NCBI GenBank assembly: GCA_902774655.1
Contig: CACYJD010000001.1
Coordinates: 1-45,595, forward strand
Source of the DNA: an uncultured Erysipelotrichaceae bacterium
Lineage (GTDB): Bacteria > Bacillota_I > Bacilli_A > RFN20 > CAG-826
DNA: 45,595 bases
Direction of reading: 5' to 3'
Below the pieces are notes generated by a model. The model searched no databases, was not told where the DNA came from, and saw only the letters and a list, made by a program, of their open reading frames with translations. The translations under genes were made by a program, and so were the position numbers. Positions 1 to 45,595 of the stretch are shown one piece after another (positions within the stretch are counted from its first letter, which is position 1; the number at the start of each line of letters is the position of its first letter).

Positions 1-11
1 CCTTGCCGCAT
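1..11 (-). CDS. 5' tip of a minus-strand CDS that runs off the left edge (product unknown)
   Basis: The minus strand reads AAAAGGAGTAAAAAATATG CGG CAA GG. The ATG is at 11-9, with a GGAG Shine-Dalgarno a suitable distance upstream. Confidence 0.3.
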
Positions 12-209
12 ATTTTTTACTCCTTTTCTGGAATTGAATTATTATATCACATCAGTTTTAGGAAAACAAGTATCTAAAAGAAATTTTTCTTCCCCTTATT
101 CTCTTTTCGCAGGAATCTATCTGAAGCGTGGACGCGGTATAAAACAAAGAGCCACCTAAGAGAACGTCCTCCACCAATATTAAATTTAAAGTCCACGCTA
201 TAGACCTAA

Positions 210-446
210 TTAATCTAAAGAATTCTGATATTCAATCTCTTTAACACGTAATTCATTAATATCCATTTTTAGGACATCTGCTATTTTTACCATTGTTCTG
301 AATGATACAAGCTTTCCAATCCTACCATTTTCAATTCTAGAATAGTGTTGATGACATATTCCTAATTCTGCCGCTACTCGATATTGAGAGTAGCCCAACT
401 GAATTCTCCTTTCACTTAAATAGATTCGTAATTTTTGATATTTCAT
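210..446 (-). CDS. XRE/Cro-CI family helix-turn-helix transcriptional regulator (78 aa)
   Basis: HTH_3-type signature LGYSQYRVAAELGICHQHYSRIENG. The ATG is at 446; the track start at 449 is a GTG. No Shine-Dalgarno lies upstream. Confidence 0.8.
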   Translation of the reverse strand: MKYQKLRIYLSERRIQLGYSQYRVAAELGICHQHYSRIENGRIGKLVSFRTMVKIADVLKMDINELRVKEIEYQNSLD

Positions 447-486
447 CACATATATTTATTCAATAATTATCGAAGATAATCAACAA
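447..486 (-). promoter_or_regulatory. Candidate sigma-A type promoter with an embedded 16-bp quasi-palindrome (operator) for the XRE gene; the transcript may be leaderless
   Basis: The minus strand reads TTGATT, then 17 nt, then AATAAA, then 8 nt, then ATG. The spacer contains TTCGATAA/TTATTGAA (plus-strand 459-474), a 7/8 inverted repeat. There is no GGAG before the ATG. Confidence 0.35.
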
Positions 487-527
487 AAAAATCCCTGCTA
501 CTCACCATTTTGGCTTTCACAGGGATT
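485..527 (-). terminator. Rho-independent terminator after the holin-like gene
   Basis: The minus strand reads AATCCCTG, then a 22-nt loop, then CAGGGATT, followed by TTTTTT (arms at 520-527 and 490-497). Confidence 0.6.
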
Positions 528-530
528 AAT

Positions 531-908
531 TTAATTCTTTAGTTTGTAAATAGATGCTTCGATTTGGTTACTTATCCAATTTGATAAATCGCCATAATTA
601 GCAACAATCCAGCTCTTCAACTCTTCCGTCATTTCAGAAAGGATGATGGCTTTCGCTTTATTAAGGGCAACTAGCTGTTCGTCTTTTCCAAAACCACCAC
701 TAGCCTTAAGGCTCTCTACATAAGTTTGGAATGTAGTTCGTACAGCATTCGTCACTATTTCAGTGGCATGAGCGAATAGCTTTTGAGCTTTCTCATCTTT
801 TATCTTGGTGTTTAACCATTGAGTCAGCTTAACACCTAAGAAAGATATCAGAGGCAAGACAATGCAAGTCACCACCGTTGCTAAAACATTTAATAGAATT
901 TGATTCAT
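531..908 (-). CDS. Holin-like membrane protein (LL-H-type architecture: one N-terminal TM helix plus a helical cytoplasmic part)
   Basis: 125 aa with the N-terminal hydrophobic segment LLNVLATVVTCIVLPLISFLGV. It is the last gene of the late operon and has a strong RBS (AGGAGGAACCAATATG). Confidence 0.55.
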   Translation of the reverse strand: MNQILLNVLATVVTCIVLPLISFLGVKLTQWLNTKIKDEKAQKLFAHATEIVTNAVRTTFQTYVESLKASGGFGKDEQLVALNKAKAIILSEMTEELKSWIVANYGDLSNWISNQIEASIYKLKN

Positions 909-919
909 ATTGGTTCCTC

Positions 920-1189
920 CTATTTATGAGCTTGTTTATTTATGTGGTCCTCAATTTCAGTAATTGCTACTGTGACTGGACCATCGCATCCTTGTTCTTT
1001 TAGTCCTTTTAGACACGCTAGGACACCTTTGGTGAGAATTGATTGTTCTTCCTTAATCTCTCGGATTTCAACGTCATTCTTGTCTCTTTTCATTAACCAT
1101 TTGAAAAAGCCAAATAGAATTCCAAAGATGACACCTAAGGCAGTAATAACTGATGCGGTTGTGATGATGATTTCAACTACGTGGCTCAT
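920..1189 (-). CDS. Small N-terminally anchored membrane protein, putative holin or lysis accessory protein
   Basis: 89 aa. A TM segment (IIITTASVITALGVIFGILFGFF) is followed by a charged helical tail. RBS is AAGGAGGAAGAATCATG. Position is in the lysis cassette. Confidence 0.5.
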   Translation of the reverse strand: MSHVVEIIITTASVITALGVIFGILFGFFKWLMKRDKNDVEIREIKEEQSILTKGVLACLKGLKEQGCDGPVTVAITEIEDHINKQAHK

Positions 1190-1827
1190 GATTCTTCCTC
1201 CTTATAGAGCGAAAGCAAGTAAGAAAAAATCTCCTTTAGTTTTGGGAGATGTTCTTCTATGTTCAATTTTGTTTTAAGGTCTTTGGCGAGTTCATAGTTC
1301 TCTTTTGAGAAATAATATTCAAACTTACCTGTTTCCTTATAGTGCCTAATAAGTGATTCGACTCGGTATAAATGGTAAAGGCTCTTCTCTTCTTTATAGT
1401 TTTCAAGTCTGATTCCAAAGTATGCAATCAAGCGATAGAGCCAATCTTTGAAGTGCCTTTTAAAGTCAATATAAAGGAATTCATCTATATTGTCTTTAAT
1501 CGATTCATCGACATAAACGAGATTCTCTTTTGCGAGCAAAGTGTTATCAAGCCAGCAAAGGAAATACGTAAGACATCCATTATCGAAATTTTTAAGCCTT
1601 TCAAAATAGCTTCTACCAAAGGTAAAGAAGTCACAATCATCTGTTTTAACTACGTTGCAGCTATCATAGCCGTCAATAACGACTGTAAAGTCTTTATCAC
1701 TCTCGTCTTCGCTTAAGCCAAATATGGATGAGCCACATCTATAGCAGAGAAGGACTTTGTTTGGTGAAAATAACTTATCTAATAACTCTTGCATATTTTG
1801 GTTGGTTCCCCCTTGAATCTTCGACAT
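1186..1827 (-). CDS. Pol-beta superfamily nucleotidyltransferase (RlaP/YcgL-like) with a helical C-terminal domain
   Basis: Motif CGSSIFGLSEDESDKDF matches G-S-x(9-13)-D-x-D. Its stop overlaps the next start (ATGA). The start is uncertain: M1 at 1827 or M12 at 1794, and both overlap the upstream gene. Confidence 0.6.
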   Translation of the reverse strand: MSKIQGGTNQNMQELLDKLFSPNKVLLCYRCGSSIFGLSEDESDKDFTVVIDGYDSCNVVKTDDCDFFTFGRSYFERLKNFDNGCLTYFLCWLDNTLLAKENLVYVDESIKDNIDEFLYIDFKRHFKDWLYRLIAYFGIRLENYKEEKSLYHLYRVESLIRHYKETGKFEYYFSKENYELAKDLKTKLNIEEHLPKLKEIFSYLLSLYKEEES

Positions 1828-2551
1828 AAAGTTTGCTGCTAGTTAATTGACATGAAAGCGTGCAGTCTTGACCGTTATAACGATAATGGACGATACCGCC
1901 ACTACCACCAACTGAAGCACCGCAGAATATGACATTAGTGCCACCTACATAAAGAGAGATGATTCCGTCATATGCATTTGATGTTGTAATTCCATCAAAA
2001 ACATAACAATGTCCATAGGACAAAGTAGACCAGCCATCGTAAACAGGACCATAACGCGAACTAGCTTCACTTAAAACTGCTGTTCCTTTTTCATTTATTT
2101 TTGTTTGATCATTTTTAATTGAAGGTGGGTCATAGGTTGAATCTAATGTTATCGAGGTTGATGTTTTTGTGTATCTACAGAGCGGGAACTCATAAATGAG
2201 GCCACCATTCATCAAGTCGTTTTGAGTAAGAGTTGGATAAGCAGAACTGGCTTCTTTTTTCTCTAAAGTAATCGTGTTATTACCTAGGTCAATCTTGATG
2301 ATTACATAGCCATAAGCAGAGCCATCTAAAGAGACAGAAATCTTGGTACCACTTTCAACATAAATTCTTCTTCCATAAACCTGAACATATCCGTTTTGAA
2401 ATGAAATATAGTTATTACTGACAGATGCCTGACATCTACCTAAAATGCCATAAAAAATGCCGTTCACACCACTCGTTAAGAAGTGATTAATGTCGGCATC
2501 CATTTTGCTAGATACTGAAGCTGCATCAAATGTGATTTTTTGAATAGCCAT
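1775..2551 (-). CDS. Tail fibre / receptor-binding-type protein (distal tail gene)
   Basis: 258 aa and rich in beta-type residues (G/S/T/Y/N). It is the last structural gene after Dit and the Tal-like gene. RBS is GGAGGTCAACCTAATG. The call rests on position only. Confidence 0.4.
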   Translation of the reverse strand: MAIQKITFDAASVSSKMDADINHFLTSGVNGIFYGILGRCQASVSNNYISFQNGYVQVYGRRIYVESGTKISVSLDGSAYGYVIIKIDLGNNTITLEKKEASSAYPTLTQNDLMNGGLIYEFPLCRYTKTSTSITLDSTYDPPSIKNDQTKINEKGTAVLSEASSRYGPVYDGWSTLSYGHCYVFDGITTSNAYDGIISLYVGGTNVIFCGASVGGSGGIVHYRYNGQDCTLSCQLTSSKLYVEDSRGNQPKYARVIR

Positions 2552-3615
2552 TAGGTTGACCTCCTATCGATTAATTTGAGCTTATCTGTCAAAGACAGAC
2601 GATATTCACCAAGTGTTATTTTGGCGATATTAAAAGTCCCTTTGAATTCCACCTTTGAGACGATGGTTTCGTAGGTTTTACTTTCGGTAATAAAAACCAC
2701 TATTGCACCGACTTTTAAGTCCTTTAACGCTTCAATCTTGTTTGTGATAAAAGAAAAGTTAAAAGTGATTGTATGTTCTAAGGAAGAATCGACCAGTGCT
2801 TTGGTGGCTTTGGTAAGTAAGGAATCATAGTCTTTATCCCCATAGAACTCATACTTCATTTTGACCTTCTGAATTCTTTTTAATGCTGGAGCGGTTGTAA
2901 CCACTTGGCCATCATTAGTTAGGTAATAAACGACTTGATTTGTATGCTGCGTATTTTCAGCTTTTGGAATGTAATAAACTTTGTTTAAGCTTATCTCGTT
3001 GGTGTCATTGACATTGAGTTCAGTAATCGTACCTAGATTAGATTTCATTGTGATTCCAATCTTTGCAGAAACCACTTTAATTCTTATCTTTGAAAACTTG
3101 CCATTTGCGAGCACCACTTCATACTCAAGTCTGATGCCATACGTTTTAGAGAACTCTTCCACTAAATCGAGGATGTTCTCTTTGGTATCAGCTTCATATT
3201 TTAGGTTGCAGTTTTTCACCACTTCGATAGCGGTTTCTAAATAGGAAACGTTTTGATAAGTGTCGCCTGAGTACTTAAACGTGTTATTGATTAGGTTCAC
3301 GATAAACTGGGCAGAATTACCGCTAAAGGTCGTTGGTAAAGGCACATCAACATCGAGCAAAGATAGATAATCCTTTGTCTCTACTTTTGTTTGAGCCTTA
3401 TCATCGGTCTTGATTGAAGTGATTATTCCAACATAGGGATATCCTTTATCTTTTACGATGAGTAAGTCGCCTATTTTAGCGTTTAAACTTTGTTTATTTA
3501 CTGTGAATTTGCTCTTTTGAGGAATAAGAGCATCTAAAATGATGTCAAAGTCATCAGTGGCATAAGCATGGTCTATTACTTCGAAGTTTTGTTCGTTTAA
3601 AAAGATTAAATGCAT
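2551..3615 (-). CDS. Tail-associated / baseplate protein (Tal-like or Gp37-like minor structural protein)
   Basis: 354 aa, immediately downstream of Dit, with a TAATG overlap to the next gene. No hydrolase motif was recognised. Confidence 0.5.
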   Translation of the reverse strand: MHLIFLNEQNFEVIDHAYATDDFDIILDALIPQKSKFTVNKQSLNAKIGDLLIVKDKGYPYVGIITSIKTDDKAQTKVETKDYLSLLDVDVPLPTTFSGNSAQFIVNLINNTFKYSGDTYQNVSYLETAIEVVKNCNLKYEADTKENILDLVEEFSKTYGIRLEYEVVLANGKFSKIRIKVVSAKIGITMKSNLGTITELNVNDTNEISLNKVYYIPKAENTQHTNQVVYYLTNDGQVVTTAPALKRIQKVKMKYEFYGDKDYDSLLTKATKALVDSSLEHTITFNFSFITNKIEALKDLKVGAIVVFITESKTYETIVSKVEFKGTFNIAKITLGEYRLSLTDKLKLIDRRST

Positions 3616-3623
3616 ATGACCTC

Positions 3624-4454
3624 CTAATGAGCGATGTACTCTTCTTTATAAGCAATCTCACATGTAGCCTCTTCTCTAACACCAGGATCAAAAAAGATCT
3701 CACTTTCACCCGGAGGGAGAAATAAAAAGTTATCACATGAGAAGTCTTGCTTGTCATAGTAGTCAATTTCCTCTCCACCATAGATAAGCTTGATGTATTG
3801 GTTTACAGGGTCAGAGGATATCTCGATTAAAGGTTCATCACGTTCATCGACTAATAGTCGAAGGGTCTGAACATCTACACCATTTTTTCTGATGATGACT
3901 CTAGGGTTATAGCAGTTTCCATAAAGTCTAATGAGTAAAGGAACATTTCTAGGCGAATCGTTATAAACAGTTACTTTTCCGTTAAAGCTAATCGCATAGA
4001 CATATGGGTATTCATACGAGTAGACCTTACCACCACCCGTATCGGTAACATCGATGTGAGCGGACTTATTTACTAACCATAAGGAAAGGCAATCAATCTT
4101 TACTTGAGTCTTTAATACTCCCTGCTCTAATTGAGTCTTTGAAGATGACTTAACATTTACAAAGCAGTACTTCTTTCCTGCATCAGTTTCATAGAAGAGT
4201 CGCATCTCTTTACTTTTTGTAAGAAACTCTCTCCAACGAGTAAAGCCCTGATAACCATCGATGAAATCTAAAGTGAAATCAATGGTCCTTTGAGGGATGG
4301 TTCTTTTAGTCTCAACAAAGCGAGCGTTAAAGTCTTCATATTCGATTTCAAACTCAAAGCCTAAACCGTCGAGCTCCTCAATAACACAGTTATGCGTGTA
4401 ATCGAAATAGAAGGTGCTACCAACTTCATTAACAAGATAAAATCTACGTCTCAT
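3624..4454 (-). CDS. Distal tail protein (Dit, siphovirus tail component)
   Basis: 276 aa directly after the tape measure gene (TAATG overlap). The N-terminus FYLVNEVGSTFYFD...LDGLGFEFE is typical of Dit proteins. Confidence 0.65.
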   Translation of the reverse strand: MRRRFYLVNEVGSTFYFDYTHNCVIEELDGLGFEFEIEYEDFNARFVETKRTIPQRTIDFTLDFIDGYQGFTRWREFLTKSKEMRLFYETDAGKKYCFVNVKSSSKTQLEQGVLKTQVKIDCLSLWLVNKSAHIDVTDTGGGKVYSYEYPYVYAISFNGKVTVYNDSPRNVPLLIRLYGNCYNPRVIIRKNGVDVQTLRLLVDERDEPLIEISSDPVNQYIKLIYGGEEIDYYDKQDFSCDNFLFLPPGESEIFFDPGVREEATCEIAYKEEYIAH

Positions 4455-6748
4455 TAGTAGGCACCTCCTAATGCTGTATTGATTGAATCAATATCAACAT
4501 CACCGCTTGTGTTAATGGTGACATTGTTTGTGGTTGTCGAATGGTCATCATTCATATATGAATTACTGGTCGATTTGACAGTATTTTCAGCATCAAAGTC
4601 ACCTGTGCCGAACATCTTTCCAATGAGCTTAACTAGCCATCCAACAGTATGGTCGAGAATCCATTTAACCGCAGAGATGATCGCATTGAGGATATCTAAG
4701 ATAGGCTTAAGGATTTGGAATAAGATTTGAAGGACAGGAACAATGACTGCTTTAATGACATTGCCGATAATCACTAAGATTGGCGAAATCGCTTCAACAA
4801 TTGTGAAAATGACATCGAGAATATCCATGATTGGCGTTAAGAACGTCTCAATTAATGGAAGAAGAATCTCGAATAACTCCGCAATTACTTCAATAATCCC
4901 ACTGATAAATTCAATTAATGGTTCAAGGATTGCGAGAATAATCTCTAGGATTGGCTCCAAGATATCAATGATGATGTCTAATAAGACAACCACCACTTTG
5001 ATTACTTCGCTTAAGATATCGACGATGACATTAATGATTTCAATAAGGATGTTTAAGATTCCATCTACAAGCTCAATAATGACATCGATAATTTGAACCA
5101 CTAATTTGATGACAAGTTGAATGATTCTAGCTACTACCTGCAAGATTTTAGCAATCAATTGAGTAATAGGAATTAAAACCGTCGTTAGCATCTCGAGGAT
5201 TCTAGTAATAGGTTCGATGAGGCTCTCAAGTAGTTTTACTACTTCATCAAGCACCATCATGGCCACATCTAAAACGCCATCGATGATTTTAACTAAGACA
5301 TCAATGATTTGATTAATAACGTTCATCAATATGTCGAGGATAGGTTTTAACTTCTCGATAATCTTACCGACAAGCTCCACGATTTTATCGATGAGTTGTT
5401 TAACTATATCTAAGAGTCTCTTTAATAGAGCTCTAAAGTTTTCATTTTGAAGAAGAAGCACCGCAATGATGCCGATAATAAGAGCCCATGGACCTGCTTT
5501 AGCTACGGCACCTAAAACTTTAGTGGCACCACCTAATGCAGACACGGCCTCTTTAAGTTTTCCAACTAATCCAATAACTTTAGCCACTATAGTTAGCACT
5601 GGCCCTATTGCGGTAAGTACTCCACCGATAACTCCTATAACAACCTTTAATCCAGATGACATCTCTTTCCATTTTTGGATGAGTTCTTTCACCTTAGGAA
5701 TAACGGTGTCCTTTAGAAAGTTAACGATTTTAGTGATGACCGGGGCTAATGCTGTAGCAAGTTCAGTTCTTAAAGAGAGGAACGCTTGCTTGAGTGCGTA
5801 GATTTCGTTACCGAGCTTACCAGTAGTCTCTGCATCTTCTTCGGAGACAATACCAACTTTTTCCGCTTCTTCCATCCATGCTTCAAGCTCATCTTCTGAT
5901 GCACTTAAAACAGGGTTTAAAAGGGTGCCAAGCTTATCGCCAAAGAATTGATTCGCTAAAGCGGTTCTAGTAGCAGCATCTTCCACTCCTGCTATAGCAC
6001 TGCGGATTTTCTTGAAAGCTGCTTCTGCATCAAGACCAGCAAGATCATCCATTGTTAAACCGATTTTGGATAACTGCTCAGAGACATCATCTCCATTAGC
6101 AATTTGTCCTAAAAGGTTATTAATCTTTTGGAATGCTTTATCTAGATATTGGGTTTCACTACCAAGTTGTTTGGCGGCATATTCCCATTTTTGAAGAGCC
6201 TCTAATCCGACACCTAACTGCTTGGCAGTATCAGCCATTTGATTGACTGTTTCAGTGGTCTTTAATGCTAAAGTGGATAAAGCAGTAACAGCTGCAGTTA
6301 CTGGGGCCGTGATGTATTTAGTCATCGCACCACCAATGGCGGACAACTTATTAACATCGATTTTCCCTAAAGCAGATATTTTGCTATCTGTTTGCTTTAA
6401 CTCTTCATTTAGCTTTGCTACTTCTGCCTCAGTATATTGGACAGCACGTTGCATTTTCTTGAATTCTTGCTCACTTACTGTGCCGAGTTTGACACCTTCT
6501 TTAGCAAGTTCAAGTTGTTTCTTTTGCTCTTCTAACTTTTTCTTAGTGGTCTCTAAGATGCCGTTAAGCTTATCTTGTTTTTGCTTCCACAAGTCGACGT
6601 TAGAAGAATCGTATTTTAAGTTTTTATTAATTGCAGCTAGGTCTCTTTGTTGCTCTTTAAGGTCAGAATTGAGGGATTTGATAGAAGACTCAAGTTCCGT
6701 TGTATCAAGACCGAGCTTAATATTTAGACCTTTAATTGCTTCTGCCAT
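4454..6748 (-). CDS. Tail tape measure protein
   Basis: 764 aa from the ATG at 6748 (RBS AAGGAGGTGAGGGTGATG). It has an N-terminal coiled coil, central TM-like G/A/V/I segments and a long periodic hydrophobic C-terminal half. It lies downstream of the gpG/gpGT pair. Confidence 0.9.
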   Translation of the reverse strand: MAEAIKGLNIKLGLDTTELESSIKSLNSDLKEQQRDLAAINKNLKYDSSNVDLWKQKQDKLNGILETTKKKLEEQKKQLELAKEGVKLGTVSEQEFKKMQRAVQYTEAEVAKLNEELKQTDSKISALGKIDVNKLSAIGGAMTKYITAPVTAAVTALSTLALKTTETVNQMADTAKQLGVGLEALQKWEYAAKQLGSETQYLDKAFQKINNLLGQIANGDDVSEQLSKIGLTMDDLAGLDAEAAFKKIRSAIAGVEDAATRTALANQFFGDKLGTLLNPVLSASEDELEAWMEEAEKVGIVSEEDAETTGKLGNEIYALKQAFLSLRTELATALAPVITKIVNFLKDTVIPKVKELIQKWKEMSSGLKVVIGVIGGVLTAIGPVLTIVAKVIGLVGKLKEAVSALGGATKVLGAVAKAGPWALIIGIIAVLLLQNENFRALLKRLLDIVKQLIDKIVELVGKIIEKLKPILDILMNVINQIIDVLVKIIDGVLDVAMMVLDEVVKLLESLIEPITRILEMLTTVLIPITQLIAKILQVVARIIQLVIKLVVQIIDVIIELVDGILNILIEIINVIVDILSEVIKVVVVLLDIIIDILEPILEIILAILEPLIEFISGIIEVIAELFEILLPLIETFLTPIMDILDVIFTIVEAISPILVIIGNVIKAVIVPVLQILFQILKPILDILNAIISAVKWILDHTVGWLVKLIGKMFGTGDFDAENTVKSTSNSYMNDDHSTTTNNVTINTSGDVDIDSINTALGGAY

Positions 6749-6761
6749 CACCCTCACCTCC

Positions 6762-7303
6762 TTAACCTAAAAAGGCATCAATATCTGCCTGAGTTGCTTG
6801 TCTAGAACCACCTTCTTCATAGATGGATTTTTGCAATTTGACTATGTCAAGATAGGTCCTAATGTCAAAGAATTCCGCATCACGAATCGGGATTCCTAAT
6901 TGAGCCAAGTTGAAAATTATGTTTGCCGTGATGTTTCCTCTTGGCCTTATGGTTTTGGGGCCAAATCAGTCCCTTCGGAATTTTTCTTCATTTCCCCTAA
7001 AAGTTCGCCAATGGTATTAGCAAGATTTGTGAGTTCTTCAACGTTAGATAAAACGCTAAAGTCGAAGAGTTGAAGGAAACGGTCATACGATTCATTAAAG
7101 AAAGGTTTATGTAAGACATAGACCAACCTAAAAAGGACATCGATAAACTTACCGACATCGTTTCTGTTTTCGCTGATCGCTTTATCTAACTTTTCGACAT
7201 CATCAAATAGTTCAGTACCAAAGACGTTTCTATAAGAAATGATGGTAAAAAGGGAAGAAGCTAATCTGAACTCCTTCCCATTGAGTTTAACTGTGCGTTC
7301 CAT
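6762..7303 (-). CDS. Tail assembly chaperone -1 frameshift fusion (gpGT analogue, about 180 aa)
   Basis: I translated the -1 frame from C CCA AAA by hand. It stays open for 63 codons (TIRPRGNITANIIFNLAQLGIPIRDAEFFDIRTYLDIVKLQKSIYEEGGSRQATQADIDAFLG) and ends at TAA 6762-6764, just before the tape measure RBS. Confidence 0.75.
6947..7303 (-). CDS. Tail assembly chaperone (gpG analogue)
   Basis: 118 aa located between the major tail and tape measure genes. RBS is AAGGAGTAGAGCATG. It ends just after a slippery heptamer. Confidence 0.8.
   Translation of the reverse strand: MERTVKLNGKEFRLASSLFTIISYRNVFGTELFDDVEKLDKAISENRNDVGKFIDVLFRLVYVLHKPFFNESYDRFLQLFDFSVLSNVEELTNLANTIGELLGEMKKNSEGTDLAPKP
6953..6959 (-). 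promoter_or_regulatory. Programmed -1 ribosomal frameshift slippery heptamer C CCA AAA
   Basis: An X XXY YYZ heptamer in the correct zero-frame phase, 2 codons before the gpG stop. Confidence 0.7.
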
Positions 7304-7313
7304 GCTCTACTCC

Positions 7314-7886
7314 TTACTCAGGGATTTCTGGAATCACTGGAGCGGTAGTTAAGAAGTTTGTGTAGTTACTATCACCTTTAGCACAGACACAGTTAGTGAT
7401 TAAATCATCGCCAACTTCGATTGGTCTAGCTGTAATGTTAAGAGTAACTGAGTTAGCTTCAATGCTATCCGCTTTTGATTTGGTTGCCTCAGCAATTGGG
7501 GTAACACTACATAAGTAGTACCAGACTCTTCTTGCTTTAGCATCACCTTGGAATTCAAAACCTAAGGCAAAGGTCACTACTGGTGCGTTAGCGATTTCCA
7601 CTAAGTTACCATTCGCAAGTCTCTTATAGCCTAAAACTGCAGTTTTGAAATCGTCAGGGATTTCTGTGAATTTAAGTGTTAAGGTTCTACCTGCATTTTG
7701 GACTAATGATGCGTATAAAGTATCATCAGCATAAACATTGGTAGATCCACCCACTACTTCACTCGAGAACTCTTGAGCTCCCGGTAATGCGACTGGAGTA
7801 TCAAAGCTCCAGTTACCATTATTGTCTTGAGTGGCAATTGAATAATGGACGTTACGTAATCCGAACGTGATTTTGTTATTTGGCAT
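7314..7886 (-). CDS. Major tail protein
   Basis: 190 aa from the ATG at 7886 (RBS GGAGGATTTTAAACATG; the track's N-terminal extension was rejected). Position is immediately upstream of the chaperone pair. Confidence 0.7.
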   Translation of the reverse strand: MPNNKITFGLRNVHYSIATQDNNGNWSFDTPVALPGAQEFSSEVVGGSTNVYADDTLYASLVQNAGRTLTLKFTEIPDDFKTAVLGYKRLANGNLVEIANAPVVTFALGFEFQGDAKARRVWYYLCSVTPIAEATKSKADSIEANSVTLNITARPIEVGDDLITNCVCAKGDSNYTNFLTTAPVIPEIPE

Positions 7887-8220
7887 GTTTAAAATCCTCC
7901 AGCCTAATTTCATAAACTCTATAAATAGAGCCATCCGAGTTTTTGTATTCAGATGTTAAAGAAAAGATGTAGTCGTTTTTTAGAAGAGCAGTTTCTAGCT
8001 TTTCCTCTAAGGCTTCATCTTTTTTCTTTGTTGATAATGTAATTTGAATCGTTCTTAAGTAGTAAGTTGGGCGATCATCTGCAAATTCAGGTGGTCTTTT
8101 CGATATCTCCTGATAAATGATGAATGGAGTTTCAGCATTTTGCTCATTGTCATAATCGAGATGAGCATAGATGACTGTCGGAAGAACGGTTAGCAACACT
8201 CTTCTTAGTTTCTTAAGCAT
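7876..8220 (-). CDS. Tail completion / tail terminator-type protein
   Basis: 114 aa, between the gp10-like gene and the major tail gene. The call rests on gene order only. Confidence 0.45.
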   Translation of the reverse strand: MLKKLRRVLLTVLPTVIYAHLDYDNEQNAETPFIIYQEISKRPPEFADDRPTYYLRTIQITLSTKKKDEALEEKLETALLKNDYIFSLTSEYKNSDGSIYRVYEIRLEDFKHAK

Positions 8221-8609
8221 TATCCACCTCCATTAATTATCTTTCTGATATCGTCTAGCATCTTCGGTGTGAACTCATCATAAGCAGGTCTTAAAAAAGG
8301 GCGAGCAGATACGAGCTTTCCACTACGATGCTTAAAGCCAAGTTCTACTAAATGAACGATGGAACCTTTGGTTTTGGAATAAATAACAATCGTTTTGTTT
8401 ATGCCTTCACCATATGATTCCTTAATAAAAGAATCTCCTAAATGCTCGTGTGTCCACGGTGTTCTAGGTGCATGTTCTTTTATATAATCCAGGATCAAGT
8501 CCGCTGTTTCATCTAGGCGTTGTAATATCGCTACTTCAACGTCTTTAGAATAACTTTTAACGGCCTTTTCAATCTCTGGTGTGAGAGCGGTAAGTTCTAA
8601 AGATTCCAT
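8220..8609 (-). CDS. HK97 gp10-family head-tail joining protein
   Basis: 129 aa. The C-terminal motif HLVELGFKHRSGKLVSARPFLRPAYDE is typical of the gp10 family. Confidence 0.7.
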   Translation of the reverse strand: MESLELTALTPEIEKAVKSYSKDVEVAILQRLDETADLILDYIKEHAPRTPWTHEHLGDSFIKESYGEGINKTIVIYSKTKGSIVHLVELGFKHRSGKLVSARPFLRPAYDEFTPKMLDDIRKIINGGG

Positions 8610-8947
8610 CCAGCGATGTCCTCCTTTTTGATTTGAGTCTCACTAGCATAGAGTTCCATCCACATTCCGTTTTGATAAGTCCTCTCTACTTTGTAGATGG
8701 TGTCTTCATTAGGAACATAAAGGTATTTGCTACCGTCATAAAGGAACACTTGAATTGAAACCTTAAAATCAAGTAAAACTTTGCTCTCTTTTGAAGAGTA
8801 ATGTTCCTTAGAAGTGATGGAGGCTGTCATCCCCACCACCTCTTTGGAGCCGACCAAACGCAAGACCTGGTTGCCCAGATCATCAGCATCTGTTTTAACA
8901 CGTAATAGGAATAAGTTGATGTTGCCGGAATTAGGATACGCTATCAC
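8597..8947 (-). CDS. Head closure / head-tail adaptor protein
   Basis: 116 aa with a GTG start overlapping the upstream stop (GTGA). RBS GGAGG lies 9 nt upstream. Gene order supports the call. Confidence 0.5.
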   Translation of the reverse strand: MIAYPNSGNINLFLLRVKTDADDLGNQVLRLVGSKEVVGMTASITSKEHYSSKESKVLLDFKVSIQVFLYDGSKYLYVPNEDTIYKVERTYQNGMWMELYASETQIKKEDIAGWNL

Positions 8948-9255
8948 GAGGAAGAACCTCCACCAACCTCAGGATTATGCAAGCATAGTTGCCTGAGTAA
9001 GACGTCAAAGCTCTTGGGAAGCTCTTTCACTTCTCCATTGCTATTGAATCCGAAGTTTGTCTTCACAAATATGGTAATAAGAGCTGTCACTAATGGATTA
9101 TCGTCTGATTCAGCGGTTTCACGAGGAACTCCAGCTGTGACTAGCAACTGGCGGCACGAGGCAATATGAATCATAATTTCATCATCAGCGTAGTTTTCGG
9201 TTGCAGGGATAAGCAAAGCTTTCTTCATTTTTGCAAGCATGTTTTCGCACGACAT
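8944..9255 (-). CDS. gp6-like head-tail connector protein
   Basis: 103 aa from the ATG at 9255 (RBS GGAGGTGTCTAAAATG). The pattern DDEIMIHIASCRQLLVTAGV is typical of connector proteins. It is the first gene after the capsid gene. Confidence 0.6.
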   Translation of the reverse strand: MSCENMLAKMKKALLIPATENYADDEIMIHIASCRQLLVTAGVPRETAESDDNPLVTALITIFVKTNFGFNSNGEVKELPKSFDVLLRQLCLHNPEVGGGSSS

Positions 9256-9304
9256 TTTAGACACCTCCTCTACTCGTTAGAATATTCTTCCTATTACTCT
9301 TAAA

Positions 9305-9395
9305 CGGAAGGACCCGCCTTCATACGGACTTATTGATTTCTCATTTCATACGTATTGCGACTAGCGACTTATCAAGGTTAGCGGGCACTCCTCCG
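9305..9395 (-). other. Candidate structured RNA element or processing/attenuation site in the 147-bp capsid-connector spacer
   Basis: Minus-strand CGGAGGAGUGCCCGC (9381-9395) can pair with GGCGGGUCCUUCCG (9305-9318), enclosing about 60 nt. The segment is locally much more GC-rich than its surroundings. Confidence 0.3.
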
Positions 9396-9411
9396 TGTTT
9401 CGACCTAAGGT

Positions 9412-10575
9412 CTATTCGCCTTCTTCTTCGTCAGAATCTGATTCAGATTGGGCAGCAGCTTTCTTAACTCTTAAGAAGCCTTTGTAGCCGATGACGTTAC
9501 CACCAGTGAAGACAGATGCCTTATAGCAGATGATGCCATCTTTAAATTTGTAATCAGTGGATTTGGCTACTTCTACACCACTAAAGATTGGAACTTCGTA
9601 GTTGGCGAGTGGACCATAAGCGATACCATATTCACCAGCTTGAGTACTTGCAGCAGAAATTGCTTTACAGTGACTGGAGATGATGAATGGGATACCATCA
9701 ATGGTTTTTGCTTTGTAGTCAACGTTATAGACTTTTCTACCTTCAGCAGTTCTTAAACCAGCAAAGGCTCTTAAGTCGTTCTTGTTGAGAATGAGGACAC
9801 AGCCACCTTCGACTTCTTCATCACCGCCATAGGCGTAGACAATTTCATCAAGAGTATTTTCGTCGATTGCACTGAGTTCTAAATCAGTGGCATCTGCTAA
9901 AGCTTCACAGTTAGCAGAGAAGATACCTTTGAAAGTGTTTGTGGTTCCTGCACCACGAAGGATTTGTTCGGAGATTTTCTTTCTTAAAGCGATATTAACA
10001 CCCTTTAAAACTTCTCCTTGGTAATCGGCCGCTGGGAGTTTCTCTAACTCTTCGGTGATTTCTGCATATGCAGTAACTTTGACTTTGGAGATTGTTAAAT
10101 AGCCAAATTCTGGTTCTGCTGTGGTATAAGGATCACCTTCAGCGGTAAGACCACCAGTGCCATGAGATTTCACGAATGATTTCTTATAGGTTTCGCCACC
10201 TTTAAGATTTACAGTGTGAACTTGTTCAACTAACGTAGAAACTTCTCTAAATGGATATGGTGAGATTTTGTCATCAACATGTTCTGGTAAAAGGACACCA
10301 TCAGCGGTAACGGTGACAGTACGACCTTCTTTTAAGGCTTGGCCTCTTGCTTCCATTTCAGCAGTTTCTTCTGTTGATTTGGTTTCAATGACGTCTTTGA
10401 CTTCGAATTTACCTCTCATAGCGAGTTTCTTTTCGATGGCTTTGCGTTCATTGGTGAGTTCGTCTACTTCCTTATCATAAGCGGATAATTTTTCGACATC
10501 GGTTTCGGAATCAACTAAGCCACGGATTTCCTCAATACGTGCTTTGATTTCCTTTAAACGTAATTCAAGATTCAT
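9412..10575 (-). CDS. Major capsid protein, HK97 family (with an N-terminal coiled-coil delta/scaffold region)
   Basis: 387 aa, downstream of the prohead protease, with an N-terminal coiled coil (LKEIKARIEEIRG...). RBS is AGGAGGAATTCATTTTATG. Confidence 0.85.
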   Translation of the reverse strand: MNLELRLKEIKARIEEIRGLVDSETDVEKLSAYDKEVDELTNERKAIEKKLAMRGKFEVKDVIETKSTEETAEMEARGQALKEGRTVTVTADGVLLPEHVDDKISPYPFREVSTLVEQVHTVNLKGGETYKKSFVKSHGTGGLTAEGDPYTTAEPEFGYLTISKVKVTAYAEITEELEKLPAADYQGEVLKGVNIALRKKISEQILRGAGTTNTFKGIFSANCEALADATDLELSAIDENTLDEIVYAYGGDEEVEGGCVLILNKNDLRAFAGLRTAEGRKVYNVDYKAKTIDGIPFIISSHCKAISAASTQAGEYGIAYGPLANYEVPIFSGVEVAKSTDYKFKDGIICYKASVFTGGNVIGYKGFLRVKKAAAQSESDSDEEEGE

Positions 10576-10589
10576 AAAATGAATTCCTC

Positions 10590-11192
10590 CTAGATTTTTG
10601 TTTTGATTTTTAGTCTCTTTACTAAGACTGTTCTGCGTTCTAAGTTCTCTGCATCATCCAATGCCTTTAGTTCAGCATCCGCCAACTCTAAAGAGCGAGC
10701 ACTTGCTTGGATAGAAGTTTGGTCGTAGGCAGGCAAGTCCACAACACTTACATCAAAGAGCCTATCAATGCCTGTAATAGTTCTTTTTGGAAGCTTACCG
10801 CTTTTATCCCAGCTTTGACTTTTAACAGTGAAAGCAAATGACATCTTGTCTAATAGTCCAGCTTCGATACATTTGAAGATGTCTCTATTGCTGGTTGTGT
10901 CGATGAGTTCGGCACGGATCTTCAAGCCTTTTTCATCAACTTCTAAAGAAAGAGAACCATTTCTGGTCCTCGCAATAATGAGTGTGCTGTCGTTATGGTT
11001 GTATTTAAACGGCACATCCTTCATATTTGTTTCTTTTAATGCTTGAGCATCGATGACTTCGGTGAATCCATGTTCCTCTGTGCCAATGAGTGTTTCCTCA
11101 TTAAACACGATTGCATAGCCTTCCACTATCATCTTTTTGTTTTCTTCATCTGCTCTACTCTCGAGAGATGAGAATCTAACTTCTTTATTCAT
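10590..11192 (-). CDS. HK97-family prohead protease
   Basis: 200 aa from the ATG at 11192 (RBS AAGGAGGAAATCGACAAAGATG). Motifs: VEGYAIVFNE, KYNHN and KMSFAF. Confidence 0.8.
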   Translation of the reverse strand: MNKEVRFSSLESRADEENKKMIVEGYAIVFNEETLIGTEEHGFTEVIDAQALKETNMKDVPFKYNHNDSTLIIARTRNGSLSLEVDEKGLKIRAELIDTTSNRDIFKCIEAGLLDKMSFAFTVKSQSWDKSGKLPKRTITGIDRLFDVSVVDLPAYDQTSIQASARSLELADAELKALDDAENLERRTVLVKRLKIKTKI

Positions 11193-12435
11193 CTTTGTCG
11201 ATTTCCTCCTTGGATTTAGGTTTCTTAATGAATTTATCAAGTTGATAATCGTTAGCTTTATCCGCATCAACATAGTTGAGTGATTGCAAACGTCTACTAC
11301 CACCCTCAATAGGTTCAAAGCCAAGCAAGGCTCTTGATTCATTGAGAGAAAGTATGCCAAGACCCATCAATTTCTCAATGGCCTGGACTTTAGTATTCCA
11401 ACTAGCATATTGAAGTCTTTCGGAATAAAAGATGATTTGCTCACCCTTCTCCAACTGGCCTCTAGTTAATAATGCTTTTGAGAATGTCTCTGATAAGGCA
11501 ATCGCTATACCCTCGATAACCGATTCGTAGAAAGCGTTATATTCGTTTTCGTTGTACTTGTTATCAAAAATAGAGTCGCTAACACCAAAGTAAGAGATGA
11601 TCTTCTTTTGTAGGAAAGTGAGTGTCGTACTGTCCACTAACTTTGGGTCAGTGTTTAGCGGCACATAATCGCTCTTTAAATCAACAGGGACAATGGAACT
11701 ACCACCATCACTAGTTGCCTCTTTTAAGGCATCATCAAACTCTTTCTTTTGAGTAGCTTTGTCTTTTTCAGATAAGATTCCATTTATTTTTAATAAACCT
11801 TTGATTTGGAAACTTGTTTTAATTGCGTTATCCAAACCCTGAAGAACGGAATCATTTATTTTGATAGTCTTTAGCAATGCAGCATGATCGCTTATCGCAC
11901 CATTACCACCGAAGACATCATTTATTCCATAGAATCTGCGAAGATGAATAACGGACTCGTATGGAAGCGTGAAACCTTTTTTATCAGAAAAATAAAAGCG
12001 GAGATACATTGCTCCACTCTCATCTTTAAGGACCTCAACCGATGTTGGCTTTAATGGCCATAGCTCTCTGAGCTCATAGGTTTCATAATCATAAACTGGA
12101 TAAATAAACGCATTGTTATTTAAGTAAAGAAGAGTCACCACTCGATAAATGAAATCGTAAGGTGTCATTAAAGGGTTAGGTTGAAACTTGAGTAAATAAC
12201 TTAAGTTACCATTCTTCTCTAACACCGTTTTATCATCTTGAGTTTTGACATATCTTGGCTTTAACTTTGCTGCATGAGTAGCAATTCGATCAATGCAGAT
12301 CTTTACCACATCTGACATGTTGATATTGTTTCCAAAGTCTTGAAAGATATCTAATGTCGATTTAAAGACTCGAGCATCATAGTTAACAGGAGCCACTACT
12401 TTTTTCTTGCGTTTAAAAATGTCAAAGAATGCCAT
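11185..12435 (-). CDS. Portal protein (HK97-type)
   Basis: 416 aa, between the terminase and the protease. RBS is TTAGGAGGTAGCTATG. Confidence 0.85.
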   Translation of the reverse strand: MAFFDIFKRKKKVVAPVNYDARVFKSTLDIFQDFGNNINMSDVVKICIDRIATHAAKLKPRYVKTQDDKTVLEKNGNLSYLLKFQPNPLMTPYDFIYRVVTLLYLNNNAFIYPVYDYETYELRELWPLKPTSVEVLKDESGAMYLRFYFSDKKGFTLPYESVIHLRRFYGINDVFGGNGAISDHAALLKTIKINDSVLQGLDNAIKTSFQIKGLLKINGILSEKDKATQKKEFDDALKEATSDGGSSIVPVDLKSDYVPLNTDPKLVDSTTLTFLQKKIISYFGVSDSIFDNKYNENEYNAFYESVIEGIAIALSETFSKALLTRGQLEKGEQIIFYSERLQYASWNTKVQAIEKLMGLGILSLNESRALLGFEPIEGGSRRLQSLNYVDADKANDYQLDKFIKKPKSKEEIDKDE

Positions 12436-12444
12436 AGCTACCTC

Positions 12445-14050
12445 CTAACTAATTAAATTCTCGTAGTCTGTCTTGTATCGAGTAAGGACGGTATAGGCGA
12501 TAATCAACGCCACGCATCCATCGATTCTTTTTAATTTGCTGTTTAGCTTACTAGGTTGAATGTTTCCATTAAGGTCCACTTTCGCCTGAGTATTTGCCAA
12601 ATTCCACTTTAATATCGGGTTATTATCATAGATAACTAGTTTATTTTTAAGGTCACCTTCTAGCTGTTTCATTGGTTCAGATAAGGTGTATATGCCTTGT
12701 CTAATCTTTTCCATTGTGAATCCAGCATCTTCCATTTCCTTAACCCAGTACTGAGAATTCCATGGATCGTAACCTATGAAAACCGGGCGAATGCCATACT
12801 CTCTCACCATTTGAATGAACCATTCAGTGACATGATGGAAGTCGTTTTGATTTCCGTTAGTTAAAGTGATTAATCCTTTTTTAACCCAGATGTCGTATGG
12901 AATCTTGTCCTCCTCCACTCTCTTTTTAACTAGTTCACTAGGCATAAAGAAATGTGGGAGAACGTACTTCTTGCCGTTTTTTATAATTAGCAAGACTGCA
13001 GCAGTTAGGTCTGTTGTAGAAGATAAGTCAACTCCACCAATAGCATAGCTGTCTCTAATGTCGGACATTTTATACATGGTTTCATTATTTAACTCTGCAT
13101 ACGTTAACCATGAACCGCTTTCGATTTGTTTGATATTGAAGTCCTTACAAAGCATCGTTACTTTAGTGGCTAAATCGTTTCTTGCTTTATTCATGACATC
13201 ATCGAAATAAGACTTTGTCTTGATGGTGCCTAAGCTAGGATTTGACTTTTGCCAGCTCGACGGATCGTTAAAGACTTCATCAATCGAATCTTGTGTGTAA
13301 AGCCACGGAAGGATTCTTTCGTCTTCAATCTCGCCTTTTATCATCTTTCTGACATAGGCAAGTTTGTTATCTAGAAAGCCATCAACTGTGGTTCCTTCTG
13401 TGGTAATGATGAAGATTAAAGGTTTAGACTTTTGAGTCAGTCATTTCGTGGACCTCGTCAATACATCCAACCTCGATGTTATAGCCATCTTTGTTTCTGC
13501 TTTGAGCGGAGAGCTTTTTAATCTTGTTTTTGTTCTTAGGAGAATAGATGTAGAAAATATTCTTTTTCGAACGTTTTTCGTTTCGTAGAGCTTTGCTCTG
13601 TTCACGCATGTTGTTTATTTCTTCAAAGAGGATGCTTGCCTGATCGTTCGTGTTAGATGCACAAACAATGTCGGTGCCACCACTACTTAAAAAGAATTCA
13701 GCGAGGTCAATGCCAGCAATAAATGTTGTCTTACCGTTCTTACGAGCAATGAGAAGTAAGGCTTCATTAAATCTTCTTAGACCAGTCTCTTTCATTTTGA
13801 AACCGTATGCACACTCTAAGAATGCCTTTTCCCAAAGCTCTAGGATAAATGGCTGGCCATTAAACGGTGACTTAGTGTGTTTACAAAATCTTTCAATAAA
13901 CTCAATTCTTATTTGTCCTGGTCTTTCATCATAGATGTAACGAGGATTATTCAAATCGTTTTTTAAGCGTTTTAAGACACTTTTTAGTTCTTGACCAGCA
14001 ATTACTCGCCCCGACTCTATTTCGTCGATATAGGATAGTAAAAAACTCAT
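12445..14050 (-). pseudogene. Terminase large subunit, reading frame interrupted between the ATPase and nuclease halves
   Basis: The N-terminal ORF (13424-14050) has Walker A ARKNGKTT and Walker B GCIDEVHE and then stops (TDSKV*). The +1 frame is open from 13440 down to 12445 and continues KSKPLIFIITTEG... The two frames overlap by only 17 nt, which contain an AAAA run at 13430-13433. Confidence 0.85.
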
Positions 14051-14226
14051 TCTTCGGTATCTTCTTCCGTTTTGATAGGCACTGGAATCTCGTGATAATG
14101 AATCTCGGAGTCCTTTTTACCTAGAATGAGCTTCTTGCCTAATATAGAGCCGTCAGTAACACTTTGGATAACACAGCCATTTTTAGCGACTAAGACTTTT
14201 CTACCTTTTTCGATAATTGTTTCCAT
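14047..14226 (-). CDS. Small hypothetical protein (59 aa)
   Basis: ATG at 14226, 9 nt after GGAGG. It overlaps the terminase start by 4 nt. No motif was recognised. Confidence 0.5.
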   Translation of the reverse strand: METIIEKGRKVLVAKNGCVIQSVTDGSILGKKLILGKKDSEIHYHEIPVPIKTEEDTEE

Positions 14227-14227
14227 G

Positions 14228-15703
14228 TTAATCATCCTCCCTCACAATGCTGAATGTTCTATTTGTTCCAACATTATTTGTGGAATATGTTTTGAGCTTA
14301 ACGGTTGATACTTCACCACTACTGAATGAAATAACACCTGTATCATTAATGACTTGGCCAACTGGTACAGGCATGAAGTTACCCCAAGCACTTGGAATGT
14401 AATCACCACCAGAGATATCAATCTTGAAGGTTGTATCTGAGAGGTATTCATAGGTAAAGTTAACCGCATTGGCATCAATCATAATGCAACCAAATCCAAC
14501 GCTGAATTCGAGGTCGATAGAAATTGAACTATTCTCGTAATGGAAGAACTTTCCTGCTAATGGATCGTTTGCTCCAACGATACCGATAGTCCAATTTTTA
14601 TTTGTTGCGATATCTAAGTCCTCTTCCTCTAATCTGTCATAGACAACTTGATGGATAGAGATAACTTTTGATGCCTGACCTGATAAATCCTTCAGGTTTC
14701 TAAACATTTGGATGACTGACTCTCTGGTCAACGAGGTGCAGTTACCAAAGTTAGCGTTCACGTTGAAATTACTTTGTAAAGAGATCTTAGTTAGCAACGG
14801 ACAATCCTGAATCGCTTCCATAGGGATAGCAACATTGATTGTGTTAGGGAACCAGATTTCATTTAACTGAGGACATCCCTTAACAACCGCTGTACCACCA
14901 CTAAAACTTTGGAGTCTATCAGGTAAATAGAGCTTCTTAAGTTTTGGAATGTTCCAGAATGCATAGGATGTGAGAGATCTTAAATTTGATTCAGCACCAA
15001 AGGTGACATACTCGCATCCACATCCACTTAAGTTATATTGGCCCCAAGTTGATAACGAAGATGGGAAGTTAATATCATCTAAGTTTTCAATACGATAAAG
15101 AGCATAGTTTTCCAAAGTCGCTAACTGACTACCAGGTTCGAATTCGATATGTGTGCAACCACTTAAGTAAAAAGTGTGTTGCTTAATCGTAGTCACTGTG
15201 CAAGGAACACTAACCGTGAATTCGTTTGTAGCTTCTGCTAAAAAGTTAGTGGTAATAAAACCAACACCCTCTGGTATTTCAAAGTGATCAAATGATCCTT
15301 CGACTAATTGTGAGAGCATCTTAAACTCTTCAGAAGTATGAATAATTCCTAAGTTTCCTTTAAGGACCGTGGCCACGATAGGCTCAGACGCATAGATGTA
15401 GTTAGCTGTAATCGTACTATCACTATTAGCGACTTCATCACATGCGACAAAGCTCATCTCCCATGCACCTTCATAAGCTGTGATGGCTTTAGGGATTTCA
15501 AACACATTATCGTGGACCCTATAGAGGTAAGTTGCTCTTGCATGGGTGAATTTTAAGTAATGATATGTACTATCAATTTCTGCATCCACTTCAAATAAGA
15601 GTTTCACTCTTTTAGATTCACGATAGACGGATATTTCAAATGGTTCTACATCTGATGTAAGCTTACCGTCTTTACCAACGTGGATATTAATTTCATATGC
15701 CAT
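14228..15703 (-). CDS. BspA-type leucine-rich-repeat protein
   Basis: 491 aa. The central part shows irregular ~22-25-aa repeats of the LRR_5/BspA style (HTFYLSGCTHIEFEP, LENYALYRIENLDDINFP, LTSYAFWNIPKLKKLYLP, AIQDCPLLTKISL). RBS is TTAGGAGGATAATTCAAATG. Confidence 0.7.
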   Translation of the reverse strand: MAYEINIHVGKDGKLTSDVEPFEISVYRESKRVKLLFEVDAEIDSTYHYLKFTHARATYLYRVHDNVFEIPKAITAYEGAWEMSFVACDEVANSDSTITANYIYASEPIVATVLKGNLGIIHTSEEFKMLSQLVEGSFDHFEIPEGVGFITTNFLAEATNEFTVSVPCTVTTIKQHTFYLSGCTHIEFEPGSQLATLENYALYRIENLDDINFPSSLSTWGQYNLSGCGCEYVTFGAESNLRSLTSYAFWNIPKLKKLYLPDRLQSFSGGTAVVKGCPQLNEIWFPNTINVAIPMEAIQDCPLLTKISLQSNFNVNANFGNCTSLTRESVIQMFRNLKDLSGQASKVISIHQVVYDRLEEEDLDIATNKNWTIGIVGANDPLAGKFFHYENSSISIDLEFSVGFGCIMIDANAVNFTYEYLSDTTFKIDISGGDYIPSAWGNFMPVPVGQVINDTGVISFSSGEVSTVKLKTYSTNNVGTNRTFSIVREDD

Positions 15704-15708
15704 TTGAA

Positions 15709-16038
15709 TTATCCTCCTAAAGATTTCATAAAATTATCAAACTCATCATCTTCATCTACAGCATTTCTACCAAGGATGGAGTTGAGTGTTTTAATTACGG
15801 TTTGGTACACCGCTAAAGAAGTGAGGAAAGTTTTATAAGAAACGGTTTCTCTAAACTCACCATTTTTAACTTGGACCGCACCATAGGTTGCTACTTGTTT
15901 TTGTAGTTCATCTAACTGAACCTTTAAAAAAGCCGCTTTGTGTAGCAGCTCATCAACTAGTTTTGTTTTTGTTTCATCAACATCTTTGAATAGAGCAAGT
16001 AGTCGCTCGTATTCTTTTCGTACAGCAGTTACGTCCAC
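15709..16038 (-). CDS. Putative terminase small subunit
   Basis: 109 aa from the GTG at 16038 (RBS GGAGGAAAACTCGTG). It is helical/coiled-coil and lies between the HNH gene and the large terminase. The call rests on position and size. Confidence 0.45.
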   Translation of the reverse strand: MDVTAVRKEYERLLALFKDVDETKTKLVDELLHKAAFLKVQLDELQKQVATYGAVQVKNGEFRETVSYKTFLTSLAVYQTVIKTLNSILGRNAVDEDDEFDNFMKSLGG

Positions 16039-16163
16039 GAGTTTTCCTCCTCTAAAAATTAGTGATTTTTGAAAATTTCGGCCTCGCACATTTCTGAGGT
16101 GGGGCGCATCGGTACTTTAAAAAAGTAAAAGCACTCGACCCGGGCGGGGGTAAATTTATTTTT
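16039..16163. other. Candidate cos / packaging-recognition region
   Basis: A 125-bp spacer between HNH and terS holds two unusually GC-rich blocks, gaggtggggcgcatcgg (16097-16113) and gcactcgacccgggcggggg (16131-16150), in AT-rich DNA. Confidence 0.35.
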
Positions 16164-16454
16164 TCAGAATGGTTTTAAGTTTCCTTTGCTGTCAAACTGA
16201 CTAGCCTTCTTCTTAAAACGATCATGCTCTTTGTTGTGGCACTCTTTGCAGAGGTAGATAAGGTTGTCAGGATTAAGTGTGATGTTAGTGTCCGTGATGT
16301 TACTAGGTGTTAAGGCTATCTTATGATGGACCTCTTCCCCTATCGCACCGCAGAGTTCACACCTACCGTTGCACGCTGCTATCTTTTGCTGCCTAGCCAA
16401 GAGCCAAGCACTACTCCTATAGAAGCGGTTAATGGCAGCACACTTATTTAACAC
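16164..16454 (-). CDS. HNH endonuclease (packaging-associated)
   Basis: 96 aa. Motifs: CELCG...EVHHK...NLIYLCKECHNKEH. The GTG start overlaps the stop of the upstream gene. Confidence 0.85.
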   Translation of the reverse strand: MLNKCAAINRFYRSSAWLLARQQKIAACNGRCELCGAIGEEVHHKIALTPSNITDTNITLNPDNLIYLCKECHNKEHDRFKKKASQFDSKGNLKPF

Positions 16455-17238
16455 GAACTAAACCCCACTCACCGAACTTGCGGAAGCCACCGATGGATTT
16501 AATGTAGTTTCTAGCAATCTCAACGATTTCACTATATGGTCTACCATCAACAAATTCGTCACCAATGGCACAGCTTAGCTCAACGACCTTATTTGTCTTT
16601 TGGGCTTTTAAGAAAGCATAGATGTTTACTGATACATCAGCTTTGCTGAGGTCTTTACCATGTAAGCCACCGCCAGTGACTGAATCAGCCATATCGCTGC
16701 CCAATTTTCTATTAGTCGCTCCCGTATCCACTGCTTCGGTTCCTTGCCAATTGCCTAGTGGATTAACAACAGCCTTTTTGAAAATCTCTTTTAAATCATC
16801 CGTGTCAGCATTGCTTTGACAGATAATAAGGCGATTTTTATCTAGGACATATTTGCCATCATAAGGATAGCCGTCAAAGATGTCCTTTGCGATTTGAGTT
16901 AATTTCTTTTGCTCTTCAGTTAAAGGCACTCCACGGAATATGCCGTTATCACCGCATCTAATCTTGCCATGCTGATTTGCACTTAAGAGTGGATCTTGTG
17001 GAACTTCCCTATAATCGACTTTTACCTTATGTCCAACAATCTCGAATACGGCCTTTTTAACTTCTTTCTTATTTAATTTCACGCTTGTTTCCGCGATGAT
17101 ATGACATCTACCATGCCCAAGAAGTACTTCCACTGCTATTCGTGGATTCTTTTCTTTGCTATATGCCATATCTACCAAAGCACCTGCAATTGTGTCGCAA
17201 AGCTTATCTGGATGCTTGGGATTTACTTTTTCAAACAT
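16444..17238 (-). CDS. metK: Compact S-adenosylmethionine synthetase homologue (MetK-like, 264 aa)
   Basis: Motifs line up with E. coli MetK as I remember its sequence: KHPDKLCDTIAGALVD (GHPDKIADQISDAVLD), RCGDNGIF (GAGDQGLMF) and GGGLHGKDLSKADVS (GGGAFSGKDPSKVDRS). It is about 120 aa shorter than the 384-aa enzyme. RBS is AAAAGGAGGCAAACAATG. Confidence 0.75.
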   Translation of the reverse strand: MFEKVNPKHPDKLCDTIAGALVDMAYSKEKNPRIAVEVLLGHGRCHIIAETSVKLNKKEVKKAVFEIVGHKVKVDYREVPQDPLLSANQHGKIRCGDNGIFRGVPLTEEQKKLTQIAKDIFDGYPYDGKYVLDKNRLIICQSNADTDDLKEIFKKAVVNPLGNWQGTEAVDTGATNRKLGSDMADSVTGGGLHGKDLSKADVSVNIYAFLKAQKTNKVVELSCAIGDEFVDGRPYSEIVEIARNYIKSIGGFRKFGEWGLVRVK

Positions 17239-17265
17239 TGTTTGCCTCCTTTTTGTTAATTTTGC

Positions 17266-17296
17266 CTATACTGAATAATTTTATTATTGAGTATAG
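17266..17296. promoter_or_regulatory. 31-bp near-perfect palindrome (candidate operator) upstream of the MetK-like gene
   Basis: ctatactgaataat ttt attattgagtatag: 14-nt arms (13/14 complementary) with a 3-nt spacer. It overlaps TATACT-like -10 candidates and ends 28 nt before the start codon. Confidence 0.4.
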
Positions 17297-17392
17297 AGGT
17301 AAAAATGCCCCTAAAAATGGGGTAAAAATGCTATTTTTCATAGGTATTATTAGACTCATTGGAATATATTCCTAATGAGACAAATAATAAAA

Positions 17393-18130
17393 TCAGGCCA
17401 TGTAGATGACCGAGCCACCGAACTTATTTTCGATATAAGTTTTGATATTTTCCTGCTTTAAAGCTTCAACTAAAACACTGGTCTTTTTAGATTCTTGATT
17501 TCCGTTTTTCACAGCAATCACATTAGCCATTGTTTTAGCAATATCGGAATTCTTATCTTCAGTGATTAGGCAGCGATTCACTACTCCTGCAGATAAAGCA
17601 TAATTGCCATTAATAACTGCATATGCACAATCGCTTAACATTAATGGAATATTTTGAGCTTCAACTTGTACTAGATTAGCGGTTTGCATTCCATTTACTT
17701 TTAGTAATTCCACCGCTCTATCGTAGTTGCTCTTATCACTAGGAACCAAAACCTTATCATTTGCAGCATAAGCATCTAAGCTTTTCTTATTTCCTGAATA
17801 AATGCCCATTGGTTCAAAGTGAACATCTAACACTGAAACGAGATGCGTACCATTGCTCGCATTGAATTCATTTAAATAAGGTTTGTGTTGGAAGTAGTTA
17901 GCATCAAGCTCACCGTTTTCTAAGGCATAGTTAGGAAGGACATAATCGTTGAAGACTTTGATATCTAACTTATAGCCTTCTTTTTCAATATAACCTTTGG
18001 TTTGCTCTAGAATTAAAGCATGTGGAGTTGAACTTGCCCCCACCACAATCGTTTTACTATTTTTGTTACATCCTGCTAGCGTAATCACAGGCAAGCAGGC
18101 AAGTATGAGAAACTTTAATGTTTTATGCAT
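17393..18130 (-). CDS. metQ: MetQ/NlpA-family methionine-binding lipoprotein
   Basis: 245 aa from the ATG at 18130 (RBS GGAGGTGCTTATG). Signal peptide has the lipobox LAGC. Family motifs: VVGASSTPHA and DANYFQHKPYL. Confidence 0.85.
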   Translation of the reverse strand: MHKTLKFLILACLPVITLAGCNKNSKTIVVGASSTPHALILEQTKGYIEKEGYKLDIKVFNDYVLPNYALENGELDANYFQHKPYLNEFNASNGTHLVSVLDVHFEPMGIYSGNKKSLDAYAANDKVLVPSDKSNYDRAVELLKVNGMQTANLVQVEAQNIPLMLSDCAYAVINGNYALSAGVVNRCLITEDKNSDIAKTMANVIAVKNGNQESKKTSVLVEALKQENIKTYIENKFGGSVIYMA

Positions 18131-18762
18131 AAGCACCTCCATAAGAGAAATCTGACTAGCAGATTATTAATGATTTGAATTAAGCAAACGATGATTACGA
18201 TAATCACCACGCTTTGTGCGATGATATTCCAATTAAATCTTTGGAAGCCATAAACAATGGCGTAGTTTCCTAAACCACCACCGCCAACAACACCGGCCAT
18301 CGCGCTATAACCGATAATGTTTATCAAGGTGATGCCAATCGCATTAACTAAATAAGGCAACTTACATGCCCATTTAATCCTAACGATAATCTTCAGATTA
18401 CTTGCTCCATCAATCTTTGCAGCTTCTATGACATAACCCGGAATCTCAGATAAGATTTCTTCAATTAGCCTAGCTTCAAACGGAATGGCACAGATTGTTA
18501 AAGGCACTATCATCGCTGTCGTTCCAATTGCCGTTCCGATTAATGCTCTGGTCACTGGAAACATAAAAACAACAAGAAGAATAAAAGGTATGCTCCTACC
18601 CACATCGATAATTCGGTTAAGGATAAAGTTAATAACCCTATTTGGGAATAATCCCCCTGGTCTAGTCTCGCTGACCATTGAGCCAATCGGCATCGCAATA
18701 ATCCAAGATATGATTAAGGAAACACACGACATGTATAAAGTTTCAATCGTTGCATCTAACAT
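18115..18762 (-). CDS. metI: MetI-type methionine ABC transporter permease
   Basis: 215 aa from the ATG at 18762 (RBS AAAGGAGATAGATGACATG). It is polytopic, with an EAA-like segment (IEAAKIDGAS). It overlaps the metQ start by 16 nt. Confidence 0.8.
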   Translation of the reverse strand: MLDATIETLYMSCVSLIISWIIAMPIGSMVSETRPGGLFPNRVINFILNRIIDVGRSIPFILLVVFMFPVTRALIGTAIGTTAMIVPLTICAIPFEARLIEEILSEIPGYVIEAAKIDGASNLKIIVRIKWACKLPYLVNAIGITLINIIGYSAMAGVVGGGGLGNYAIVYGFQRFNWNIIAQSVVIIVIIVCLIQIINNLLVRFLLWRCLCIKH

Positions 18763-18827
18763 GTCATCTATCTCCTTTACAAAGTAAAAGACACCATTTA
18801 GGTGCCTATGTTCAGCTTTGGTTATTT

Positions 18828-19262
18828 CTACCAAGCTGTATTAAGCCATTTAACGAGTTCTCTAGATGAGTCTGTCGCAAATAATGGTTCATCCCAGTGG
18901 CCTTCGCCATCAGGAGTTCTTCCATAAACCGCATATCTGGTCTTGTTCCAGCAGCAGTCTATTTGGATGGTGAACATCACGTTACCTGTTTCGATATCCG
19001 CAAAGCGGAAGTCATCATAAAGTGGTCCATTTAAAGGGCAGTTGTTTTTAAACCAGACATACCAGTTTTCTAGGTCTACCTTTCCGCCACGCTTGACTTG
19101 CTTAATGATGTTACCCATCTTTTTGGTCTTGTTGGCTAAGCTTGAGTCTTTGCAGAACCAGTCATACCAACCTGCCTTGATTTGGGTTTTAACATCATCG
19201 GCATCAAAATTGCCTTCCATGAATTCATCAATCCATCGGAATAATCTTAATCTGTCCATCAT
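18828..19262 (-). CDS. Hypothetical phage protein (144 aa, Trp/Cys-rich)
   Basis: Coding-quality ORF in an operon with its neighbours. No motif was recognised (WYDWFC, CCWNK). Confidence 0.55.
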   Translation of the reverse strand: MMDRLRLFRWIDEFMEGNFDADDVKTQIKAGWYDWFCKDSSLANKTKKMGNIIKQVKRGGKVDLENWYVWFKNNCPLNGPLYDDFRFADIETGNVMFTIQIDCCWNKTRYAVYGRTPDGEGHWDEPLFATDSSRELVKWLNTAW

Positions 19263-19513
19263 TACCAGCCACGCTCCTTTCTTTCAAATTCAAAGCAGGA
19301 CTCACTATACCTTTTCCAAATTGGATTGGCTTCGATGTCCTTATCTTCAAAAACGCGGATGCCTGCTCGTACTTCGTTAAAGTAGTTAAGCAAAGCTTCA
19401 TCACCTTTTTCTCTCCACACTTCTTTACCGTGATGGAGATAAACATATTCGTGAGTTTTAGGCGCATAGCCCAGTTGGTTCTCTTTGCGCTTGCCTTCAG
19501 TGACTAAGTACAT
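19262..19513 (-). CDS. Hypothetical phage protein (83 aa)
   Basis: The ATG at 19513 overlaps the upstream stop (TAATG). No motif was recognised. Confidence 0.5.
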   Translation of the reverse strand: MYLVTEGKRKENQLGYAPKTHEYVYLHHGKEVWREKGDEALLNYFNEVRAGIRVFEDKDIEANPIWKRYSESCFEFERKERGW

Positions 19514-19746
19514 TATTTGAGCCCCCTCCATAAAGGTTTGAGTTCAACAGGTGTGTTTTCATAGTCGATTTCGTCCATACAAATCGGCTCATCCATTTTA
19601 AGGGAGTCGATGCAGCCTTGAATTGTATCTAGCCATCTAGCTTCATAACCACCAGTGATATCCTTTGTTTGGTTGGTTACTCCGGCATCTTTATACCTTT
19701 GTAGTAAGGTTTCTAGGCCCTTTTTAGTTCTTATTTCCTTTGCCAT
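19513..19746 (-). CDS. Hypothetical phage protein (77 aa)
   Basis: RBS AAGGAGGGTCAAAATATG. No motif was recognised. Confidence 0.55.
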   Translation of the reverse strand: MAKEIRTKKGLETLLQRYKDAGVTNQTKDITGGYEARWLDTIQGCIDSLKMDEPICMDEIDYENTPVELKPLWRGLK

Positions 19747-19780
19747 ATTTTGACCCTCCTTCTTATCTGGTCATTATATA

Positions 19781-19800
19781 TATCACTCTAAAGAGTGATA
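19781..19800. promoter_or_regulatory. Palindromic operator candidate TATCACTCT-AA-AGAGTGATA
   Basis: Perfect 9-bp arms with a 2-nt spacer, too tight for an RNA hairpin. It lies in the 201-bp gap downstream of the methyltransferase gene and upstream of the next operon segment. Confidence 0.35.
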
Positions 19801-19947
19801 ATAGCAAGATAATAAGACATTACTTTGATACAATTGGCAGCGTGAGTGAGGTAGCGAAGAAGAACCACCCCACTCACTAGAAAGGAGGTATGCAATGACA
19901 CACAGTCAATTGTTTTCTTTTACGCGTGTAAGCACAAATTGTCGGAT

Positions 19948-21234
19948 TTATTTTAAGAAGTCATCATTGTCCAAGACTTCAAAATCCTTGATGGTTTCAA
20001 GCGGAATCTTCTCGCCATTTCTTAATAAAAAACACCCTTCATACGAACCGGTGTTCCTTAAGTATCTTTTAATGATTACATCCACATACTTAGTGTCAAG
20101 TTCCATCAAGTAAGCAGTTCTTTCAATTTGCTCACAGGCAATTAATGTTGTACCACTACCACCAAAGAGATCTAAGACAAGCTCACCTCTACGGCTGCTG
20201 TTTTCAATAAGTTTGGTTACGAGTGGTATTGGTTTCATTGTTGGATGGAGTTCAGAAGATTGTGGTCTATCGTATTCAAGAATAGTCGTTTGAGTTCTAT
20301 CCTCTACAAAGTAATGGGCCGCACCTTCTTTCCAACCAAACAAAATTGGTTCATGCATGTAATGATATGGACATCTTCCTAAAACAAAGTTGTTCTTTTT
20401 CCAAATTAAACATTCGGATAATTTAAACCCTGCTTCTTTAAAAGCACCACGAAAGTTATATCCTTCAGTGTCTGCATGGAAGACATAAATCGAACCACCA
20501 GGTTTGACGTTGTTATAGAAGTTCACCATGACCTTATCAAGGAATTCCCTGAAGGATGAATCATCCATGTCGTCGTTAAGAATGGTTCTATCAGTCATAC
20601 CACAGTCATATCCACCACGTTCCTTATATTGTTGACCCTTTTTGCCTATGGCAACATTATAAGGCGGGTCGGTTTCAATTAAGTCGGCTAGCTTACCATC
20701 CATTAAAACATCAACGTCTTCTTTTACAGTGGAATCACCACACATGACTCTATGCTTTCCTAAGACGTAAACGTCGCCTTTAAGTGAATATGGGTTTTCA
20801 GGTAAAGCTTCATCTTCATCAAAATTATCATCTTTAGGTTTGTCTTGGAGTTTATCCATTAAATCTTCAAATCCAAATTGAAGAAGATCCATATCGATGT
20901 TTTTGATTTCAACGGCTAACTTACCCATATCCCATTTGGCAATTTCAGCTGTTTTATTATCAGCAAGTCTTAAAGCCTTAACTTCATCTTCTGATAAGTC
21001 GTCAACCACAATACATGGGACCTCTTTTAATCCTAATTTTTTAGATGCAAGTAAACGTGTATGACCTGCGATAATTACATTATGAGAATCGATGAGAATA
21101 GGATTTCTAAAGCCAAAGGCTTTGATTGAATTCGCTACCGCATCAACTGCCTCATCATTAAATCTTGGGTTGTTGTCATAAGCGATAAGTTCATCAATCT
21201 TCTTTATTACTATCTTCTGACTCGACATTGGCAT
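19948..21234 (-). CDS. ParB-like N-terminal domain fused to an N6/N4 DNA methyltransferase (phage orphan MTase)
   Basis: 428 aa. The N-terminus (IDELIAYDNNPR...AGHTRLLA) is ParB/Srx-like. The MTase motifs are IETDPPYNV and a C-terminal DLFGGSGTTLIA. Confidence 0.85.
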   Translation of the reverse strand: MPMSSQKIVIKKIDELIAYDNNPRFNDEAVDAVANSIKAFGFRNPILIDSHNVIIAGHTRLLASKKLGLKEVPCIVVDDLSEDEVKALRLADNKTAEIAKWDMGKLAVEIKNIDMDLLQFGFEDLMDKLQDKPKDDNFDEDEALPENPYSLKGDVYVLGKHRVMCGDSTVKEDVDVLMDGKLADLIETDPPYNVAIGKKGQQYKERGGYDCGMTDRTILNDDMDDSSFREFLDKVMVNFYNNVKPGGSIYVFHADTEGYNFRGAFKEAGFKLSECLIWKKNNFVLGRCPYHYMHEPILFGWKEGAAHYFVEDRTQTTILEYDRPQSSELHPTMKPIPLVTKLIENSSRRGELVLDLFGGSGTTLIACEQIERTAYLMELDTKYVDVIIKRYLRNTGSYEGCFLLRNGEKIPLETIKDFEVLDNDDFLK

Positions 21235-21691
21235 TTTCCCATCCTCCTAATTCGTTTTTAACTTTGTTTTCCAAAATCTTTAACTTTCGATATTCAATAG
21301 CAAATTCGTCACCATAAAGAATCGCTAATAAATAGCGGTTAGCATCTAAGCTTGGTGGCATTTTTGTTACTACTTCACCGGCAACACGTTCACCCACCAC
21401 TTTGCCATCTTTGGTCTTCATGGTTTTACGTGTAACTTTATGCTCGGCACCATCAGCGAGTTTTCTAACATTGTCTAAGAAATGTTTTTTATCGTTGAAT
21501 TTGGTCTCTTCGATCAGTTGTCTGATTTCTGGTATCTTTTTGAAACTTGTGTACGTGTCCGGAGATATCTTTAGGCAACTTGCAATTTCCTTATCGGTAG
21601 CACCTGATAAAAGGCATTGAATAAGGATCTCACGGTACTCTGGCCACTTTCCACTATCCTTCCACGTCGCAAGGCATGATTTTCTACCCAT
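21194..21691 (-). CDS. HTH-domain DNA-binding protein (phage regulator or small-terminase-like fold)
   Basis: 165 aa from the ATG at 21691 (RBS AAAAGGAGATTTACCTATG). HTH-like segment: SGATDKEIASCLKISPDTYTSF. Confidence 0.4.
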   Translation of the reverse strand: MGRKSCLATWKDSGKWPEYREILIQCLLSGATDKEIASCLKISPDTYTSFKKIPEIRQLIEETKFNDKKHFLDNVRKLADGAEHKVTRKTMKTKDGKVVGERVAGEVVTKMPPSLDANRYLLAILYGDEFAIEYRKLKILENKVKNELGGWENANVESEDSNKED

Positions 21692-21826
21692 AGGTAAATC
21701 TCCTTTTAGCGTGAATAAAAATAAAACCCACGATTTTACTCGTAGGTTCTTTACAGCTTTCGCCAATTCTACACTAATGCATTTATTTGCTGATTTCAAC
21801 TAATCACCATAGGCCAAAGCGGTCCA

Positions 21827-22246
21827 TTATGGTCCAACATTTATTTTGATACTATTTAACGCATCCCAATGCCATCTTTTGGCTGTGGTTAGTGAGACAT
21901 ACATCTTTGTGCAAATGGTTTGCCAAGAGTAGTCATTAAGGTATCGCATTATAAGAATGTTTTGATAATCAGGATTAGATAGTTCGTAGATTGCAGCTAG
22001 AACTTCTTCTTTGGCTTTTTCATATTCAGCGGTCAACTCATCTATCTTCTTTTCTACTTCCATAATTTTATCAATCCATTTTACAAATGGAGCCTGCTGA
22101 CTTCTTGTCTTTTGCACTACTGGTTGATCGTAGTTACCACCAGGAATGGAATTAGCTAATTCTTCGAAGGATTGCTTTTGTAGTATTAGGGCATCAATGC
22201 GTTTTTGGATACGCATCGGCTTTTGTAGGAATTCCTTATTAGTCAT
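21827..22246 (-). CDS. Sigma-70 region-4-like phage transcriptional regulator (DUF1492 / RinA / ArpU-like)
   Basis: 139 aa. The C-terminus YQNILIMRYLNDYSWQTICTKMYVSLTTAKRWHWDAL resembles sigma region 4. It lies at the junction of the replication and late regions. Confidence 0.6.
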   Translation of the reverse strand: MTNKEFLQKPMRIQKRIDALILQKQSFEELANSIPGGNYDQPVVQKTRSQQAPFVKWIDKIMEVEKKIDELTAEYEKAKEEVLAAIYELSNPDYQNILIMRYLNDYSWQTICTKMYVSLTTAKRWHWDALNSIKINVGP

Positions 22247-23615
22247 GGTCTACCCCCTTAATTTTTGCTTTTACTGCATCAATTAGTCTTGTTTGGGTCA
22301 TGTCTTTGTCTTTAAGAGCTCTAAGAACTAGTTCATCCATTGTGCCTTTAGCGATGATATGCATCACTACTACTGAACCGCTTTTTTGTCCTTGGCGATA
22401 GAGTCTAGCAACTGTTTGCTGGTAAAGCTCTAAAGACCAAGTAAGGCCAAACCACACTATAGTGTTTCCACCACTTTGGAGGTTTAGTCCGTGTCCAGCA
22501 GATGCAGGATGGATTAATCCAACTTGTAACTCTTTGTTATTCCATTGTCTGATGTTTTCTGGTTTATCTAAGGTTTTATAGATAACACCTAATTTGTCTA
22601 ATCTTTTCTTAATGCGATCTAAATCGTGCTTGAACCAATATGCTACTAGTAGCGGTTTGCCATTAGCGGCTTCAATGATGTCTTCAAGTTCATCGAGTTT
22701 ACGATCATGAATTTCTACGACTTCACCTGAATCGCTATAAATAGCACCATTAGCAATTTGAAGTAACTTACCAGTAAGAACTGCTGCATTAGCACTTGTG
22801 ATCTCTTTGTCTTTTAATTCAAGAACCATCTCATCGACAAGTTCTTTATAAAGACTGATTTCATGCTCGTCTAATTCCACCGCTCTTTCCACTTCAATTA
22901 AGTCAGGCATCTTAAGATGGTCGATGGCTTTCATTGAAATTGTAATGTCGCTAATCTTGCTGTAGATTCTAGCTTCGGCACCTGCTTGCGGTTTATAAGA
23001 GAACACCACCATTCCATTACGCTTATCTGGAAGAAAATACTCTTCACGATATCTTGTAATGAATCGTCCAAGGCGAGAGCCATAATCTAAACATTTGAAT
23101 TCTGCCCATAGGTCCATGAGACCATTTCCTGCAGGTGTGCCGGTTAATCCTATGATTCTTTTCACATATGGACGTATGGTCATCAAAGCCTTATGCCTTT
23201 TAGATCTGCCATTCTTGAAACTTGATAGTTCATCAATAACCACAGTATCAAAGTCAAACTTATATCCGCTTTTAGTTACTAACCATTCTAGGTTTTCGCG
23301 GTTAATGATATAAATATCAGCTTTAGCTTTTAGTGCTCTTAAGCGTTCCATCTCAGTGCCGATTACAATGCTAGATTTTAGAAAGTGAAGATGTTCCCAC
23401 TTCTTTAACTCATCAGGCCATGAGATTAGTCCAACACGTAACGGTGCCACCACTAGCACTTTATGGATTTCAAAGGAATCAAATAGCAAATCGAATAAAG
23501 CAGTAAGCGTAATAACGGTCTTGCCTAAACCCATATCGATTAGCAATGCACTTATTGGATGATGCTCGATATAGTTAGTAGCAAAACTTTGATATTCATG
23601 TGGTTCGTATTGCAT
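22239..23615 (-). CDS. SNF2-family helicase
   Basis: 458 aa. Motifs: DMGLGKT (motif I), VIDELSSFKN (DExx box) and the C-terminal helicase motifs LNLQSGGN and QTVARLYRQGQ. Confidence 0.85.
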   Translation of the reverse strand: MQYEPHEYQSFATNYIEHHPISALLIDMGLGKTVITLTALFDLLFDSFEIHKVLVVAPLRVGLISWPDELKKWEHLHFLKSSIVIGTEMERLRALKAKADIYIINRENLEWLVTKSGYKFDFDTVVIDELSSFKNGRSKRHKALMTIRPYVKRIIGLTGTPAGNGLMDLWAEFKCLDYGSRLGRFITRYREEYFLPDKRNGMVVFSYKPQAGAEARIYSKISDITISMKAIDHLKMPDLIEVERAVELDEHEISLYKELVDEMVLELKDKEITSANAAVLTGKLLQIANGAIYSDSGEVVEIHDRKLDELEDIIEAANGKPLLVAYWFKHDLDRIKKRLDKLGVIYKTLDKPENIRQWNNKELQVGLIHPASAGHGLNLQSGGNTIVWFGLTWSLELYQQTVARLYRQGQKSGSVVVMHIIAKGTMDELVLRALKDKDMTQTRLIDAVKAKIKGVDHD

Positions 23616-23928
23616 CAATAATTCCTCCTATTTGATTTACATCGTCTAGAACATAAGTGTTAAAGCCTAATGTTCGTAATTCACGATGTCGTTTAAGTTG
23701 TATCTTTCTTGGCTTTTTGCCGGGTGCTTTAACTTCGACAAATCCAATCTTGCCTATTGCCACTAGTACGACGCGGTCAGGTGCCCCTACATAACCAGGA
23801 CTAACTAGCTTTAGACATAATCCCCCAGCCTTTTTAACGGCTTTTACCAATTTTTCCTCTATTTTTGCTTCTTCAGCCACGTGACCTCCTTTTAGTACTT
23901 TTAGTACTAGTGAGGTCAATGAAGTCAT
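23596..23928 (-). CDS. VRR-NUC domain nuclease
   Basis: Motifs GAPDRVVL...GFVEVKAPGKKPRKIQ. The start is uncertain: the ATG at 23928 has no RBS, while the GTG at 23880 lies 4 nt after AAAGGAGG. The first 16 codons coincide with DNA repeat motifs. Confidence 0.75.
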   Translation of the reverse strand: MTSLTSLVLKVLKGGHVAEEAKIEEKLVKAVKKAGGLCLKLVSPGYVGAPDRVVLVAIGKIGFVEVKAPGKKPRKIQLKRHRELRTLGFNTYVLDDVNQIGGIIDAIRTT

Positions 23929-24008
23929 TTCCGAACTTTTCTATATAGAGATAATTTTTATTTTTTTCCTTATATGAACAAGTTATGTTTTGACCTCATT
24001 GACCTCAC
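23881..24008. repeat. Five copies of a TGACCTCA-type 9-mer arranged as inverted pairs around a 63-bp AT-rich core; candidate replication origin or regulatory region
   Basis: Copies: gtgacctcc 23881-23889; gtgaggtca+atgaagtca 23910-23927 (inverted); tgacctcat+tgacctcac 23991-24008. Two TTTAGTAC repeats lie at 23891-23906. The AT-rich core spans 23928-23990. Confidence 0.5.
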
Positions 24009-24021
24009 CTTAGACCAATTT

Positions 24022-26334
24022 TTACTTTAGTAAGTCATCAAATTCTTCACTCGCTGGGGTGAGGTCGATTGGTAATAGAGATATACCTTTGATGTATTGC
24101 CTGCCGTTAACTCTAGCTTTTTTAAATCCTAATTTTTCAAGAATTTGGTAGAAGTCTGTTGTACTTCTTGGGGTTTCGCCACCATTGAAACAATAGTTGC
24201 GGTATTTGGTGTAGAGTTCACCACTAGGACATTTGGCTGTTTTATCAGCTAAGTCACATCTCTCACTAAGGAATAATGAAACAGTGTCACTTTGCTCTTT
24301 ATAGCCATTAATGGCTTCAACCACTTCTTCCGGGGGTTCGACATGGAAACCGTGGTCGATTGCTTTTTTAGCACCTTCGATAAGCCAATAGAGAATATAT
24401 TCGCCAGCATCCTCAACTAGCACCTCGGCATAGTTCTTAATATCTTCTTTGCCAACGAACTTATGTTTGAAAGGAATGACAATAATTCTTCTCCATGTGC
24501 CATCATCGACAGTTGCTACCTTTGGTAAGTTATTTGTGTAAATGACTAAGGTATGACTTGGGGTGAAGTCAAATGGGTCCTTATATTTCTTACATGCGTT
24601 AATTTTGTCAGTAGAACACATGCGTTTAATTGTGGATTCATCCAAGCGGTCACCTGCTTTAGTTTCCGCAGCGATTACAAGTCTTCTACCACGAAGTTCA
24701 GCTAAGTCTGCTTGTTTGTCACGTTTAATAGATGTGGTAAGTACGTCACTAGCGATAGAGCCATAGTAGTCGCCTAGCACACTGCTTATCGAGTTAAAGA
24801 AGGTAGACTTACCGTTACCGCCTTCACCATAGGCAATGATACAAGCTTCGACATAGACTTTACCGAAGAGTGCCATACCACACATTTCTTGAACGTATTC
24901 GATAAGCTTATCGTTATGGCCAAATATGGTATTAACTGACTTAAGCCATTTCTCTTTCCCTTTTAGGGAAGGTGAGACACTGGTCATCTTTGTCATAAGA
25001 TCTTCTGCCCTATGTTCGCGTAGTCCTTTAACACCTTCTCTTAAGTCATAAACACCCGCTGGTGTATTAAGCAAGAACGGATTAGCATCAAGCATCATAG
25101 AATCTATTTCCACCATTGGTCTAACTTCTTTTAAAGTCGCTGCTATGTAGTGAGAGAATCTACGCTTAATGACATACTCTTTAAACTGAAGAGCTTCTAA
25201 ATAGCCGTGATACGCTTTACGTTGGTCTTCAGATAAGGTCTTGTCAATCTCGCTCTTTTTGCATGTGGCAATAAGGGTAAAGGCATCAAGTTCAGTTAAC
25301 TTTTTATAGTTAACGATAATAAGATGCTCTGCTTGGCGTAGTTGACGTTCAGTTAACTCTTGAGCAATCGCTTGAGCACCGGCTTCGCTTTCTACCCATT
25401 TGTTATTGCGGTAGACAATGTTGAGCGTAGCGGCACTATACTTTAAGTCGTTAGAGAAATATTTTTGAAGTAAACGAGCTTGTCCAACATCGCTTTGGTC
25501 AGTTGGGCGGTAGTCGTTATCATCATCATAGTCATCAGGCTTTTTATAGTTTGGGTCCGCTAATATAACTTTGTTATAAAACTTAAGAGCACTATTCCAG
25601 ATAAGCTTAAGTTCAAAATCATCTAAAGGTGGATTACAGTGGCTTGCCTTTTCGTCGAATAAGGTAGTTGCTTCTTCAGTATCACCATAGCGTTTGAGTA
25701 CCTTAACGGCATAGCGATGCATGGTCGCATTTCTTTGGCCCTCGGGAATATCGTCATCACCACTATCGTAATTATCGAAGTCCATCTCATCTAAGAGCTC
25801 GTTAAGAGTCATGTAACCATTAATGACCTCGACTTTAGGGTTTTCAGTACCGAAGAAGAAATGAGCAGCATCCTTAGCTCTTGGGTCGATAATTGGTAAA
25901 TACTTCATTAATCGTTTAGCAAGAGCATCATATTCATCTTTGGATTTGATATCCGCGGCAATGATAATGTGCATCTTTGGACGTTTTTGTTTGATGGTTG
26001 TGACACCGTTTTTATTCTTCTTAGGCTTATCGACCATGTGATTCCTTGAATAATGGATGATGTGTGGTACGCCTTTAATAACGTTTTCGACATCATCTTT
26101 ATCGAACCATTCGCTAGGATTATCGCTATGGTCATTATCGATATCTATCAATAAGCAATTACTTTTAACAAAGTTATCACCCGAGCGAGAGTCTTTAAAA
26201 AGCGGACCAACATAGTCATGGATAAACATAGAAGGATCATATTTCCCCGACTTGGTGTCGATGTTATATTCGTGGGGATATTTTGTATTAGCAGGGTCCT
26301 CTCTTACATCAGACCCATAAAATGTGATAATCAT
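24022..26334 (-). CDS. Primase-polymerase fused to a D5/P4-type (SF3) helicase
   Basis: 770 aa from the ATG at 26334 (RBS AGGAGGAAAACAATG). Walker A is YGEGGNGKST, with the downstream pattern typical of the phage/plasmid primase P4-family C-terminal domain. Confidence 0.8.
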   Translation of the reverse strand: MIITFYGSDVREDPANTKYPHEYNIDTKSGKYDPSMFIHDYVGPLFKDSRSGDNFVKSNCLLIDIDNDHSDNPSEWFDKDDVENVIKGVPHIIHYSRNHMVDKPKKNKNGVTTIKQKRPKMHIIIAADIKSKDEYDALAKRLMKYLPIIDPRAKDAAHFFFGTENPKVEVINGYMTLNELLDEMDFDNYDSGDDDIPEGQRNATMHRYAVKVLKRYGDTEEATTLFDEKASHCNPPLDDFELKLIWNSALKFYNKVILADPNYKKPDDYDDDNDYRPTDQSDVGQARLLQKYFSNDLKYSAATLNIVYRNNKWVESEAGAQAIAQELTERQLRQAEHLIIVNYKKLTELDAFTLIATCKKSEIDKTLSEDQRKAYHGYLEALQFKEYVIKRRFSHYIAATLKEVRPMVEIDSMMLDANPFLLNTPAGVYDLREGVKGLREHRAEDLMTKMTSVSPSLKGKEKWLKSVNTIFGHNDKLIEYVQEMCGMALFGKVYVEACIIAYGEGGNGKSTFFNSISSVLGDYYGSIASDVLTTSIKRDKQADLAELRGRRLVIAAETKAGDRLDESTIKRMCSTDKINACKKYKDPFDFTPSHTLVIYTNNLPKVATVDDGTWRRIIVIPFKHKFVGKEDIKNYAEVLVEDAGEYILYWLIEGAKKAIDHGFHVEPPEEVVEAINGYKEQSDTVSLFLSERCDLADKTAKCPSGELYTKYRNYCFNGGETPRSTTDFYQILEKLGFKKARVNGRQYIKGISLLPIDLTPASEEFDDLLK

Positions 26335-26347
26335 TGTTTTCCTCCTA

Positions 26348-28285
26348 TTAATCTTTTTGGTAGAACTCGCACTCATATCCATCGGCATTAAGGATTAAAC
26401 CAGCGGCCCAATCTGGGTTTCTAGTCATCCTTGCCACTACGTTTGACACCTTAGTGTCCATTGGCACTTCGATGATTACTTCATCGTGGACATGAGCAAC
26501 GATTTTAAATTGACTGAGATTTTTCATAGCGAATATAAGAAGGTCGCGTGCCGTTGCCTGAATGACATTTTCAACAAACTTCGGACCATATGATTCAATG
26601 CGAGAGTATTTCTTCTTTGAATCAATGCCGTAGTATGTGATGCTTCCATCCACTATTTGCGGTTTGACGTATGCTAGCCTTCTACCACTAGGTAAAGTGA
26701 TAAAAAGCATCTTTGACTTATATTCGAATTCTAATTGACCTAATTTGACTATATTGTTTGCGTTATTAAGAGCGGCTTTAATGGCTCTTTCGACATCCCA
26801 CCAGAACTTCACGATGTTAGGGTTAGCTTTTCGCCAAGCGGTAACTAAGCCATCAAGCTCTTCTTCCTTTAAACCATAATCTAGAGCTGACATCGCTATT
26901 AGGGCACCTTTGGCTCCACCATAGCCTAACGCTAACTCAGCAATCTTCCCCTTTGGTCTAAGTTCAGCATTAACACCGTGTTTTTCAACAGGAACACCAA
27001 ACATCTGACTAGCGGATGCACAATAAATGTCTTCATTGTTTTTAAAGGCATCCATACGCCACTCCTCACCTGCATACCAAGCGATTACTCTTGCTTCAAT
27101 AGCAGAGAAGTCACTTACGATGAACTTGTGATTAGGTTCTGGAATAAAAGCGGTTCTTATAAGCTGCGATAACGTATCCGGCACATCAGGATAGAGCATT
27201 TCAAGAGCGTTAATGTTACCTTCCTTAACAAGAGCACGAGCACTCGCTAAATCAGGCAAATGGTTTTGTGGAAGGTTTTGAAGTTGAACTATTTTTGAGC
27301 TAAATCTACCAGTGCGATTCGCCCCATAAAATTGAAACATTCCTCTTACCCTATTATCGCTACACTTCGATTTAAGCATTGCTTCATATTTTTTAATGGA
27401 GGATTTGCTTATCATCTGACGGAGCATTAAGACTTGTTGGACTGTTTCATCGCTAGCATTAGTGAGAAGCTCTTTTACTTCTTTTTTGCCTAATGATGGA
27501 GCGTTGACGTCATTATCAAAGAGCCATTCTTTAAGCTGTGCAACTGAGTTCGGATTTTCTAAATTTGTGAGATCTTGCAGGGTTTTTACATACTTTTCTC
27601 TGCAATTCTCGTTTATTTCAATTGCTTTAGTAATAAGATCTTCATCCACTAATACGCCACGATCGTTTATGAGTTCACACATCCAATACTCTTCCCAGAC
27701 AAACTCTGGTACTGGGTAATTAGATAGTCGTATTTGGATAGATGATTCAGCTTCTACATCACGTTGGTTATAGAACTTAAATAGTTCCCATTTTTCCTTA
27801 TCGTGGTAGTAATAGTTTCTTAACCTATAACCATTTTTCTTAGTAGGCTTACATGGAACACAGAAATACCTGATTAATTCCTTACCTTCATCAAGCTTCT
27901 TTTTATCGATATTTAGCACCGCACCAACTTGTTTAAGTGAGAACGGTAGACCAAGTATCGCTGCCCAAGTCATGGTACATTTCCAACCTTTTGGAAGGAG
28001 GTATTTACCAGTCTTGTTATAAAGGAATCTTGATAAGCAAATACGTTCGAATTGAGCATTAAATGCCCACTTAGTTATAGCGGGATTACTTAAAGCGGCA
28101 ACGATATCATCTGGTATAGTTTCACCACTTGCTAGGTCCACTACTTTAACCGCACCATCATCAACGGAATAACCGAAGAGTAGGATTTCAAAGTCTGGAT
28201 CTTCTACATAGCGATAAACACCAGCTGTTATGGGTGTGCCACTATATGTTTCAATATCGATTGATACCTTATTCACTTTAATCAC
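26348..28285 (-). CDS. Family A DNA polymerase with a 3'-5' exonuclease domain
   Basis: ExoI motif SIDIETYS; motif A DFSAIEARVIAW; motif B KGKIAELALGYGG; motif C HVHDEVIIE. The true start is possibly the GTG at 28276, 8 nt after AGGAGG. Confidence 0.9.
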   Translation of the reverse strand: MIKVNKVSIDIETYSGTPITAGVYRYVEDPDFEILLFGYSVDDGAVKVVDLASGETIPDDIVAALSNPAITKWAFNAQFERICLSRFLYNKTGKYLLPKGWKCTMTWAAILGLPFSLKQVGAVLNIDKKKLDEGKELIRYFCVPCKPTKKNGYRLRNYYYHDKEKWELFKFYNQRDVEAESSIQIRLSNYPVPEFVWEEYWMCELINDRGVLVDEDLITKAIEINENCREKYVKTLQDLTNLENPNSVAQLKEWLFDNDVNAPSLGKKEVKELLTNASDETVQQVLMLRQMISKSSIKKYEAMLKSKCSDNRVRGMFQFYGANRTGRFSSKIVQLQNLPQNHLPDLASARALVKEGNINALEMLYPDVPDTLSQLIRTAFIPEPNHKFIVSDFSAIEARVIAWYAGEEWRMDAFKNNEDIYCASASQMFGVPVEKHGVNAELRPKGKIAELALGYGGAKGALIAMSALDYGLKEEELDGLVTAWRKANPNIVKFWWDVERAIKAALNNANNIVKLGQLEFEYKSKMLFITLPSGRRLAYVKPQIVDGSITYYGIDSKKKYSRIESYGPKFVENVIQATARDLLIFAMKNLSQFKIVAHVHDEVIIEVPMDTKVSNVVARMTRNPDWAAGLILNADGYECEFYQKD

Positions 28286-28347
28286 CTCCTAAAGGAAGGG
28301 GAGAGCAGTTATTCGCCACTCTCCCGAGAAAGGAGTAACTAATGAGA

Positions 28348-28905
28348 TTAGTCAAGGAAACCGTCATCGTCAGCGAAGTCTGCTTCGGCTGTGGATTTAG
28401 AACCTAATGGTTCACCATCACGAATCTTTTGAAGATTATTTAAGCCACAAGCGATACCTTTATTGCCGTTGTTATTAAAGGCATAGAAGGTAATGGATGC
28501 GCGACCATAGATGCCGCTATAGAGTTCGCTAGTTTCGATAATTGGATTAAGTGCCGCATCAACCACTTCTGGTTTGCTAGTACTGTTTGCATTTACAAAG
28601 TAAGAGTCTTTATATGCAGGATCTTCAGGACGTTCTAAGTCACCGTCACGAAGAGGAGATTTGATACCTGTTAAAGGTGGGAGAACTTTGCCGTTACCAC
28701 GTAATTTGAATTCGCCTTCTTTATAGGCAGCTTCGATAGCGGCTTTAATCTTTTCCACTAATTCGGTATCTGATTTAGGGATAATAAGCGAGACAGAATA
28801 TTTTGGTGTAGCACCCTCTGCGTTAGCTTTTGGTTCATTTGCGTTTAAGTAGCTGAATCTGACTACTGATGTAATAACCTTACATGGGTTGTTATTCTTT
28901 GCCAT
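28348..28905 (-). CDS. DUF2815-like phage ssDNA-binding-type protein
   Basis: 185 aa with N-terminus VRFSYLNANEPKA. It occupies the conserved position between the DUF2800-like nuclease and the polymerase. The C-terminal tail is acidic (DFADDDGFLD). Confidence 0.65.
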   Translation of the reverse strand: MAKNNNPCKVITSVVRFSYLNANEPKANAEGATPKYSVSLIIPKSDTELVEKIKAAIEAAYKEGEFKLRGNGKVLPPLTGIKSPLRDGDLERPEDPAYKDSYFVNANSTSKPEVVDAALNPIIETSELYSGIYGRASITFYAFNNNGNKGIACGLNNLQKIRDGEPLGSKSTAEADFADDDGFLD

Positions 28906-28912
28906 AAGTTTG

Positions 28913-30049
28913 CTATTCCTCCATAAAATCTAATTTGGCTAAGTTAAGTGCTGGTCTTTTATCGCTCTCTTCCACGAGAGTTGGTTTACCAGTTGGTTTG
29001 TAGACATATTTGTCCACGAGTTCGATAAATTTCGCTTTTCCGATACGTTTGGTTAGTTCCGTTATCGATAGTAACTTTGGTTCATCAAATGGATCTAGAC
29101 CATTATCTTGAAGCGTTTTAATGACTTCGTTTTCATCGGTATATTTACGGTTAGAACGACCTTCTACCAATTTGAAGCCGGGATAGTGAACGCCTTTTAA
29201 ACTTTCACTTAGAGCAAATTCTTTGATGTCATTACCCCAAGAAACTAGGTCATCGATTTTGGTTAAGATTTCCGCTATTTCTTCGATGGATAATAAATCC
29301 TTATTTTGCTCTTTGTAGCCTTCGAGCTTAAGCATCTCGTTGGCGCGGTGTTTACATTCATGGCGTGCCTTACAGAATTGGCACCATGAACCACATTTGA
29401 ATTCGCCTTTGCCTTCATAGGCTAAGGCAGTTTTAGGCTTAACTTCTTCATTAGCCCAAGCGACTAATTCGTCTTTAGAACATGACCATTCGGAGATGTT
29501 ATTGACTCTTGGTTGGATGATTACCATGTTGATTTCTTTAATGTCATAAAGGGGTTCAAACATGAGCAAACTTCCATAAGAGTAAATCATCAACTGTGGG
29601 TTACGTTCGCAAGAGACTTCTACGCCTTTTCCGTGCTTATAGTCCAGGACATAGATACCGCCGTCATAAACGATTACTATGTCACTACTACCGAAGCCTT
29701 CAGGCACTACATCTGAGAAGTCAACCAATACTTCACTTGCGATAAATGGGTGCTTGCCTTCCGCTTTTAATCTTTCGCAAATTTCACTTACGTAATTAAC
29801 AGCGACATCAGTGCATTCATTGATTTCTTCTATATCAAATTCGGTTTCTTCAATTTCTTCATCGAAGGGAATTCCGTAGCGTTCTTTTATCTTCTTTTCG
29901 AGGATTAAGTGTGCAAAACTGCCTTCTTTTGCATAAATTGAACCTTCATCTTCATAGTCTTCAGAAAGCCTGACACTAGGTGGACACTCCATAGCTCGCT
30001 TTAGTGAACTTCCACCAATTAACGAGTGGCCGTTAGTCTTTGGTGGCAT
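28913..30049 (-). CDS. DUF2800-like PD-(D/E)xK (Cas4/RecB-type) nuclease
   Basis: 378 aa. Motifs: SSDIVIVYDGGIYVLDYKHGKG and a Cys cluster CGSWCQFCKARHEC. Confidence 0.7.
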   Translation of the reverse strand: MPPKTNGHSLIGGSSLKRAMECPPSVRLSEDYEDEGSIYAKEGSFAHLILEKKIKERYGIPFDEEIEETEFDIEEINECTDVAVNYVSEICERLKAEGKHPFIASEVLVDFSDVVPEGFGSSDIVIVYDGGIYVLDYKHGKGVEVSCERNPQLMIYSYGSLLMFEPLYDIKEINMVIIQPRVNNISEWSCSKDELVAWANEEVKPKTALAYEGKGEFKCGSWCQFCKARHECKHRANEMLKLEGYKEQNKDLLSIEEIAEILTKIDDLVSWGNDIKEFALSESLKGVHYPGFKLVEGRSNRKYTDENEVIKTLQDNGLDPFDEPKLLSITELTKRIGKAKFIELVDKYVYKPTGKPTLVEESDKRPALNLAKLDFMEE

Positions 30050-30320
30050 CTTCGAGTTCCTTCGCTTTCGCTAAGAGTTCAGGATAATCTTTAGGATCAA
30101 CTTCACTTAATTTGTTGACACCTAAGCCAATGAGCATCATTCGGACATTGGTTGTGTAACCTTTTCTAGAGAGTTCGGCAAGAACAGTTCTTACTTCTTC
30201 TAAGGTAGGTTGTTTGACCTCTTTTTCTTTTTTAGGCTTTTTACCTTCTTCAAGCTCATCTGCGAGAGCGTTGATTTCTGTAGCGATTGCCCTTAGTTTT
30301 TGAGCGATCTCTTTTGTCAT
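30033..30320 (-). CDS. Small acidic protein, conserved first gene of this replication module (function unknown)
   Basis: 95 aa with RBS AAGGAGACAAGCCTTATG. It is coiled-coil and K/E-rich. Confidence 0.55.
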   Translation of the reverse strand: MTKEIAQKLRAIATEINALADELEEGKKPKKEKEVKQPTLEEVRTVLAELSRKGYTTNVRMMLIGLGVNKLSEVDPKDYPELLAKAKELEDATKD

Positions 30321-30450
30321 AAGGCTTGTCTCCTTTCTTTAGATTGCTGTTGAGCGATTCAACTTCATCGTTAACTTCTTCAATGACCACTAGGGCAAGT
30401 GAGAGAAGACCAATGATGTTGAATAAGTTGTTTTGAACTTTTTTATTCAT
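30256..30450 (-). CDS. Small hypothetical protein with one TM-like segment (64 aa)
   Basis: Good RBS (GGAAAGGAGAAACAAATG). Its 3' end overlaps the next gene out of frame by 65 nt, so the true extent is uncertain. Confidence 0.4.
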   Translation of the reverse strand: MNKKVQNNLFNIIGLLSLALVVIEEVNDEVESLNSNLKKGDKPYDKRDRSKTKGNRYRNQRSRR

Positions 30451-30560
30451 TTGTTTCTCCTTTCCGAGCAGTTCATCACTCTTGGCAATCCTTATGGGAC
30501 CAGCGACTTATGGCTTCGCACTAAAATTGCAAAAAAAATATATTTTTGTTTTTCGAGCAT

Positions 30561-30594
30561 AAAAAAAGACCACTACGTTATTCGCGTAATGGCC
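30561..30594 (-). terminator. Rho-independent terminator after the ABC ATPase gene
   Basis: Minus-strand GGCCAUUACG-cgaauaa-CGUAGUGGUC forms 10 bp (including 2 G-U pairs) and is followed by UUUUUUU. Confidence 0.6.
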
Positions 30595-30614
30595 TATGTG
30601 CATGTGTTTCTTAA

Positions 30615-32291
30615 TTAATTATTCTTTGCTCTGCCCCATTGATCACCGAACAATGCCCCATCTCCAGAATGAAGTTGAATTACTTGTTTTTCTATAGCAA
30701 TATTTGTTATCGTTCCATCTGGATTAACTTCTTTATATCTATCAGGGTTTTCAGCAACAGCAAATATCTGTCTTTCAGTTTTTTGGGCATATAATTTAAA
30801 TAAATCGCGAGCAGTAATATCTTCGATATTAGTAAATAGAATCGAGTCGTGTCCAAAGACTGGTAGTTTTGTATTCTCCATTATTGCCAAATCCAACAAA
30901 CAAACTGCTTTATACCTAGTTCCAGTTCCTGTATCACCTGGAGTGTAGAAAGCATAACTTTTAAGTTCGTTAAATTTGAAAATTGGAGCAGCTACTCTTT
31001 TATCATCTTTTTCTCTAATGTGGGTATTGTTTTCCCTCATTGATGAATTTAGTTTGTTTTCGATTGTTGTCGTATATGTTTCTGTTAATTGCACTAAGGT
31101 TTTTTCTGCTTCTTTATATCCTTTTAATGCACTTTCGCTATCTTCAAAATTTTTGATGGCGGTTCCAAGCCTATCTATTTCCTTTGATAAATATTCGCGT
31201 TCTTTAACATACGATTCGGAAACAGTAGGCACAGTCTTATATTCTTCTAATTGAGTATTAATTTCAGCAATTCTTGCATCAATTAAAGAAATTAAATTCT
31301 CAACTTCTTTATTTGCTTCAATGATATCTTCCAACAAATATCCATAGACATCTTTATGGAATTTTTCATATTTTTTAATTTCAGGAATCTTGACATCTTC
31401 AAAGAACTCTTTTAAAGCACCATACTTCAATTGATACTCTTCTTCAGATAGTAATTCATCATTATCATTAATATCAGTTAATTTCTTTTCTAACGTTTTT
31501 CTTCTTCTTTGGAGTTTTACTTTTTCTTTGTTAAGACGCGTTTTTTCGGTGGCTTCTAATGCCTCTTGGTCATTTGAATTATGGATATTGTCATAGTCTA
31601 ATTGTTCTAATTGCTTACGCAAATCAGCTAATTGAGCCACCATTTTTGCTTTTTCTTCTGCACTTATAGCAATTGGAGCAATATTATGTTTTCTAATGTT
31701 GTCGTATCCCTTTTTTAAATCTTTTTTAGAATCGTAATCTGCCTTTGTAGATTCTATCGGTTTAAACATTCCGAACATCTTTAATAAAACGCTCATTCCA
31801 TCATAGTCAGATTCCCTAATATGAGCGTTAATTGGTCTCCATTCGTTATAGTTTTTCTTATTATAAATTCTAAAATATGGTCCAACCCATTCTCTAAACG
31901 ATAGGTCTTCACCGTTTTTTAGACCATAGAAATTTACAAGGTCTTCCTTAAACTGTTTATTGGTTATTGTGTTTCTTGTCTTATATTCGCTGTCACAAAT
32001 GTCCACTCTTTCTGGGTTTTGTGTGTTTCTTTTATAAAATCTTGATTTGCCATCGAATTCAAATTCAAAGCAAATATCGTGATGGCCCACATGTTCAATA
32101 GTTTCTTTTTCTTTTTGTGGATAATCATCTCCGCCAAAACAAAAATCAATAATCATCAACAAAGTTGATTTACCTATAGAGTTTGTTGCTCCTTTTTCAC
32201 CGAGGATTACATTTAAACCATTATGAAATCTAATTGGTTCTCTAGGAACGCCATGATCAATAAACTTATCGCATTTAATTGTTTTTAACAT
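30615..32291 (-). CDS. Coiled-coil ABC/SMC-like ATPase (DUF2326-like; ATPase of an ABC-three-component-type system)
   Basis: 558 aa from the ATG at 32291. N-terminal Walker A GEKGATNSIGKST; a ~250-aa K/E-rich coiled coil in the middle; a C-terminal Walker B-like LPVFGHDS. Confidence 0.65.
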   Translation of the reverse strand: MLKTIKCDKFIDHGVPREPIRFHNGLNVILGEKGATNSIGKSTLLMIIDFCFGGDDYPQKEKETIEHVGHHDICFEFEFDGKSRFYKRNTQNPERVDICDSEYKTRNTITNKQFKEDLVNFYGLKNGEDLSFREWVGPYFRIYNKKNYNEWRPINAHIRESDYDGMSVLLKMFGMFKPIESTKADYDSKKDLKKGYDNIRKHNIAPIAISAEEKAKMVAQLADLRKQLEQLDYDNIHNSNDQEALEATEKTRLNKEKVKLQRRRKTLEKKLTDINDNDELLSEEEYQLKYGALKEFFEDVKIPEIKKYEKFHKDVYGYLLEDIIEANKEVENLISLIDARIAEINTQLEEYKTVPTVSESYVKEREYLSKEIDRLGTAIKNFEDSESALKGYKEAEKTLVQLTETYTTTIENKLNSSMRENNTHIREKDDKRVAAPIFKFNELKSYAFYTPGDTGTGTRYKAVCLLDLAIMENTKLPVFGHDSILFTNIEDITARDLFKLYAQKTERQIFAVAENPDRYKEVNPDGTITNIAIEKQVIQLHSGDGALFGDQWGRAKNN

Positions 32292-32505
32292 AATGAACAA
32301 CCCCTTCCAATAGCTCAATTTTTCCTAAAACAAATAGACAATCGAGCGTATCTATAAATTCGCCTCGGCTCTCGAAAGACGATTTTGTTTTGTTGTAGAG
32401 TTCTTTAACAGAATAATCACAGTCTTCTAAAGGCTTTAAAATGACAGGAAACTTCGATAAGCAACTGTTTTTGTAACTAATAAATTTACTCGGAAGTTTC
32501 ATCAC
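32275..32505 (-). CDS. 76-aa helical protein, putative middle component of the ABC-3C-type system
   Basis: It overlaps both neighbours (by 20 nt and 17 nt), which indicates translational coupling. No catalytic motif was seen. Confidence 0.5.
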   Translation of the reverse strand: MMKLPSKFISYKNSCLSKFPVILKPLEDCDYSVKELYNKTKSSFESRGEFIDTLDCLFVLGKIELLEGVVHYVKNN

Positions 32506-33718
32506 TCAACACCTCACAATGAACTAAAAAATAACATGTAATTAAATAGCATGTTTCAGGATCCTTCTGTCCGTCAGGCAAACAATCATTTAACTTTGTC
32601 GCGATTTGGTTTATTACTTCATCTTCACTCAAGTGAAGACTGTAAAAATAATGGTCAGACCAATTCTTTATTTTTTCGCCAAATACAGTTGACCCATTTT
32701 GAGTCTTTTCTTCATAAGAAGTAAAGCAACTATCAATATCGTAATAATCATCAGCAATTCTCTTTTTGATTCTGTTTCTAGAATAAGGAATTGTGTTTTT
32801 CATTTTTTCATCTATTCGTTTGGCTTCCGTAGTTAATGGCTTTTTATCTCCATCGAAATGGCCTAATAAATAATCAGCGACCCTTGTTATTCTTTCCTTA
32901 AAGAATGTTTTATCCATTGTTTTGTCGATGGTCGAATATTTAATCGCTTCTCTTTTTGTCTTGTATAAAAGTTTATAGTCTTCAACATTTGGACTACCGT
33001 GATAAAGTCTATAGTGTCTAGCACAAACCGCTATTTTGTTTGATGAGGCTTCTACATCACTTGGCTTATAAATGCCACTAGTTTGAAAAGTAAACTTTGT
33101 TGCTTCATCAATTGGATTAGGATAAATATGCACTATTTCATAGTTTTTAATGTGCCTACCTTTATATTCAGGAGCAAGTATATCTTCACAAAACGGGCAT
33201 CTTCCTTTCATTTCTTCAATAAAGTCATAATCAAGAGCATCTGGTTCATTATCAACATGAAGAGGTCCTTCTATCGCATTACGATAAAAATCACAGAATT
33301 CTTCAGTTACATCAATTTGTGTAAAAAACTTTTCACAAGCAATCGAACATGCGTGGCAAAAAACATCAAAGTCCGCTGCGTATGATTCAGCTATATTTAA
33401 ATCCTGGTATGCAAAAGCAATGGCCCTTTTGTTAATTGCCCTAACAAAGAAACTAAAAAGAGCAATAAAATCTATAGGCTGTGGAATTTGCGATAGCAAA
33501 CGAGGATTGATTAGTTTCGGGTCGCTAGCCCTACCAAGATCGCCATCAAATAGTTTTCTGCAATTGCTGTCTTCTTCGTTTCTATAATCTAAATATTTGG
33601 GATGTTTTAGAGCTTTGAGAAGACTACCAACAAAAACAGCTTTATTTTCATAAGCTGGAGATAATGATTTTTTTATGCCGTGGCAGAACTCACAAAATTT
33701 GATAACAATGTCCTCCAA
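32486..33718 (-). CDS. Putative effector of the ABC-3C-type system with an HNH-like nuclease motif
   Basis: 410 aa. Residues ~174-240 read CPFCEDIL...YEIVHIYPNP...NKIAVCARHYRLYH (CxxC...H...N...H...H). The start is a TTG at 33718 with no clear RBS, so the start is uncertain. Confidence 0.5.
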   Translation of the reverse strand: MEDIVIKFCEFCHGIKKSLSPAYENKAVFVGSLLKALKHPKYLDYRNEEDSNCRKLFDGDLGRASDPKLINPRLLSQIPQPIDFIALFSFFVRAINKRAIAFAYQDLNIAESYAADFDVFCHACSIACEKFFTQIDVTEEFCDFYRNAIEGPLHVDNEPDALDYDFIEEMKGRCPFCEDILAPEYKGRHIKNYEIVHIYPNPIDEATKFTFQTSGIYKPSDVEASSNKIAVCARHYRLYHGSPNVEDYKLLYKTKREAIKYSTIDKTMDKTFFKERITRVADYLLGHFDGDKKPLTTEAKRIDEKMKNTIPYSRNRIKKRIADDYYDIDSCFTSYEEKTQNGSTVFGEKIKNWSDHYFYSLHLSEDEVINQIATKLNDCLPDGQKDPETCYLITCYFLVHCEVLSDETSE

Positions 33719-33909
33719 ATAATAAAGTCCTATGAAAGTCCGATTGGTCTCATTGTCAGAGACCTTTTTTAATTTTCTAACGCTATGAAATGCTATTAAC
33801 TTTAGTTAGGCAAACGACTTTAAATCTAATTATAGCATAAAGATTTGTAGGATTAATGCCTAAATATCCAGCACGCGTGTTGGGAGCATAAGAAAGGAGA
33901 ATTCAAGTT

Positions 33910-34047
33910 ATGGAGTCTCAAAACCCATTTCTAAACAAATATCCACCTTCCTTCGCTTCCGAAGAAGAAGACTGGAATAACTATCGTGATGAAGAACTTC
34001 TTCATGATGCTCAACTTAAAGAGCGTGAAAAGCTAAAGAAGGACTAA
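33910..34047 (+). CDS. Small acidic ORF (45 aa), hypothetical
   Basis: Not in the supplied track (below its cutoff). AAGGAGA RBS lies 8 nt before the ATG. Translation: MESQNPFLNKYPPSFASEEEDWNNYRDEELLHDAQLKEREKLKKD. Confidence 0.35.
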   Translation: MESQNPFLNKYPPSFASEEEDWNNYRDEELLHDAQLKEREKLKKD

Positions 34048-34285
34048 TCACAAACGTCACCTTTTACGCCACTGATTATCTTGGCGTGGAGGGGCAACAA
34101 TTAAGGTGATTGATGAAAGGCATGCCGCTTATGGACATCAACCACCTCTCTACATAGGCAATGACCATCCATAAGGTCGTTCCGATTCAAAACATAGCGA
34201 GGCAACTCACTACTTGAATTCGAACGTTTCTTTAAGCATGGTCGGTTTCATTCATGAGTACCTCGCGGAAAGCATAGGTACTTAA

Positions 34286-34867
34286 ATGAAAATTACTGTC
34301 AATTTAGAAACTGAAGGATTAGTTGAAAACGATAATATCTTCACTCCTTCACCAACAAGAACAGCCGCCATTACTGTTAAAGAACTTAATGGCAAAACTA
34401 TTTATCTTACTCCTAAAGAAGCTGATTCCTATAGGAGACTTCAACAACGCTTATGGCAACAATCACAAAGGGAGGGAAGATGCATAGTCTTCTCAGAACG
34501 TTATGGTGCTAAAGTATGCCGTGGCAACTGCTCCCAATGCGAAAAAGCACGTGACCGTTATCCATTATCAATTGAAGCTTTGACTGAAAAAATAGGCCAC
34601 GAGCCTAATACTGGCGAGTTTGCTGATAGGCAAGAAGCTGAAGATCCAAGAAAAATCTATGAGCGCAAAGAAACAATGATGTTTATCAAAAAGGCCATGG
34701 ATGAAATTGGAGCTAATGTCTTCGATATCTGTTGGAGAAGAATTGTCTTGGAAGAGTCAATTCAAATTATTGCTGATGATTATGGCATCAACAGAGAAAC
34801 GCTTCGCAAGATGATTATAAAATGGACAAAAATACTCCAAGATAAACTTGCTTGGCTTAAAAACTAA
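34286..34867 (+). CDS. Sigma-70 region-4-like / HTH DNA-binding protein with a Cys cluster (putative regulator)
   Basis: 193 aa. The C-terminus ESIQIIADDYGINRETLRKMIIKW is HTH-like. The central part has CRGNCSQCEK. The RBS is weak. Confidence 0.45.
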   Translation: MKITVNLETEGLVENDNIFTPSPTRTAAITVKELNGKTIYLTPKEADSYRRLQQRLWQQSQREGRCIVFSERYGAKVCRGNCSQCEKARDRYPLSIEALTEKIGHEPNTGEFADRQEAEDPRKIYERKETMMFIKKAMDEIGANVFDICWRRIVLEESIQIIADDYGINRETLRKMIIKWTKILQDKLAWLKN

Positions 34868-34875
34868 TATCAATT

Positions 34876-34920
34876 AAGTGGCGATTTGCAATGAAAATAC
34901 TTCAGAAAGCCACTTTTTTT
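34876..34920 (+). terminator. Possible rho-independent terminator
   Basis: AAGTGGC (34876-34882) pairs with GCCACTT (34909-34915) and is followed by a T run. The loop is long (26 nt), so this is only moderate. Confidence 0.4.
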
Positions 34921-34951
34921 AATTGAAATACATAGCGAATTATCAAAATAA

Positions 34952-36349
34952 CTAATCGCCATATCTTCCATTTATTACATCAAAAATATAATCACTATTT
35001 AGCCAGAAACACTGCTTCGTATATTCCGTGGCACCAGTTAATGCATCTGGTACTGGTAACGGATTAGTATCAGAAGCATTTAAACCGTGTGGTCTTATAT
35101 GAAAGTAGCCGTTTTGTGATGCCTTAGGAAAATTATTTAATCTAATTTGACGACCGCTTGATAATGTTTGGAAACCTCTAACGATTTGTCCAGTGCTTAA
35201 AATCCTTTTTAGTTCTTCAAAGACTTGTCTTCCCTCTGTGTCTAATATTTCTTCTGGAATTGACCAGAACATAGTTTTAGTAAAAACATACTCGCCATTA
35301 ATTTTATGGAATATAGCAAAAAGGAACTTTTGGTTTATCATAGACTCCCTAAAACTACTATCTTCCCATTCTTCATTAACAACATCAATGAAGCTGAAGG
35401 CCGGAAAGGACATGTTCTCTCTAATATATCCTTCTTCTTCAACTCTTATAGTTTTTAGTGTTATGTTTGCTTTTTGGAATTCGTCTAACTTATTGACCTT
35501 TCCCGTTGCACCAAGCATGTAAGCGATATATCGTTCAAACCTATCTTTTGATTCAACCATTCTTCCAAAGCAATTAATTAGATCGCTTTCAGAGTATCCT
35601 ATAAAAGGTTGCAGTCTAGAAATAACAATATCTTCAAATGTTCTTGCGCTAAGTTCAGCGGCATTTGTTATTCTCTCAACATCTTCATTGGTCATCAAGT
35701 TTCTAATAACTTGTGTCATATAACTTGGTTTAAGAGAAAATTTTCGTGGTTTTAAGTCTATTCCAAAAAGATTAGATGCATATCTATCTAGTTGTCCGTG
35801 TCCAGCACCTGAAGTACATGCCGCTAAATAGTTAGTGTCACGTTCTGAAATATTTTCAGGATAGCCACTTTGAATTTTTGCGCTTAATATTTCATAGTCT
35901 TTTTTAATTATTTCGATATCTTCTGGAGAAAATCTATGAAGAAATCCGTGAATCAATCTCATCTCGCCATATGGCCTTCCTTCTAAATACTCATACAAAG
36001 CAAAAAGAAGATTTTGGCATTTATGCCATACGTAGCTATTTTCAAAACTAGTGTTAGAAGTTTCTTCGTAACTAAAAGAACATAAAGGAACTCTTTCTTT
36101 AAAAGTTACGCCAGCTCTTTTTCTTAAGATGCCTGTAGTCTTTAGTTCTATTCCTAGATTAGGAAAATCGGCATTGTGATCAGAATTGATAGGGTAATGA
36201 AAAACGCCCTCTTCTACTATTTGGCCTAGAACACCTTTGTTGCCGTTACCAACCAATCTATGATTAACATCGAGTTCATAAAAAGTTTTACCAATAGCTG
36301 GTTCAAACTGCATCATTAGCTCTTCAACAGAATTGTACTTAACACTCAT
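34952..36349 (-). CDS. Sau3AI-family (tandem MutH-like) type II restriction endonuclease, predicted GATC specificity
   Basis: 465 aa. N-terminus NKGVLGQIVEE...DFPNLGIELKTT is MutH/Sau3AI-like. The segments MSFPAFSFIDVVNEEWEDS, FWSIPEE, HIRPHG and TKQCFWLNSDYI match my recollection of R.Sau3AI. Confidence 0.8.
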   Translation of the reverse strand: MSVKYNSVEELMMQFEPAIGKTFYELDVNHRLVGNGNKGVLGQIVEEGVFHYPINSDHNADFPNLGIELKTTGILRKRAGVTFKERVPLCSFSYEETSNTSFENSYVWHKCQNLLFALYEYLEGRPYGEMRLIHGFLHRFSPEDIEIIKKDYEILSAKIQSGYPENISERDTNYLAACTSGAGHGQLDRYASNLFGIDLKPRKFSLKPSYMTQVIRNLMTNEDVERITNAAELSARTFEDIVISRLQPFIGYSESDLINCFGRMVESKDRFERYIAYMLGATGKVNKLDEFQKANITLKTIRVEEEGYIRENMSFPAFSFIDVVNEEWEDSSFRESMINQKFLFAIFHKINGEYVFTKTMFWSIPEEILDTEGRQVFEELKRILSTGQIVRGFQTLSSGRQIRLNNFPKASQNGYFHIRPHGLNASDTNPLPVPDALTGATEYTKQCFWLNSDYIFDVINGRYGD

Positions 36350-36488
36350 AAAAATAGTCTATCAAAGTTGAGTGTTCTTTTACAGCACGCATTTACGCAC
36401 GTATATAACAATAAATTATCTAAAGAATTTATTTGATCTTTACATTTTTTCCTTGATCCTGTATTATCTTTAGTGTAGACTTAAGCAT

Positions 36489-37742
36489 ATGAAAAAGACT
36501 GTTATTGAATTATTCGCAGGTGTTGGTGGGTTCAGAGTTGGACTCAATAACATCACCACTATTGGAGAAGATGGTAGAGCCATAGAAAAAGGTCCATGGA
36601 AATTTGTATGGGCCAATCAATGGGAACCATCAACTAAAACTCAGCATGCTTTTGATTGCTATAACATGCGTTTCCCACACGCGGTCGATAACTCAAATAT
36701 TGATATTTCTAAAGTAGACAAAGCGAGCATACCCGACCACACGCTACTCACAGGCGGGTTCCCGTGTCAGGATTACTCGGTCGCACATACACTCTCACAC
36801 TCACATGGTATCGAAGGCAAAAAAGGTGTCCTTTGGTGGCAAATCAATGAAATCTTGCAGGTTAAAAGACCACCATTCGTTTTGTTAGAAAATGTTGACC
36901 GTTTAGTTAAATCGCCAGCAAGACAAAGAGGACGTGATTTTGGTATCATGCTCCGCTGCTTATCTGAAGCTGGATATGCAATGGAATGGAGAATCATTAA
37001 CGCAGCTGATTATGGTCATCCACAACGCCGTAGAAGAATCTACATATTTGCCTTCCATAATAGCACCAAACACTATAAGGAAATGGCAACTTTAACTCCT
37101 GCTCAAATCATCTCTAAAAAAGGTGTGTTTGCTAAAGAATTCCCAATCGAATCATTCGATGAAAATAAGATAAAAGTATTTGATTTTGTAGAAAAATATG
37201 GGGATTTAGTAGAGGTTTCCGATAAATTTAAAGCAGAATTCGAGAATGCAGGATTCATGATCGGCAATAAGGTTTACACTGTTAAGACCAAACCAATCGA
37301 AGAAGCTCCTATCACTCTCGGACAAATAGCAGAAAAAGACGGAGTTGATGCCCACTACTTCTTAAACGAAAACCAACGCAAAAAGTATGAATATCTCCGA
37401 GGTTCAAAGAAAATTCCTAGAAAAGATAAAAATGGATTTGAATATATGTATTCAGAAGGAGCGATGAGTCCTTACGATGAATTATCACTTCCAGCTAGAA
37501 CGATGCTAACTTCCGAAGGAACTACTAACAGAAGCACACATATTATTAAGGATCCTAAAGAAGGCAAACTTAGAATCTTAACACCAGTTGAATGCGAAAG
37601 AATAAATCAATTCCCTGACAACTGGACAAATTCCGGTATGCCTGAGAAGAGAAGATACTTCATGATGGGTAACGCACTGGTGTGTGGCATCATCAAAAAG
37701 ATAGGAAATCAACTTAAAAAGATTATAGAAAAAGAGGACTAG
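36489..37742 (+). CDS. DNA cytosine-5 methyltransferase, M.Sau3AI-like
   Basis: 417 aa. Motifs: ELFAGVGGF (I), GGFPCQDYS (IV), LLENV (VI), QRRRRIYIF (VIII), GNALV (X). WANQWEPS...QHAFDCY is as in M.Sau3AI. It is divergent from the endonuclease gene. Confidence 0.9.
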   Translation: MKKTVIELFAGVGGFRVGLNNITTIGEDGRAIEKGPWKFVWANQWEPSTKTQHAFDCYNMRFPHAVDNSNIDISKVDKASIPDHTLLTGGFPCQDYSVAHTLSHSHGIEGKKGVLWWQINEILQVKRPPFVLLENVDRLVKSPARQRGRDFGIMLRCLSEAGYAMEWRIINAADYGHPQRRRRIYIFAFHNSTKHYKEMATLTPAQIISKKGVFAKEFPIESFDENKIKVFDFVEKYGDLVEVSDKFKAEFENAGFMIGNKVYTVKTKPIEEAPITLGQIAEKDGVDAHYFLNENQRKKYEYLRGSKKIPRKDKNGFEYMYSEGAMSPYDELSLPARTMLTSEGTTNRSTHIIKDPKEGKLRILTPVECERINQFPDNWTNSGMPEKRRYFMMGNALVCGIIKKIGNQLKKIIEKED

Positions 37743-37767
37743 TTAATTAGCTAATCCTCTTATTATT

Positions 37768-38220
37768 TTATTCTGTGAAGCTTTTTTCTATCCATAAAAG
37801 CCATTTTTTTACAGTTTGATATCTTCTTTCATAGAGCTCATCACTGTATTGCGGATATTCTGCTTTGATTATGTCTATGACTTCTTCCTTTTCCAATTTG
37901 ACTCCATATACTTTTTCTGTAACATAGACTGTTCCAAATACTTTATCGGACATCAATAACCTTATAAGTTCTATTCTTTGCTTCGTTGGAGAAAGGTTTC
38001 TAACATAACATCCCACCTCAGTGAAATGCTTATCTTTAGAAATAAGCCCTAAATACATCGCCGCAGAAAGATAGTACATCACTTGTCTATCGGTGACATT
38101 TTCCAAAACAAAGCTAATGTACTTCTTATCACTTAGTTTAGATTCGTCAGGAATATTAATTAGTGATATTACCTTTTCAAAATCATCGGCTTGAGGGAAT
38201 GGTATATCATTTCTTTCCAT
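37768..38220 (-). CDS. 150-aa protein of unknown function, third gene of the DGQHR-Dam operon (possibly a winged-helix DNA-binding protein)
   Basis: It overlaps the Dam-like gene by 14 nt. It is predicted helical and shows no catalytic motif. Confidence 0.5.
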   Translation of the reverse strand: MERNDIPFPQADDFEKVISLINIPDESKLSDKKYISFVLENVTDRQVMYYLSAAMYLGLISKDKHFTEVGCYVRNLSPTKQRIELIRLLMSDKVFGTVYVTEKVYGVKLEKEEVIDIIKAEYPQYSDELYERRYQTVKKWLLWIEKSFTE

Positions 38221-39046
38221 AAATTAGAACCTCTCTTACTGTTCTACGCCCACTATTATTACCGCTAATATTTCTATGGACATCTAAATAATTAAATTTA
38301 TATTTTGTTTTTGGGAATATTTCATTAACAAAAGCTGTGGAGTTATTGCTAATTATAACAATCGCTCCTTTTTCAATCAGCGAATCACAAAGATTTTCTA
38401 GTCGTTGTAAATCTTCCCTTGAAAAACCAGTGCTTGTGTATGATGTGAAGCCGGATGGCTCATAATCATATGGCGGATCTAAATATACGTAGTCGCCTTT
38501 TTTGGCACCTGAAACTGCATCAATAAAGTCGCAATTAAGAATCTCAACACCAGGTTTATTTAAATAAGCTGATATTTGTCTAATTTTCTCTTCACAAACT
38601 ATTTCATGTTTTCCACTAGTAGTTCTGCCTAATGGCACATTAAAGAAACCTTTAGAGTTAACTCTATACAAGCCATTAAAACATGTTCTATTTAAATAAA
38701 TAATTCTTGCTGCCTTTTTCAAAGGGGACATCTTTTTATAAGAAGGTAATCTATCTAAATCACGAATTTGGTAAAAGTAATCATGAGAGTGCTTTTTATC
38801 ATGTTCTTTTAACAATTTTATAAGCTCTTCTGGATTATCGCGAATTTGGATATAAACGTTATATAATTCTGGATTTAAATCGTTTATTGTAACATTCGGA
38901 CATTCTAAAGCAAAAGTTAATGAGCCGCCACCGAAGAATGGCTCAAATAACCTATGCTTCTTAAGTTCTTCTATATCTATTAATTGAATGATATTAGAGA
39001 CAAGCTTTCTTTTTCCACCTGCCCACTTTAATACTGGTTCCATCAT
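38207..39046 (-). CDS. Dam-family (D12 class) DNA N6-adenine methyltransferase
   Basis: 279 aa. Motifs: LKWAGGKRKL, EPFFGGGS, YLDPPY. Its start overlaps the upstream stop (TAATG). Confidence 0.9.
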   Translation of the reverse strand: MMEPVLKWAGGKRKLVSNIIQLIDIEELKKHRLFEPFFGGGSLTFALECPNVTINDLNPELYNVYIQIRDNPEELIKLLKEHDKKHSHDYFYQIRDLDRLPSYKKMSPLKKAARIIYLNRTCFNGLYRVNSKGFFNVPLGRTTSGKHEIVCEEKIRQISAYLNKPGVEILNCDFIDAVSGAKKGDYVYLDPPYDYEPSGFTSYTSTGFSREDLQRLENLCDSLIEKGAIVIISNNSTAFVNEIFPKTKYKFNYLDVHRNISGNNSGRRTVREVLIYGKK

Positions 39047-41307
39047 TATTGATTTTCAATTAGCCAATCATACACATCTTTAATCTTTTTAAATTCAGAT
39101 CTTGTGATTTGCTTTCCATTATTGATTCTAGACTCAGAATAAGACATGGATTTTAACCAATCTAGAGTTTCGGCCCTATTCTTTTGGTCGTTTGGATTAA
39201 CTAAGACATCCTTTAAGAATGTTGTCCAGTTTGTTTTATAACAAGCTATTTTACAAACATCGTCAAATCCTATCATTTCCCAGAATTCAATGTCCCTATC
39301 AACACCATTTCTAGAGTTTTTGACTTTTAAACTGGCAATATCTCTACTTACTCTAAGAGCCAAATCCTCAGGTATATATTCGTTTTGCCAATTTGCATTT
39401 TCAACAAATTTTTCTTTTATACTATCAATAATCTTTTGTTTGATTTTTGAAACGAACTCGGAAGCTTCAGGATTATAATCCACGCAATACTCATTGATAT
39501 ATTTTTCCAAATCTTCATTGGTGAATTCACTATTATTGTGATTAAAGGCAACCTGCAATGCTCTCCAAGATGTTTCTTTAGCACTACCGCCTTTTGCGGT
39601 TTTAATTTCATTTCTTCTTTCAATTGGTAAATTATTTATAGTATCTGCCAAGGAAACAATCCAATCTTCGCATTTATTCCATAAATCATCAACATCGTAA
39701 ATGACAGAAGGAAGATTGTATTTTTTAATAACCAAATCAACAATATCGCCAATTACTCTTATAACCGCCACCATCATGTTATTTATTGTTAAATAACCGG
39801 CAGAGCCTTTTTCCCATTCTTCTTGGCAGAACTGTTCAATAGTATCTAAACACTTCTTTAGGAATGGATAAATAACATCCGCTGTTTCTCTGCTTTCAGT
39901 TCTATCTAAAACACCATGCTCAGATATTTCGTTCTTTTTATATTTATTAAAGAAGGAGGTCTTTTCAATGGCGTTCTTTAAATATTCAATAGTAATGCAA
40001 CGTCTATCTGTAACTGTATTCTCACCAGTAACAACTCTGCCGTATAGAGGAGAGTCTTTGTCTTCGCCTAATTTTTGACAAATATGAAGAATCACAGCTT
40101 CTTTTCTCTTTGCTAGTTCAGGTGAGTCCCAATTAAGGTCAATAATTAAAGTATTTCTTAGTGATTTAGAAACAGCTTTTTGATTTTCATTAATATCCAT
40201 GAACATTCTTACTTGTTCATCTTTGTCCATATTAACAAAAGCTACTACTGGGACCGTGTTTGATGATGCAAATCTAGATTCTGAGTATCCGTATAATCTA
40301 TGTTGACCATCAATAACATATGCAGATTGGTACTCTTTTGGTAAATGCAATATACCAATTCTAGAAACAGAAGAGGTGTTTTGTGATGCCAAATCGAATT
40401 GAAGGCCCCTCTTTGCATCAATAGAAATAATTAATGAGTTAGGGAAATATCCGCCGTTGTTAACGAACTCTCTAATCTTTTTAAGCCTGTCCTTTTTGAT
40501 TAATCTTTGGTAGGTAGGCATTAAATCGTGATTCGCGTTTGTTCTATGTAAAATGTAAGAAATCTTTAATAAACGTTCTGGCTCAATCAAAAAAGCATAA
40601 TATGTGTATCCGCCCATTTTGCCTTCAATAGCAGGAATCTTTTCATCCATTCCTTTGATTGTTTGGTGAGCAAATAAACTACCTAGTAATTGGTATCTTG
40701 CCGCACTGCCAAGATGATCTACCAAAGCTTTATAGTAGCTTACTGTTTCATCGTCAAAATAAGCAATTTTAGCGTTGGCTAAACGGTCTCTATCTTGAGA
40801 ACCAAGAACGTAGTTCTTTGTGGCAAATATATACTTAAATTTACGTCCTGGATATTCCTTGCTAATTTCTCTAACGAGTCCTTTATATTTACTTTCCATC
40901 TCAGCTATTTCTTGAAGCCAAGATTTATTACGCTCGAATTTTTCAGTTTCCTTGCATTCAATGAATAAGCAGGTTTCATCATCAATAGCAATGACATCTA
41001 ATTGTTTTGTTAAATCTGGGTATTCCTCTGAATATGATAATTTAAAATGCCTATCAGCATTCATGACAGTAAAGCCCATTTTATAGAAAATCATCCATAC
41101 TTCATCTTCGAAAGCATCACCGATTTTCTTTGGCTGCATCATTAAAGCGGAGCCATTTTTATATGTTTTTTTAACAACCCATCCCTGAGATTCTTTAGTT
41201 TGAATAAGTGCCGCATCAAATTTTTCTTCAACACCATCTTTGCTTCTAATTGCCGCTGCAGCTGCCAAAGCTTCACCACTAGCTAAATGTTCCCAGTTCG
41301 TTGCCAT
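39046..41307 (-). CDS. Fusion protein: N-terminal PD-(D/E)xK nuclease-like domain, DndB-type DGQHR (ParB/Srx-fold) domain, and a long helical C-terminal region
   Basis: 753 aa from the ATG at 41307 (RBS GGAGGATGTTTATG). LDVIAIDDETCLFIECK gives D106...E119-x-K121. FPNSLIISI, VIDGQHRLYG (nt 40297-40311 encode DGQHR) and FMDINENQKAV are the DndB-type motifs. Confidence 0.75.
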   Translation of the reverse strand: MATNWEHLASGEALAAAAAIRSKDGVEEKFDAALIQTKESQGWVVKKTYKNGSALMMQPKKIGDAFEDEVWMIFYKMGFTVMNADRHFKLSYSEEYPDLTKQLDVIAIDDETCLFIECKETEKFERNKSWLQEIAEMESKYKGLVREISKEYPGRKFKYIFATKNYVLGSQDRDRLANAKIAYFDDETVSYYKALVDHLGSAARYQLLGSLFAHQTIKGMDEKIPAIEGKMGGYTYYAFLIEPERLLKISYILHRTNANHDLMPTYQRLIKKDRLKKIREFVNNGGYFPNSLIISIDAKRGLQFDLASQNTSSVSRIGILHLPKEYQSAYVIDGQHRLYGYSESRFASSNTVPVVAFVNMDKDEQVRMFMDINENQKAVSKSLRNTLIIDLNWDSPELAKRKEAVILHICQKLGEDKDSPLYGRVVTGENTVTDRRCITIEYLKNAIEKTSFFNKYKKNEISEHGVLDRTESRETADVIYPFLKKCLDTIEQFCQEEWEKGSAGYLTINNMMVAVIRVIGDIVDLVIKKYNLPSVIYDVDDLWNKCEDWIVSLADTINNLPIERRNEIKTAKGGSAKETSWRALQVAFNHNNSEFTNEDLEKYINEYCVDYNPEASEFVSKIKQKIIDSIKEKFVENANWQNEYIPEDLALRVSRDIASLKVKNSRNGVDRDIEFWEMIGFDDVCKIACYKTNWTTFLKDVLVNPNDQKNRAETLDWLKSMSYSESRINNGKQITRSEFKKIKDVYDWLIENQ

Positions 41308-41577
41308 AAACATCCTCCGCTATATATTTTATGTTTATAAACTTTAAGCATTATATCACAAATATAACGCTTCTTCACTATAGTTATATCTTTTTGACCA
41401 GTAGTTATGTTTTTGAACAGTATTGAGAATATGATTTCTTGATTTTTATCAAAAAATGGCCCATTTTGAGGCGGACCATAAATGCTATAATTGTAAAAAG
41501 TTAGATTATATCTAAAGAAAAAGGACTGACACTATTGTATCAATCCTATGTTTCTAAGTTGGTGCCCATGGTCGTAA

Positions 41578-41681
41578 CCTATATGGAAACACATACTGTT
41601 TCACCATAGGTGTATCTGTTTCGTCATAGGGGGTATGTGTTTCACCATAGGTTTTTCAAATAATAGAAATTTTACCATAAT
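41578..41681. repeat. Iteron-like array of a 14-bp motif TGTTTCACCATAGG
   Basis: Direct copies lie at 41597-41610, 41617-41630 (2 mismatches) and 41638-41651, spaced 20-21 bp apart. A degenerate inverted copy lies at 41578-41591 and a partial copy near 41668-41681. Related gtcgtaacctata / gtcgttataaccactacctata segments flank the array. Confidence 0.7.
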
Positions 41682-41807
41682 TTTAAGGTGTCGTTATAAC
41701 CACTACCTATATTGAAATAGTTAAAAATAAAGAAAAAATGAGCATTTAAGCCCATTTTCTGCAACAACCCTCTATCTGTACTTTGTATCAAAGTAATAAT
41801 ACTTAGG

Positions 41808-41881
41808 TGGCAGGGGTGACAAGAATCGAACTCGCATCAGCGGTTTTGGAGACCGTTGCACTGCCATTGTGCTACACCCCT
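41808..41881 (-). tRNA. tRNA-Trp (anticodon CCA), 74 nt with an encoded CCA end
   Basis: Cloverleaf folded by hand. Acceptor AGGGGTG/CACCCCT (7 bp); D stem GCAC/GTGC; anticodon loop CTCCAAA; T loop TTCGATT; discriminator G followed by CCA. Confidence 0.9.
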
Positions 41882-41933
41882 ATATTGCGCTTTGATATTA
41901 TTACATAAATATTTTAAATATTCATCAATTTTA

Positions 41934-42395
41934 TTAATAATTTTCTACGCTTATTAATTCACCTTGGCTATAGACTAATTTCATTTTGAAATAGTTTTCA
42001 TGATTAATCAGCTTTGGTAAGAATGCTTTATCTCCTTCCCACATTGGATAATCATAAATATCTTTGATTGGAATCCATCTTAATTCGCCTTCATTACATT
42101 CGATTAATACACCACTGAAGTCAGTAACTTCATAGACGTACATCATCATTTTTAATTGATCGTCTATAAAAAGGACTTCACCAGCGCATTTTAAAGAATG
42201 AATATTTAAACCTGTTTCTTCTTTTGTTTCTCTAATCGCACATTCATCAATGGATTCGTGAGCTTCTCTTCTTCCACCGACACCAATCCATTTGTTTTTA
42301 TTGATATCGTTTTTCTTTTTATTGCGATATAAAAGAAGATAACAATTATCTTTTTTAAGATAAACAACTGTTGTATCGATAATATTGTTATCCAT
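41934..42395 (-). CDS. Nudix hydrolase (MutT-like)
   Basis: 153 aa. Nudix box: GVGGRREAHESIDECAIRETKEETGL. Confidence 0.85.
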   Translation of the reverse strand: MDNNIIDTTVVYLKKDNCYLLLYRNKKKNDINKNKWIGVGGRREAHESIDECAIRETKEETGLNIHSLKCAGEVLFIDDQLKMMMYVYEVTDFSGVLIECNEGELRWIPIKDIYDYPMWEGDKAFLPKLINHENYFKMKLVYSQGELISVENY

Positions 42396-42400
42396 TTAAA

Positions 42401-42808
42401 CTAATTAACAGGAACTGGTTCGTTATAATAACACGCTAGAAAGATGAGGGAAATACCAATAAAAGCTAATCCAACAACGATAAAATAAAGGAATTCGGCT
42501 CTTGGTCTTTCCGCTCTAGCGATTTGATAATCATAGAAGGTATGATATTTGGCTTTACCTTTTCTAAATAGAGAAATAAAACGGGAAATGCCGTAAATTA
42601 GCATTTCAAATGCTCCACCATTAGCGGCTAAGATCATTAAACCAAGAGCGGTACATAAAACACCGACTGTGAAAATTGAATCAGTCACATAATGATAAGC
42701 AATACGCGGAGTCTCCGCAGAAAAAGTACCTTTAACCGCAATAATGATAAAGGATATTAAAGCACAAACAGCAAATGTTATGGAGTATTCTAAAATCTTC
42801 TTACGCAT
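42401..42808 (-). CDS. Small integral membrane protein (DUF3899-like)
   Basis: 135 aa with 3-4 predicted TM segments. It overlaps the oppF-like stop by 8 nt. Confidence 0.6.
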   Translation of the reverse strand: MRKKILEYSITFAVCALISFIIIAVKGTFSAETPRIAYHYVTDSIFTVGVLCTALGLMILAANGGAFEMLIYGISRFISLFRKGKAKYHTFYDYQIARAERPRAEFLYFIVVGLAFIGISLIFLACYYNEPVPVN

Positions 42809-44147
42809 TCTTCTTACTATCTAATTCTTTAATCTCTTCTTTATACTTTTCAAATTCTTCGCTGTTGCAAAGAATGAAGTGGCCCGGGAGAATCTCTCTC
42901 ATCGTTGGGCCTTCCTTGCTGTAATCGTGAGCACTTAAAGGATTATAAGTAATTCTCTTTCTCTTCTTTTCATAATGTGGATCTGGAAGAGGAATAGCGC
43001 TCAAAAGTGACTTGGTGTATGGATGGAGTGGATGTTTAAATAATTCATCGGATGTTGTCATTTCAACGATGTGACCGAAATACATAACGGCAATACGATC
43101 AGAGAAATACTTAACGACTGAAAGGTCGTGAGCGATGAATAAAATGGTTAAACCCATCTTTTCTCTTAATTGATTTAAGAGGTTAATGACTTGGGCTTGA
43201 ATAGAAACGTCAAGAGCGGAGATTGGTTCGTCAGCAATAATGAGTTCTGGTTCAAGAATAATAGAACGAGCAATACCGATTCTTTGTCTTTGACCACCAG
43301 AGAATTCATGTGGATAGCGAGTCGCGTGTTCTTGAACTAAACCAACGAGTTCAAGCATTTTATAAACTCGTTCGTCAATATACTTTTTATCGCGGATACC
43401 ACGGATAATTAAACCTTCAGCGATAATATCACGAACAGTCATACGTGGATCTAAGGAAGCGATTGGGTCTTGGAAGATCATTTGAATCTTATTCATAATG
43501 CGGTCTTTGCTCGCAATACGCTTTTCTTCTTTGAACTTCTTAGTTAAAGTATCTAATTGATTATTAAGTTCCGCTAATTCGGCATCGTTGTTAGATGCTT
43601 TAGCCGCTTCGATTTTGCCATTTAAGTCTTCAAAAAGTGGGTTATACTTATCCACGACTTTTTGCACTTCAAATTTAGCGAATTCTTTATTGCAGTTACG
43701 ATGATCATATCTCGCTAATTTAATCTTTTCGATATTCTCGTTTTTAACCGCATTAAATTCATCAGCAATGGCTTTTTTCTTTTCGTTAAATTCATTAGCA
43801 CGCGCACTCTTTTCTTCTGGAGAAAGAGCTTTCATTTCTTTATTAAGTGCATCGTTTGCGGCATCAAATTTAGCTTTTGCCATCTTAATAGCGGTTTTGT
43901 ATTCTAATGTACCAGCGACAATACGCTTGTCATCAAAATAAACACTACCACCTGTGGCATCGTATAAACGGATAATTGTTCTACCAGTTGTGGTTTTGCC
44001 ACATCCTGATTCACCGACAAGACCAAAAACTTCGCCCTTATAGATTTCGAAGTTCACGTCATCAACGGCTCTTAAAACATGTTTTCCGAGTTTGAAATGT
44101 TGAGAAAGATGCTCAACTTTAAGTAAAACTTTTCTATTGTCTTCCAT
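42801..44147 (-). CDS. oppF: Oligopeptide/dipeptide ABC transporter ATP-binding protein (OppF-like) with a ~130-aa internal coiled-coil insertion
   Basis: Walker A GESGCGKTT; then the K/E/A/N-rich insert; then IQMIFQDPIASLDPR, signature FSGGQRQR, Walker B IIADEP and the C-terminal oligopeptide-type tail. Confidence 0.85.
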   Translation of the reverse strand: MEDNRKVLLKVEHLSQHFKLGKHVLRAVDDVNFEIYKGEVFGLVGESGCGKTTTGRTIIRLYDATGGSVYFDDKRIVAGTLEYKTAIKMAKAKFDAANDALNKEMKALSPEEKSARANEFNEKKKAIADEFNAVKNENIEKIKLARYDHRNCNKEFAKFEVQKVVDKYNPLFEDLNGKIEAAKASNNDAELAELNNQLDTLTKKFKEEKRIASKDRIMNKIQMIFQDPIASLDPRMTVRDIIAEGLIIRGIRDKKYIDERVYKMLELVGLVQEHATRYPHEFSGGQRQRIGIARSIILEPELIIADEPISALDVSIQAQVINLLNQLREKMGLTILFIAHDLSVVKYFSDRIAVMYFGHIVEMTTSDELFKHPLHPYTKSLLSAIPLPDPHYEKKRKRITYNPLSAHDYSKEGPTMREILPGHFILCNSEEFEKYKEEIKELDSKKNA

Positions 44148-45595
44148 TATAGTTGCTCTGCCTCCTTCTTCATACGTGCAATACGTTCTTTAATAATCTT
44201 TGGTGGTTCCACTTTTGGTGCGTCTGGATGGAGTAACCATGTCGCGGCATAGTGAGTATCACTAACCTTGAATAAAGGTGGTTCCATTTCGTAATCGATT
44301 TCTAAAGCGTATTTATTTCTTTCTGCGAAAGCATCACCCACTGGTGGATAAATTAAGTTTGGTGGTGTTCCTGGAATAGCTTCTAGTTTTTCTTTTGTTT
44401 CTAAGTCAGGCATAGAAGATAATAATGCCCATGTATATGGATGTTTTGGATCATAGAAGATGTCTTCGCTTGTGCCGTATTCAACGATCTTACCAGCATA
44501 CATAACGGCAATACGGTCCGCCATATTGGCGACAACACCTAAGTCGTGGGTAATAAAGATAATGGAAAGATTTCTTTCCGCTTTGATCTTGTTAATAAGT
44601 TCAAGAATTTGACTTTGAATGGTGACGTCTAAAGCGGTTGTTGGTTCGTCACAAATTAAGATATCTGGGTTAGCACTAAGAGCGATCGCAATAACGATAC
44701 GTTGTCTCATACCACCAGAGAATTCAAATGGATATTGACGATATCTAATTGAAGGTTCTGGGATACCAACTTCTTTCAGAAGTTCTAATGATCTAGTCTT
44801 AGCAATACCGAGTGTCACACGATAGACTAAACGGCTTGCTTGTTCTTTAAAGAAGTCGATTAAGATAATCATTTCTTCTCTAGCGTTATAATCTTTCTTA
44901 TTAATATCAACGGTATATCTATCAATTAAATCATCGATGATTTTTTCGATATTGGATTTTGTTAATTCTAAATCGACAGTGTATGGAGGAATGACTTTCC
45001 ATGTTGGAGTCTTGCCTTGTGCCACTAAAGCGTCATATTTAGCTTTGCTATTTTCGTATTTACGAATATTAATTGGATTTCTTTTTACACCTTCAAAGTA
45101 ACGATTGACTTCGTGAATAATAGAAATACCAAATGAGTATTCAACACTATGCTTTTTAACTCTTAAATAGTCAATAGCGTCATCGACCTTTTTAATGATG
45201 ACTTTAAGTTCTTTTTTAACATCAGACTTATTTAAATTCTCTAAAGAAGATAATTTATCTTTAAGTCCTTGCAATAAAGGTAATAATTCTTTTTTCTTAT
45301 TTAAAGAGACATCACGAGAATGTTGAATAGCGGTTGTACCAATTTCAATGAAAGAATTCATGAAATCATCATTTAAATATTGAAGAGTCATTTGATCTAA
45401 TTCTTCAATCGAGGAAGCGGTTGTTTCATCAAATGATGGGTTTTTATATTTATAGTAGCCTAAACGGAAGAAGTCAGGGTGTTTCTTCTTTGTCGCGGCA
45501 TCCGCTTTTATAGATAATGATTTAAACGTATTAATGACGTTTTCAACAGAAATCTCTTTATCTGGTGTCTTTAAGAAGCTATCAATTGAAGCAAC
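44147..45595 (-). CDS. oppD: Oligopeptide ABC transporter ATP-binding protein (OppD-like), 5'-truncated by the window edge, also carrying a long insertion
   Basis: The frame is open from 45595 down, not only from the Met at 45391; I translated 45392-45595 by hand. Motifs: signature FSGGMRQR, Walker B LICDEP, HPYT tail. Walker A must lie beyond the window. Confidence 0.8.
   Translation of the reverse strand, partial: VASIDSFLKTPDKEISVENVINTFKSLSIKADAATKKKHPDFFRLGYYKYKNPSFDETTASSIEELDQMTLQYLNDDFMNSFIEIGTTAIQHSRDVSLNKKKELLPLLQGLKDKLSSLENLNKSDVKKELKVIIKKVDDAIDYLRVKKHSVEYSFGISIIHEVNRYFEGVKRNPINIRKYENSKAKYDALVAQGKTPTWKVIPPYTVDLELTKSNIEKIIDDLIDRYTVDINKKDYNAREEMIILIDFFKEQASRLVYRVTLGIAKTRSLELLKEVGIPEPSIRYRQYPFEFSGGMRQRIVIAIALSANPDILICDEPTTALDVTIQSQILELINKIKAERNLSIIFITHDLGVVANMADRIAVMYAGKIVEYGTSEDIFYDPKHPYTWALLSSMPDLETKEKLEAIPGTPPNLIYPPVGDAFAERNKYALEIDYEMEPPLFKVSDTHYAATWLLHPDAPKVEPPKIIKERIARMKKEAEQL

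Follow-up and report, generated by a model that had tools for sequence, protein, structure and literature searches.

What does a phage gain from carrying a methionine-type ABC permease and a methionine-binding lipoprotein, in a genome that lacks their partner ATPase, next to a compact homologue of S-adenosylmethionine (SAM) synthetase? We address this question through the origin of the three genes, the proteins that they encode, their linkage to phage DNA methyltransferases and their regulation.

The cassette is phage cargo

The whole 45.6-kb stretch of DNA that was analysed, here called the window, carries the features below; every gene call of the original prediction was recovered at the same coordinates on the minus strand.

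16164–16454, minus strand: HNH endonuclease gene of the packaging module, a 96-aa ORF with a GTG start at 16454
16444–17238, minus strand: metK', encoding a compact protein of 264 aa with a predicted MetK fold, a presumed SAM synthetase
17239–17392, minus strand: metQ-metK' spacer of exactly 154 nt with stable hairpins, particular to this sub-lineage
17393–18130, minus strand: metQ', encoding a methionine-binding lipoprotein of 245 aa with lipobox LAGC, its start overlapping the end of metI'
18115–18762, minus strand: metI', encoding a full-length methionine-type ABC permease of 215 aa, with an ATG at 18762 and the RBS AAGGAGA
18789–18807, minus strand: small putative terminator-like hairpin, from a consensus scan only, between an upstream gene for a 144-aa protein and metI'
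19948–21234, minus strand: ParB-N6/N4 DNA methyltransferase gene (Pfam ParB_N + N6_N4_Mtase; phrog_498, E=2e-155), whose product is a likely SAM consumer

The phage is temperate and integrated beside a tRNA, and its hosts are uncultured rumen 'Bacilli' MAGs. The cassette follows the replication genes (PolA, primase, SNF2 and a DUF1492 regulator) and precedes the HNH, terminase, portal and capsid genes, with one strand used throughout. The HNH ORF matches Pfam HNH (E=4e-7) and phrog_119 (E=1e-16). Its GTG start at 16454 lies within metK', whose stop codon occupies 16446-16444, producing an 11-nt overlap that is arranged identically in all type-A relatives. An apparent frameshift in the gene for the large terminase (TerL) was attributed to an assembly gap.

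Database searching revealed a recurrent metI-metQ(-metK') unit at 41 related loci from metagenomes, IMG/VR and MAGs, distributed over two phage backbones. Phage hallmark genes lie on both sides of the unit, it recurs in independent phage genomes, and its genes evolve under purifying selection. By these hallmarks of auxiliary metabolic genes (AMGs), metI', metQ' and metK' are true phage cargo and a conserved unit, in line with the original prediction. The unit is also physically tied to phage DNA methyltransferases. There is next to no chance that metI' and metQ' are instead host genes flanked by a different element on either side, or the product of a chimeric assembly. Metagenome assemblies carry that risk in general, with nothing more specific pointing to it at this locus, and 'phage' records with metNIQ have turned out to be host DNA; in PV200784, for example, metNIQ adjoins a suf operon, so that the record does not hold a true phage metIQ. 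Recurrence of the same arrangement at 41 independent loci and on two backbones, within a co-oriented string of phage genes, refutes both versions, as does the divergence of phage MetQ, whose identity to chromosomal MetQ nowhere exceeds 47%. At the nucleotide level, the 8-kb region matched none of the 50,697 phage records searched. Tblastn matches to MetQ and MetI in phage records were rejected (identity at most 48%, host DNA within the records).

MetI' and MetQ' are divergent homologues, with conserved ligand contacts in MetQ'

MetI' and MetQ' are homologous to the subunits of bacterial MetNIQ (E. coli, N. meningitidis; PMC6233128, PMC6739813, PMC8416018), with the same predicted fold, lipobox, methionine-binding residues and EAA motif. 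Unlike that system, the phage cassette has neither metN nor a riboswitch, and both proteins score under the NCBIfam family cutoffs. MetI' matches Pfam BPD_transp_1 (E=7e-14) and covers positions 10-213 of the 217 in the NCBIfam MetI profile NF008049, scoring 179.3 bits where the cutoff is 212. When aligned to the chromosomal and E. coli proteins, it retains the EAA-x3-G coupling motif (IEAAKIDGAS), followed past the coupling helix by a diverged segment in which KVLLPEA is replaced by IKWACKxP, altering the 'I-x-LP' part.

The best start of metQ' is the ATG at 18130 (RBS GGAGGT), giving a signal peptide that ends in LAGC. MetQ' matches Pfam Lipoprotein_9 (PF03180) at E=1e-55 and 188.6 bits (cutoff 27) and lies below the NCBIfam subfamily cutoffs (NF008285, 102.7 versus 374 bits; TIGR00363, 100 versus 228.85 bits). 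Comparison with E. coli MetQ and with N. meningitidis residues Y81, F98, H100, Y103, R156, N213 and N238 shows that all seven methionine-contacting residues are present, as Y63, F80, H82, Y85, R138, N174 and N203, and that they are invariant in the phage clade. The long tether of bacterial MetQ is reduced to a very short segment behind the lipidated Cys, and 20 aa corresponding to E. coli residues 155-174 are missing, a deletion specific to the phage clade. An AF2 model (pLDDT 83.6), whose best Foldseek matches are MetQ structures, confirms the predicted MetQ fold.

On sequence comparison, MetI' and MetQ' form a divergent clade, separate from the chromosomal versions. Identity to any sampled chromosomal homologue is at most 47-49%, and the clade is nearer to Lachnospiraceae and Eggerthellaceae versions than to those of Bacilli/Erysipelotrichales. 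The dN/dS values are 0.063 for MetI, 0.11 for MetQ and 0.106 for MetK'; they are approximate because dS is near saturation (1.4-1.9).

Given its surface location as a lipoprotein, its clade-specific deletion and its short tether, MetQ' could act, together with MetI', in superinfection exclusion or receptor masking, barring related phages for which the host methionine transporter is the receptor. The host may be wall-less, which would weakly suggest lipoproteins as likely receptors. We disfavour this role as quite improbable: the seven methionine-binding residues of MetQ' are invariant, a permease under strong constraint accompanies the protein in every case, and metIQ always adjoins metK or a methyltransferase gene and never lysogeny genes.

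No phage copy encodes a MetN ATPase

A MetN-type ATPase gene was sought across the 45.6-kb window and is absent, as the original prediction held; the sole ABC-type ATPases there are OppD/OppF-like host genes (42801-45391). The absence extends to every phage copy. In a motif search for Walker A and LSGGQ-type sequences, an ABC ATPase lies within 5 kb of 0 of the 41 phage loci, versus 43 of 48 chromosomal metQ loci. With the ATPase missing from all phage copies, import would need docking of MetI' on host MetN. We assume that MetI' is compatible with Bacilli MetN, an assumption and not more since phage MetI/MetQ are divergent and nearer to the Lachnospiraceae and Eggerthellaceae proteins. If host MetI already saturates host MetN, additional MetI' would bring no net gain.

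The universal lack of an ATPase and the diverged segment past the MetI' coupling helix would also fit proteins incapable of transport, either a competitor that seizes host MetN or a decaying hitch-hiker. Decay is ruled out by the dN/dS of 0.06-0.11 over deep divergence, and a competitor that lowers methionine uptake makes no sense beside a SAM synthetase that needs methionine; taken together, these readings are very unlikely.

Sharing of ATPases among importers has chromosomal precedents. In Gram-positive bacteria, 'multitask' ABC ATPases such as MsmK and MsiK power several sugar importers that lack an ATPase of their own. Those systems resemble the phage cassette in having an operon of permease and binding protein, with the ATPase encoded elsewhere, but they are chromosomal and of the CUT1 sugar class, whereas MetN sharing with a phage-encoded MetI is a proposal. 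Among phages, the PstS of cyanophages becomes part of the host's ABC importer for phosphate, PstCAB (bioRxiv 10.1101/2021.07.20.453049). There, as is proposed for the window phage, the phage gives part of an ABC importer and the host the rest, for uptake of a nutrient used for phage DNA. The window phage differs in that it would supply both binding protein and permease, leaving only the ATPase to the host, in that the nutrient is methionine, and in that the next metabolic enzyme is included in the cassette. A literature search for phage metQ/metI, or K02072/K02073, as AMGs found no earlier report.

MetK' is a compact member of a common phage family

MetK' matches Pfam S-AdoMet_synt_N (PF00438, HPDK motif) at residues 3-70 with 47.7 bits (cutoff 33.1), has no match to PF02772 or PF02773, and fails the full-length equivalog TIGR01034 at 45.1 bits versus 309.4. 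Its AF2 model (pTM 0.81) contains three beta-alpha-beta-beta-alpha(-beta) repeats, with low confidence in the P-loop region, and matches MetK structures in Foldseek with probability 1.0, E=2e-13 and a TM (query) of 0.6-0.7, confirming a three-repeat MetK fold for the predicted structure. Foldseek against the viral BFVD library returned nothing significant.

The protein is indeed about 120 aa shorter than E. coli MetK (264 versus 384 aa), although not through loss of a single block: trimming is spread across all three pseudo-repeats, and the C-terminal part is additionally shorter by about 50 aa. In the hhalign alignment (probability 91%), MetK' pairs with residues 8-276 of E. coli MetK. H9, D11, K12, E37, D97, W164, D171, R177, K178, K195, K199 and D201 are invariant in 40 family members and correspond, in order, to E. 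coli H14, D16, K17, E42, D118, F230 (Trp in MetK'), D238, R244, K245, K265, K269 and D271. K129, in an invariant DGKY and left unaligned by hhalign, is probably the K165 equivalent. The catalytic residues are thus retained, as expected of a SAM synthetase, while the P-loop motif needs correction: in the actual sequence, GGGLHGKDLSKAD, GGG and GKD are separated by two residues, not three.

From its sequence, MetK' is presumed to be a SAM synthetase. It may, with low probability, be a MetK-fold enzyme of altered chemistry (acting on other nucleotide or thioether substrates) or have a regulatory or binding role. Detection of the N-terminal Pfam domain alone, a score far under the MetK equivalog cutoff, the trimming of ~120 residues and the low-confidence P-loop region would fit such a change, and a literature search for a biochemical assay of the compact family found none. 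Yet all mapped catalytic and ligand residues of E. coli MetK are kept and invariant, a canonical-type MetK takes the place of metK' at one locus (L037), and the gene is linked to SAM-using methyltransferases.

A compact MetK, or a phage gene for making SAM, is less unusual than originally suggested. MetK' is a member of phrog_1569 (E=1e-66), a family already common in phages, which counts no fewer than 595 IMG/VR loci and whose protein clusters number in the thousands. Its best 120 database relatives are 69-91% identical and mostly 260-279 aa long (one has 357 aa), and in thirty phage records the match extends over 80% or more of the query. For Ca. Heliusvirales, the family is reported as K00789 (SAM synthetase), with a frequency of 58.9% of the genomes (PMC11283538), and S. 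agalactiae prophage 12/111phiA encodes a MetK ~135 aa shorter than that of E. coli (PMC8223999). The proteins of Heliusvirales, Streptococcus Javan and Gardnerella phages are 60-71% identical to MetK' and share its neighbourhood of SNF2, DUF1492, HNH, small terminase and ParB-methyltransferase genes, while the 12/111phiA protein belongs to another, more distant subgroup (~28% identity). Compact phage MetK is therefore already known, and metIQ is the addition, always just upstream of metK or a methyltransferase gene. Of the 78 IMG/VR relatives that match best, just 4 have this addition in front of metK'.

The cassette is linked to DNA methyltransferases and has moved between backbones

In the usual synteny, found in 64 of the 78 best IMG/VR relatives, the metK' stop overlaps the start of the ParB-methyltransferase gene. 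The window departs from this pattern and from typical phrog_1569 phages: its ParB-methyltransferase gene lies 2.7 kb upstream, uncoupled from metK', which is preceded by metI-metQ and overlaps HNH instead. Coupling to the packaging operon, as originally proposed, thus stands for the overlap at this locus, but it is lineage-specific, the usual partner being the ParB-methyltransferase.

Among loci with room for metK', 31 of 34 carry it directly downstream of metQ. Across the two backbones, metIQ is 79-85% and 74-84% identical, as against ~30% for TerL and 43-45% for the ParB-methyltransferase; from this we conclude that metIQ has travelled from one phage to another, arriving each time just upstream of metK'. 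Variants exist: at L037, metIQ lies beside the canonical-type MetK; L032 has no MetK, and its metIQ abuts the ParB-methyltransferase and a Dcm-type (C5-cytosine) methyltransferase; and L175 has the same backbone without metIQ.

Assignment of the ParB-methyltransferase to the non-specific M.EcoGII type was considered and rejected, as M.EcoGII lacks a ParB domain and the papers do not connect the two enzymes. A large SAM demand through hypermethylation therefore stays a guess. A site-specific methyltransferase would require little SAM.

Regulation, position and a possible role in lysogeny

Rfam detects no riboswitch (SAM, T-box or other), either in the whole window at gathering thresholds or in 16000-19400 at E up to 1. 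The 154-nt spacer RNA, which matches no Rfam family, folds with z = -3.3; this hairpin-bearing spacer is absent in relatives, and the metQ-metK' gap is merely ~10-15 nt in L011 and L013. A consensus scan gives weak terminator-like hairpins before metI' and after metQ', and no promoter-like site directly upstream of metI'.

The cassette might serve lysogenic conversion, being expressed from the prophage to aid a methionine-auxotrophic, reduced-genome host in scavenging methionine and producing SAM, so that the lysogen rather than lytic DNA methylation would gain. The rumen 'Bacilli' MAG hosts have oversized Opp proteins, which may suggest a Mollicutes-like, probably auxotrophic life. A temperate phage integrated next to a tRNA and the hairpins flanking metI'-metQ' are consistent with this role, and the S. 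agalactiae prophage MetK changed lysogen phenotypes (PMC8223999). The cassette lies, however, within the same-strand replication-to-packaging string, away from the lysogeny module, and lacks a visible promoter of its own before metI'; in relatives, the short gap and the overlap of metK' with methyltransferase or HNH genes join it to lytic functions. Lysogenic conversion is the most credible of the alternatives, though still unlikely.

Proposed model for methionine-to-SAM supply

We favour, at somewhat better than even confidence, an AMG set in which methionine import through borrowed host MetN feeds SAM synthesis and phage DNA methylation. MetQ', lipid-anchored on its short tether, would capture external methionine, and MetI' would form the membrane channel, its dimer docking on the host MetN ATPase dimer to power uptake. 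MetK', as a miniaturised methionine adenosyltransferase, would convert imported methionine and ATP to SAM, and this fast conversion would keep internal methionine low. The phage ParB-methyltransferase and other phage methyltransferases may then use the SAM on replicated phage DNA before packaging. Because it has no SAM or T-box riboswitch, the cassette would escape the Firmicutes feedback that normally stops methionine uptake and SAM synthesis. The fuller proposition, that two thirds of an ABC importer plus host MetN constitute a riboswitch-free line from methionine to SAM to DNA methylation, with metIQ passed between unrelated backbones and repeatedly inserted ahead of metK or methyltransferase genes, we put at a little under even.

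Phage T3 SAM lyase destroys SAM and inhibits MetK, disarming SAM-dependent defences (bioRxiv 10.1101/2023.02.27.530186). The cassette would likewise manipulate the host SAM pool in a contest with restriction-type defences, in the opposite direction, by making SAM for self-methylation.

Phage SAM synthetase genes are frequent in gut phages, yet are treated as no more than a row in tables of AMGs. Here such a gene is tied to substrate import upstream and DNA methyltransferases downstream, giving a testable hypothesis at the pathway level. The compact MetK (264 aa) and MetQ (245 aa) are natural minimal versions of well-studied proteins and may interest enzymologists and users of MetK for SAM-analogue synthesis. 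If the model is true, MetI' would be the first phage-encoded ABC permease known to work with a host ATPase, and methyl-donor supply, beyond the possession of methyltransferases, would limit restriction escape in small methionine-auxotrophic hosts. Use of a host ATPase by a phage permease would extend the PstS paradigm to membrane subunits, would mean that transporter genes on viral contigs are not necessarily contamination, and would make SAM and methionine supply a possible control point of phage-host conflict, opposite in direction to the destruction of SAM by T3.

Phage cassette of metI, metQ and a compact metK

All genes of the cassette region lie on the minus strand, and Pfam, NCBIfam and PHROGs confirm metI, metQ and the compact metK homologue (metK′) as described in the original prediction, with small corrections: the gene set stands, the P-loop reads GGGLHGKD and MetQ is best read as 245 aa.

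Features of the cassette region in 5′ to 3′ order
19262-18828, minus strand: 144-aa gene, function unassigned, first in the region
18807-18789, minus strand: small hairpin between the 144-aa gene and metI
18762 (ATG) to 18115, minus strand: metI, 215 aa; RBS AAGGAGA; BPD_transp_1; NF008049 positions 10-213 of 217
18130 (ATG) to 17393, minus strand: metQ, 245 aa; RBS GGAGGT; overlaps the metI end; lipobox LAGC at the end of a signal peptide; Lipoprotein_9, E=1e-55
17239-17392, minus strand: metQ-metK′ spacer, 154 nt; strong hairpins, z = -3.3
17238-16444, minus strand: metK′, 264 aa; strong RBS; phrog_1569 (compact phage MetK family), E=1e-66; N-terminal MetK domain, 47.7 bits
16454 (GTG start), minus strand: HNH gene, 96 aa; start overlaps the MetK′ stop

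PolA, a D5-type primase, a SNF2 helicase, a DUF1492 regulator, a small-terminase-like gene and a ParB-N6/N4 DNA methyltransferase (ParB-MTase) are encoded 5′ of the cassette on the same strand, followed on its 3′ side, also on this strand, by HNH, a small gene, an LRR_5 protein, TerL, portal, protease, capsid and tail genes and a holin. The cassette is a phage auxiliary metabolic module: its predicted cargo status is upheld by the co-oriented phage genes on both sides and by recurrence at 41 loci whose MetQ shares 50% identity or more with that of the window. The metI-metQ pair (metIQ), traced by MetQ search, is found on IMG/VR viral contigs (17 loci), further metagenome contigs and 14 MAG contigs. 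metI lies directly 5′ of metQ in 40 of the 41 loci, the remaining one being truncated by a contig end, and metK′ directly 3′ of metQ in 31 of the 34 with room for it. An identical MetK′ is encoded on six contigs from independent assemblies, with the whole cassette visible on five of them, length permitting. Because the unit recurs and no further MetQ in 185,579 species genomes exceeds 47% identity, the next-best ones being products of ordinary chromosomal genes, the alternative of metIQ as host genes caught between two insertions is refuted. Database records of 'phages' seemingly carrying metNIQ proved to contain host chromosome. A goat-rumen Bacilli MAG, RGIG3315, has phage metIQ on four different contigs, three of which carry other small genes after metQ, including a PNPOx-like protein, in place of metK′.

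The metQ-metK′ gap is only 10-15 nt in two compared loci (L011 and L013) versus 154 nt in the window, where the spacer has no Rfam match and resembles a short insertion or a regulatory element particular to this lineage. TerL is intact, at 546 aa, in three compared loci (L033, L005 and L019); by comparison, the window's TerL (12445-14050) has a 35-bp gap around 13425 that leaves two ORFs, of 208 aa and 299 aa. This split is probably an assembly artefact and not the mark of a dead prophage, because 10 consecutive N occupy this very position in a near-identical scaffold (L004). A 491-aa BspA-type LRR_5 protein (14228-15703, minus strand) is encoded within the packaging module, flanked by TerL and the small-terminase-like gene, an odd location for a surface-type repeat protein; it is kept in relatives sharing the window's backbone and is under purifying selection. 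Between the replication genes and the tRNA, a defence-type island (30615-41313) encodes DUF2326 and CTD11 (ABC-3C-like) proteins, a MutH/Sau3AI-like nuclease with a C5-cytosine methylase, a Dam-type methylase and a 755-aa DndB-domain protein. The left end (1-2551) contains a holin (531-908) and an HTH gene (210-449), with no endolysin domain recognised in the ORFs near the holin; several independent assemblies stop a few hundred bases or less from this edge.

Absence of metN

A six-frame motif scan and Pfam searches found no MetN in the window, as originally noted, and the sole ABC ATPases there are OppD/OppF-like host genes (42801-45391). metN is unlikely to lie elsewhere in this phage, because the window spans it from the holin/HTH end to the tRNA beside host genes. 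ORFs combining Walker A with an LSGGQ-type signature are absent within 5 kb in all 41 phage-clade loci; the same test detects one at 43 of the 48 chromosomal metQ loci flanked by 3 kb or more on each side, nearly always as metN-metI-metQ. The MetI region (18115-18834) matches positions 341-529 of the 582-position phrog_6743, which suggests that some (pro)phage data sets hold candidate proteins in which ATPase and permease are fused or adjacent.

Compact MetK

Pfam recognises only the N-terminal MetK domain in the 264-aa protein (cutoff 33.1 bits), and its residues 3-205 align by hhalign to E. coli MetK 8-276 (probability 91%, 29% identity). MetK′ H9, D11, K12, E37, D97, W164, D171, R177, K178, K195, K199 and D201 are positioned opposite E. 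coli H14, D16, K17, E42, D118, F230, D238, R244, K245, K265, K269 and D271 (mature numbering), residues with roles assigned in the MetK literature. None of the twelve varies among 40 relatives. The predicted model (pTM 0.81) comprises three beta-alpha-beta-beta-alpha repeats, with MetK enzymes as its sole Foldseek neighbours (probability 1.0). The protein is thus a miniaturised MetK and not a fragment, with trimming in the loops and helices of each repeat and in the C-terminal part. Alignment and modelling against MetK, a comparison suggested with the original prediction, thus retain the twelve residues and three repeats; the shortening noted there stands, as distributed trimming rather than one missing block. 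SAM synthetase activity is likely on this sequence and model evidence but only inferred, because MetK′ fails the full-length equivalog model (45 vs 309 bits) and our literature search found no biochemical assay of a compact MetK′. Altered chemistry, to be weighed against the retained residues, is a lesser rival.

Compact phage MetK is common, with 595 IMG/VR loci as a lower bound. Every one of the 8,000 scored protein-database candidates is significant, the best 120 being mostly 260-279 aa (one is 357 aa), and 37 deposited phages match, including Ca. Heliusvirales, Streptococcus Javan prophages and Gardnerella phage vB_Gva_AB1, with the protein annotated as SAM synthetase. In Heliusvirales, K00789 SAM synthetase is reported in 58.9% of genomes, with a proposed role against restriction-modification (PMC11283538), and a prophage MetK 135 aa shorter than that of E. 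coli has been studied genetically in S. agalactiae (PMC8223999). The original prediction is supported in part: its cargo status stands, as does its link to methylation, but the MetK part is not novel. Its coupling of metK′ to the packaging operon is correct as to the HNH overlap. At 64 of the 78 best IMG/VR loci, however, and likewise in deposited phages, it is the ParB-MTase gene whose start overlaps the MetK′ stop. The window's layout, with the methyltransferase shifted upstream, is a lineage-specific rearrangement, making that coupling a secondary point.

MetI and MetQ of the phage clade

Median pairwise dN/dS across the phage clade is 0.063 for MetI, 0.11 for MetQ and 0.106 for MetK′, similar to ParB-MTase (0.09) and the LRR protein (0.07), all approximate because dS is 1.3-1.9, near saturation. 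Methionine is contacted in N. meningitidis MetQ by Y81, F98, H100, Y103, R156, N213 and N238 (PMC6739813). All seven have MetQ′ equivalents (Y63, F80, H82, Y85, R138, N174 and N203), invariant among 36 clade members. The AlphaFold model of MetQ′ (pLDDT 83.6) matches MetQ crystal structures, including MetQ in the MetNI complex, and most closely an R. gnavus lipoprotein (4ib2, 47% identity). The whole clade, including the distant locus L032, lacks 20 residues (E. coli 155-174), and the MetQ′ tether from lipidated Cys to first strand measures ~6 residues versus 10-35 in chromosomal Gram-positive homologues. Aligned over its full length with chromosomal and E. coli MetI, MetI′ retains the EAA-x3-G coupling motif (IEAAKIDGAS), with the next segment changed from KVLLPEA to IKWACKxP. 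Lesser rivals to the proposed mechanism are superinfection exclusion and a MetI′Q′ that acts as a competitor or does not transport. Phage MetI also carries a conserved C-terminal tail, …LLWRCLCIKH (18115-18140 in the window), absent from chromosomal MetI; it overlaps the metQ start and may be constrained by that overlap or represent a clade-specific motif with two cysteines.

Two backbones and the link to methylation

The new element is the metIQ pair beside compact metK′, not MetK′ itself. Co-occurrence of metK and metIQ, which the original prediction proposed to look for, is present in phage loci, yet in only 4 of the 78 best IMG/VR loci with compact MetK; a limited literature search found no papers describing phage metIQ. 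Two backbones bear the pair: type A, the window's, ordered ParB-MTase ... metI-metQ-metK′-HNH-TerS-LRR-TerL, and type B, ordered metI-metQ-metK′-ParB-MTase-TerL. Between them, identity is ~30% for TerL and 43-45% for the methyltransferase but 79-85% for MetI and 74-84% for MetQ, indicating exchange of metIQ between phages. Type B MetK′ is ~70% identical, the same level as in phages without metIQ, and in both types metIQ sits immediately 5′ of the resident metK′.

Several loci depart from these layouts. The type-A backbone of L175 lacks metIQ, a canonical-type MetK comes after the pair in L037, and an additional gene separates metQ and metK′ in L036. L032 encodes no MetK; its distant metIQ (46% and 51%) lies directly against ParB-MTase and a Dcm methylase. 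The pattern connects metIQ with the making and spending of SAM, not with a structural or lysogeny function. ParB-MTase lies within 5 kb of metK′ in 76 of the 78 loci. Lysogenic conversion, in which the genes would scavenge methionine for the host, is the main rival and appears unlikely.

Proposed mechanism and host

In the proposed SAM-supply mechanism, MetQ′ would bind methionine, which would pass through MetI′ powered by host MetN; MetK′ would convert it to SAM, and phage methyltransferases would spend the SAM on progeny DNA. Were ParB-MTase of low specificity, SAM supply would be limiting. In Firmicutes, SAM riboswitches normally control metNIQ and metK, and E. coli MetNI is subject to trans-inhibition of MetN by internal methionine. 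Rfam searches of the whole window and of 16000-19400 found no S-box or T-box element. The design would bypass host control through the lack of a riboswitch and through immediate methionine consumption, which would relieve trans-inhibition. ATPase sharing has precedent in MsmK/MsiK-type systems, to which the putative use of host MetN by MetI′Q′ is likened; compatibility with the host ATPase is assumed, because the phage MetI/MetQ clade lies nearer Lachnospiraceae and Eggerthellaceae proteins than Bacilli ones. Cyanophage PstS offers a precedent for a phage-supplied importer subunit (bioRxiv 10.1101/2021.07.20.453049).

Host MAGs of the cassette are uncultured rumen 'Bacilli' and Erysipelotrichaceae; candidates with the prophage are GCA_045131365.1 (JBGUQV01), ruminal_MAG_52 (JBGUXN01) and a long-read MAG that includes contig JBMNLM010000001.1. 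The host flank (41811-45391) contains a tRNA, NUDIX, DUF3899 and OppD/OppF-like ATPases with insertions, and an uninterrupted host contig (L198), which stops just past NUDIX, encodes OppA, OppC and OppD of 858, 908 and 714 aa. Greatly enlarged Opp proteins are typical of Mollicutes-like lineages. Together, the flank and this contig suggest integration beside a tRNA in a Mollicutes-like host. If the hosts are small methionine auxotrophs, which is speculation, methionine import would cap SAM.

What the first reader, a model, noticed from the sequence alone, without database searches (positions are those of the whole stretch)
30615..33718. ABC-three-component-like conflict system carried between the phage replication module and the R-M genes
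Seen: three overlapping minus-strand genes end at a clean terminator (30561-30594).
- A 410-aa protein with an HNH-like CxxC...H...N...H...H segment.
- A 76-aa helical protein.
- A 558-aa ATPase with an N-terminal Walker A (GATNSIGKST), a ~250-aa coiled-coil insert and a C-terminal Walker B-like motif.
Known (as I recall): this order (effector with a C-terminal adaptor domain, small middle component, coiled-coil ABC ATPase of the DUF2326 type) was defined purely computationally as the ABC-3C class in the Aravind-group classification of ABC ATPases. To my knowledge it has little experimental characterisation.
Inference: it is probably a prophage-encoded abortive-infection or superinfection-exclusion module, with the ATPase as a nucleic-acid sensor and the HNH-like protein as the effector.
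Basis: partly seen in the sequence, partly recalled or inferred. Interest (0 to 1): 0.6.

Follow-up and report, generated by a model that had tools for sequence, protein, structure and literature searches.

The report
Prophage Lamassu with decayed HNH effector
This is a three-gene Lamassu (ABC-3C) anti-phage system carried as cargo by a prophage of an uncultured gut bacterium. It is a known kind of system, but its effector has a worn-out HNH nuclease and an uncharacterised helical domain at the front, and related phages attach that same domain to other immune sensors.

Summary
Three overlapping minus-strand genes (30615-33718) form a self-contained unit, with an extended -10 promoter and a terminator.

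All three proteins pass Pfam's curated cut-offs for ABC-3C families: CTD11, MC7 and DUF2326. The ATPase hits PADLOC LmuB, and its model matches solved Lamassu LmuB structures.

ABC-3C is the same as type II Lamassu. The operon is a short Lamassu of the HNH subtype.

New here:
- **Decayed HNH.** The HNH domain is Cap5-like in fold, but its metal-binding His/Asp pair is gone (Y236, H240). In a single LmuB clade, all about 89 distinct effector lineages with a ~160-aa N-terminal extension lack the H/H/D catalytic set. Of 51 lineages without the extension, 48 keep it.
- **Mobile N-domain.** The helical, acidic N-domain recurs in related phages. It sits at the same hotspot, divergent from an ECF-like sigma gene. 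It is fused to CTD6 (a second Lamassu subtype), a NACHT NTPase or an Ig-like domain, or stands alone.

I infer that the N-domain, not the HNH, is the output module; its activity is unknown.

It is a new variant of a known kind, of moderate interest. The scan had not reported this on other DNA.

The parts
33829..33837 (-). Extended -10 promoter element TGcTATAAT, about 110 nt upstream of the effector start
   Evidence: Read directly from the sequence. The consensus scan missed it because the -35 is poor. Function is inferred.
32486..33718 (-). lmuA: 410-aa effector-position protein (N-domain + degenerate HNH + CTD11). The start is uncertain by a few codons, because the TTG lies inside a GGAGG.
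   Evidence: ORF. CTD11. 249 family representatives. AF2 model with pLDDT 87.5.
33239..33718 (-). N-terminal helical domain (residues 1-160). It is acidic (pI about 5.1), has no membrane segment and no conserved polar residues.
   Evidence: Nine helices in the model. No PDB or BFVD match. Only F29, G59 and F90 are conserved at 60% or more. Profile-profile homology to the N-terminal parts of N-CTD6, N-NACHT and N-Ig proteins: probabilities 98.2, 93.7 and 99.5%. pI and hydropathy.
32939..33232 (-). Cap5-type HNH (beta-beta-alpha) domain, residues 163-260. Zn ligands are kept (C174, C177, C232, H235), as are H197 and N227. The metal-binding pair is replaced (Y236 for His, H240 for Asp).
   Evidence: Alignment columns. 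HNH_2 matches in 5 of 36 relatives. Cap5 profile hit. Foldseek Cap5 matches at probability about 1.0.
32507..32920 (-). CTD11 adaptor domain, residues 267-404. By analogy with solved LmuA, this would be the part that docks on LmuB/LmuC.
   Evidence: Pfam PF20277, 41.4 bits against a cut-off of 27.7. Found in 36 of 36 relatives. The docking role is inferred.
32275..32505 (-). lmuC: 76-aa middle component (MC7)
   Evidence: Pfam PF20292, E 2e-23. phrog_6259, E 8.7e-20. Present between the effector and the ATPase at related loci.
30615..32291 (-). lmuB: 558-aa SMC/Rad50-like ABC ATPase of the DUF2326 type (short LmuB, no CxxC zinc hook)
   Evidence: DUF2326. PADLOC LmuB, E 2.9e-17. phrog_5467, E 1.9e-101. 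AF2 pLDDT 89.7. Foldseek hits to YydD (E 2.9e-19) and to Lamassu LmuB chains 9uxh, 9ux7, 9hqu and 9hqx.
32163..32192 (-). Walker A / P-loop GATNSIGKST (LmuB residues 34-43)
   Evidence: N37, S38, G40 and K41 are invariant in 54 homologues.
31023..31766 (-). Coiled-coil insert of LmuB (about residues 176-423)
   Evidence: Long helices in the AF2 model.
30843..30863 (-). Deviant Walker B, PVFGHD-S (residues 477-483), with no catalytic Glu
   Evidence: H481 and D482 are invariant. It matches the short-Lamassu consensus hhhhD[Q/S/T/E].
30557..30595 (-). Intrinsic-terminator-like hairpin plus T-run that ends the operon

Best explanation
The three genes are a short, type II Lamassu (ABC-3C) defence operon in the order lmuA, lmuC, lmuB. 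A temperate phage carries it as cargo, in a variable hotspot next to the phage's ECF-like sigma gene.

By analogy with solved Lamassu complexes, the following steps are inferred:
- A LmuB dimer with one LmuC holds one LmuA by its CTD11 in the lysogen.
- Free DNA ends or replication intermediates of an incoming phage or plasmid are sensed by the LmuB heads and LmuC.
- ATP turnover releases LmuA, which self-associates and acts.

What differs here is the output. The HNH domain is a structural relic, and the ~160-aa acidic helical N-domain is the likely active module. It probably acts by binding a protein target or by assembling, not by catalysis. What that output does is unknown: killing the cell, blocking replication or interfering with transcription are all open.

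Shown here: family membership, folds, the decay pattern and the genomic context. Inferred: complex formation, the trigger and the effector role of the N-domain.
For: Membership:
- Pfam CTD11, MC7 and DUF2326 are all above their cut-offs. PADLOC LmuB, E 2.9e-17.
- The LmuB model matches solved Lamassu LmuB chains and B. subtilis YydD.
- Walker A is intact, and Walker B is of the short-Lamassu type hhhhDS.
- The gene order is conserved at about 130 loci.

HNH decay:
- After collapsing to about 50% identity, 0 of 89 lineages with the N-extension keep H197/H236/D240, against 48 of 51 without it (raw counts).
- Zn ligands (67 of 89) and the structural Asn (80 of 89) persist, so the fold is kept.
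- On the LmuB tree these lineages form one clade (72 rows, SH-aLRT 93), with intact-HNH forms branching just outside it.
- Their LmuB and LmuC genes are intact, so the system stays under selection without HNH chemistry.

N-domain as output:
- The same domain (hhalign probability 94-99.5%) is fused directly to CTD6. That gene is followed by MC2 and an AAA_23 ABC ATPase.
- It is also fused to a NACHT NTPase. In both architectures the N-terminus is the effector position.

Cargo status:
- The operon has its own promoter and terminator.
- Its GC content is 31-33%, against about 40% in the replication module.
- Related phages carry type I R-M, C5 methylases or nothing recognisable at the same site.
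Against: - No experiment exists for this subtype. I found no paper that tests a DUF2326/MC7/CTD11 system.
- The window's own protein still has E194, H197, N227 and a His at 240, so residual nuclease activity cannot be excluded.
- The N-domain has no structural match and no conserved polar residues. Its 'effector' role rests only on domain architecture.
- It could instead be an adaptor, or a conserved 5' arm for cassette exchange.
- The decay and the N-domain gain map to one branch of the tree, so their correlation is a single evolutionary event.
- The locus samples are biased by the search patterns and contain near-duplicates.
Confidence: 0.7

Rival explanations
1. This is a conventional nuclease Lamassu. 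The window's HNH is still active, with H197 as general base, N227 as the structural Asn and H240 as the single metal ligand. The released LmuA degrades DNA and aborts infection. The N-domain is only a regulatory or autoinhibitory appendage.
For: - The window's protein, unlike most of its clade, keeps E194, H197 and N227 and has a His at 240.
- The Zn site is intact.
- The fold matches the active nuclease Cap5.
- From general knowledge, some beta-beta-alpha-Me nucleases use a single metal ligand from the helix.
Against: - The His that follows the second Zn-ligand pair, conserved in 47 of 54 short forms, is Tyr here.
- The closest relatives (33-35% identity) have K, K or E at position 197, so this site is not under purifying selection in the lineage.
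- None of the 89 lineages with an N-extension keeps the full set.
- N-CTD6 Lamassu proteins have no nuclease domain at all.
Confidence: 0.2
2. The N-domain is a binding partner (anti-sigma-like) of the phage's ECF-like sigma factor p193. The Lamassu sensor then gates phage transcription instead of killing the cell. On sensing foreign DNA ends, it would either block the early transcription of related superinfecting phages or switch the prophage's own programme.
For: - An N-domain gene is the first gene divergent from p193 in 23 of 50 p193 phage loci.
- 57 of 75 unique long-form effectors have p193 divergent within 1.5 kb, against 3 of 39 short forms.
- The pair stays together in three different arrangements relative to the replication genes, including the inverted one in the window.
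- The N-domain is small, helical, acidic and fast-evolving, as many anti-sigma domains are.
- A standalone N-domain gene heads the integrase/HTH operon in L221.
- p193 homologues hit Sigma70_ECF and Sigma70_r4.
Against: - Adjacency may be purely positional: a cargo hotspot beside a core gene.
- 27 of 50 p193 loci have no detectable N-domain gene.
- 18 of 75 long-form loci have no detectable p193.
- No structural similarity to any known anti-sigma factor was found.
- No interaction test was possible.
Confidence: 0.12
3. The operon serves the phage's own DNA metabolism. It would be an SbcCD/Rad50-like end-processing or end-protecting complex working with the adjacent exonuclease and annealase module, not a defence system.
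For: - It is persistently next to the exonuclease, SSB and polymerase module.
- LmuB is held to derive from SbcC.
- The nuclease chemistry of the effector has been lost.
Against: - Most related phages with the same replication module lack it: 28 of 37 loci with enough upstream sequence.
- In most phages it is transcribed away from the replication genes, together with an XRE regulator.
- It has lower GC and its own promoter and terminator.
- All three proteins belong to conflict-system families.
Confidence: 0.04
4. It is a decaying, non-functional remnant of an HNH Lamassu.
For: The HNH catalytic residues are degenerate.
Against: - All three ORFs are intact and translationally coupled.
- 99%-identical copies occur in three independent MAGs.
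- The degenerate clade is large and deeply diverged, with intact LmuB Walker motifs.
Confidence: 0.04

Closest known systems
Short type II Lamassu / DdmABC (V. cholerae LmuACB, PDB 9NY5/9NYG; Salmonella LmuACB 9hqu/9hqx; 9uxh)
   Same: - Same three-gene order: effector with an adaptor CTD, a small middle component, and an SMC/Rad50-like ABC ATPase of about 560-600 aa.
- Deviant Walker B and no zinc hook.
- The LmuB fold matches.
   Different: - The families of all three parts differ: CTD11/MC7/DUF2326 here, against CTD7/MC3 in V. cholerae.
- The effector N-terminus is not a Cap4 nuclease. It is a helical domain of unknown function followed by a degenerate HNH.
- No sequence-level hit to the solved chains.
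Lamassu HNH subtype (short Lamassu; Haudiquet et al. 2025, PMC12663957)
   Same: - A short LmuB is paired with a LmuA that contains HNH.
- The ~255-aa relatives found here (HNH + CTD11, intact H/H/D) fit this description.
   Different: - The window's clade adds a ~160-aa N-domain and has lost the catalytic set.
- I found no mention of this in the paper's text. Its figures and supplements were not checked.
Lamassu 'clade O', said to have lost the LmuA effector domain (same paper)
   Same: It is a precedent for Lamassu systems that persist, with intact LmuB and LmuC, without a recognisable enzymatic effector.
   Different: Clade O is described as lacking the domain. Here LmuA is full length (410 aa), with a relic HNH and an extra domain. 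Whether the N-CTD6 systems found here are clade O could not be tested.
CBASS Cap5 (HNH-SAVED nuclease; PDB 8fm1, 7rwm, 9dif)
   Same: It is the best sequence and structure match for residues ~163-260. It has the same E..AHI.P ... N ... CxxCH...D signature as the short-form relatives. It is also activated by oligomerisation.
   Different: Cap5 is triggered by a cyclic nucleotide through its SAVED domain. The window's protein lacks the His/Asp metal pair and has CTD11 instead of SAVED.
Bacillus subtilis YydB-YydD (integrative model 9a6c)
   Same: YydD is the closest structural neighbour of the window's ATPase (E 2.9e-19, TM about 0.53).
   Different: The partner effector is a different protein. 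I found no functional study of it.

Membership tests
ABC-3C / type II (short) Lamassu | SMC/Rad50-like ABC ATPase (LmuB) whose head domain is split by a coiled coil | tested here: met
   DUF2326, 40.2 bits against a cut-off of 28.7. PADLOC LmuB, E 2.9e-17. AF2 model with a ~250-aa coiled coil. Foldseek hits to LmuB chains 9uxh_F (2.2e-10), 9ux7_A, 9hqu_A and 9hqx_f, and to Rad50/SMC heads.
ABC-3C / type II (short) Lamassu | Small middle component (LmuC/MC) encoded between the effector and the ATPase | tested here: met
   Pfam MC7, E 2e-23, 82.7 bits against a cut-off of 27. The position is conserved at related loci.
ABC-3C / type II (short) Lamassu | Effector protein (LmuA) ending in a family-specific adaptor CTD | tested here: met
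   Pfam CTD11, 41.4 bits against a cut-off of 27.7, residues 267-404. Found in 36 of 36 relatives.
ABC-3C / type II (short) Lamassu | Intact Walker A, and a short-type Walker B hhhhD[Q/S/T/E] | tested here: met
   GATNSIGKST, with N37, S38, G40 and K41 invariant. VFGHD-S, with H481 and D482 invariant. Consensus taken.
ABC-3C / type II (short) Lamassu | N-terminal enzymatic effector domain on LmuA | tested here: inconclusive
   The HNH fold is present, but the metal-binding His/Asp pair is replaced. The additional N-domain has no catalytic signature.
ABC-3C / type II (short) Lamassu | LmuA1-LmuB2-LmuC1 complex that is activated by DNA ends | not testable with these tools
   No multimer prediction or biochemistry was available. 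This feature is inferred.
ABC-3C / type II (short) Lamassu | Protection against phage or plasmid | not testable with these tools
   This needs an experiment. I found no published test of this subtype.
HNH (HNH_2 / Cap5-type) nuclease | Beta-beta-alpha-metal fold with a CxxC...CxxC/H zinc site | tested here: met
   Foldseek matches to Cap5 at probability 0.99-1.0 over 105-117 residues. Profile hit to 8fm1, E 4.7e-4. C174, C177, C232 and H235 are present.
HNH (HNH_2 / Cap5-type) nuclease | General-base His and structural Asn | tested here: met
   H197 and N227 are present in the window's protein. However, H197 is kept in only 10 of 89 lineages of its clade.
HNH (HNH_2 / Cap5-type) nuclease | Metal-binding His after the second Zn pair, plus an Asp four residues later (H236/D240 in the active subfamily) | tested here: not met
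   Y236 and H240 in the window. The pair is conserved in 47 of 54 short forms, against 2 of 82 (His at 236) in long forms.
Prophage-borne defence cargo | Lies within phage genes at a site that varies between related phages | tested here: met
   Phage structural and replication genes flank it. The same site holds type I R-M, C5 methylases, other Lamassu types or a NACHT protein in related phages. GC content dips there.

The most novel reading that the evidence does not exclude
A phage lineage has turned immune sensors into gates for a non-enzymatic output domain. The sensors are two Lamassu subtypes and a NACHT NTPase. The output is a helical N-domain that co-resides with the phage's own ECF-like sigma factor and may bind it. 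Detecting foreign DNA ends would then reprogramme phage transcription, as non-lethal exclusion of related phages or as an induction switch, instead of killing the host. The decayed HNH would be the fossil of the original suicide nuclease.
Probability: 0.12. Interest if true: 0.75.

Novelty: new variant of a known kind. Interest (0 to 1): 0.45.

Why it matters
Lamassu is found in about 15% of prokaryotic genomes. It is currently understood as a sensor that unleashes an enzymatic, usually nucleolytic, effector.

This locus belongs to a large, diversified and mostly prophage-borne clade in which that enzyme has decayed while the sensor stays intact. In the same clade a previously undescribed helical domain occupies the effector position. 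Neighbouring phages attach the same domain to a second Lamassu type and to a NACHT protein.

If the N-domain is the output, it would be a new non-enzymatic effector or adaptor shared between ABC- and STAND-based immunity. It would also give a tractable case for asking how an effector is replaced without rebuilding the sensor. If not, the locus is simply one more Lamassu on a prophage.

Tried and rejected
- **p193 as a fourth component: rejected.** The idea was that the 193-aa sigma-like gene (34286-34867) belongs to the system. It is a core gene of the phage lineage, always leading p193 > p408 > exonuclease > SSB > polymerase. 28 of 37 loci with enough upstream sequence lack ABC-3C.
- **tblastn and blastn against the phage collection.** The effector, p193 and the operon DNA gave no match. 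Only the ATPase found 5 phages, at about 30% identity.
- **Sequence searches of the PDB.** The ATPase and MC gave nothing. The ATPase profile was swamped by coiled-coil hits to hemagglutinin HA2.
- **Fold searches.** PDB and BFVD gave no match for the N-domain or CTD11.
- **Other ABC-ATPase defence systems (Septu, Gabija, PARIS, Wadjet).** There were no PADLOC hits apart from a negligible JetC match, E 0.68.
- **att-site repeats.** None were convincing. The window starts at the contig end, so the left prophage border is missing.
- **The search for related loci with the full p193 alignment.** It failed for lack of a conserved stretch. A subgroup alignment worked.
- **Papers.** The Krishnan et al. 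2020 ABC-3C paper is not held. Searches for DUF2326 and for YydD/YydB gave nothing relevant.
Full report
**1. Observation**

One search confirms three minus-strand ORFs:
- 32486..33718 (410 aa)
- 32275..32505 (76 aa)
- 30615..32318 (567 aa from TTG)

Homologues and phrog_5467 align from residue 10 of the third ORF. The genes overlap by 20 and 17 nt.

A hairpin with a T-run at 30595-30567 ends the unit. I read a perfect extended -10 element (TGcTATAAT, 33837-33829, minus strand) about 110 nt upstream of the first gene. The operon is therefore a self-contained transcription unit.

Its GC content is 31-33%, against about 40% in the adjacent phage replication genes.

**2. Family assignment**

All three proteins pass Pfam's curated cut-offs for ABC-3C families:
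- CTD11: E 2.6e-10, effector residues 267-404
- MC7: E 2e-23
- DUF2326: E 3.5e-10

The ATPase also hits PADLOC LmuB (E 2.9e-17) and phrog_5467 (E 1.9e-101). The middle component hits phrog_6259.

An AF2 model of the ATPase (pLDDT 89.7) shows a split ABC head with a coiled coil of about 250 residues. Foldseek's best match is B. subtilis YydD (9a6c, E 2.9e-19). Solved Lamassu LmuB chains (9uxh, 9ux7, 9hqu, 9hqx) also rank among the top hits, alongside SMC and Rad50 heads.

Walker A residues are invariant. Walker B is VFGHD-S, which fits the short-Lamassu consensus hhhhD[Q/S/T/E]. There is no CxxC zinc hook.

**3. What is known**

The literature equates ABC-3C with type II Lamassu and DdmABC. Cryo-EM work from 2025 shows the following:
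- The complex is LmuA1-B2-C1.
- It senses DNA ends.
- It then releases LmuA, which tetramerises and cuts DNA.

HNH is listed among the effectors specific to short Lamassu. A 'clade O' that seems to have lost its effector domain is also noted. I found no test of this particular DUF2326/MC7/CTD11 subtype.

**4. The effector is not a plain HNH protein**

An exhaustive HMMER search found 249 family representatives. They come in two forms:
- about 255 aa: HNH + CTD11
- about 400 aa: the same, plus an N-terminal extension

The HNH region is homologous to genuine HNH_2 domains (5 of 36 relatives hit PF13391). Its nearest solved relative is the CBASS nuclease Cap5 (profile E 4.7e-4). The AF2 model (pLDDT 87.5) matches Cap5's HNH domain at probability about 1.0.

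The short forms keep Cap5's catalytic signature, E..AHI.P ... N ... CxxCH...D. The long forms do not. Among raw sequences, 94 of 107 without an extension keep H197/H236/D240. Of the 162 in the two main extension clusters, none does.

After collapsing to about 50% identity, the counts are 48 of 51 without the extension and 0 of 89 with it.

Among those 89 lineages:
- The Zn ligands persist in 67 and the structural Asn in 80, so the fold is retained.
- The former general-base position is Lys or Arg in 34.

The window's protein has E194, H197, N227, C232, H235, Y236 and H240. Its closest relatives have K, K or E at position 197.

On a LmuB tree the long, degenerate forms make one clade (72 rows, SH-aLRT 93), and intact-HNH forms branch just outside it. 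The change therefore happened once. The clade then diversified widely with intact LmuB and LmuC.

**5. The N-terminal domain**

Residues 1-160 fold as nine helices. They have the following properties:
- no PDB or viral-library match
- acidic, pI about 5.1, with no membrane segment
- only three conserved positions, F29, G59 and F90

The two sequence clusters of extensions are homologous (hhalign probability 96%).

The domain also turned up outside LmuA. A 261-aa protein in a related phage matches it (E 4.8e-14) but has an Ig-like C-terminus. A systematic look found the same domain in four further settings:
- fused directly to CTD6, in proteins of 328-336 aa; at L161 this gene is followed by MC2, a 609-aa AAA_23 ABC ATPase and an XRE gene, which is a second Lamassu subtype
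- fused to a NACHT NTPase (777 aa)
- fused to an NBR1-type Ig-like domain
- standing alone, at 133-159 aa

Profile-profile probabilities against the window-type domain are 98.2% (N-CTD6), 93.7% (N-NACHT) and 99.5% (N-Ig). In both Lamassu and STAND proteins the N-terminus is the effector position. In N-CTD6 proteins nothing else is present. From this I infer that the N-domain is the output module and that the HNH became dispensable.

**6. Context**

Positions 531-30450 hold phage genes:
- tail, tape-measure, head and portal genes
- helicase, primase-helicase, PolA, Gp2.5-like SSB and PD-(D/E)xK exonuclease

To the right lie, in order:
- a 193-aa gene (p193)
- a MutH/Sau3AI-type endonuclease with a C5 methylase
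- DUF7226, a Dam methylase and a DndB-like protein
- tRNA-Trp (41808-41881)
- host-like genes

The window is the start of a contig of a 1.13-Mb, 73%-complete MAG. Copies that are 99% identical occur in three rumen or colon MAGs.

p193 has a Cys cluster and a sigma-70 region-4-like C-terminus. Homologues are annotated as, or hit, Sigma70_ECF and Sigma70_r4. p193 is a core gene that leads the replication operon. The site divergent from it is a cargo hotspot, which in related phages carries type I R-M, C5 methylases, Lamassu subtypes or a NACHT protein.

An N-domain gene is the first divergent neighbour of p193 in 23 of 50 loci. 57 of 75 unique long-form effectors have p193 beside them. In the window, the block [p193 | lmuA-C-B] is inverted relative to the common arrangement.

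**7. Mechanism and rivals**

Best explanation (confidence 0.7): a short type II Lamassu carried as prophage cargo. It senses DNA ends and releases a LmuA whose active part is the N-domain.

Rivals:
- The HNH still cuts DNA (0.2).
- The N-domain is an anti-sigma-like partner of p193, so that the sensor gates transcription (0.12; this is also the novel case).
- The operon has a role in phage recombination (0.04).
- It is a decaying remnant (0.04).

**8. Caveats**

- Locus counts come from pattern-seeded, capped searches and include near-duplicates.
- The decay and the N-domain gain are one evolutionary event.

**9. Verdict**

The locus is a new variant of a known kind, of moderate interest.

Noticed in passing
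window 34286-34867 (+): p193 is a small protein with a Cys cluster and a sigma-70 region-4/ECF-like C-terminus. It is a core gene that leads the replication operon of a widespread phage lineage (p193 > p408 > exonuclease > SSB > PolA). In the window it is inverted, together with the Lamassu operon, relative to the common arrangement.
   Followed up: yes
L161:2280-5540 (-), also L158, L173, L185, L192, L193, L196: A second Lamassu subtype sits in the same phage hotspot. Its LmuA is only N-domain + CTD6 (about 330 aa). It is followed by MC2, a 609-aa AAA_23 ABC ATPase and an XRE regulator.
   Followed up: partly
L199:1097-3430 (-): A 777-aa protein with the same N-domain fused to a NACHT NTPase and a weak SNaCT14 match. 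It lies divergent from p193 and is followed by HTH_17 and a type I R-M methylase.
   Followed up: partly
L146:4541-5326 (-), L201:4720-5547 (-): Proteins of 261-275 aa with the N-domain fused to an NBR1-type Ig-like domain, next to HTH_17 and type I R-M genes (HsdM, HsdS).
   Followed up: partly
L221:6001-8033: A standalone 139-aa N-domain gene heads an operon with a large serine recombinase and an HTH_3 protein. It is divergent from a 185-aa gene in the p193 position.
   Followed up: no
window 41808-41881 (-): tRNA-Trp lies at the junction between the phage/defence island and host-like genes (NUDIX, DUF3899, Opp ATPases). It is probably the integration site. No integrase was seen in the window.
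   Followed up: partly
window 33746-33770 (+): A GC-rich hairpin followed by a T-run on the plus strand lies just upstream of the lmuA start. It could insulate the divergent units or stop antisense transcripts.
   Followed up: no
window 33701-33720 (-): The listed TTG start of lmuA lies inside a strong GGAGGA. The true start may be a few codons away, and homologues begin around the IKF motif.
   Followed up: partly
window 30615-32291 (-): The closest structural neighbour of the ATPase is B. subtilis YydD in the YydD-YydB integrative model (9a6c). I found no functional study of that pair.
   Followed up: partly
L138 (Streptococcus phage phiStag1, PP091924): The MC7-type middle component in this record is annotated 'MafI family immunity protein', which is probably a mis-annotation. 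An IS66 element and a surface-protein gene follow that operon.
   Followed up: no

Follow-up and report, generated by a model that had tools for sequence, protein, structure and literature searches.

To our knowledge, work on effectors that combine a nuclease with a ParB-like domain has so far been confined to systems that recognise sulfur-containing or hypermodified DNA. In 2013, fusions of the ParB-like COG1479/DUF262 domain to PD-(D/E)xK and other nucleases were mentioned in general terms, along with the links of these fusions to restriction-modification (R-M) and other DNA-modification systems; the same work equated COG1479/DUF262 with the DGQHR domain (PMC3632139). DndI introduces nicks into DNA without PT, and ATP hydrolysis stimulated by PT releases it (PMC11662687); GmrSD and BrxU carry signature motifs related to that of the protein considered here (PMC4619093). 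Among the DGQHR proteins, DpdB is a DNA-stimulated ATPase (PMC10164549) and a DndB-like protein binds ATP and GTP (PMC12704722).

A module that pairs a nuclease–DGQHR protein with a Dam methylase is present in the window (the whole stretch of 45,595 nucleotides that was analysed), and no description of such a module was found in the searchable literature. The module is real, widespread and uncharacterised, and it is restriction-modification-like in the generic sense, with intact methylase motifs, a coupled nuclease-domain protein and conserved linkage.

Organization of the operon and its proteins

The following features were located in the window:

34952..36349, minus strand: Sau3AI-family (MutH-like) Type II restriction endonuclease (NF040973 restrict_Sau3AI, 5.6e-126, 421 bits vs cut-off 300)
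36489..37742, plus strand: C5 cytosine methyltransferase, partner of the Sau3AI-family enzyme (PF00145, 3.6e-63)
37732..37761, minus strand: terminator-like hairpin at the operon end, between gene 3 and the convergent C5-methylase gene
37768..38220, minus strand: gene 3, all-helical DUF7226 protein, 150 aa (PF23871, 4.9e-19)
38207..39046, minus strand: gene 2, Dam-family (D12, DpnM-like) N6-adenine DNA methyltransferase, 279 aa (PF02086, TIGR00571)
39046..41313, minus strand: gene 1, nuclease–DGQHR protein, putative restriction effector (ORF; 755 aa longest)
39049..39741, minus strand: C-terminal all-helical region of gene 1, aa 525–755 (helices H541–H753 in the model)
39742..40632, minus strand: DGQHR domain of gene 1 (DndB/DpdB-type, ParB/Srx-fold), aa 228–524, putative NTP-binding switch
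40669..41127, minus strand: PD-(D/E)xK nuclease domain of gene 1, ~aa 63–215, candidate catalytic residues E69, D106, E119 and K121
41350..41358, minus strand: candidate extended -10 promoter element TGATATAAT, ~40 nt upstream of the gene 1 start codon, read by eye

The ORFs agreed with the preliminary description of three overlapping minus-strand genes, including the TAATG junction of genes 1 and 2 (nt 39046 is common to both) and the 14-nt overlap of genes 2 and 3 (nt 38207–38220). The 753 aa given there for gene 1, two less than the longest ORF, are probably the true product, since GGAGG lies 6 nt upstream of a second ATG at 41307 and the N-termini of the homologues (MATNW...) agree with a start at this position. 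A long upstream region had also been described. Gene 1 is indeed separated from the tRNA-Trp gene (41808–41881) by ~490 nt, but this region lies outside the part that relatives have in common with the window, a block beginning at 41319. The candidate -10 element was not reported by a consensus scan because it has no good -35.

The motif D106...E119-x-K121 is present at nt 40951–40998 of gene 1, as claimed. The residues E69, D106, E119 and K121 are each kept in 60–68 of the 71 members of the gene 1 family; the nuclease residues are intact in ~85% of the family, across phyla, and degenerate in ~11 of the 71 members (~15%), which retain DGQHR. The AlphaFold 2 model of gene 1 was confident (pLDDT 88.4), and both a PD-(D/E)xK fold and a ParB-like fold are visible in it. 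The top Foldseek matches of the nuclease domain in the PDB were VC1899, Cdn1, Card1, Can2, AF1548, McrC, XisH and EndoMS, all of them PD-(D/E)xK nucleases, with probabilities of 0.8–1.0 and individually weak E-values of 0.03–0.9. The PADLOC model CARF_PDDEXK matched gene 1 at 4.7e-4. In total, 3353 homologues of gene 1 were found, and a PDB search by sequence returned no solved homologue.

The DGQHR motif was confirmed at nt 40297–40311. The TIGR03187 (DGQHR) model covers residues 228–524 (1.4e-48, 166 bits vs cut-off 58.85), and gene 1 is also matched by the Pfam DndB model (1.8e-17) and the PADLOC DpdB model (3.3e-24). No variation in the DGQHR, QR and FxxxN motifs was seen among the 71 family members. 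The ParB-like protein PadC was a Foldseek match to this domain (probability 0.96), and the BFVD fold matches of gene 1 included DndB-like and GmrSD-N proteins with E-values down to 1e-9. Since DGQHR is retained in the ~15% of members that have no canonical nuclease residues, the ParB-like module, and not the nuclease, is the indispensable part. The C-terminal region had no Pfam, NCBIfam or PDB match; its residues G575 and W696 are invariant in the family alignment. No m6A- or GATC-reading domain was found.

Gene 2 is a Dam-class methyltransferase, as had been proposed (PF02086 2.4e-57, TIGR00571 (dam) 1.5e-68), and contains the FFGGGS and DPPY motifs. Its best solved relative is M.DpnII-1 (2dpm, 1.1e-62, full length), and judging from this sequence similarity its target is probably GATC. 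In one related locus (L009), the DGQHR gene has no Dam gene of its own and directly follows a complete DpnM-DpnA-DpnII cassette. GATC is depleted in the prophage and the island of the window (0.30–0.37 of expectation), and the neighbouring Sau3AI-type system alone could account for this depletion.

The gene 3 model had a pLDDT of 94, and its best fold match was BrxA (TM 0.43, not significant). DUF7226 occurs elsewhere fused to Dam methylases or to DUF6996/6997 proteins, and it also forms the C-terminal part of a putative REase that has D12 and N6_N4 methylases on its two sides. A dyad of Dam followed by DUF7226 was also seen in unrelated defence operons. These fusions and dyads, together with the presence of gene 3 in only 12 of 80 loci, make it look like a methylase or R-M accessory, and it is probably a DNA-binding or accessory partner of the methylase.

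Linkage across genomes and genomic neighbourhood

Every one of the 78 informative loci, which represent at least eight phyla, has a Dam-family gene next to the nuclease–DGQHR gene (76 of 80 loci with Dam detected by tblastn and two with a longer D12 methylase; the remaining two are truncated and were left out of this count). The loci span Bacillota, Bacteroidota, Actinomycetota, Pseudomonadota, Campylobacterota, Melainabacteria, KSB1 and others. Among 185,579 species genomes, at least 562 relatives were confirmed, which is a lower bound, and their distribution across phyla is patchy. The gaps between the Dam and DGQHR genes are mostly -4 or -1 nt (1–4-nt overlaps), and the distance matrices of the two proteins correlate (Mantel r 0.63, p 0.001), i.e., the proteins co-diverge. 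These two genes were the only conserved ones in the neighbourhood survey. Thus, of the three-gene unit proposed previously, the obligate linkage of Dam and nuclease–DGQHR stood, but gene 3 is not a constant part of it: the conserved core is two genes, not a trio.

Seven members with a degenerate nuclease motif (L012, L015, L017, L018, L019, L024 and L029) are encoded in DISARM-like operons with the order DrmA-DrmB-NERD nuclease-helicase-Dam-DGQHR; the presence of another nuclease there is consistent with the fused nuclease being the normal effector. In L066, genes for SIR2, HARE-HTH-AAA and Ham1 lie directly upstream. The distant long-form homologues of L082 and L083 are paired with a short DGQHR protein, a radical SAM protein and an ATPase, which form a putative different modification module.

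In the window, the trio and the Sau3AI-type R-M pair make up one 6.35-kb block (34968–41319), which is common to the window and the relatives L002 and L003, while its flanks differ between relatives; the trio and the pair are mobile as a cassette in this lineage. Because Sau3AI-family enzymes are GATC-specific, the pair adds another GATC-directed module to this block. The Dam and DGQHR module is part of a defence island and has a prophage and an ABC-3C system next to it. Besides the R-M pair, its neighbours are this ABC-3C pair, the tRNA-Trp gene, a NUDIX gene and two genes for ABC-transporter ATP-binding proteins, which were read as Opp-like. The neighbourhood survey of related loci revealed no linkage to MutS or MutL.

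Proposed function and alternative explanations

The core of the preliminary description was that Dam provides the self mark and the fusion of a nuclease with a ParB-like domain is the effector. Linkage, conservation and predicted folds support this idea computationally, and the resemblance to the SspE/GmrSD logic, which is an analogy, is also supported as far as computation goes. The module is most likely an NTP-gated, methylation-blocked restriction system with a two-gene core, in which m6A at GATC serves as the self mark. The DpnM-like Dam would place m6A on the host DNA, most probably at GATC. The DGQHR domain would bind and hydrolyse NTP and engage DNA together with the C-terminal helical domain, and the N-terminal PD-(D/E)xK domain would cut unmarked DNA. 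In a scheme modelled on DndI, SspE and ParB, NTP binding may dimerise the ParB-like domains or close them on DNA; meeting a methylated site would lead to NTP hydrolysis and release, whereas unmodified DNA would hold the enzyme engaged until cleavage, and this is the direction of methylation sensing that we infer. Gene 3 would stand outside the core as an optional partner of the methylase, with a DNA-binding or accessory role. More tentatively, the module may represent a distinct R-M class, in which the reader of GATC m6A would be a ParB-fold NTP switch (perhaps a DNA-sliding clamp) that licenses the fused PD-(D/E)xK nuclease, and the Dam and DGQHR dyad would be a plug-in core for DISARM-like and radical SAM-linked systems.

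It appears unlikely that gene 1 is a modification-side cofactor or regulator of Dam, like DndB (a repressor) or DpdB (an ATPase for base insertion), with a nuclease-like domain that only binds DNA. These two proteins, the only characterised ones with a DGQHR domain, act on the modification side or as regulators, which counts against the effector reading; DGQHR is invariant while the nuclease residues are lost in some members, and L009 already has a bona fide DpnII REase. However, Dam-family enzymes function alone, the E, D and ExK residues are widely retained across phyla, and where they are lost, another nuclease is encoded in the operon. In addition, the long form in L082 and L083 stands beside a separate short DGQHR protein, which fits the cofactor role better. 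It is quite unlikely that Dam and DGQHR form a mark-and-sense core that recruits or activates other effectors (helicase-nucleases, SIR2 and others), with the fused nuclease being minor or a back-up. The seven DISARM-like operons, the genes upstream in L066 and the locking of the window trio to the Sau3AI-type pair would fit this explanation, but more than 60 of the 80 loci have no other conserved neighbour and keep the nuclease residues, and the flanks vary between relatives.

The pairing of Dam with a nuclease and the neighbour of the MutH/Sau3AI family could also point to MutH-like methyl-directed strand discrimination or repair, in which Dam would mark the parental strand and the nuclease would nick hemimethylated GATC. 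This is very improbable given the patchy phyletic spread of the relatives, the defence-island location beside a prophage and an ABC-3C system, the mobility of the cassette and the lack of MutS/MutL linkage in the surveyed neighbourhoods. The chance adjacency of an orphan Dam and an unrelated Type IV (modification-dependent) ParB-like nuclease can hardly be credited: GmrSD and BrxU, enzymes of the ParB-like and nuclease type, do belong to Type IV, but the constant adjacency of Dam in the informative loci effectively refutes this explanation, the genes overlap and co-diverge, and an m6A-dependent nuclease beside Dam would be suicidal.

If the proposed NTP-gated restriction system is real, it would be the simplest known setting in which a ParB-fold nucleotide switch links DNA cleavage to the reading of an epigenetic mark, with no more than two genes and a plain GATC m6A mark involved. 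The design principle of SspE, DndI and GmrSD would then reach beyond exotic modifications and cover the most common methylation of bacteria. The system would add a family of several hundred or more species genomes to defence catalogues that now miss it. An NTP-dependent GATC-directed enzyme might result, and DUF7226 would gain a first functional context, as would those DGQHR proteins that belong to neither Dnd nor Dpd. E. coli dam+ and dam- strains would allow a direct test of this idea.

Comparison with known systems

The view that no named type fits the locus held: no known REase or defence-system model from Pfam, NCBIfam or PADLOC fits it, and none of these collections has a REase model matching gene 1. 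A classical Type II R-M system was rejected, as gene 1 lies outside the known Type II REase families (Pfam, NCBIfam, PADLOC and PDB), and so was a simple NTPase-free Type II REase, as a predicted DGQHR/ParB-fold domain, whose NTP-loop motif is invariant, occupies aa 228–524. The locus resembles DpnII/MboI-type cassettes in its DpnM-like Dam methylase, and the L009 relative stands at the end of a full cassette of this kind. However, the nuclease partner is unrelated to DpnII, MboI and Sau3AI, is ~2.6 times the size of DpnII and has an NTPase-type domain.

Seven related loci resemble DISARM in that the Dam and DGQHR pair follows DrmA-like and DrmB-like genes. The methylases of DISARM are DrmMI or DrmMII and not D12 Dam, and the PADLOC DISARM models describe gene sets without a DGQHR protein. 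In the window, DISARM was rejected, with no DrmA, DrmB or DrmC match in the trio or in the ORFs at 30615–34867; the neighbouring C5 methylase matched the DrmMII model (3.1e-35) far more weakly than the Type II MTase model (4.6e-172). PD-Lambda-5 was rejected as well: Dam matched its B model only at 8e-19 (MTase_II 5e-78), and its A model had no match.

Gene 1 shares a domain family with DndB and DpdB (TIGR03187 as above; DpdB 1e-23 to 3e-24, DndB 1e-9 to 1e-17). Unlike gene 1, these proteins have ~350 aa and no nuclease domain, and their roles are in modification or regulation. Gene 1 was rejected as an equivalog of DndB (TIGR03233, 42.4 bits vs 328 needed) and of DpdB (NF041060, 83.5 bits vs 300 needed); no dndA, dndC, dndD or dndE was found among the window neighbours and no TGT-like (DpdA) gene among the characterised ones.

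Like GmrSD and BrxU, gene 1 combines a putative ParB/Srx-fold NTPase domain and a nuclease in one polypeptide, and its BFVD matches include N-terminal domains of GmrSD. GmrSD and BrxU act against modified DNA without a cognate methylase, and their nuclease fold and domain order differ; here, the obligatorily linked methylase implies methylation-blocked restriction. With GmrSD, SspE and DndI the fold class is common, but the domain of gene 1 is central and not N-terminal, and its motif is DGQHR vs DGQQR. DndI and SspE (DUF262–DUF1524) similarly have a ParB-fold NTPase domain fused to a nuclease and a separate DNA-modification module. They differ in that their nuclease is a C-terminal HNH and not an N-terminal PD-(D/E)xK, and their mark is backbone sulfur from a multi-protein machine vs base methylation by the single Dam protein. 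No DUF262, DUF1524 or HNH match was found in gene 1 (Pfam, NCBIfam, PADLOC), and a C-terminal DUF1524 HNH nuclease was rejected, as the C-terminus is helical and the nuclease domain is N-terminal. In DndI and SspE, NTP hydrolysis is under the control of the self mark, which thereby governs DNA engagement, and a parallel control by methylation is proposed here. The system is most likely analogous to DndI, SspE and GmrSD and built from different parts.

Operon layout and surroundings

The preliminary description had three minus-strand ORFs overlapping one another, and the coordinates, the TAATG junction and the 14-nt overlap were all found. The features of the region are as follows:

39046–41313, minus strand: gene 1, ORF of the nuclease–DGQHR protein, 755 aa in its longest form
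38207–39046, minus strand: gene 2, ORF of the Dam methyltransferase, one base common with gene 1 at the TAATG junction
37768–38220, minus strand: gene 3, ORF of the DUF7226 protein, 14-nt overlap with gene 2
37732–37761: terminator-like hairpin at the operon end, facing the convergent C5-methylase gene
30615–33718: ABC-3C-type defence pair, a 567-aa DUF2326 ATPase (LmuB-like according to PADLOC) and a 410-aa ABC-3C CTD11 protein

The length of 753 aa previously given for the gene 1 product is likelier than 755 aa, because the second ATG (41307) has a GGAGG 6 nt upstream and aligns with the N-termini of homologues (MATNW/MTNW). The element TGATATAAT at 41350–41358 may be a promoter, as read from the sequence. 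An Rfam search of 37600–42000 yielded only a tRNA. Three direct 15-nt repeats CTGTTTCACCATAGG, 20–21 nt apart, and an inverted partner were found at 41576–41653, between the operon and the tRNA-Trp gene; this repeat is over-represented (4 matches, with 0.33 expected by chance), matched no Rfam family and lies outside the conserved cassette.

The trio is located in a defence island with a prophage on one side and the tRNA-Trp gene (41808–41881) on the other. The prophage or phage-like region (window positions 1 to about 30000) encodes tape measure, major head and portal proteins, helicase, primase and DNA polymerase. It also contains a fusion of ParB_N with an N6_N4 DNA methyltransferase (19948–21234) and a BspA-type LRR protein (14228–15703). 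No integrase was found within the window, and a search for an att repeat of the tRNA-Trp end, made in order to delimit the island, found none inside it. A 193-aa ORF at 34286–34867 had no match in any library.

Besides the trio, the island encodes the ABC-3C-type pair as well as a Sau3AI-family restriction endonuclease (NF040973, 421 bits) and its C5 methylase. Positions 34968–41319 form one 6.35-kb block with about 76% nucleotide identity to positions 550–6892 and 462–6804 of two loci from goat-rumen Bacilli MAGs (L002 and L003, respectively). This block comprises exactly five genes, from the Sau3AI-type endonuclease through the DGQHR gene. Since the block is shared as a single piece and its flanks differ, the m5C-based and m6A-based GATC modules appear to move as one cassette. 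It was found that GATC and GCGC are the most depleted 4-bp palindromes in the window, most strongly in the prophage: the observed/expected ratio of GATC was 0.35 over the whole window (prophage 0.30, island 0.37), and that of GCGC was 0.24 (prophage 0.17). The GATC depletion is consistent with GATC restriction pressure and is not specific to the Dam and DGQHR system.

Predicted functions of the three proteins

The gene 1 product had been described as a PD-(D/E)xK nuclease fused to a DndB-type DGQHR domain, and profile and structural analyses bore this out. The NCBIfam DGQHR domain model matched residues 228–524 with 166 bits (cut-off 58.85); the DndB and DpdB scores fell well short of the respective equivalog cut-offs. 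The protein matched no model of a restriction enzyme in Pfam, NCBIfam or PADLOC. Modeling using AlphaFold2 with 56 homologues as input led to a confident model (pLDDT 88.4, pTM 0.73) with the following parts:

aa 1–62: small alpha/beta N-terminal unit
aa 63–215: PD-(D/E)xK core
about aa 222–470: DGQHR/ParB-like domain
aa 474–755: long all-helical C-terminal region

A profile search of PDB sequences with gene 1 had no match, and a Foldseek search of the PDB with the full-length model revealed no analogue over the full length. The Foldseek matches were at the domain level, with high probability and weak E-values; the best were VC1899, Cdn1, Card1, Can2, AF1548, McrC, XisH and EndoMS on the PD-(D/E)xK side, and the ParB-like PadC. 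Among viral models, DndB-like, GmrSD N-terminal, sulfiredoxin and ParB proteins were matched with E-values down to 1e-9.

Gene 2 encodes the canonical Dam-class D12 methyltransferase expected from the first reading, with matches to PF02086 (2.4e-57) and TIGR00571 (1.5e-68) and the motifs FFGGGS and DPPY. By far its nearest solved relative is the GATC methylase M.DpnII-1 (DpnM, 2dpm; 1.1e-62 over the full length), followed by E. coli Dam (3e-28). Its target is therefore likely to be GATC.

Gene 3 belongs to Pfam DUF7226, and its model is all-helical (pLDDT 94). Foldseek gave no significant match for this model; the closest, the BREX DNA-binding protein BrxA (TM 0.43, E 2.4), is a lead only. A PDB sequence search with gene 3 alone had no match, and a single-sequence search returned close relatives only. 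An exhaustive profile search revealed 1348 DUF7226 proteins. Among the best 150 of these, DUF7226 is free-standing in 70, forms the C-terminal part of DUF6996-DUF6997 proteins in 58 and is fused C-terminally to Dam in five. PADLOC represents the DUF6996-DUF6997–DUF7226 architecture by its 'REase_II' model PDLC03513, also matched by gene 3, and one such gene has a D12 methylase on one side and an N6_N4 methylase on the other. Free-standing DUF7226 genes directly follow and overlap D12 methylase genes in operons whose further members are of a very different kind, such as genes for a PbeA-like HKD-helicase or a PbeC-like ABC ATPase (DUF7226 examples: loci L081, L086 and L087–L089; proteins P0178, P0183 and P0189). 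Because of these fusions and overlaps with Dam elsewhere, genes 2 and 3 resemble a Dam–DUF7226 modification module divided over two genes. A C-protein-like controller was also considered for gene 3 and was dropped, since elsewhere DUF7226 is fused C-terminally to methylases and to a restriction endonuclease. Judging from its occurrence, gene 3 is a methylase accessory outside the core; DUF7226 may be the methylase-associated domain 'MTaX1' mentioned in PMC10853773.

Linkage, conservation and exceptional loci

Homologues of the 755-aa architecture numbered 3353; nearly all of the best 120 were full length, with 46–99% identity, and their annotation in the sources went no further than 'DGQHR domain-containing protein' or 'DndB'. 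At least 562 relatives were confirmed when one genome per GTDB species was scanned, and the best 80 loci came from Bacillota, Bacteroidota, Actinomycetota, Pseudomonadota, Campylobacterota, Melainabacteria, KSB1 and others. Among the isolates with the pair are Paenibacillus macerans, Listeria portnoyi, Enterococcus quebecensis, Clostridium frigidicarnis and Terrabacter sp. BE26. The phage collection contained no homologue, and the plasmid collection only distant ones in another context.

It was revealed by tblastn that Dam adjoins the DGQHR gene in 76 of the 80 loci. Two further loci have a 349-aa D12 methylase in its place and the last two are truncated on the Dam side and cannot be judged, so the linkage holds in 78 of 78 judgeable loci. 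The common order is Dam followed by DGQHR, with junctions of −4 or −1 nt; in the subclade to which the window belongs it runs DGQHR, Dam, DUF7226. Pairwise distances computed from Dam correlate with those computed from the DGQHR protein (Mantel r 0.63, p 0.001, 63 loci). DUF7226 was present in 12 of the 80 loci, and all-against-all clustering of neighbourhood ORFs revealed no further broadly conserved gene. Thus, of the three-gene unit proposed earlier, the linkage of Dam and DGQHR stands and the membership of gene 3 does not: the unit is the pair with an optional methylase accessory.

D335-G-Q-H-R339, Q269-R270 and F371...N375 are invariant in all 71 full-length members. Of the nuclease residues, E69 is found in 68, D106 in 66, E119 in 61 and K121 in 60 of the 71. 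In seven loci (L012, L015, L017, L018, L019, L024 and L029), K121 is always replaced by H, and D106 and/or E119 are also lost in six. These loci contain five-gene operons (DrmA-like, DrmB-like, NERD-nuclease/SF1-helicase, Dam, DGQHR), which look like an undescribed DISARM-like variant using a D12 Dam. The operons span about 90–8300 in each locus. A Bacteroidota locus with a degenerate nuclease motif carries HARE-HTH-AAA, methyltransferase, SIR2 and Ham1 genes upstream. The clustering of degenerate motifs in operons with other genes argues that the fused PD-(D/E)xK nuclease is the usual effector and can be replaced. The same pattern shows the ParB-like module to be the element that cannot be dispensed with.

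Distant long-form homologues from alphaproteobacterial plasmids share 30–32% identity over residues 27–621. A 770-aa homologue was observed in L082 (NC_009426.1, pNL1; 4905–11403) and L083 (NZ_CP072139.1; 4887–11591). Its neighbours are a short DGQHR protein, a radical SAM protein and an ATP-binding protein in Dam's stead, which suggests that the nuclease–DGQHR design serves a second modification module; this set may be a different DNA-modification/restriction system. In Pseudobutyrivibrio ruminis CF1b (L009, 3468–8271), the nuclease–DGQHR gene lies immediately after a complete DpnM–DpnA–DpnII cassette and lacks its own Dam. One GATC methylation module there apparently serves two different nucleases.

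Putative mechanism and relation to known systems

The ATPase DpdB is stimulated by DNA; its DGQQR motif is the counterpart of the ParB nucleotide loop, and its dimer may encircle DNA (PMC10164549). DndI, a DUF262-HNH protein, nicks DNA without phosphorothioate and dissociates from modified DNA once PT has stimulated ATP hydrolysis (PMC11662687). For one DndB-like protein, binding of ATP and GTP has been reported (PMC12704722). By analogy, the effector would dimerise on DNA in an NTP-dependent manner, G(m6A)TC would trigger hydrolysis and release, and the PD-(D/E)xK domain would cut unmethylated DNA. Each of these steps is inferred; the parts, their conservation and their linkage are observed. 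An m6A-dependent (DpnI-like) enzyme was also considered for gene 1 and was dropped, since it would be lethal beside Dam.

We consider it reasonably probable that the Dam and nuclease–DGQHR module is R-M-like. The initial proposal of an R-M-like module of no named type largely survives, for the pair with its optional methylase accessory and not for the trio as a unit. As early as 2013, ParB-like COG1479/DUF262-type domains, equated with the DGQHR domain, were reported to be fused to PD-(D/E)xK and other nucleases and tied to R-M and other DNA-modification systems (PMC3632139). The openly searchable literature (REBASE and DefenseFinder being outside its scope) contained no description of the Dam-coupled family, the two-gene core or DUF7226. 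Rather than a categorical surprise, the pair is a widespread, uncharacterised system that lends itself very well to experiment. The window module falls outside the known Type II restriction endonuclease families, Dnd and Dpd, GmrSD/SspE, DISARM and PD-Lambda-5. It would work like an R-M system, and its likeness to DndI/SspE lies in the class of mark-sensing ParB-nuclease effectors.
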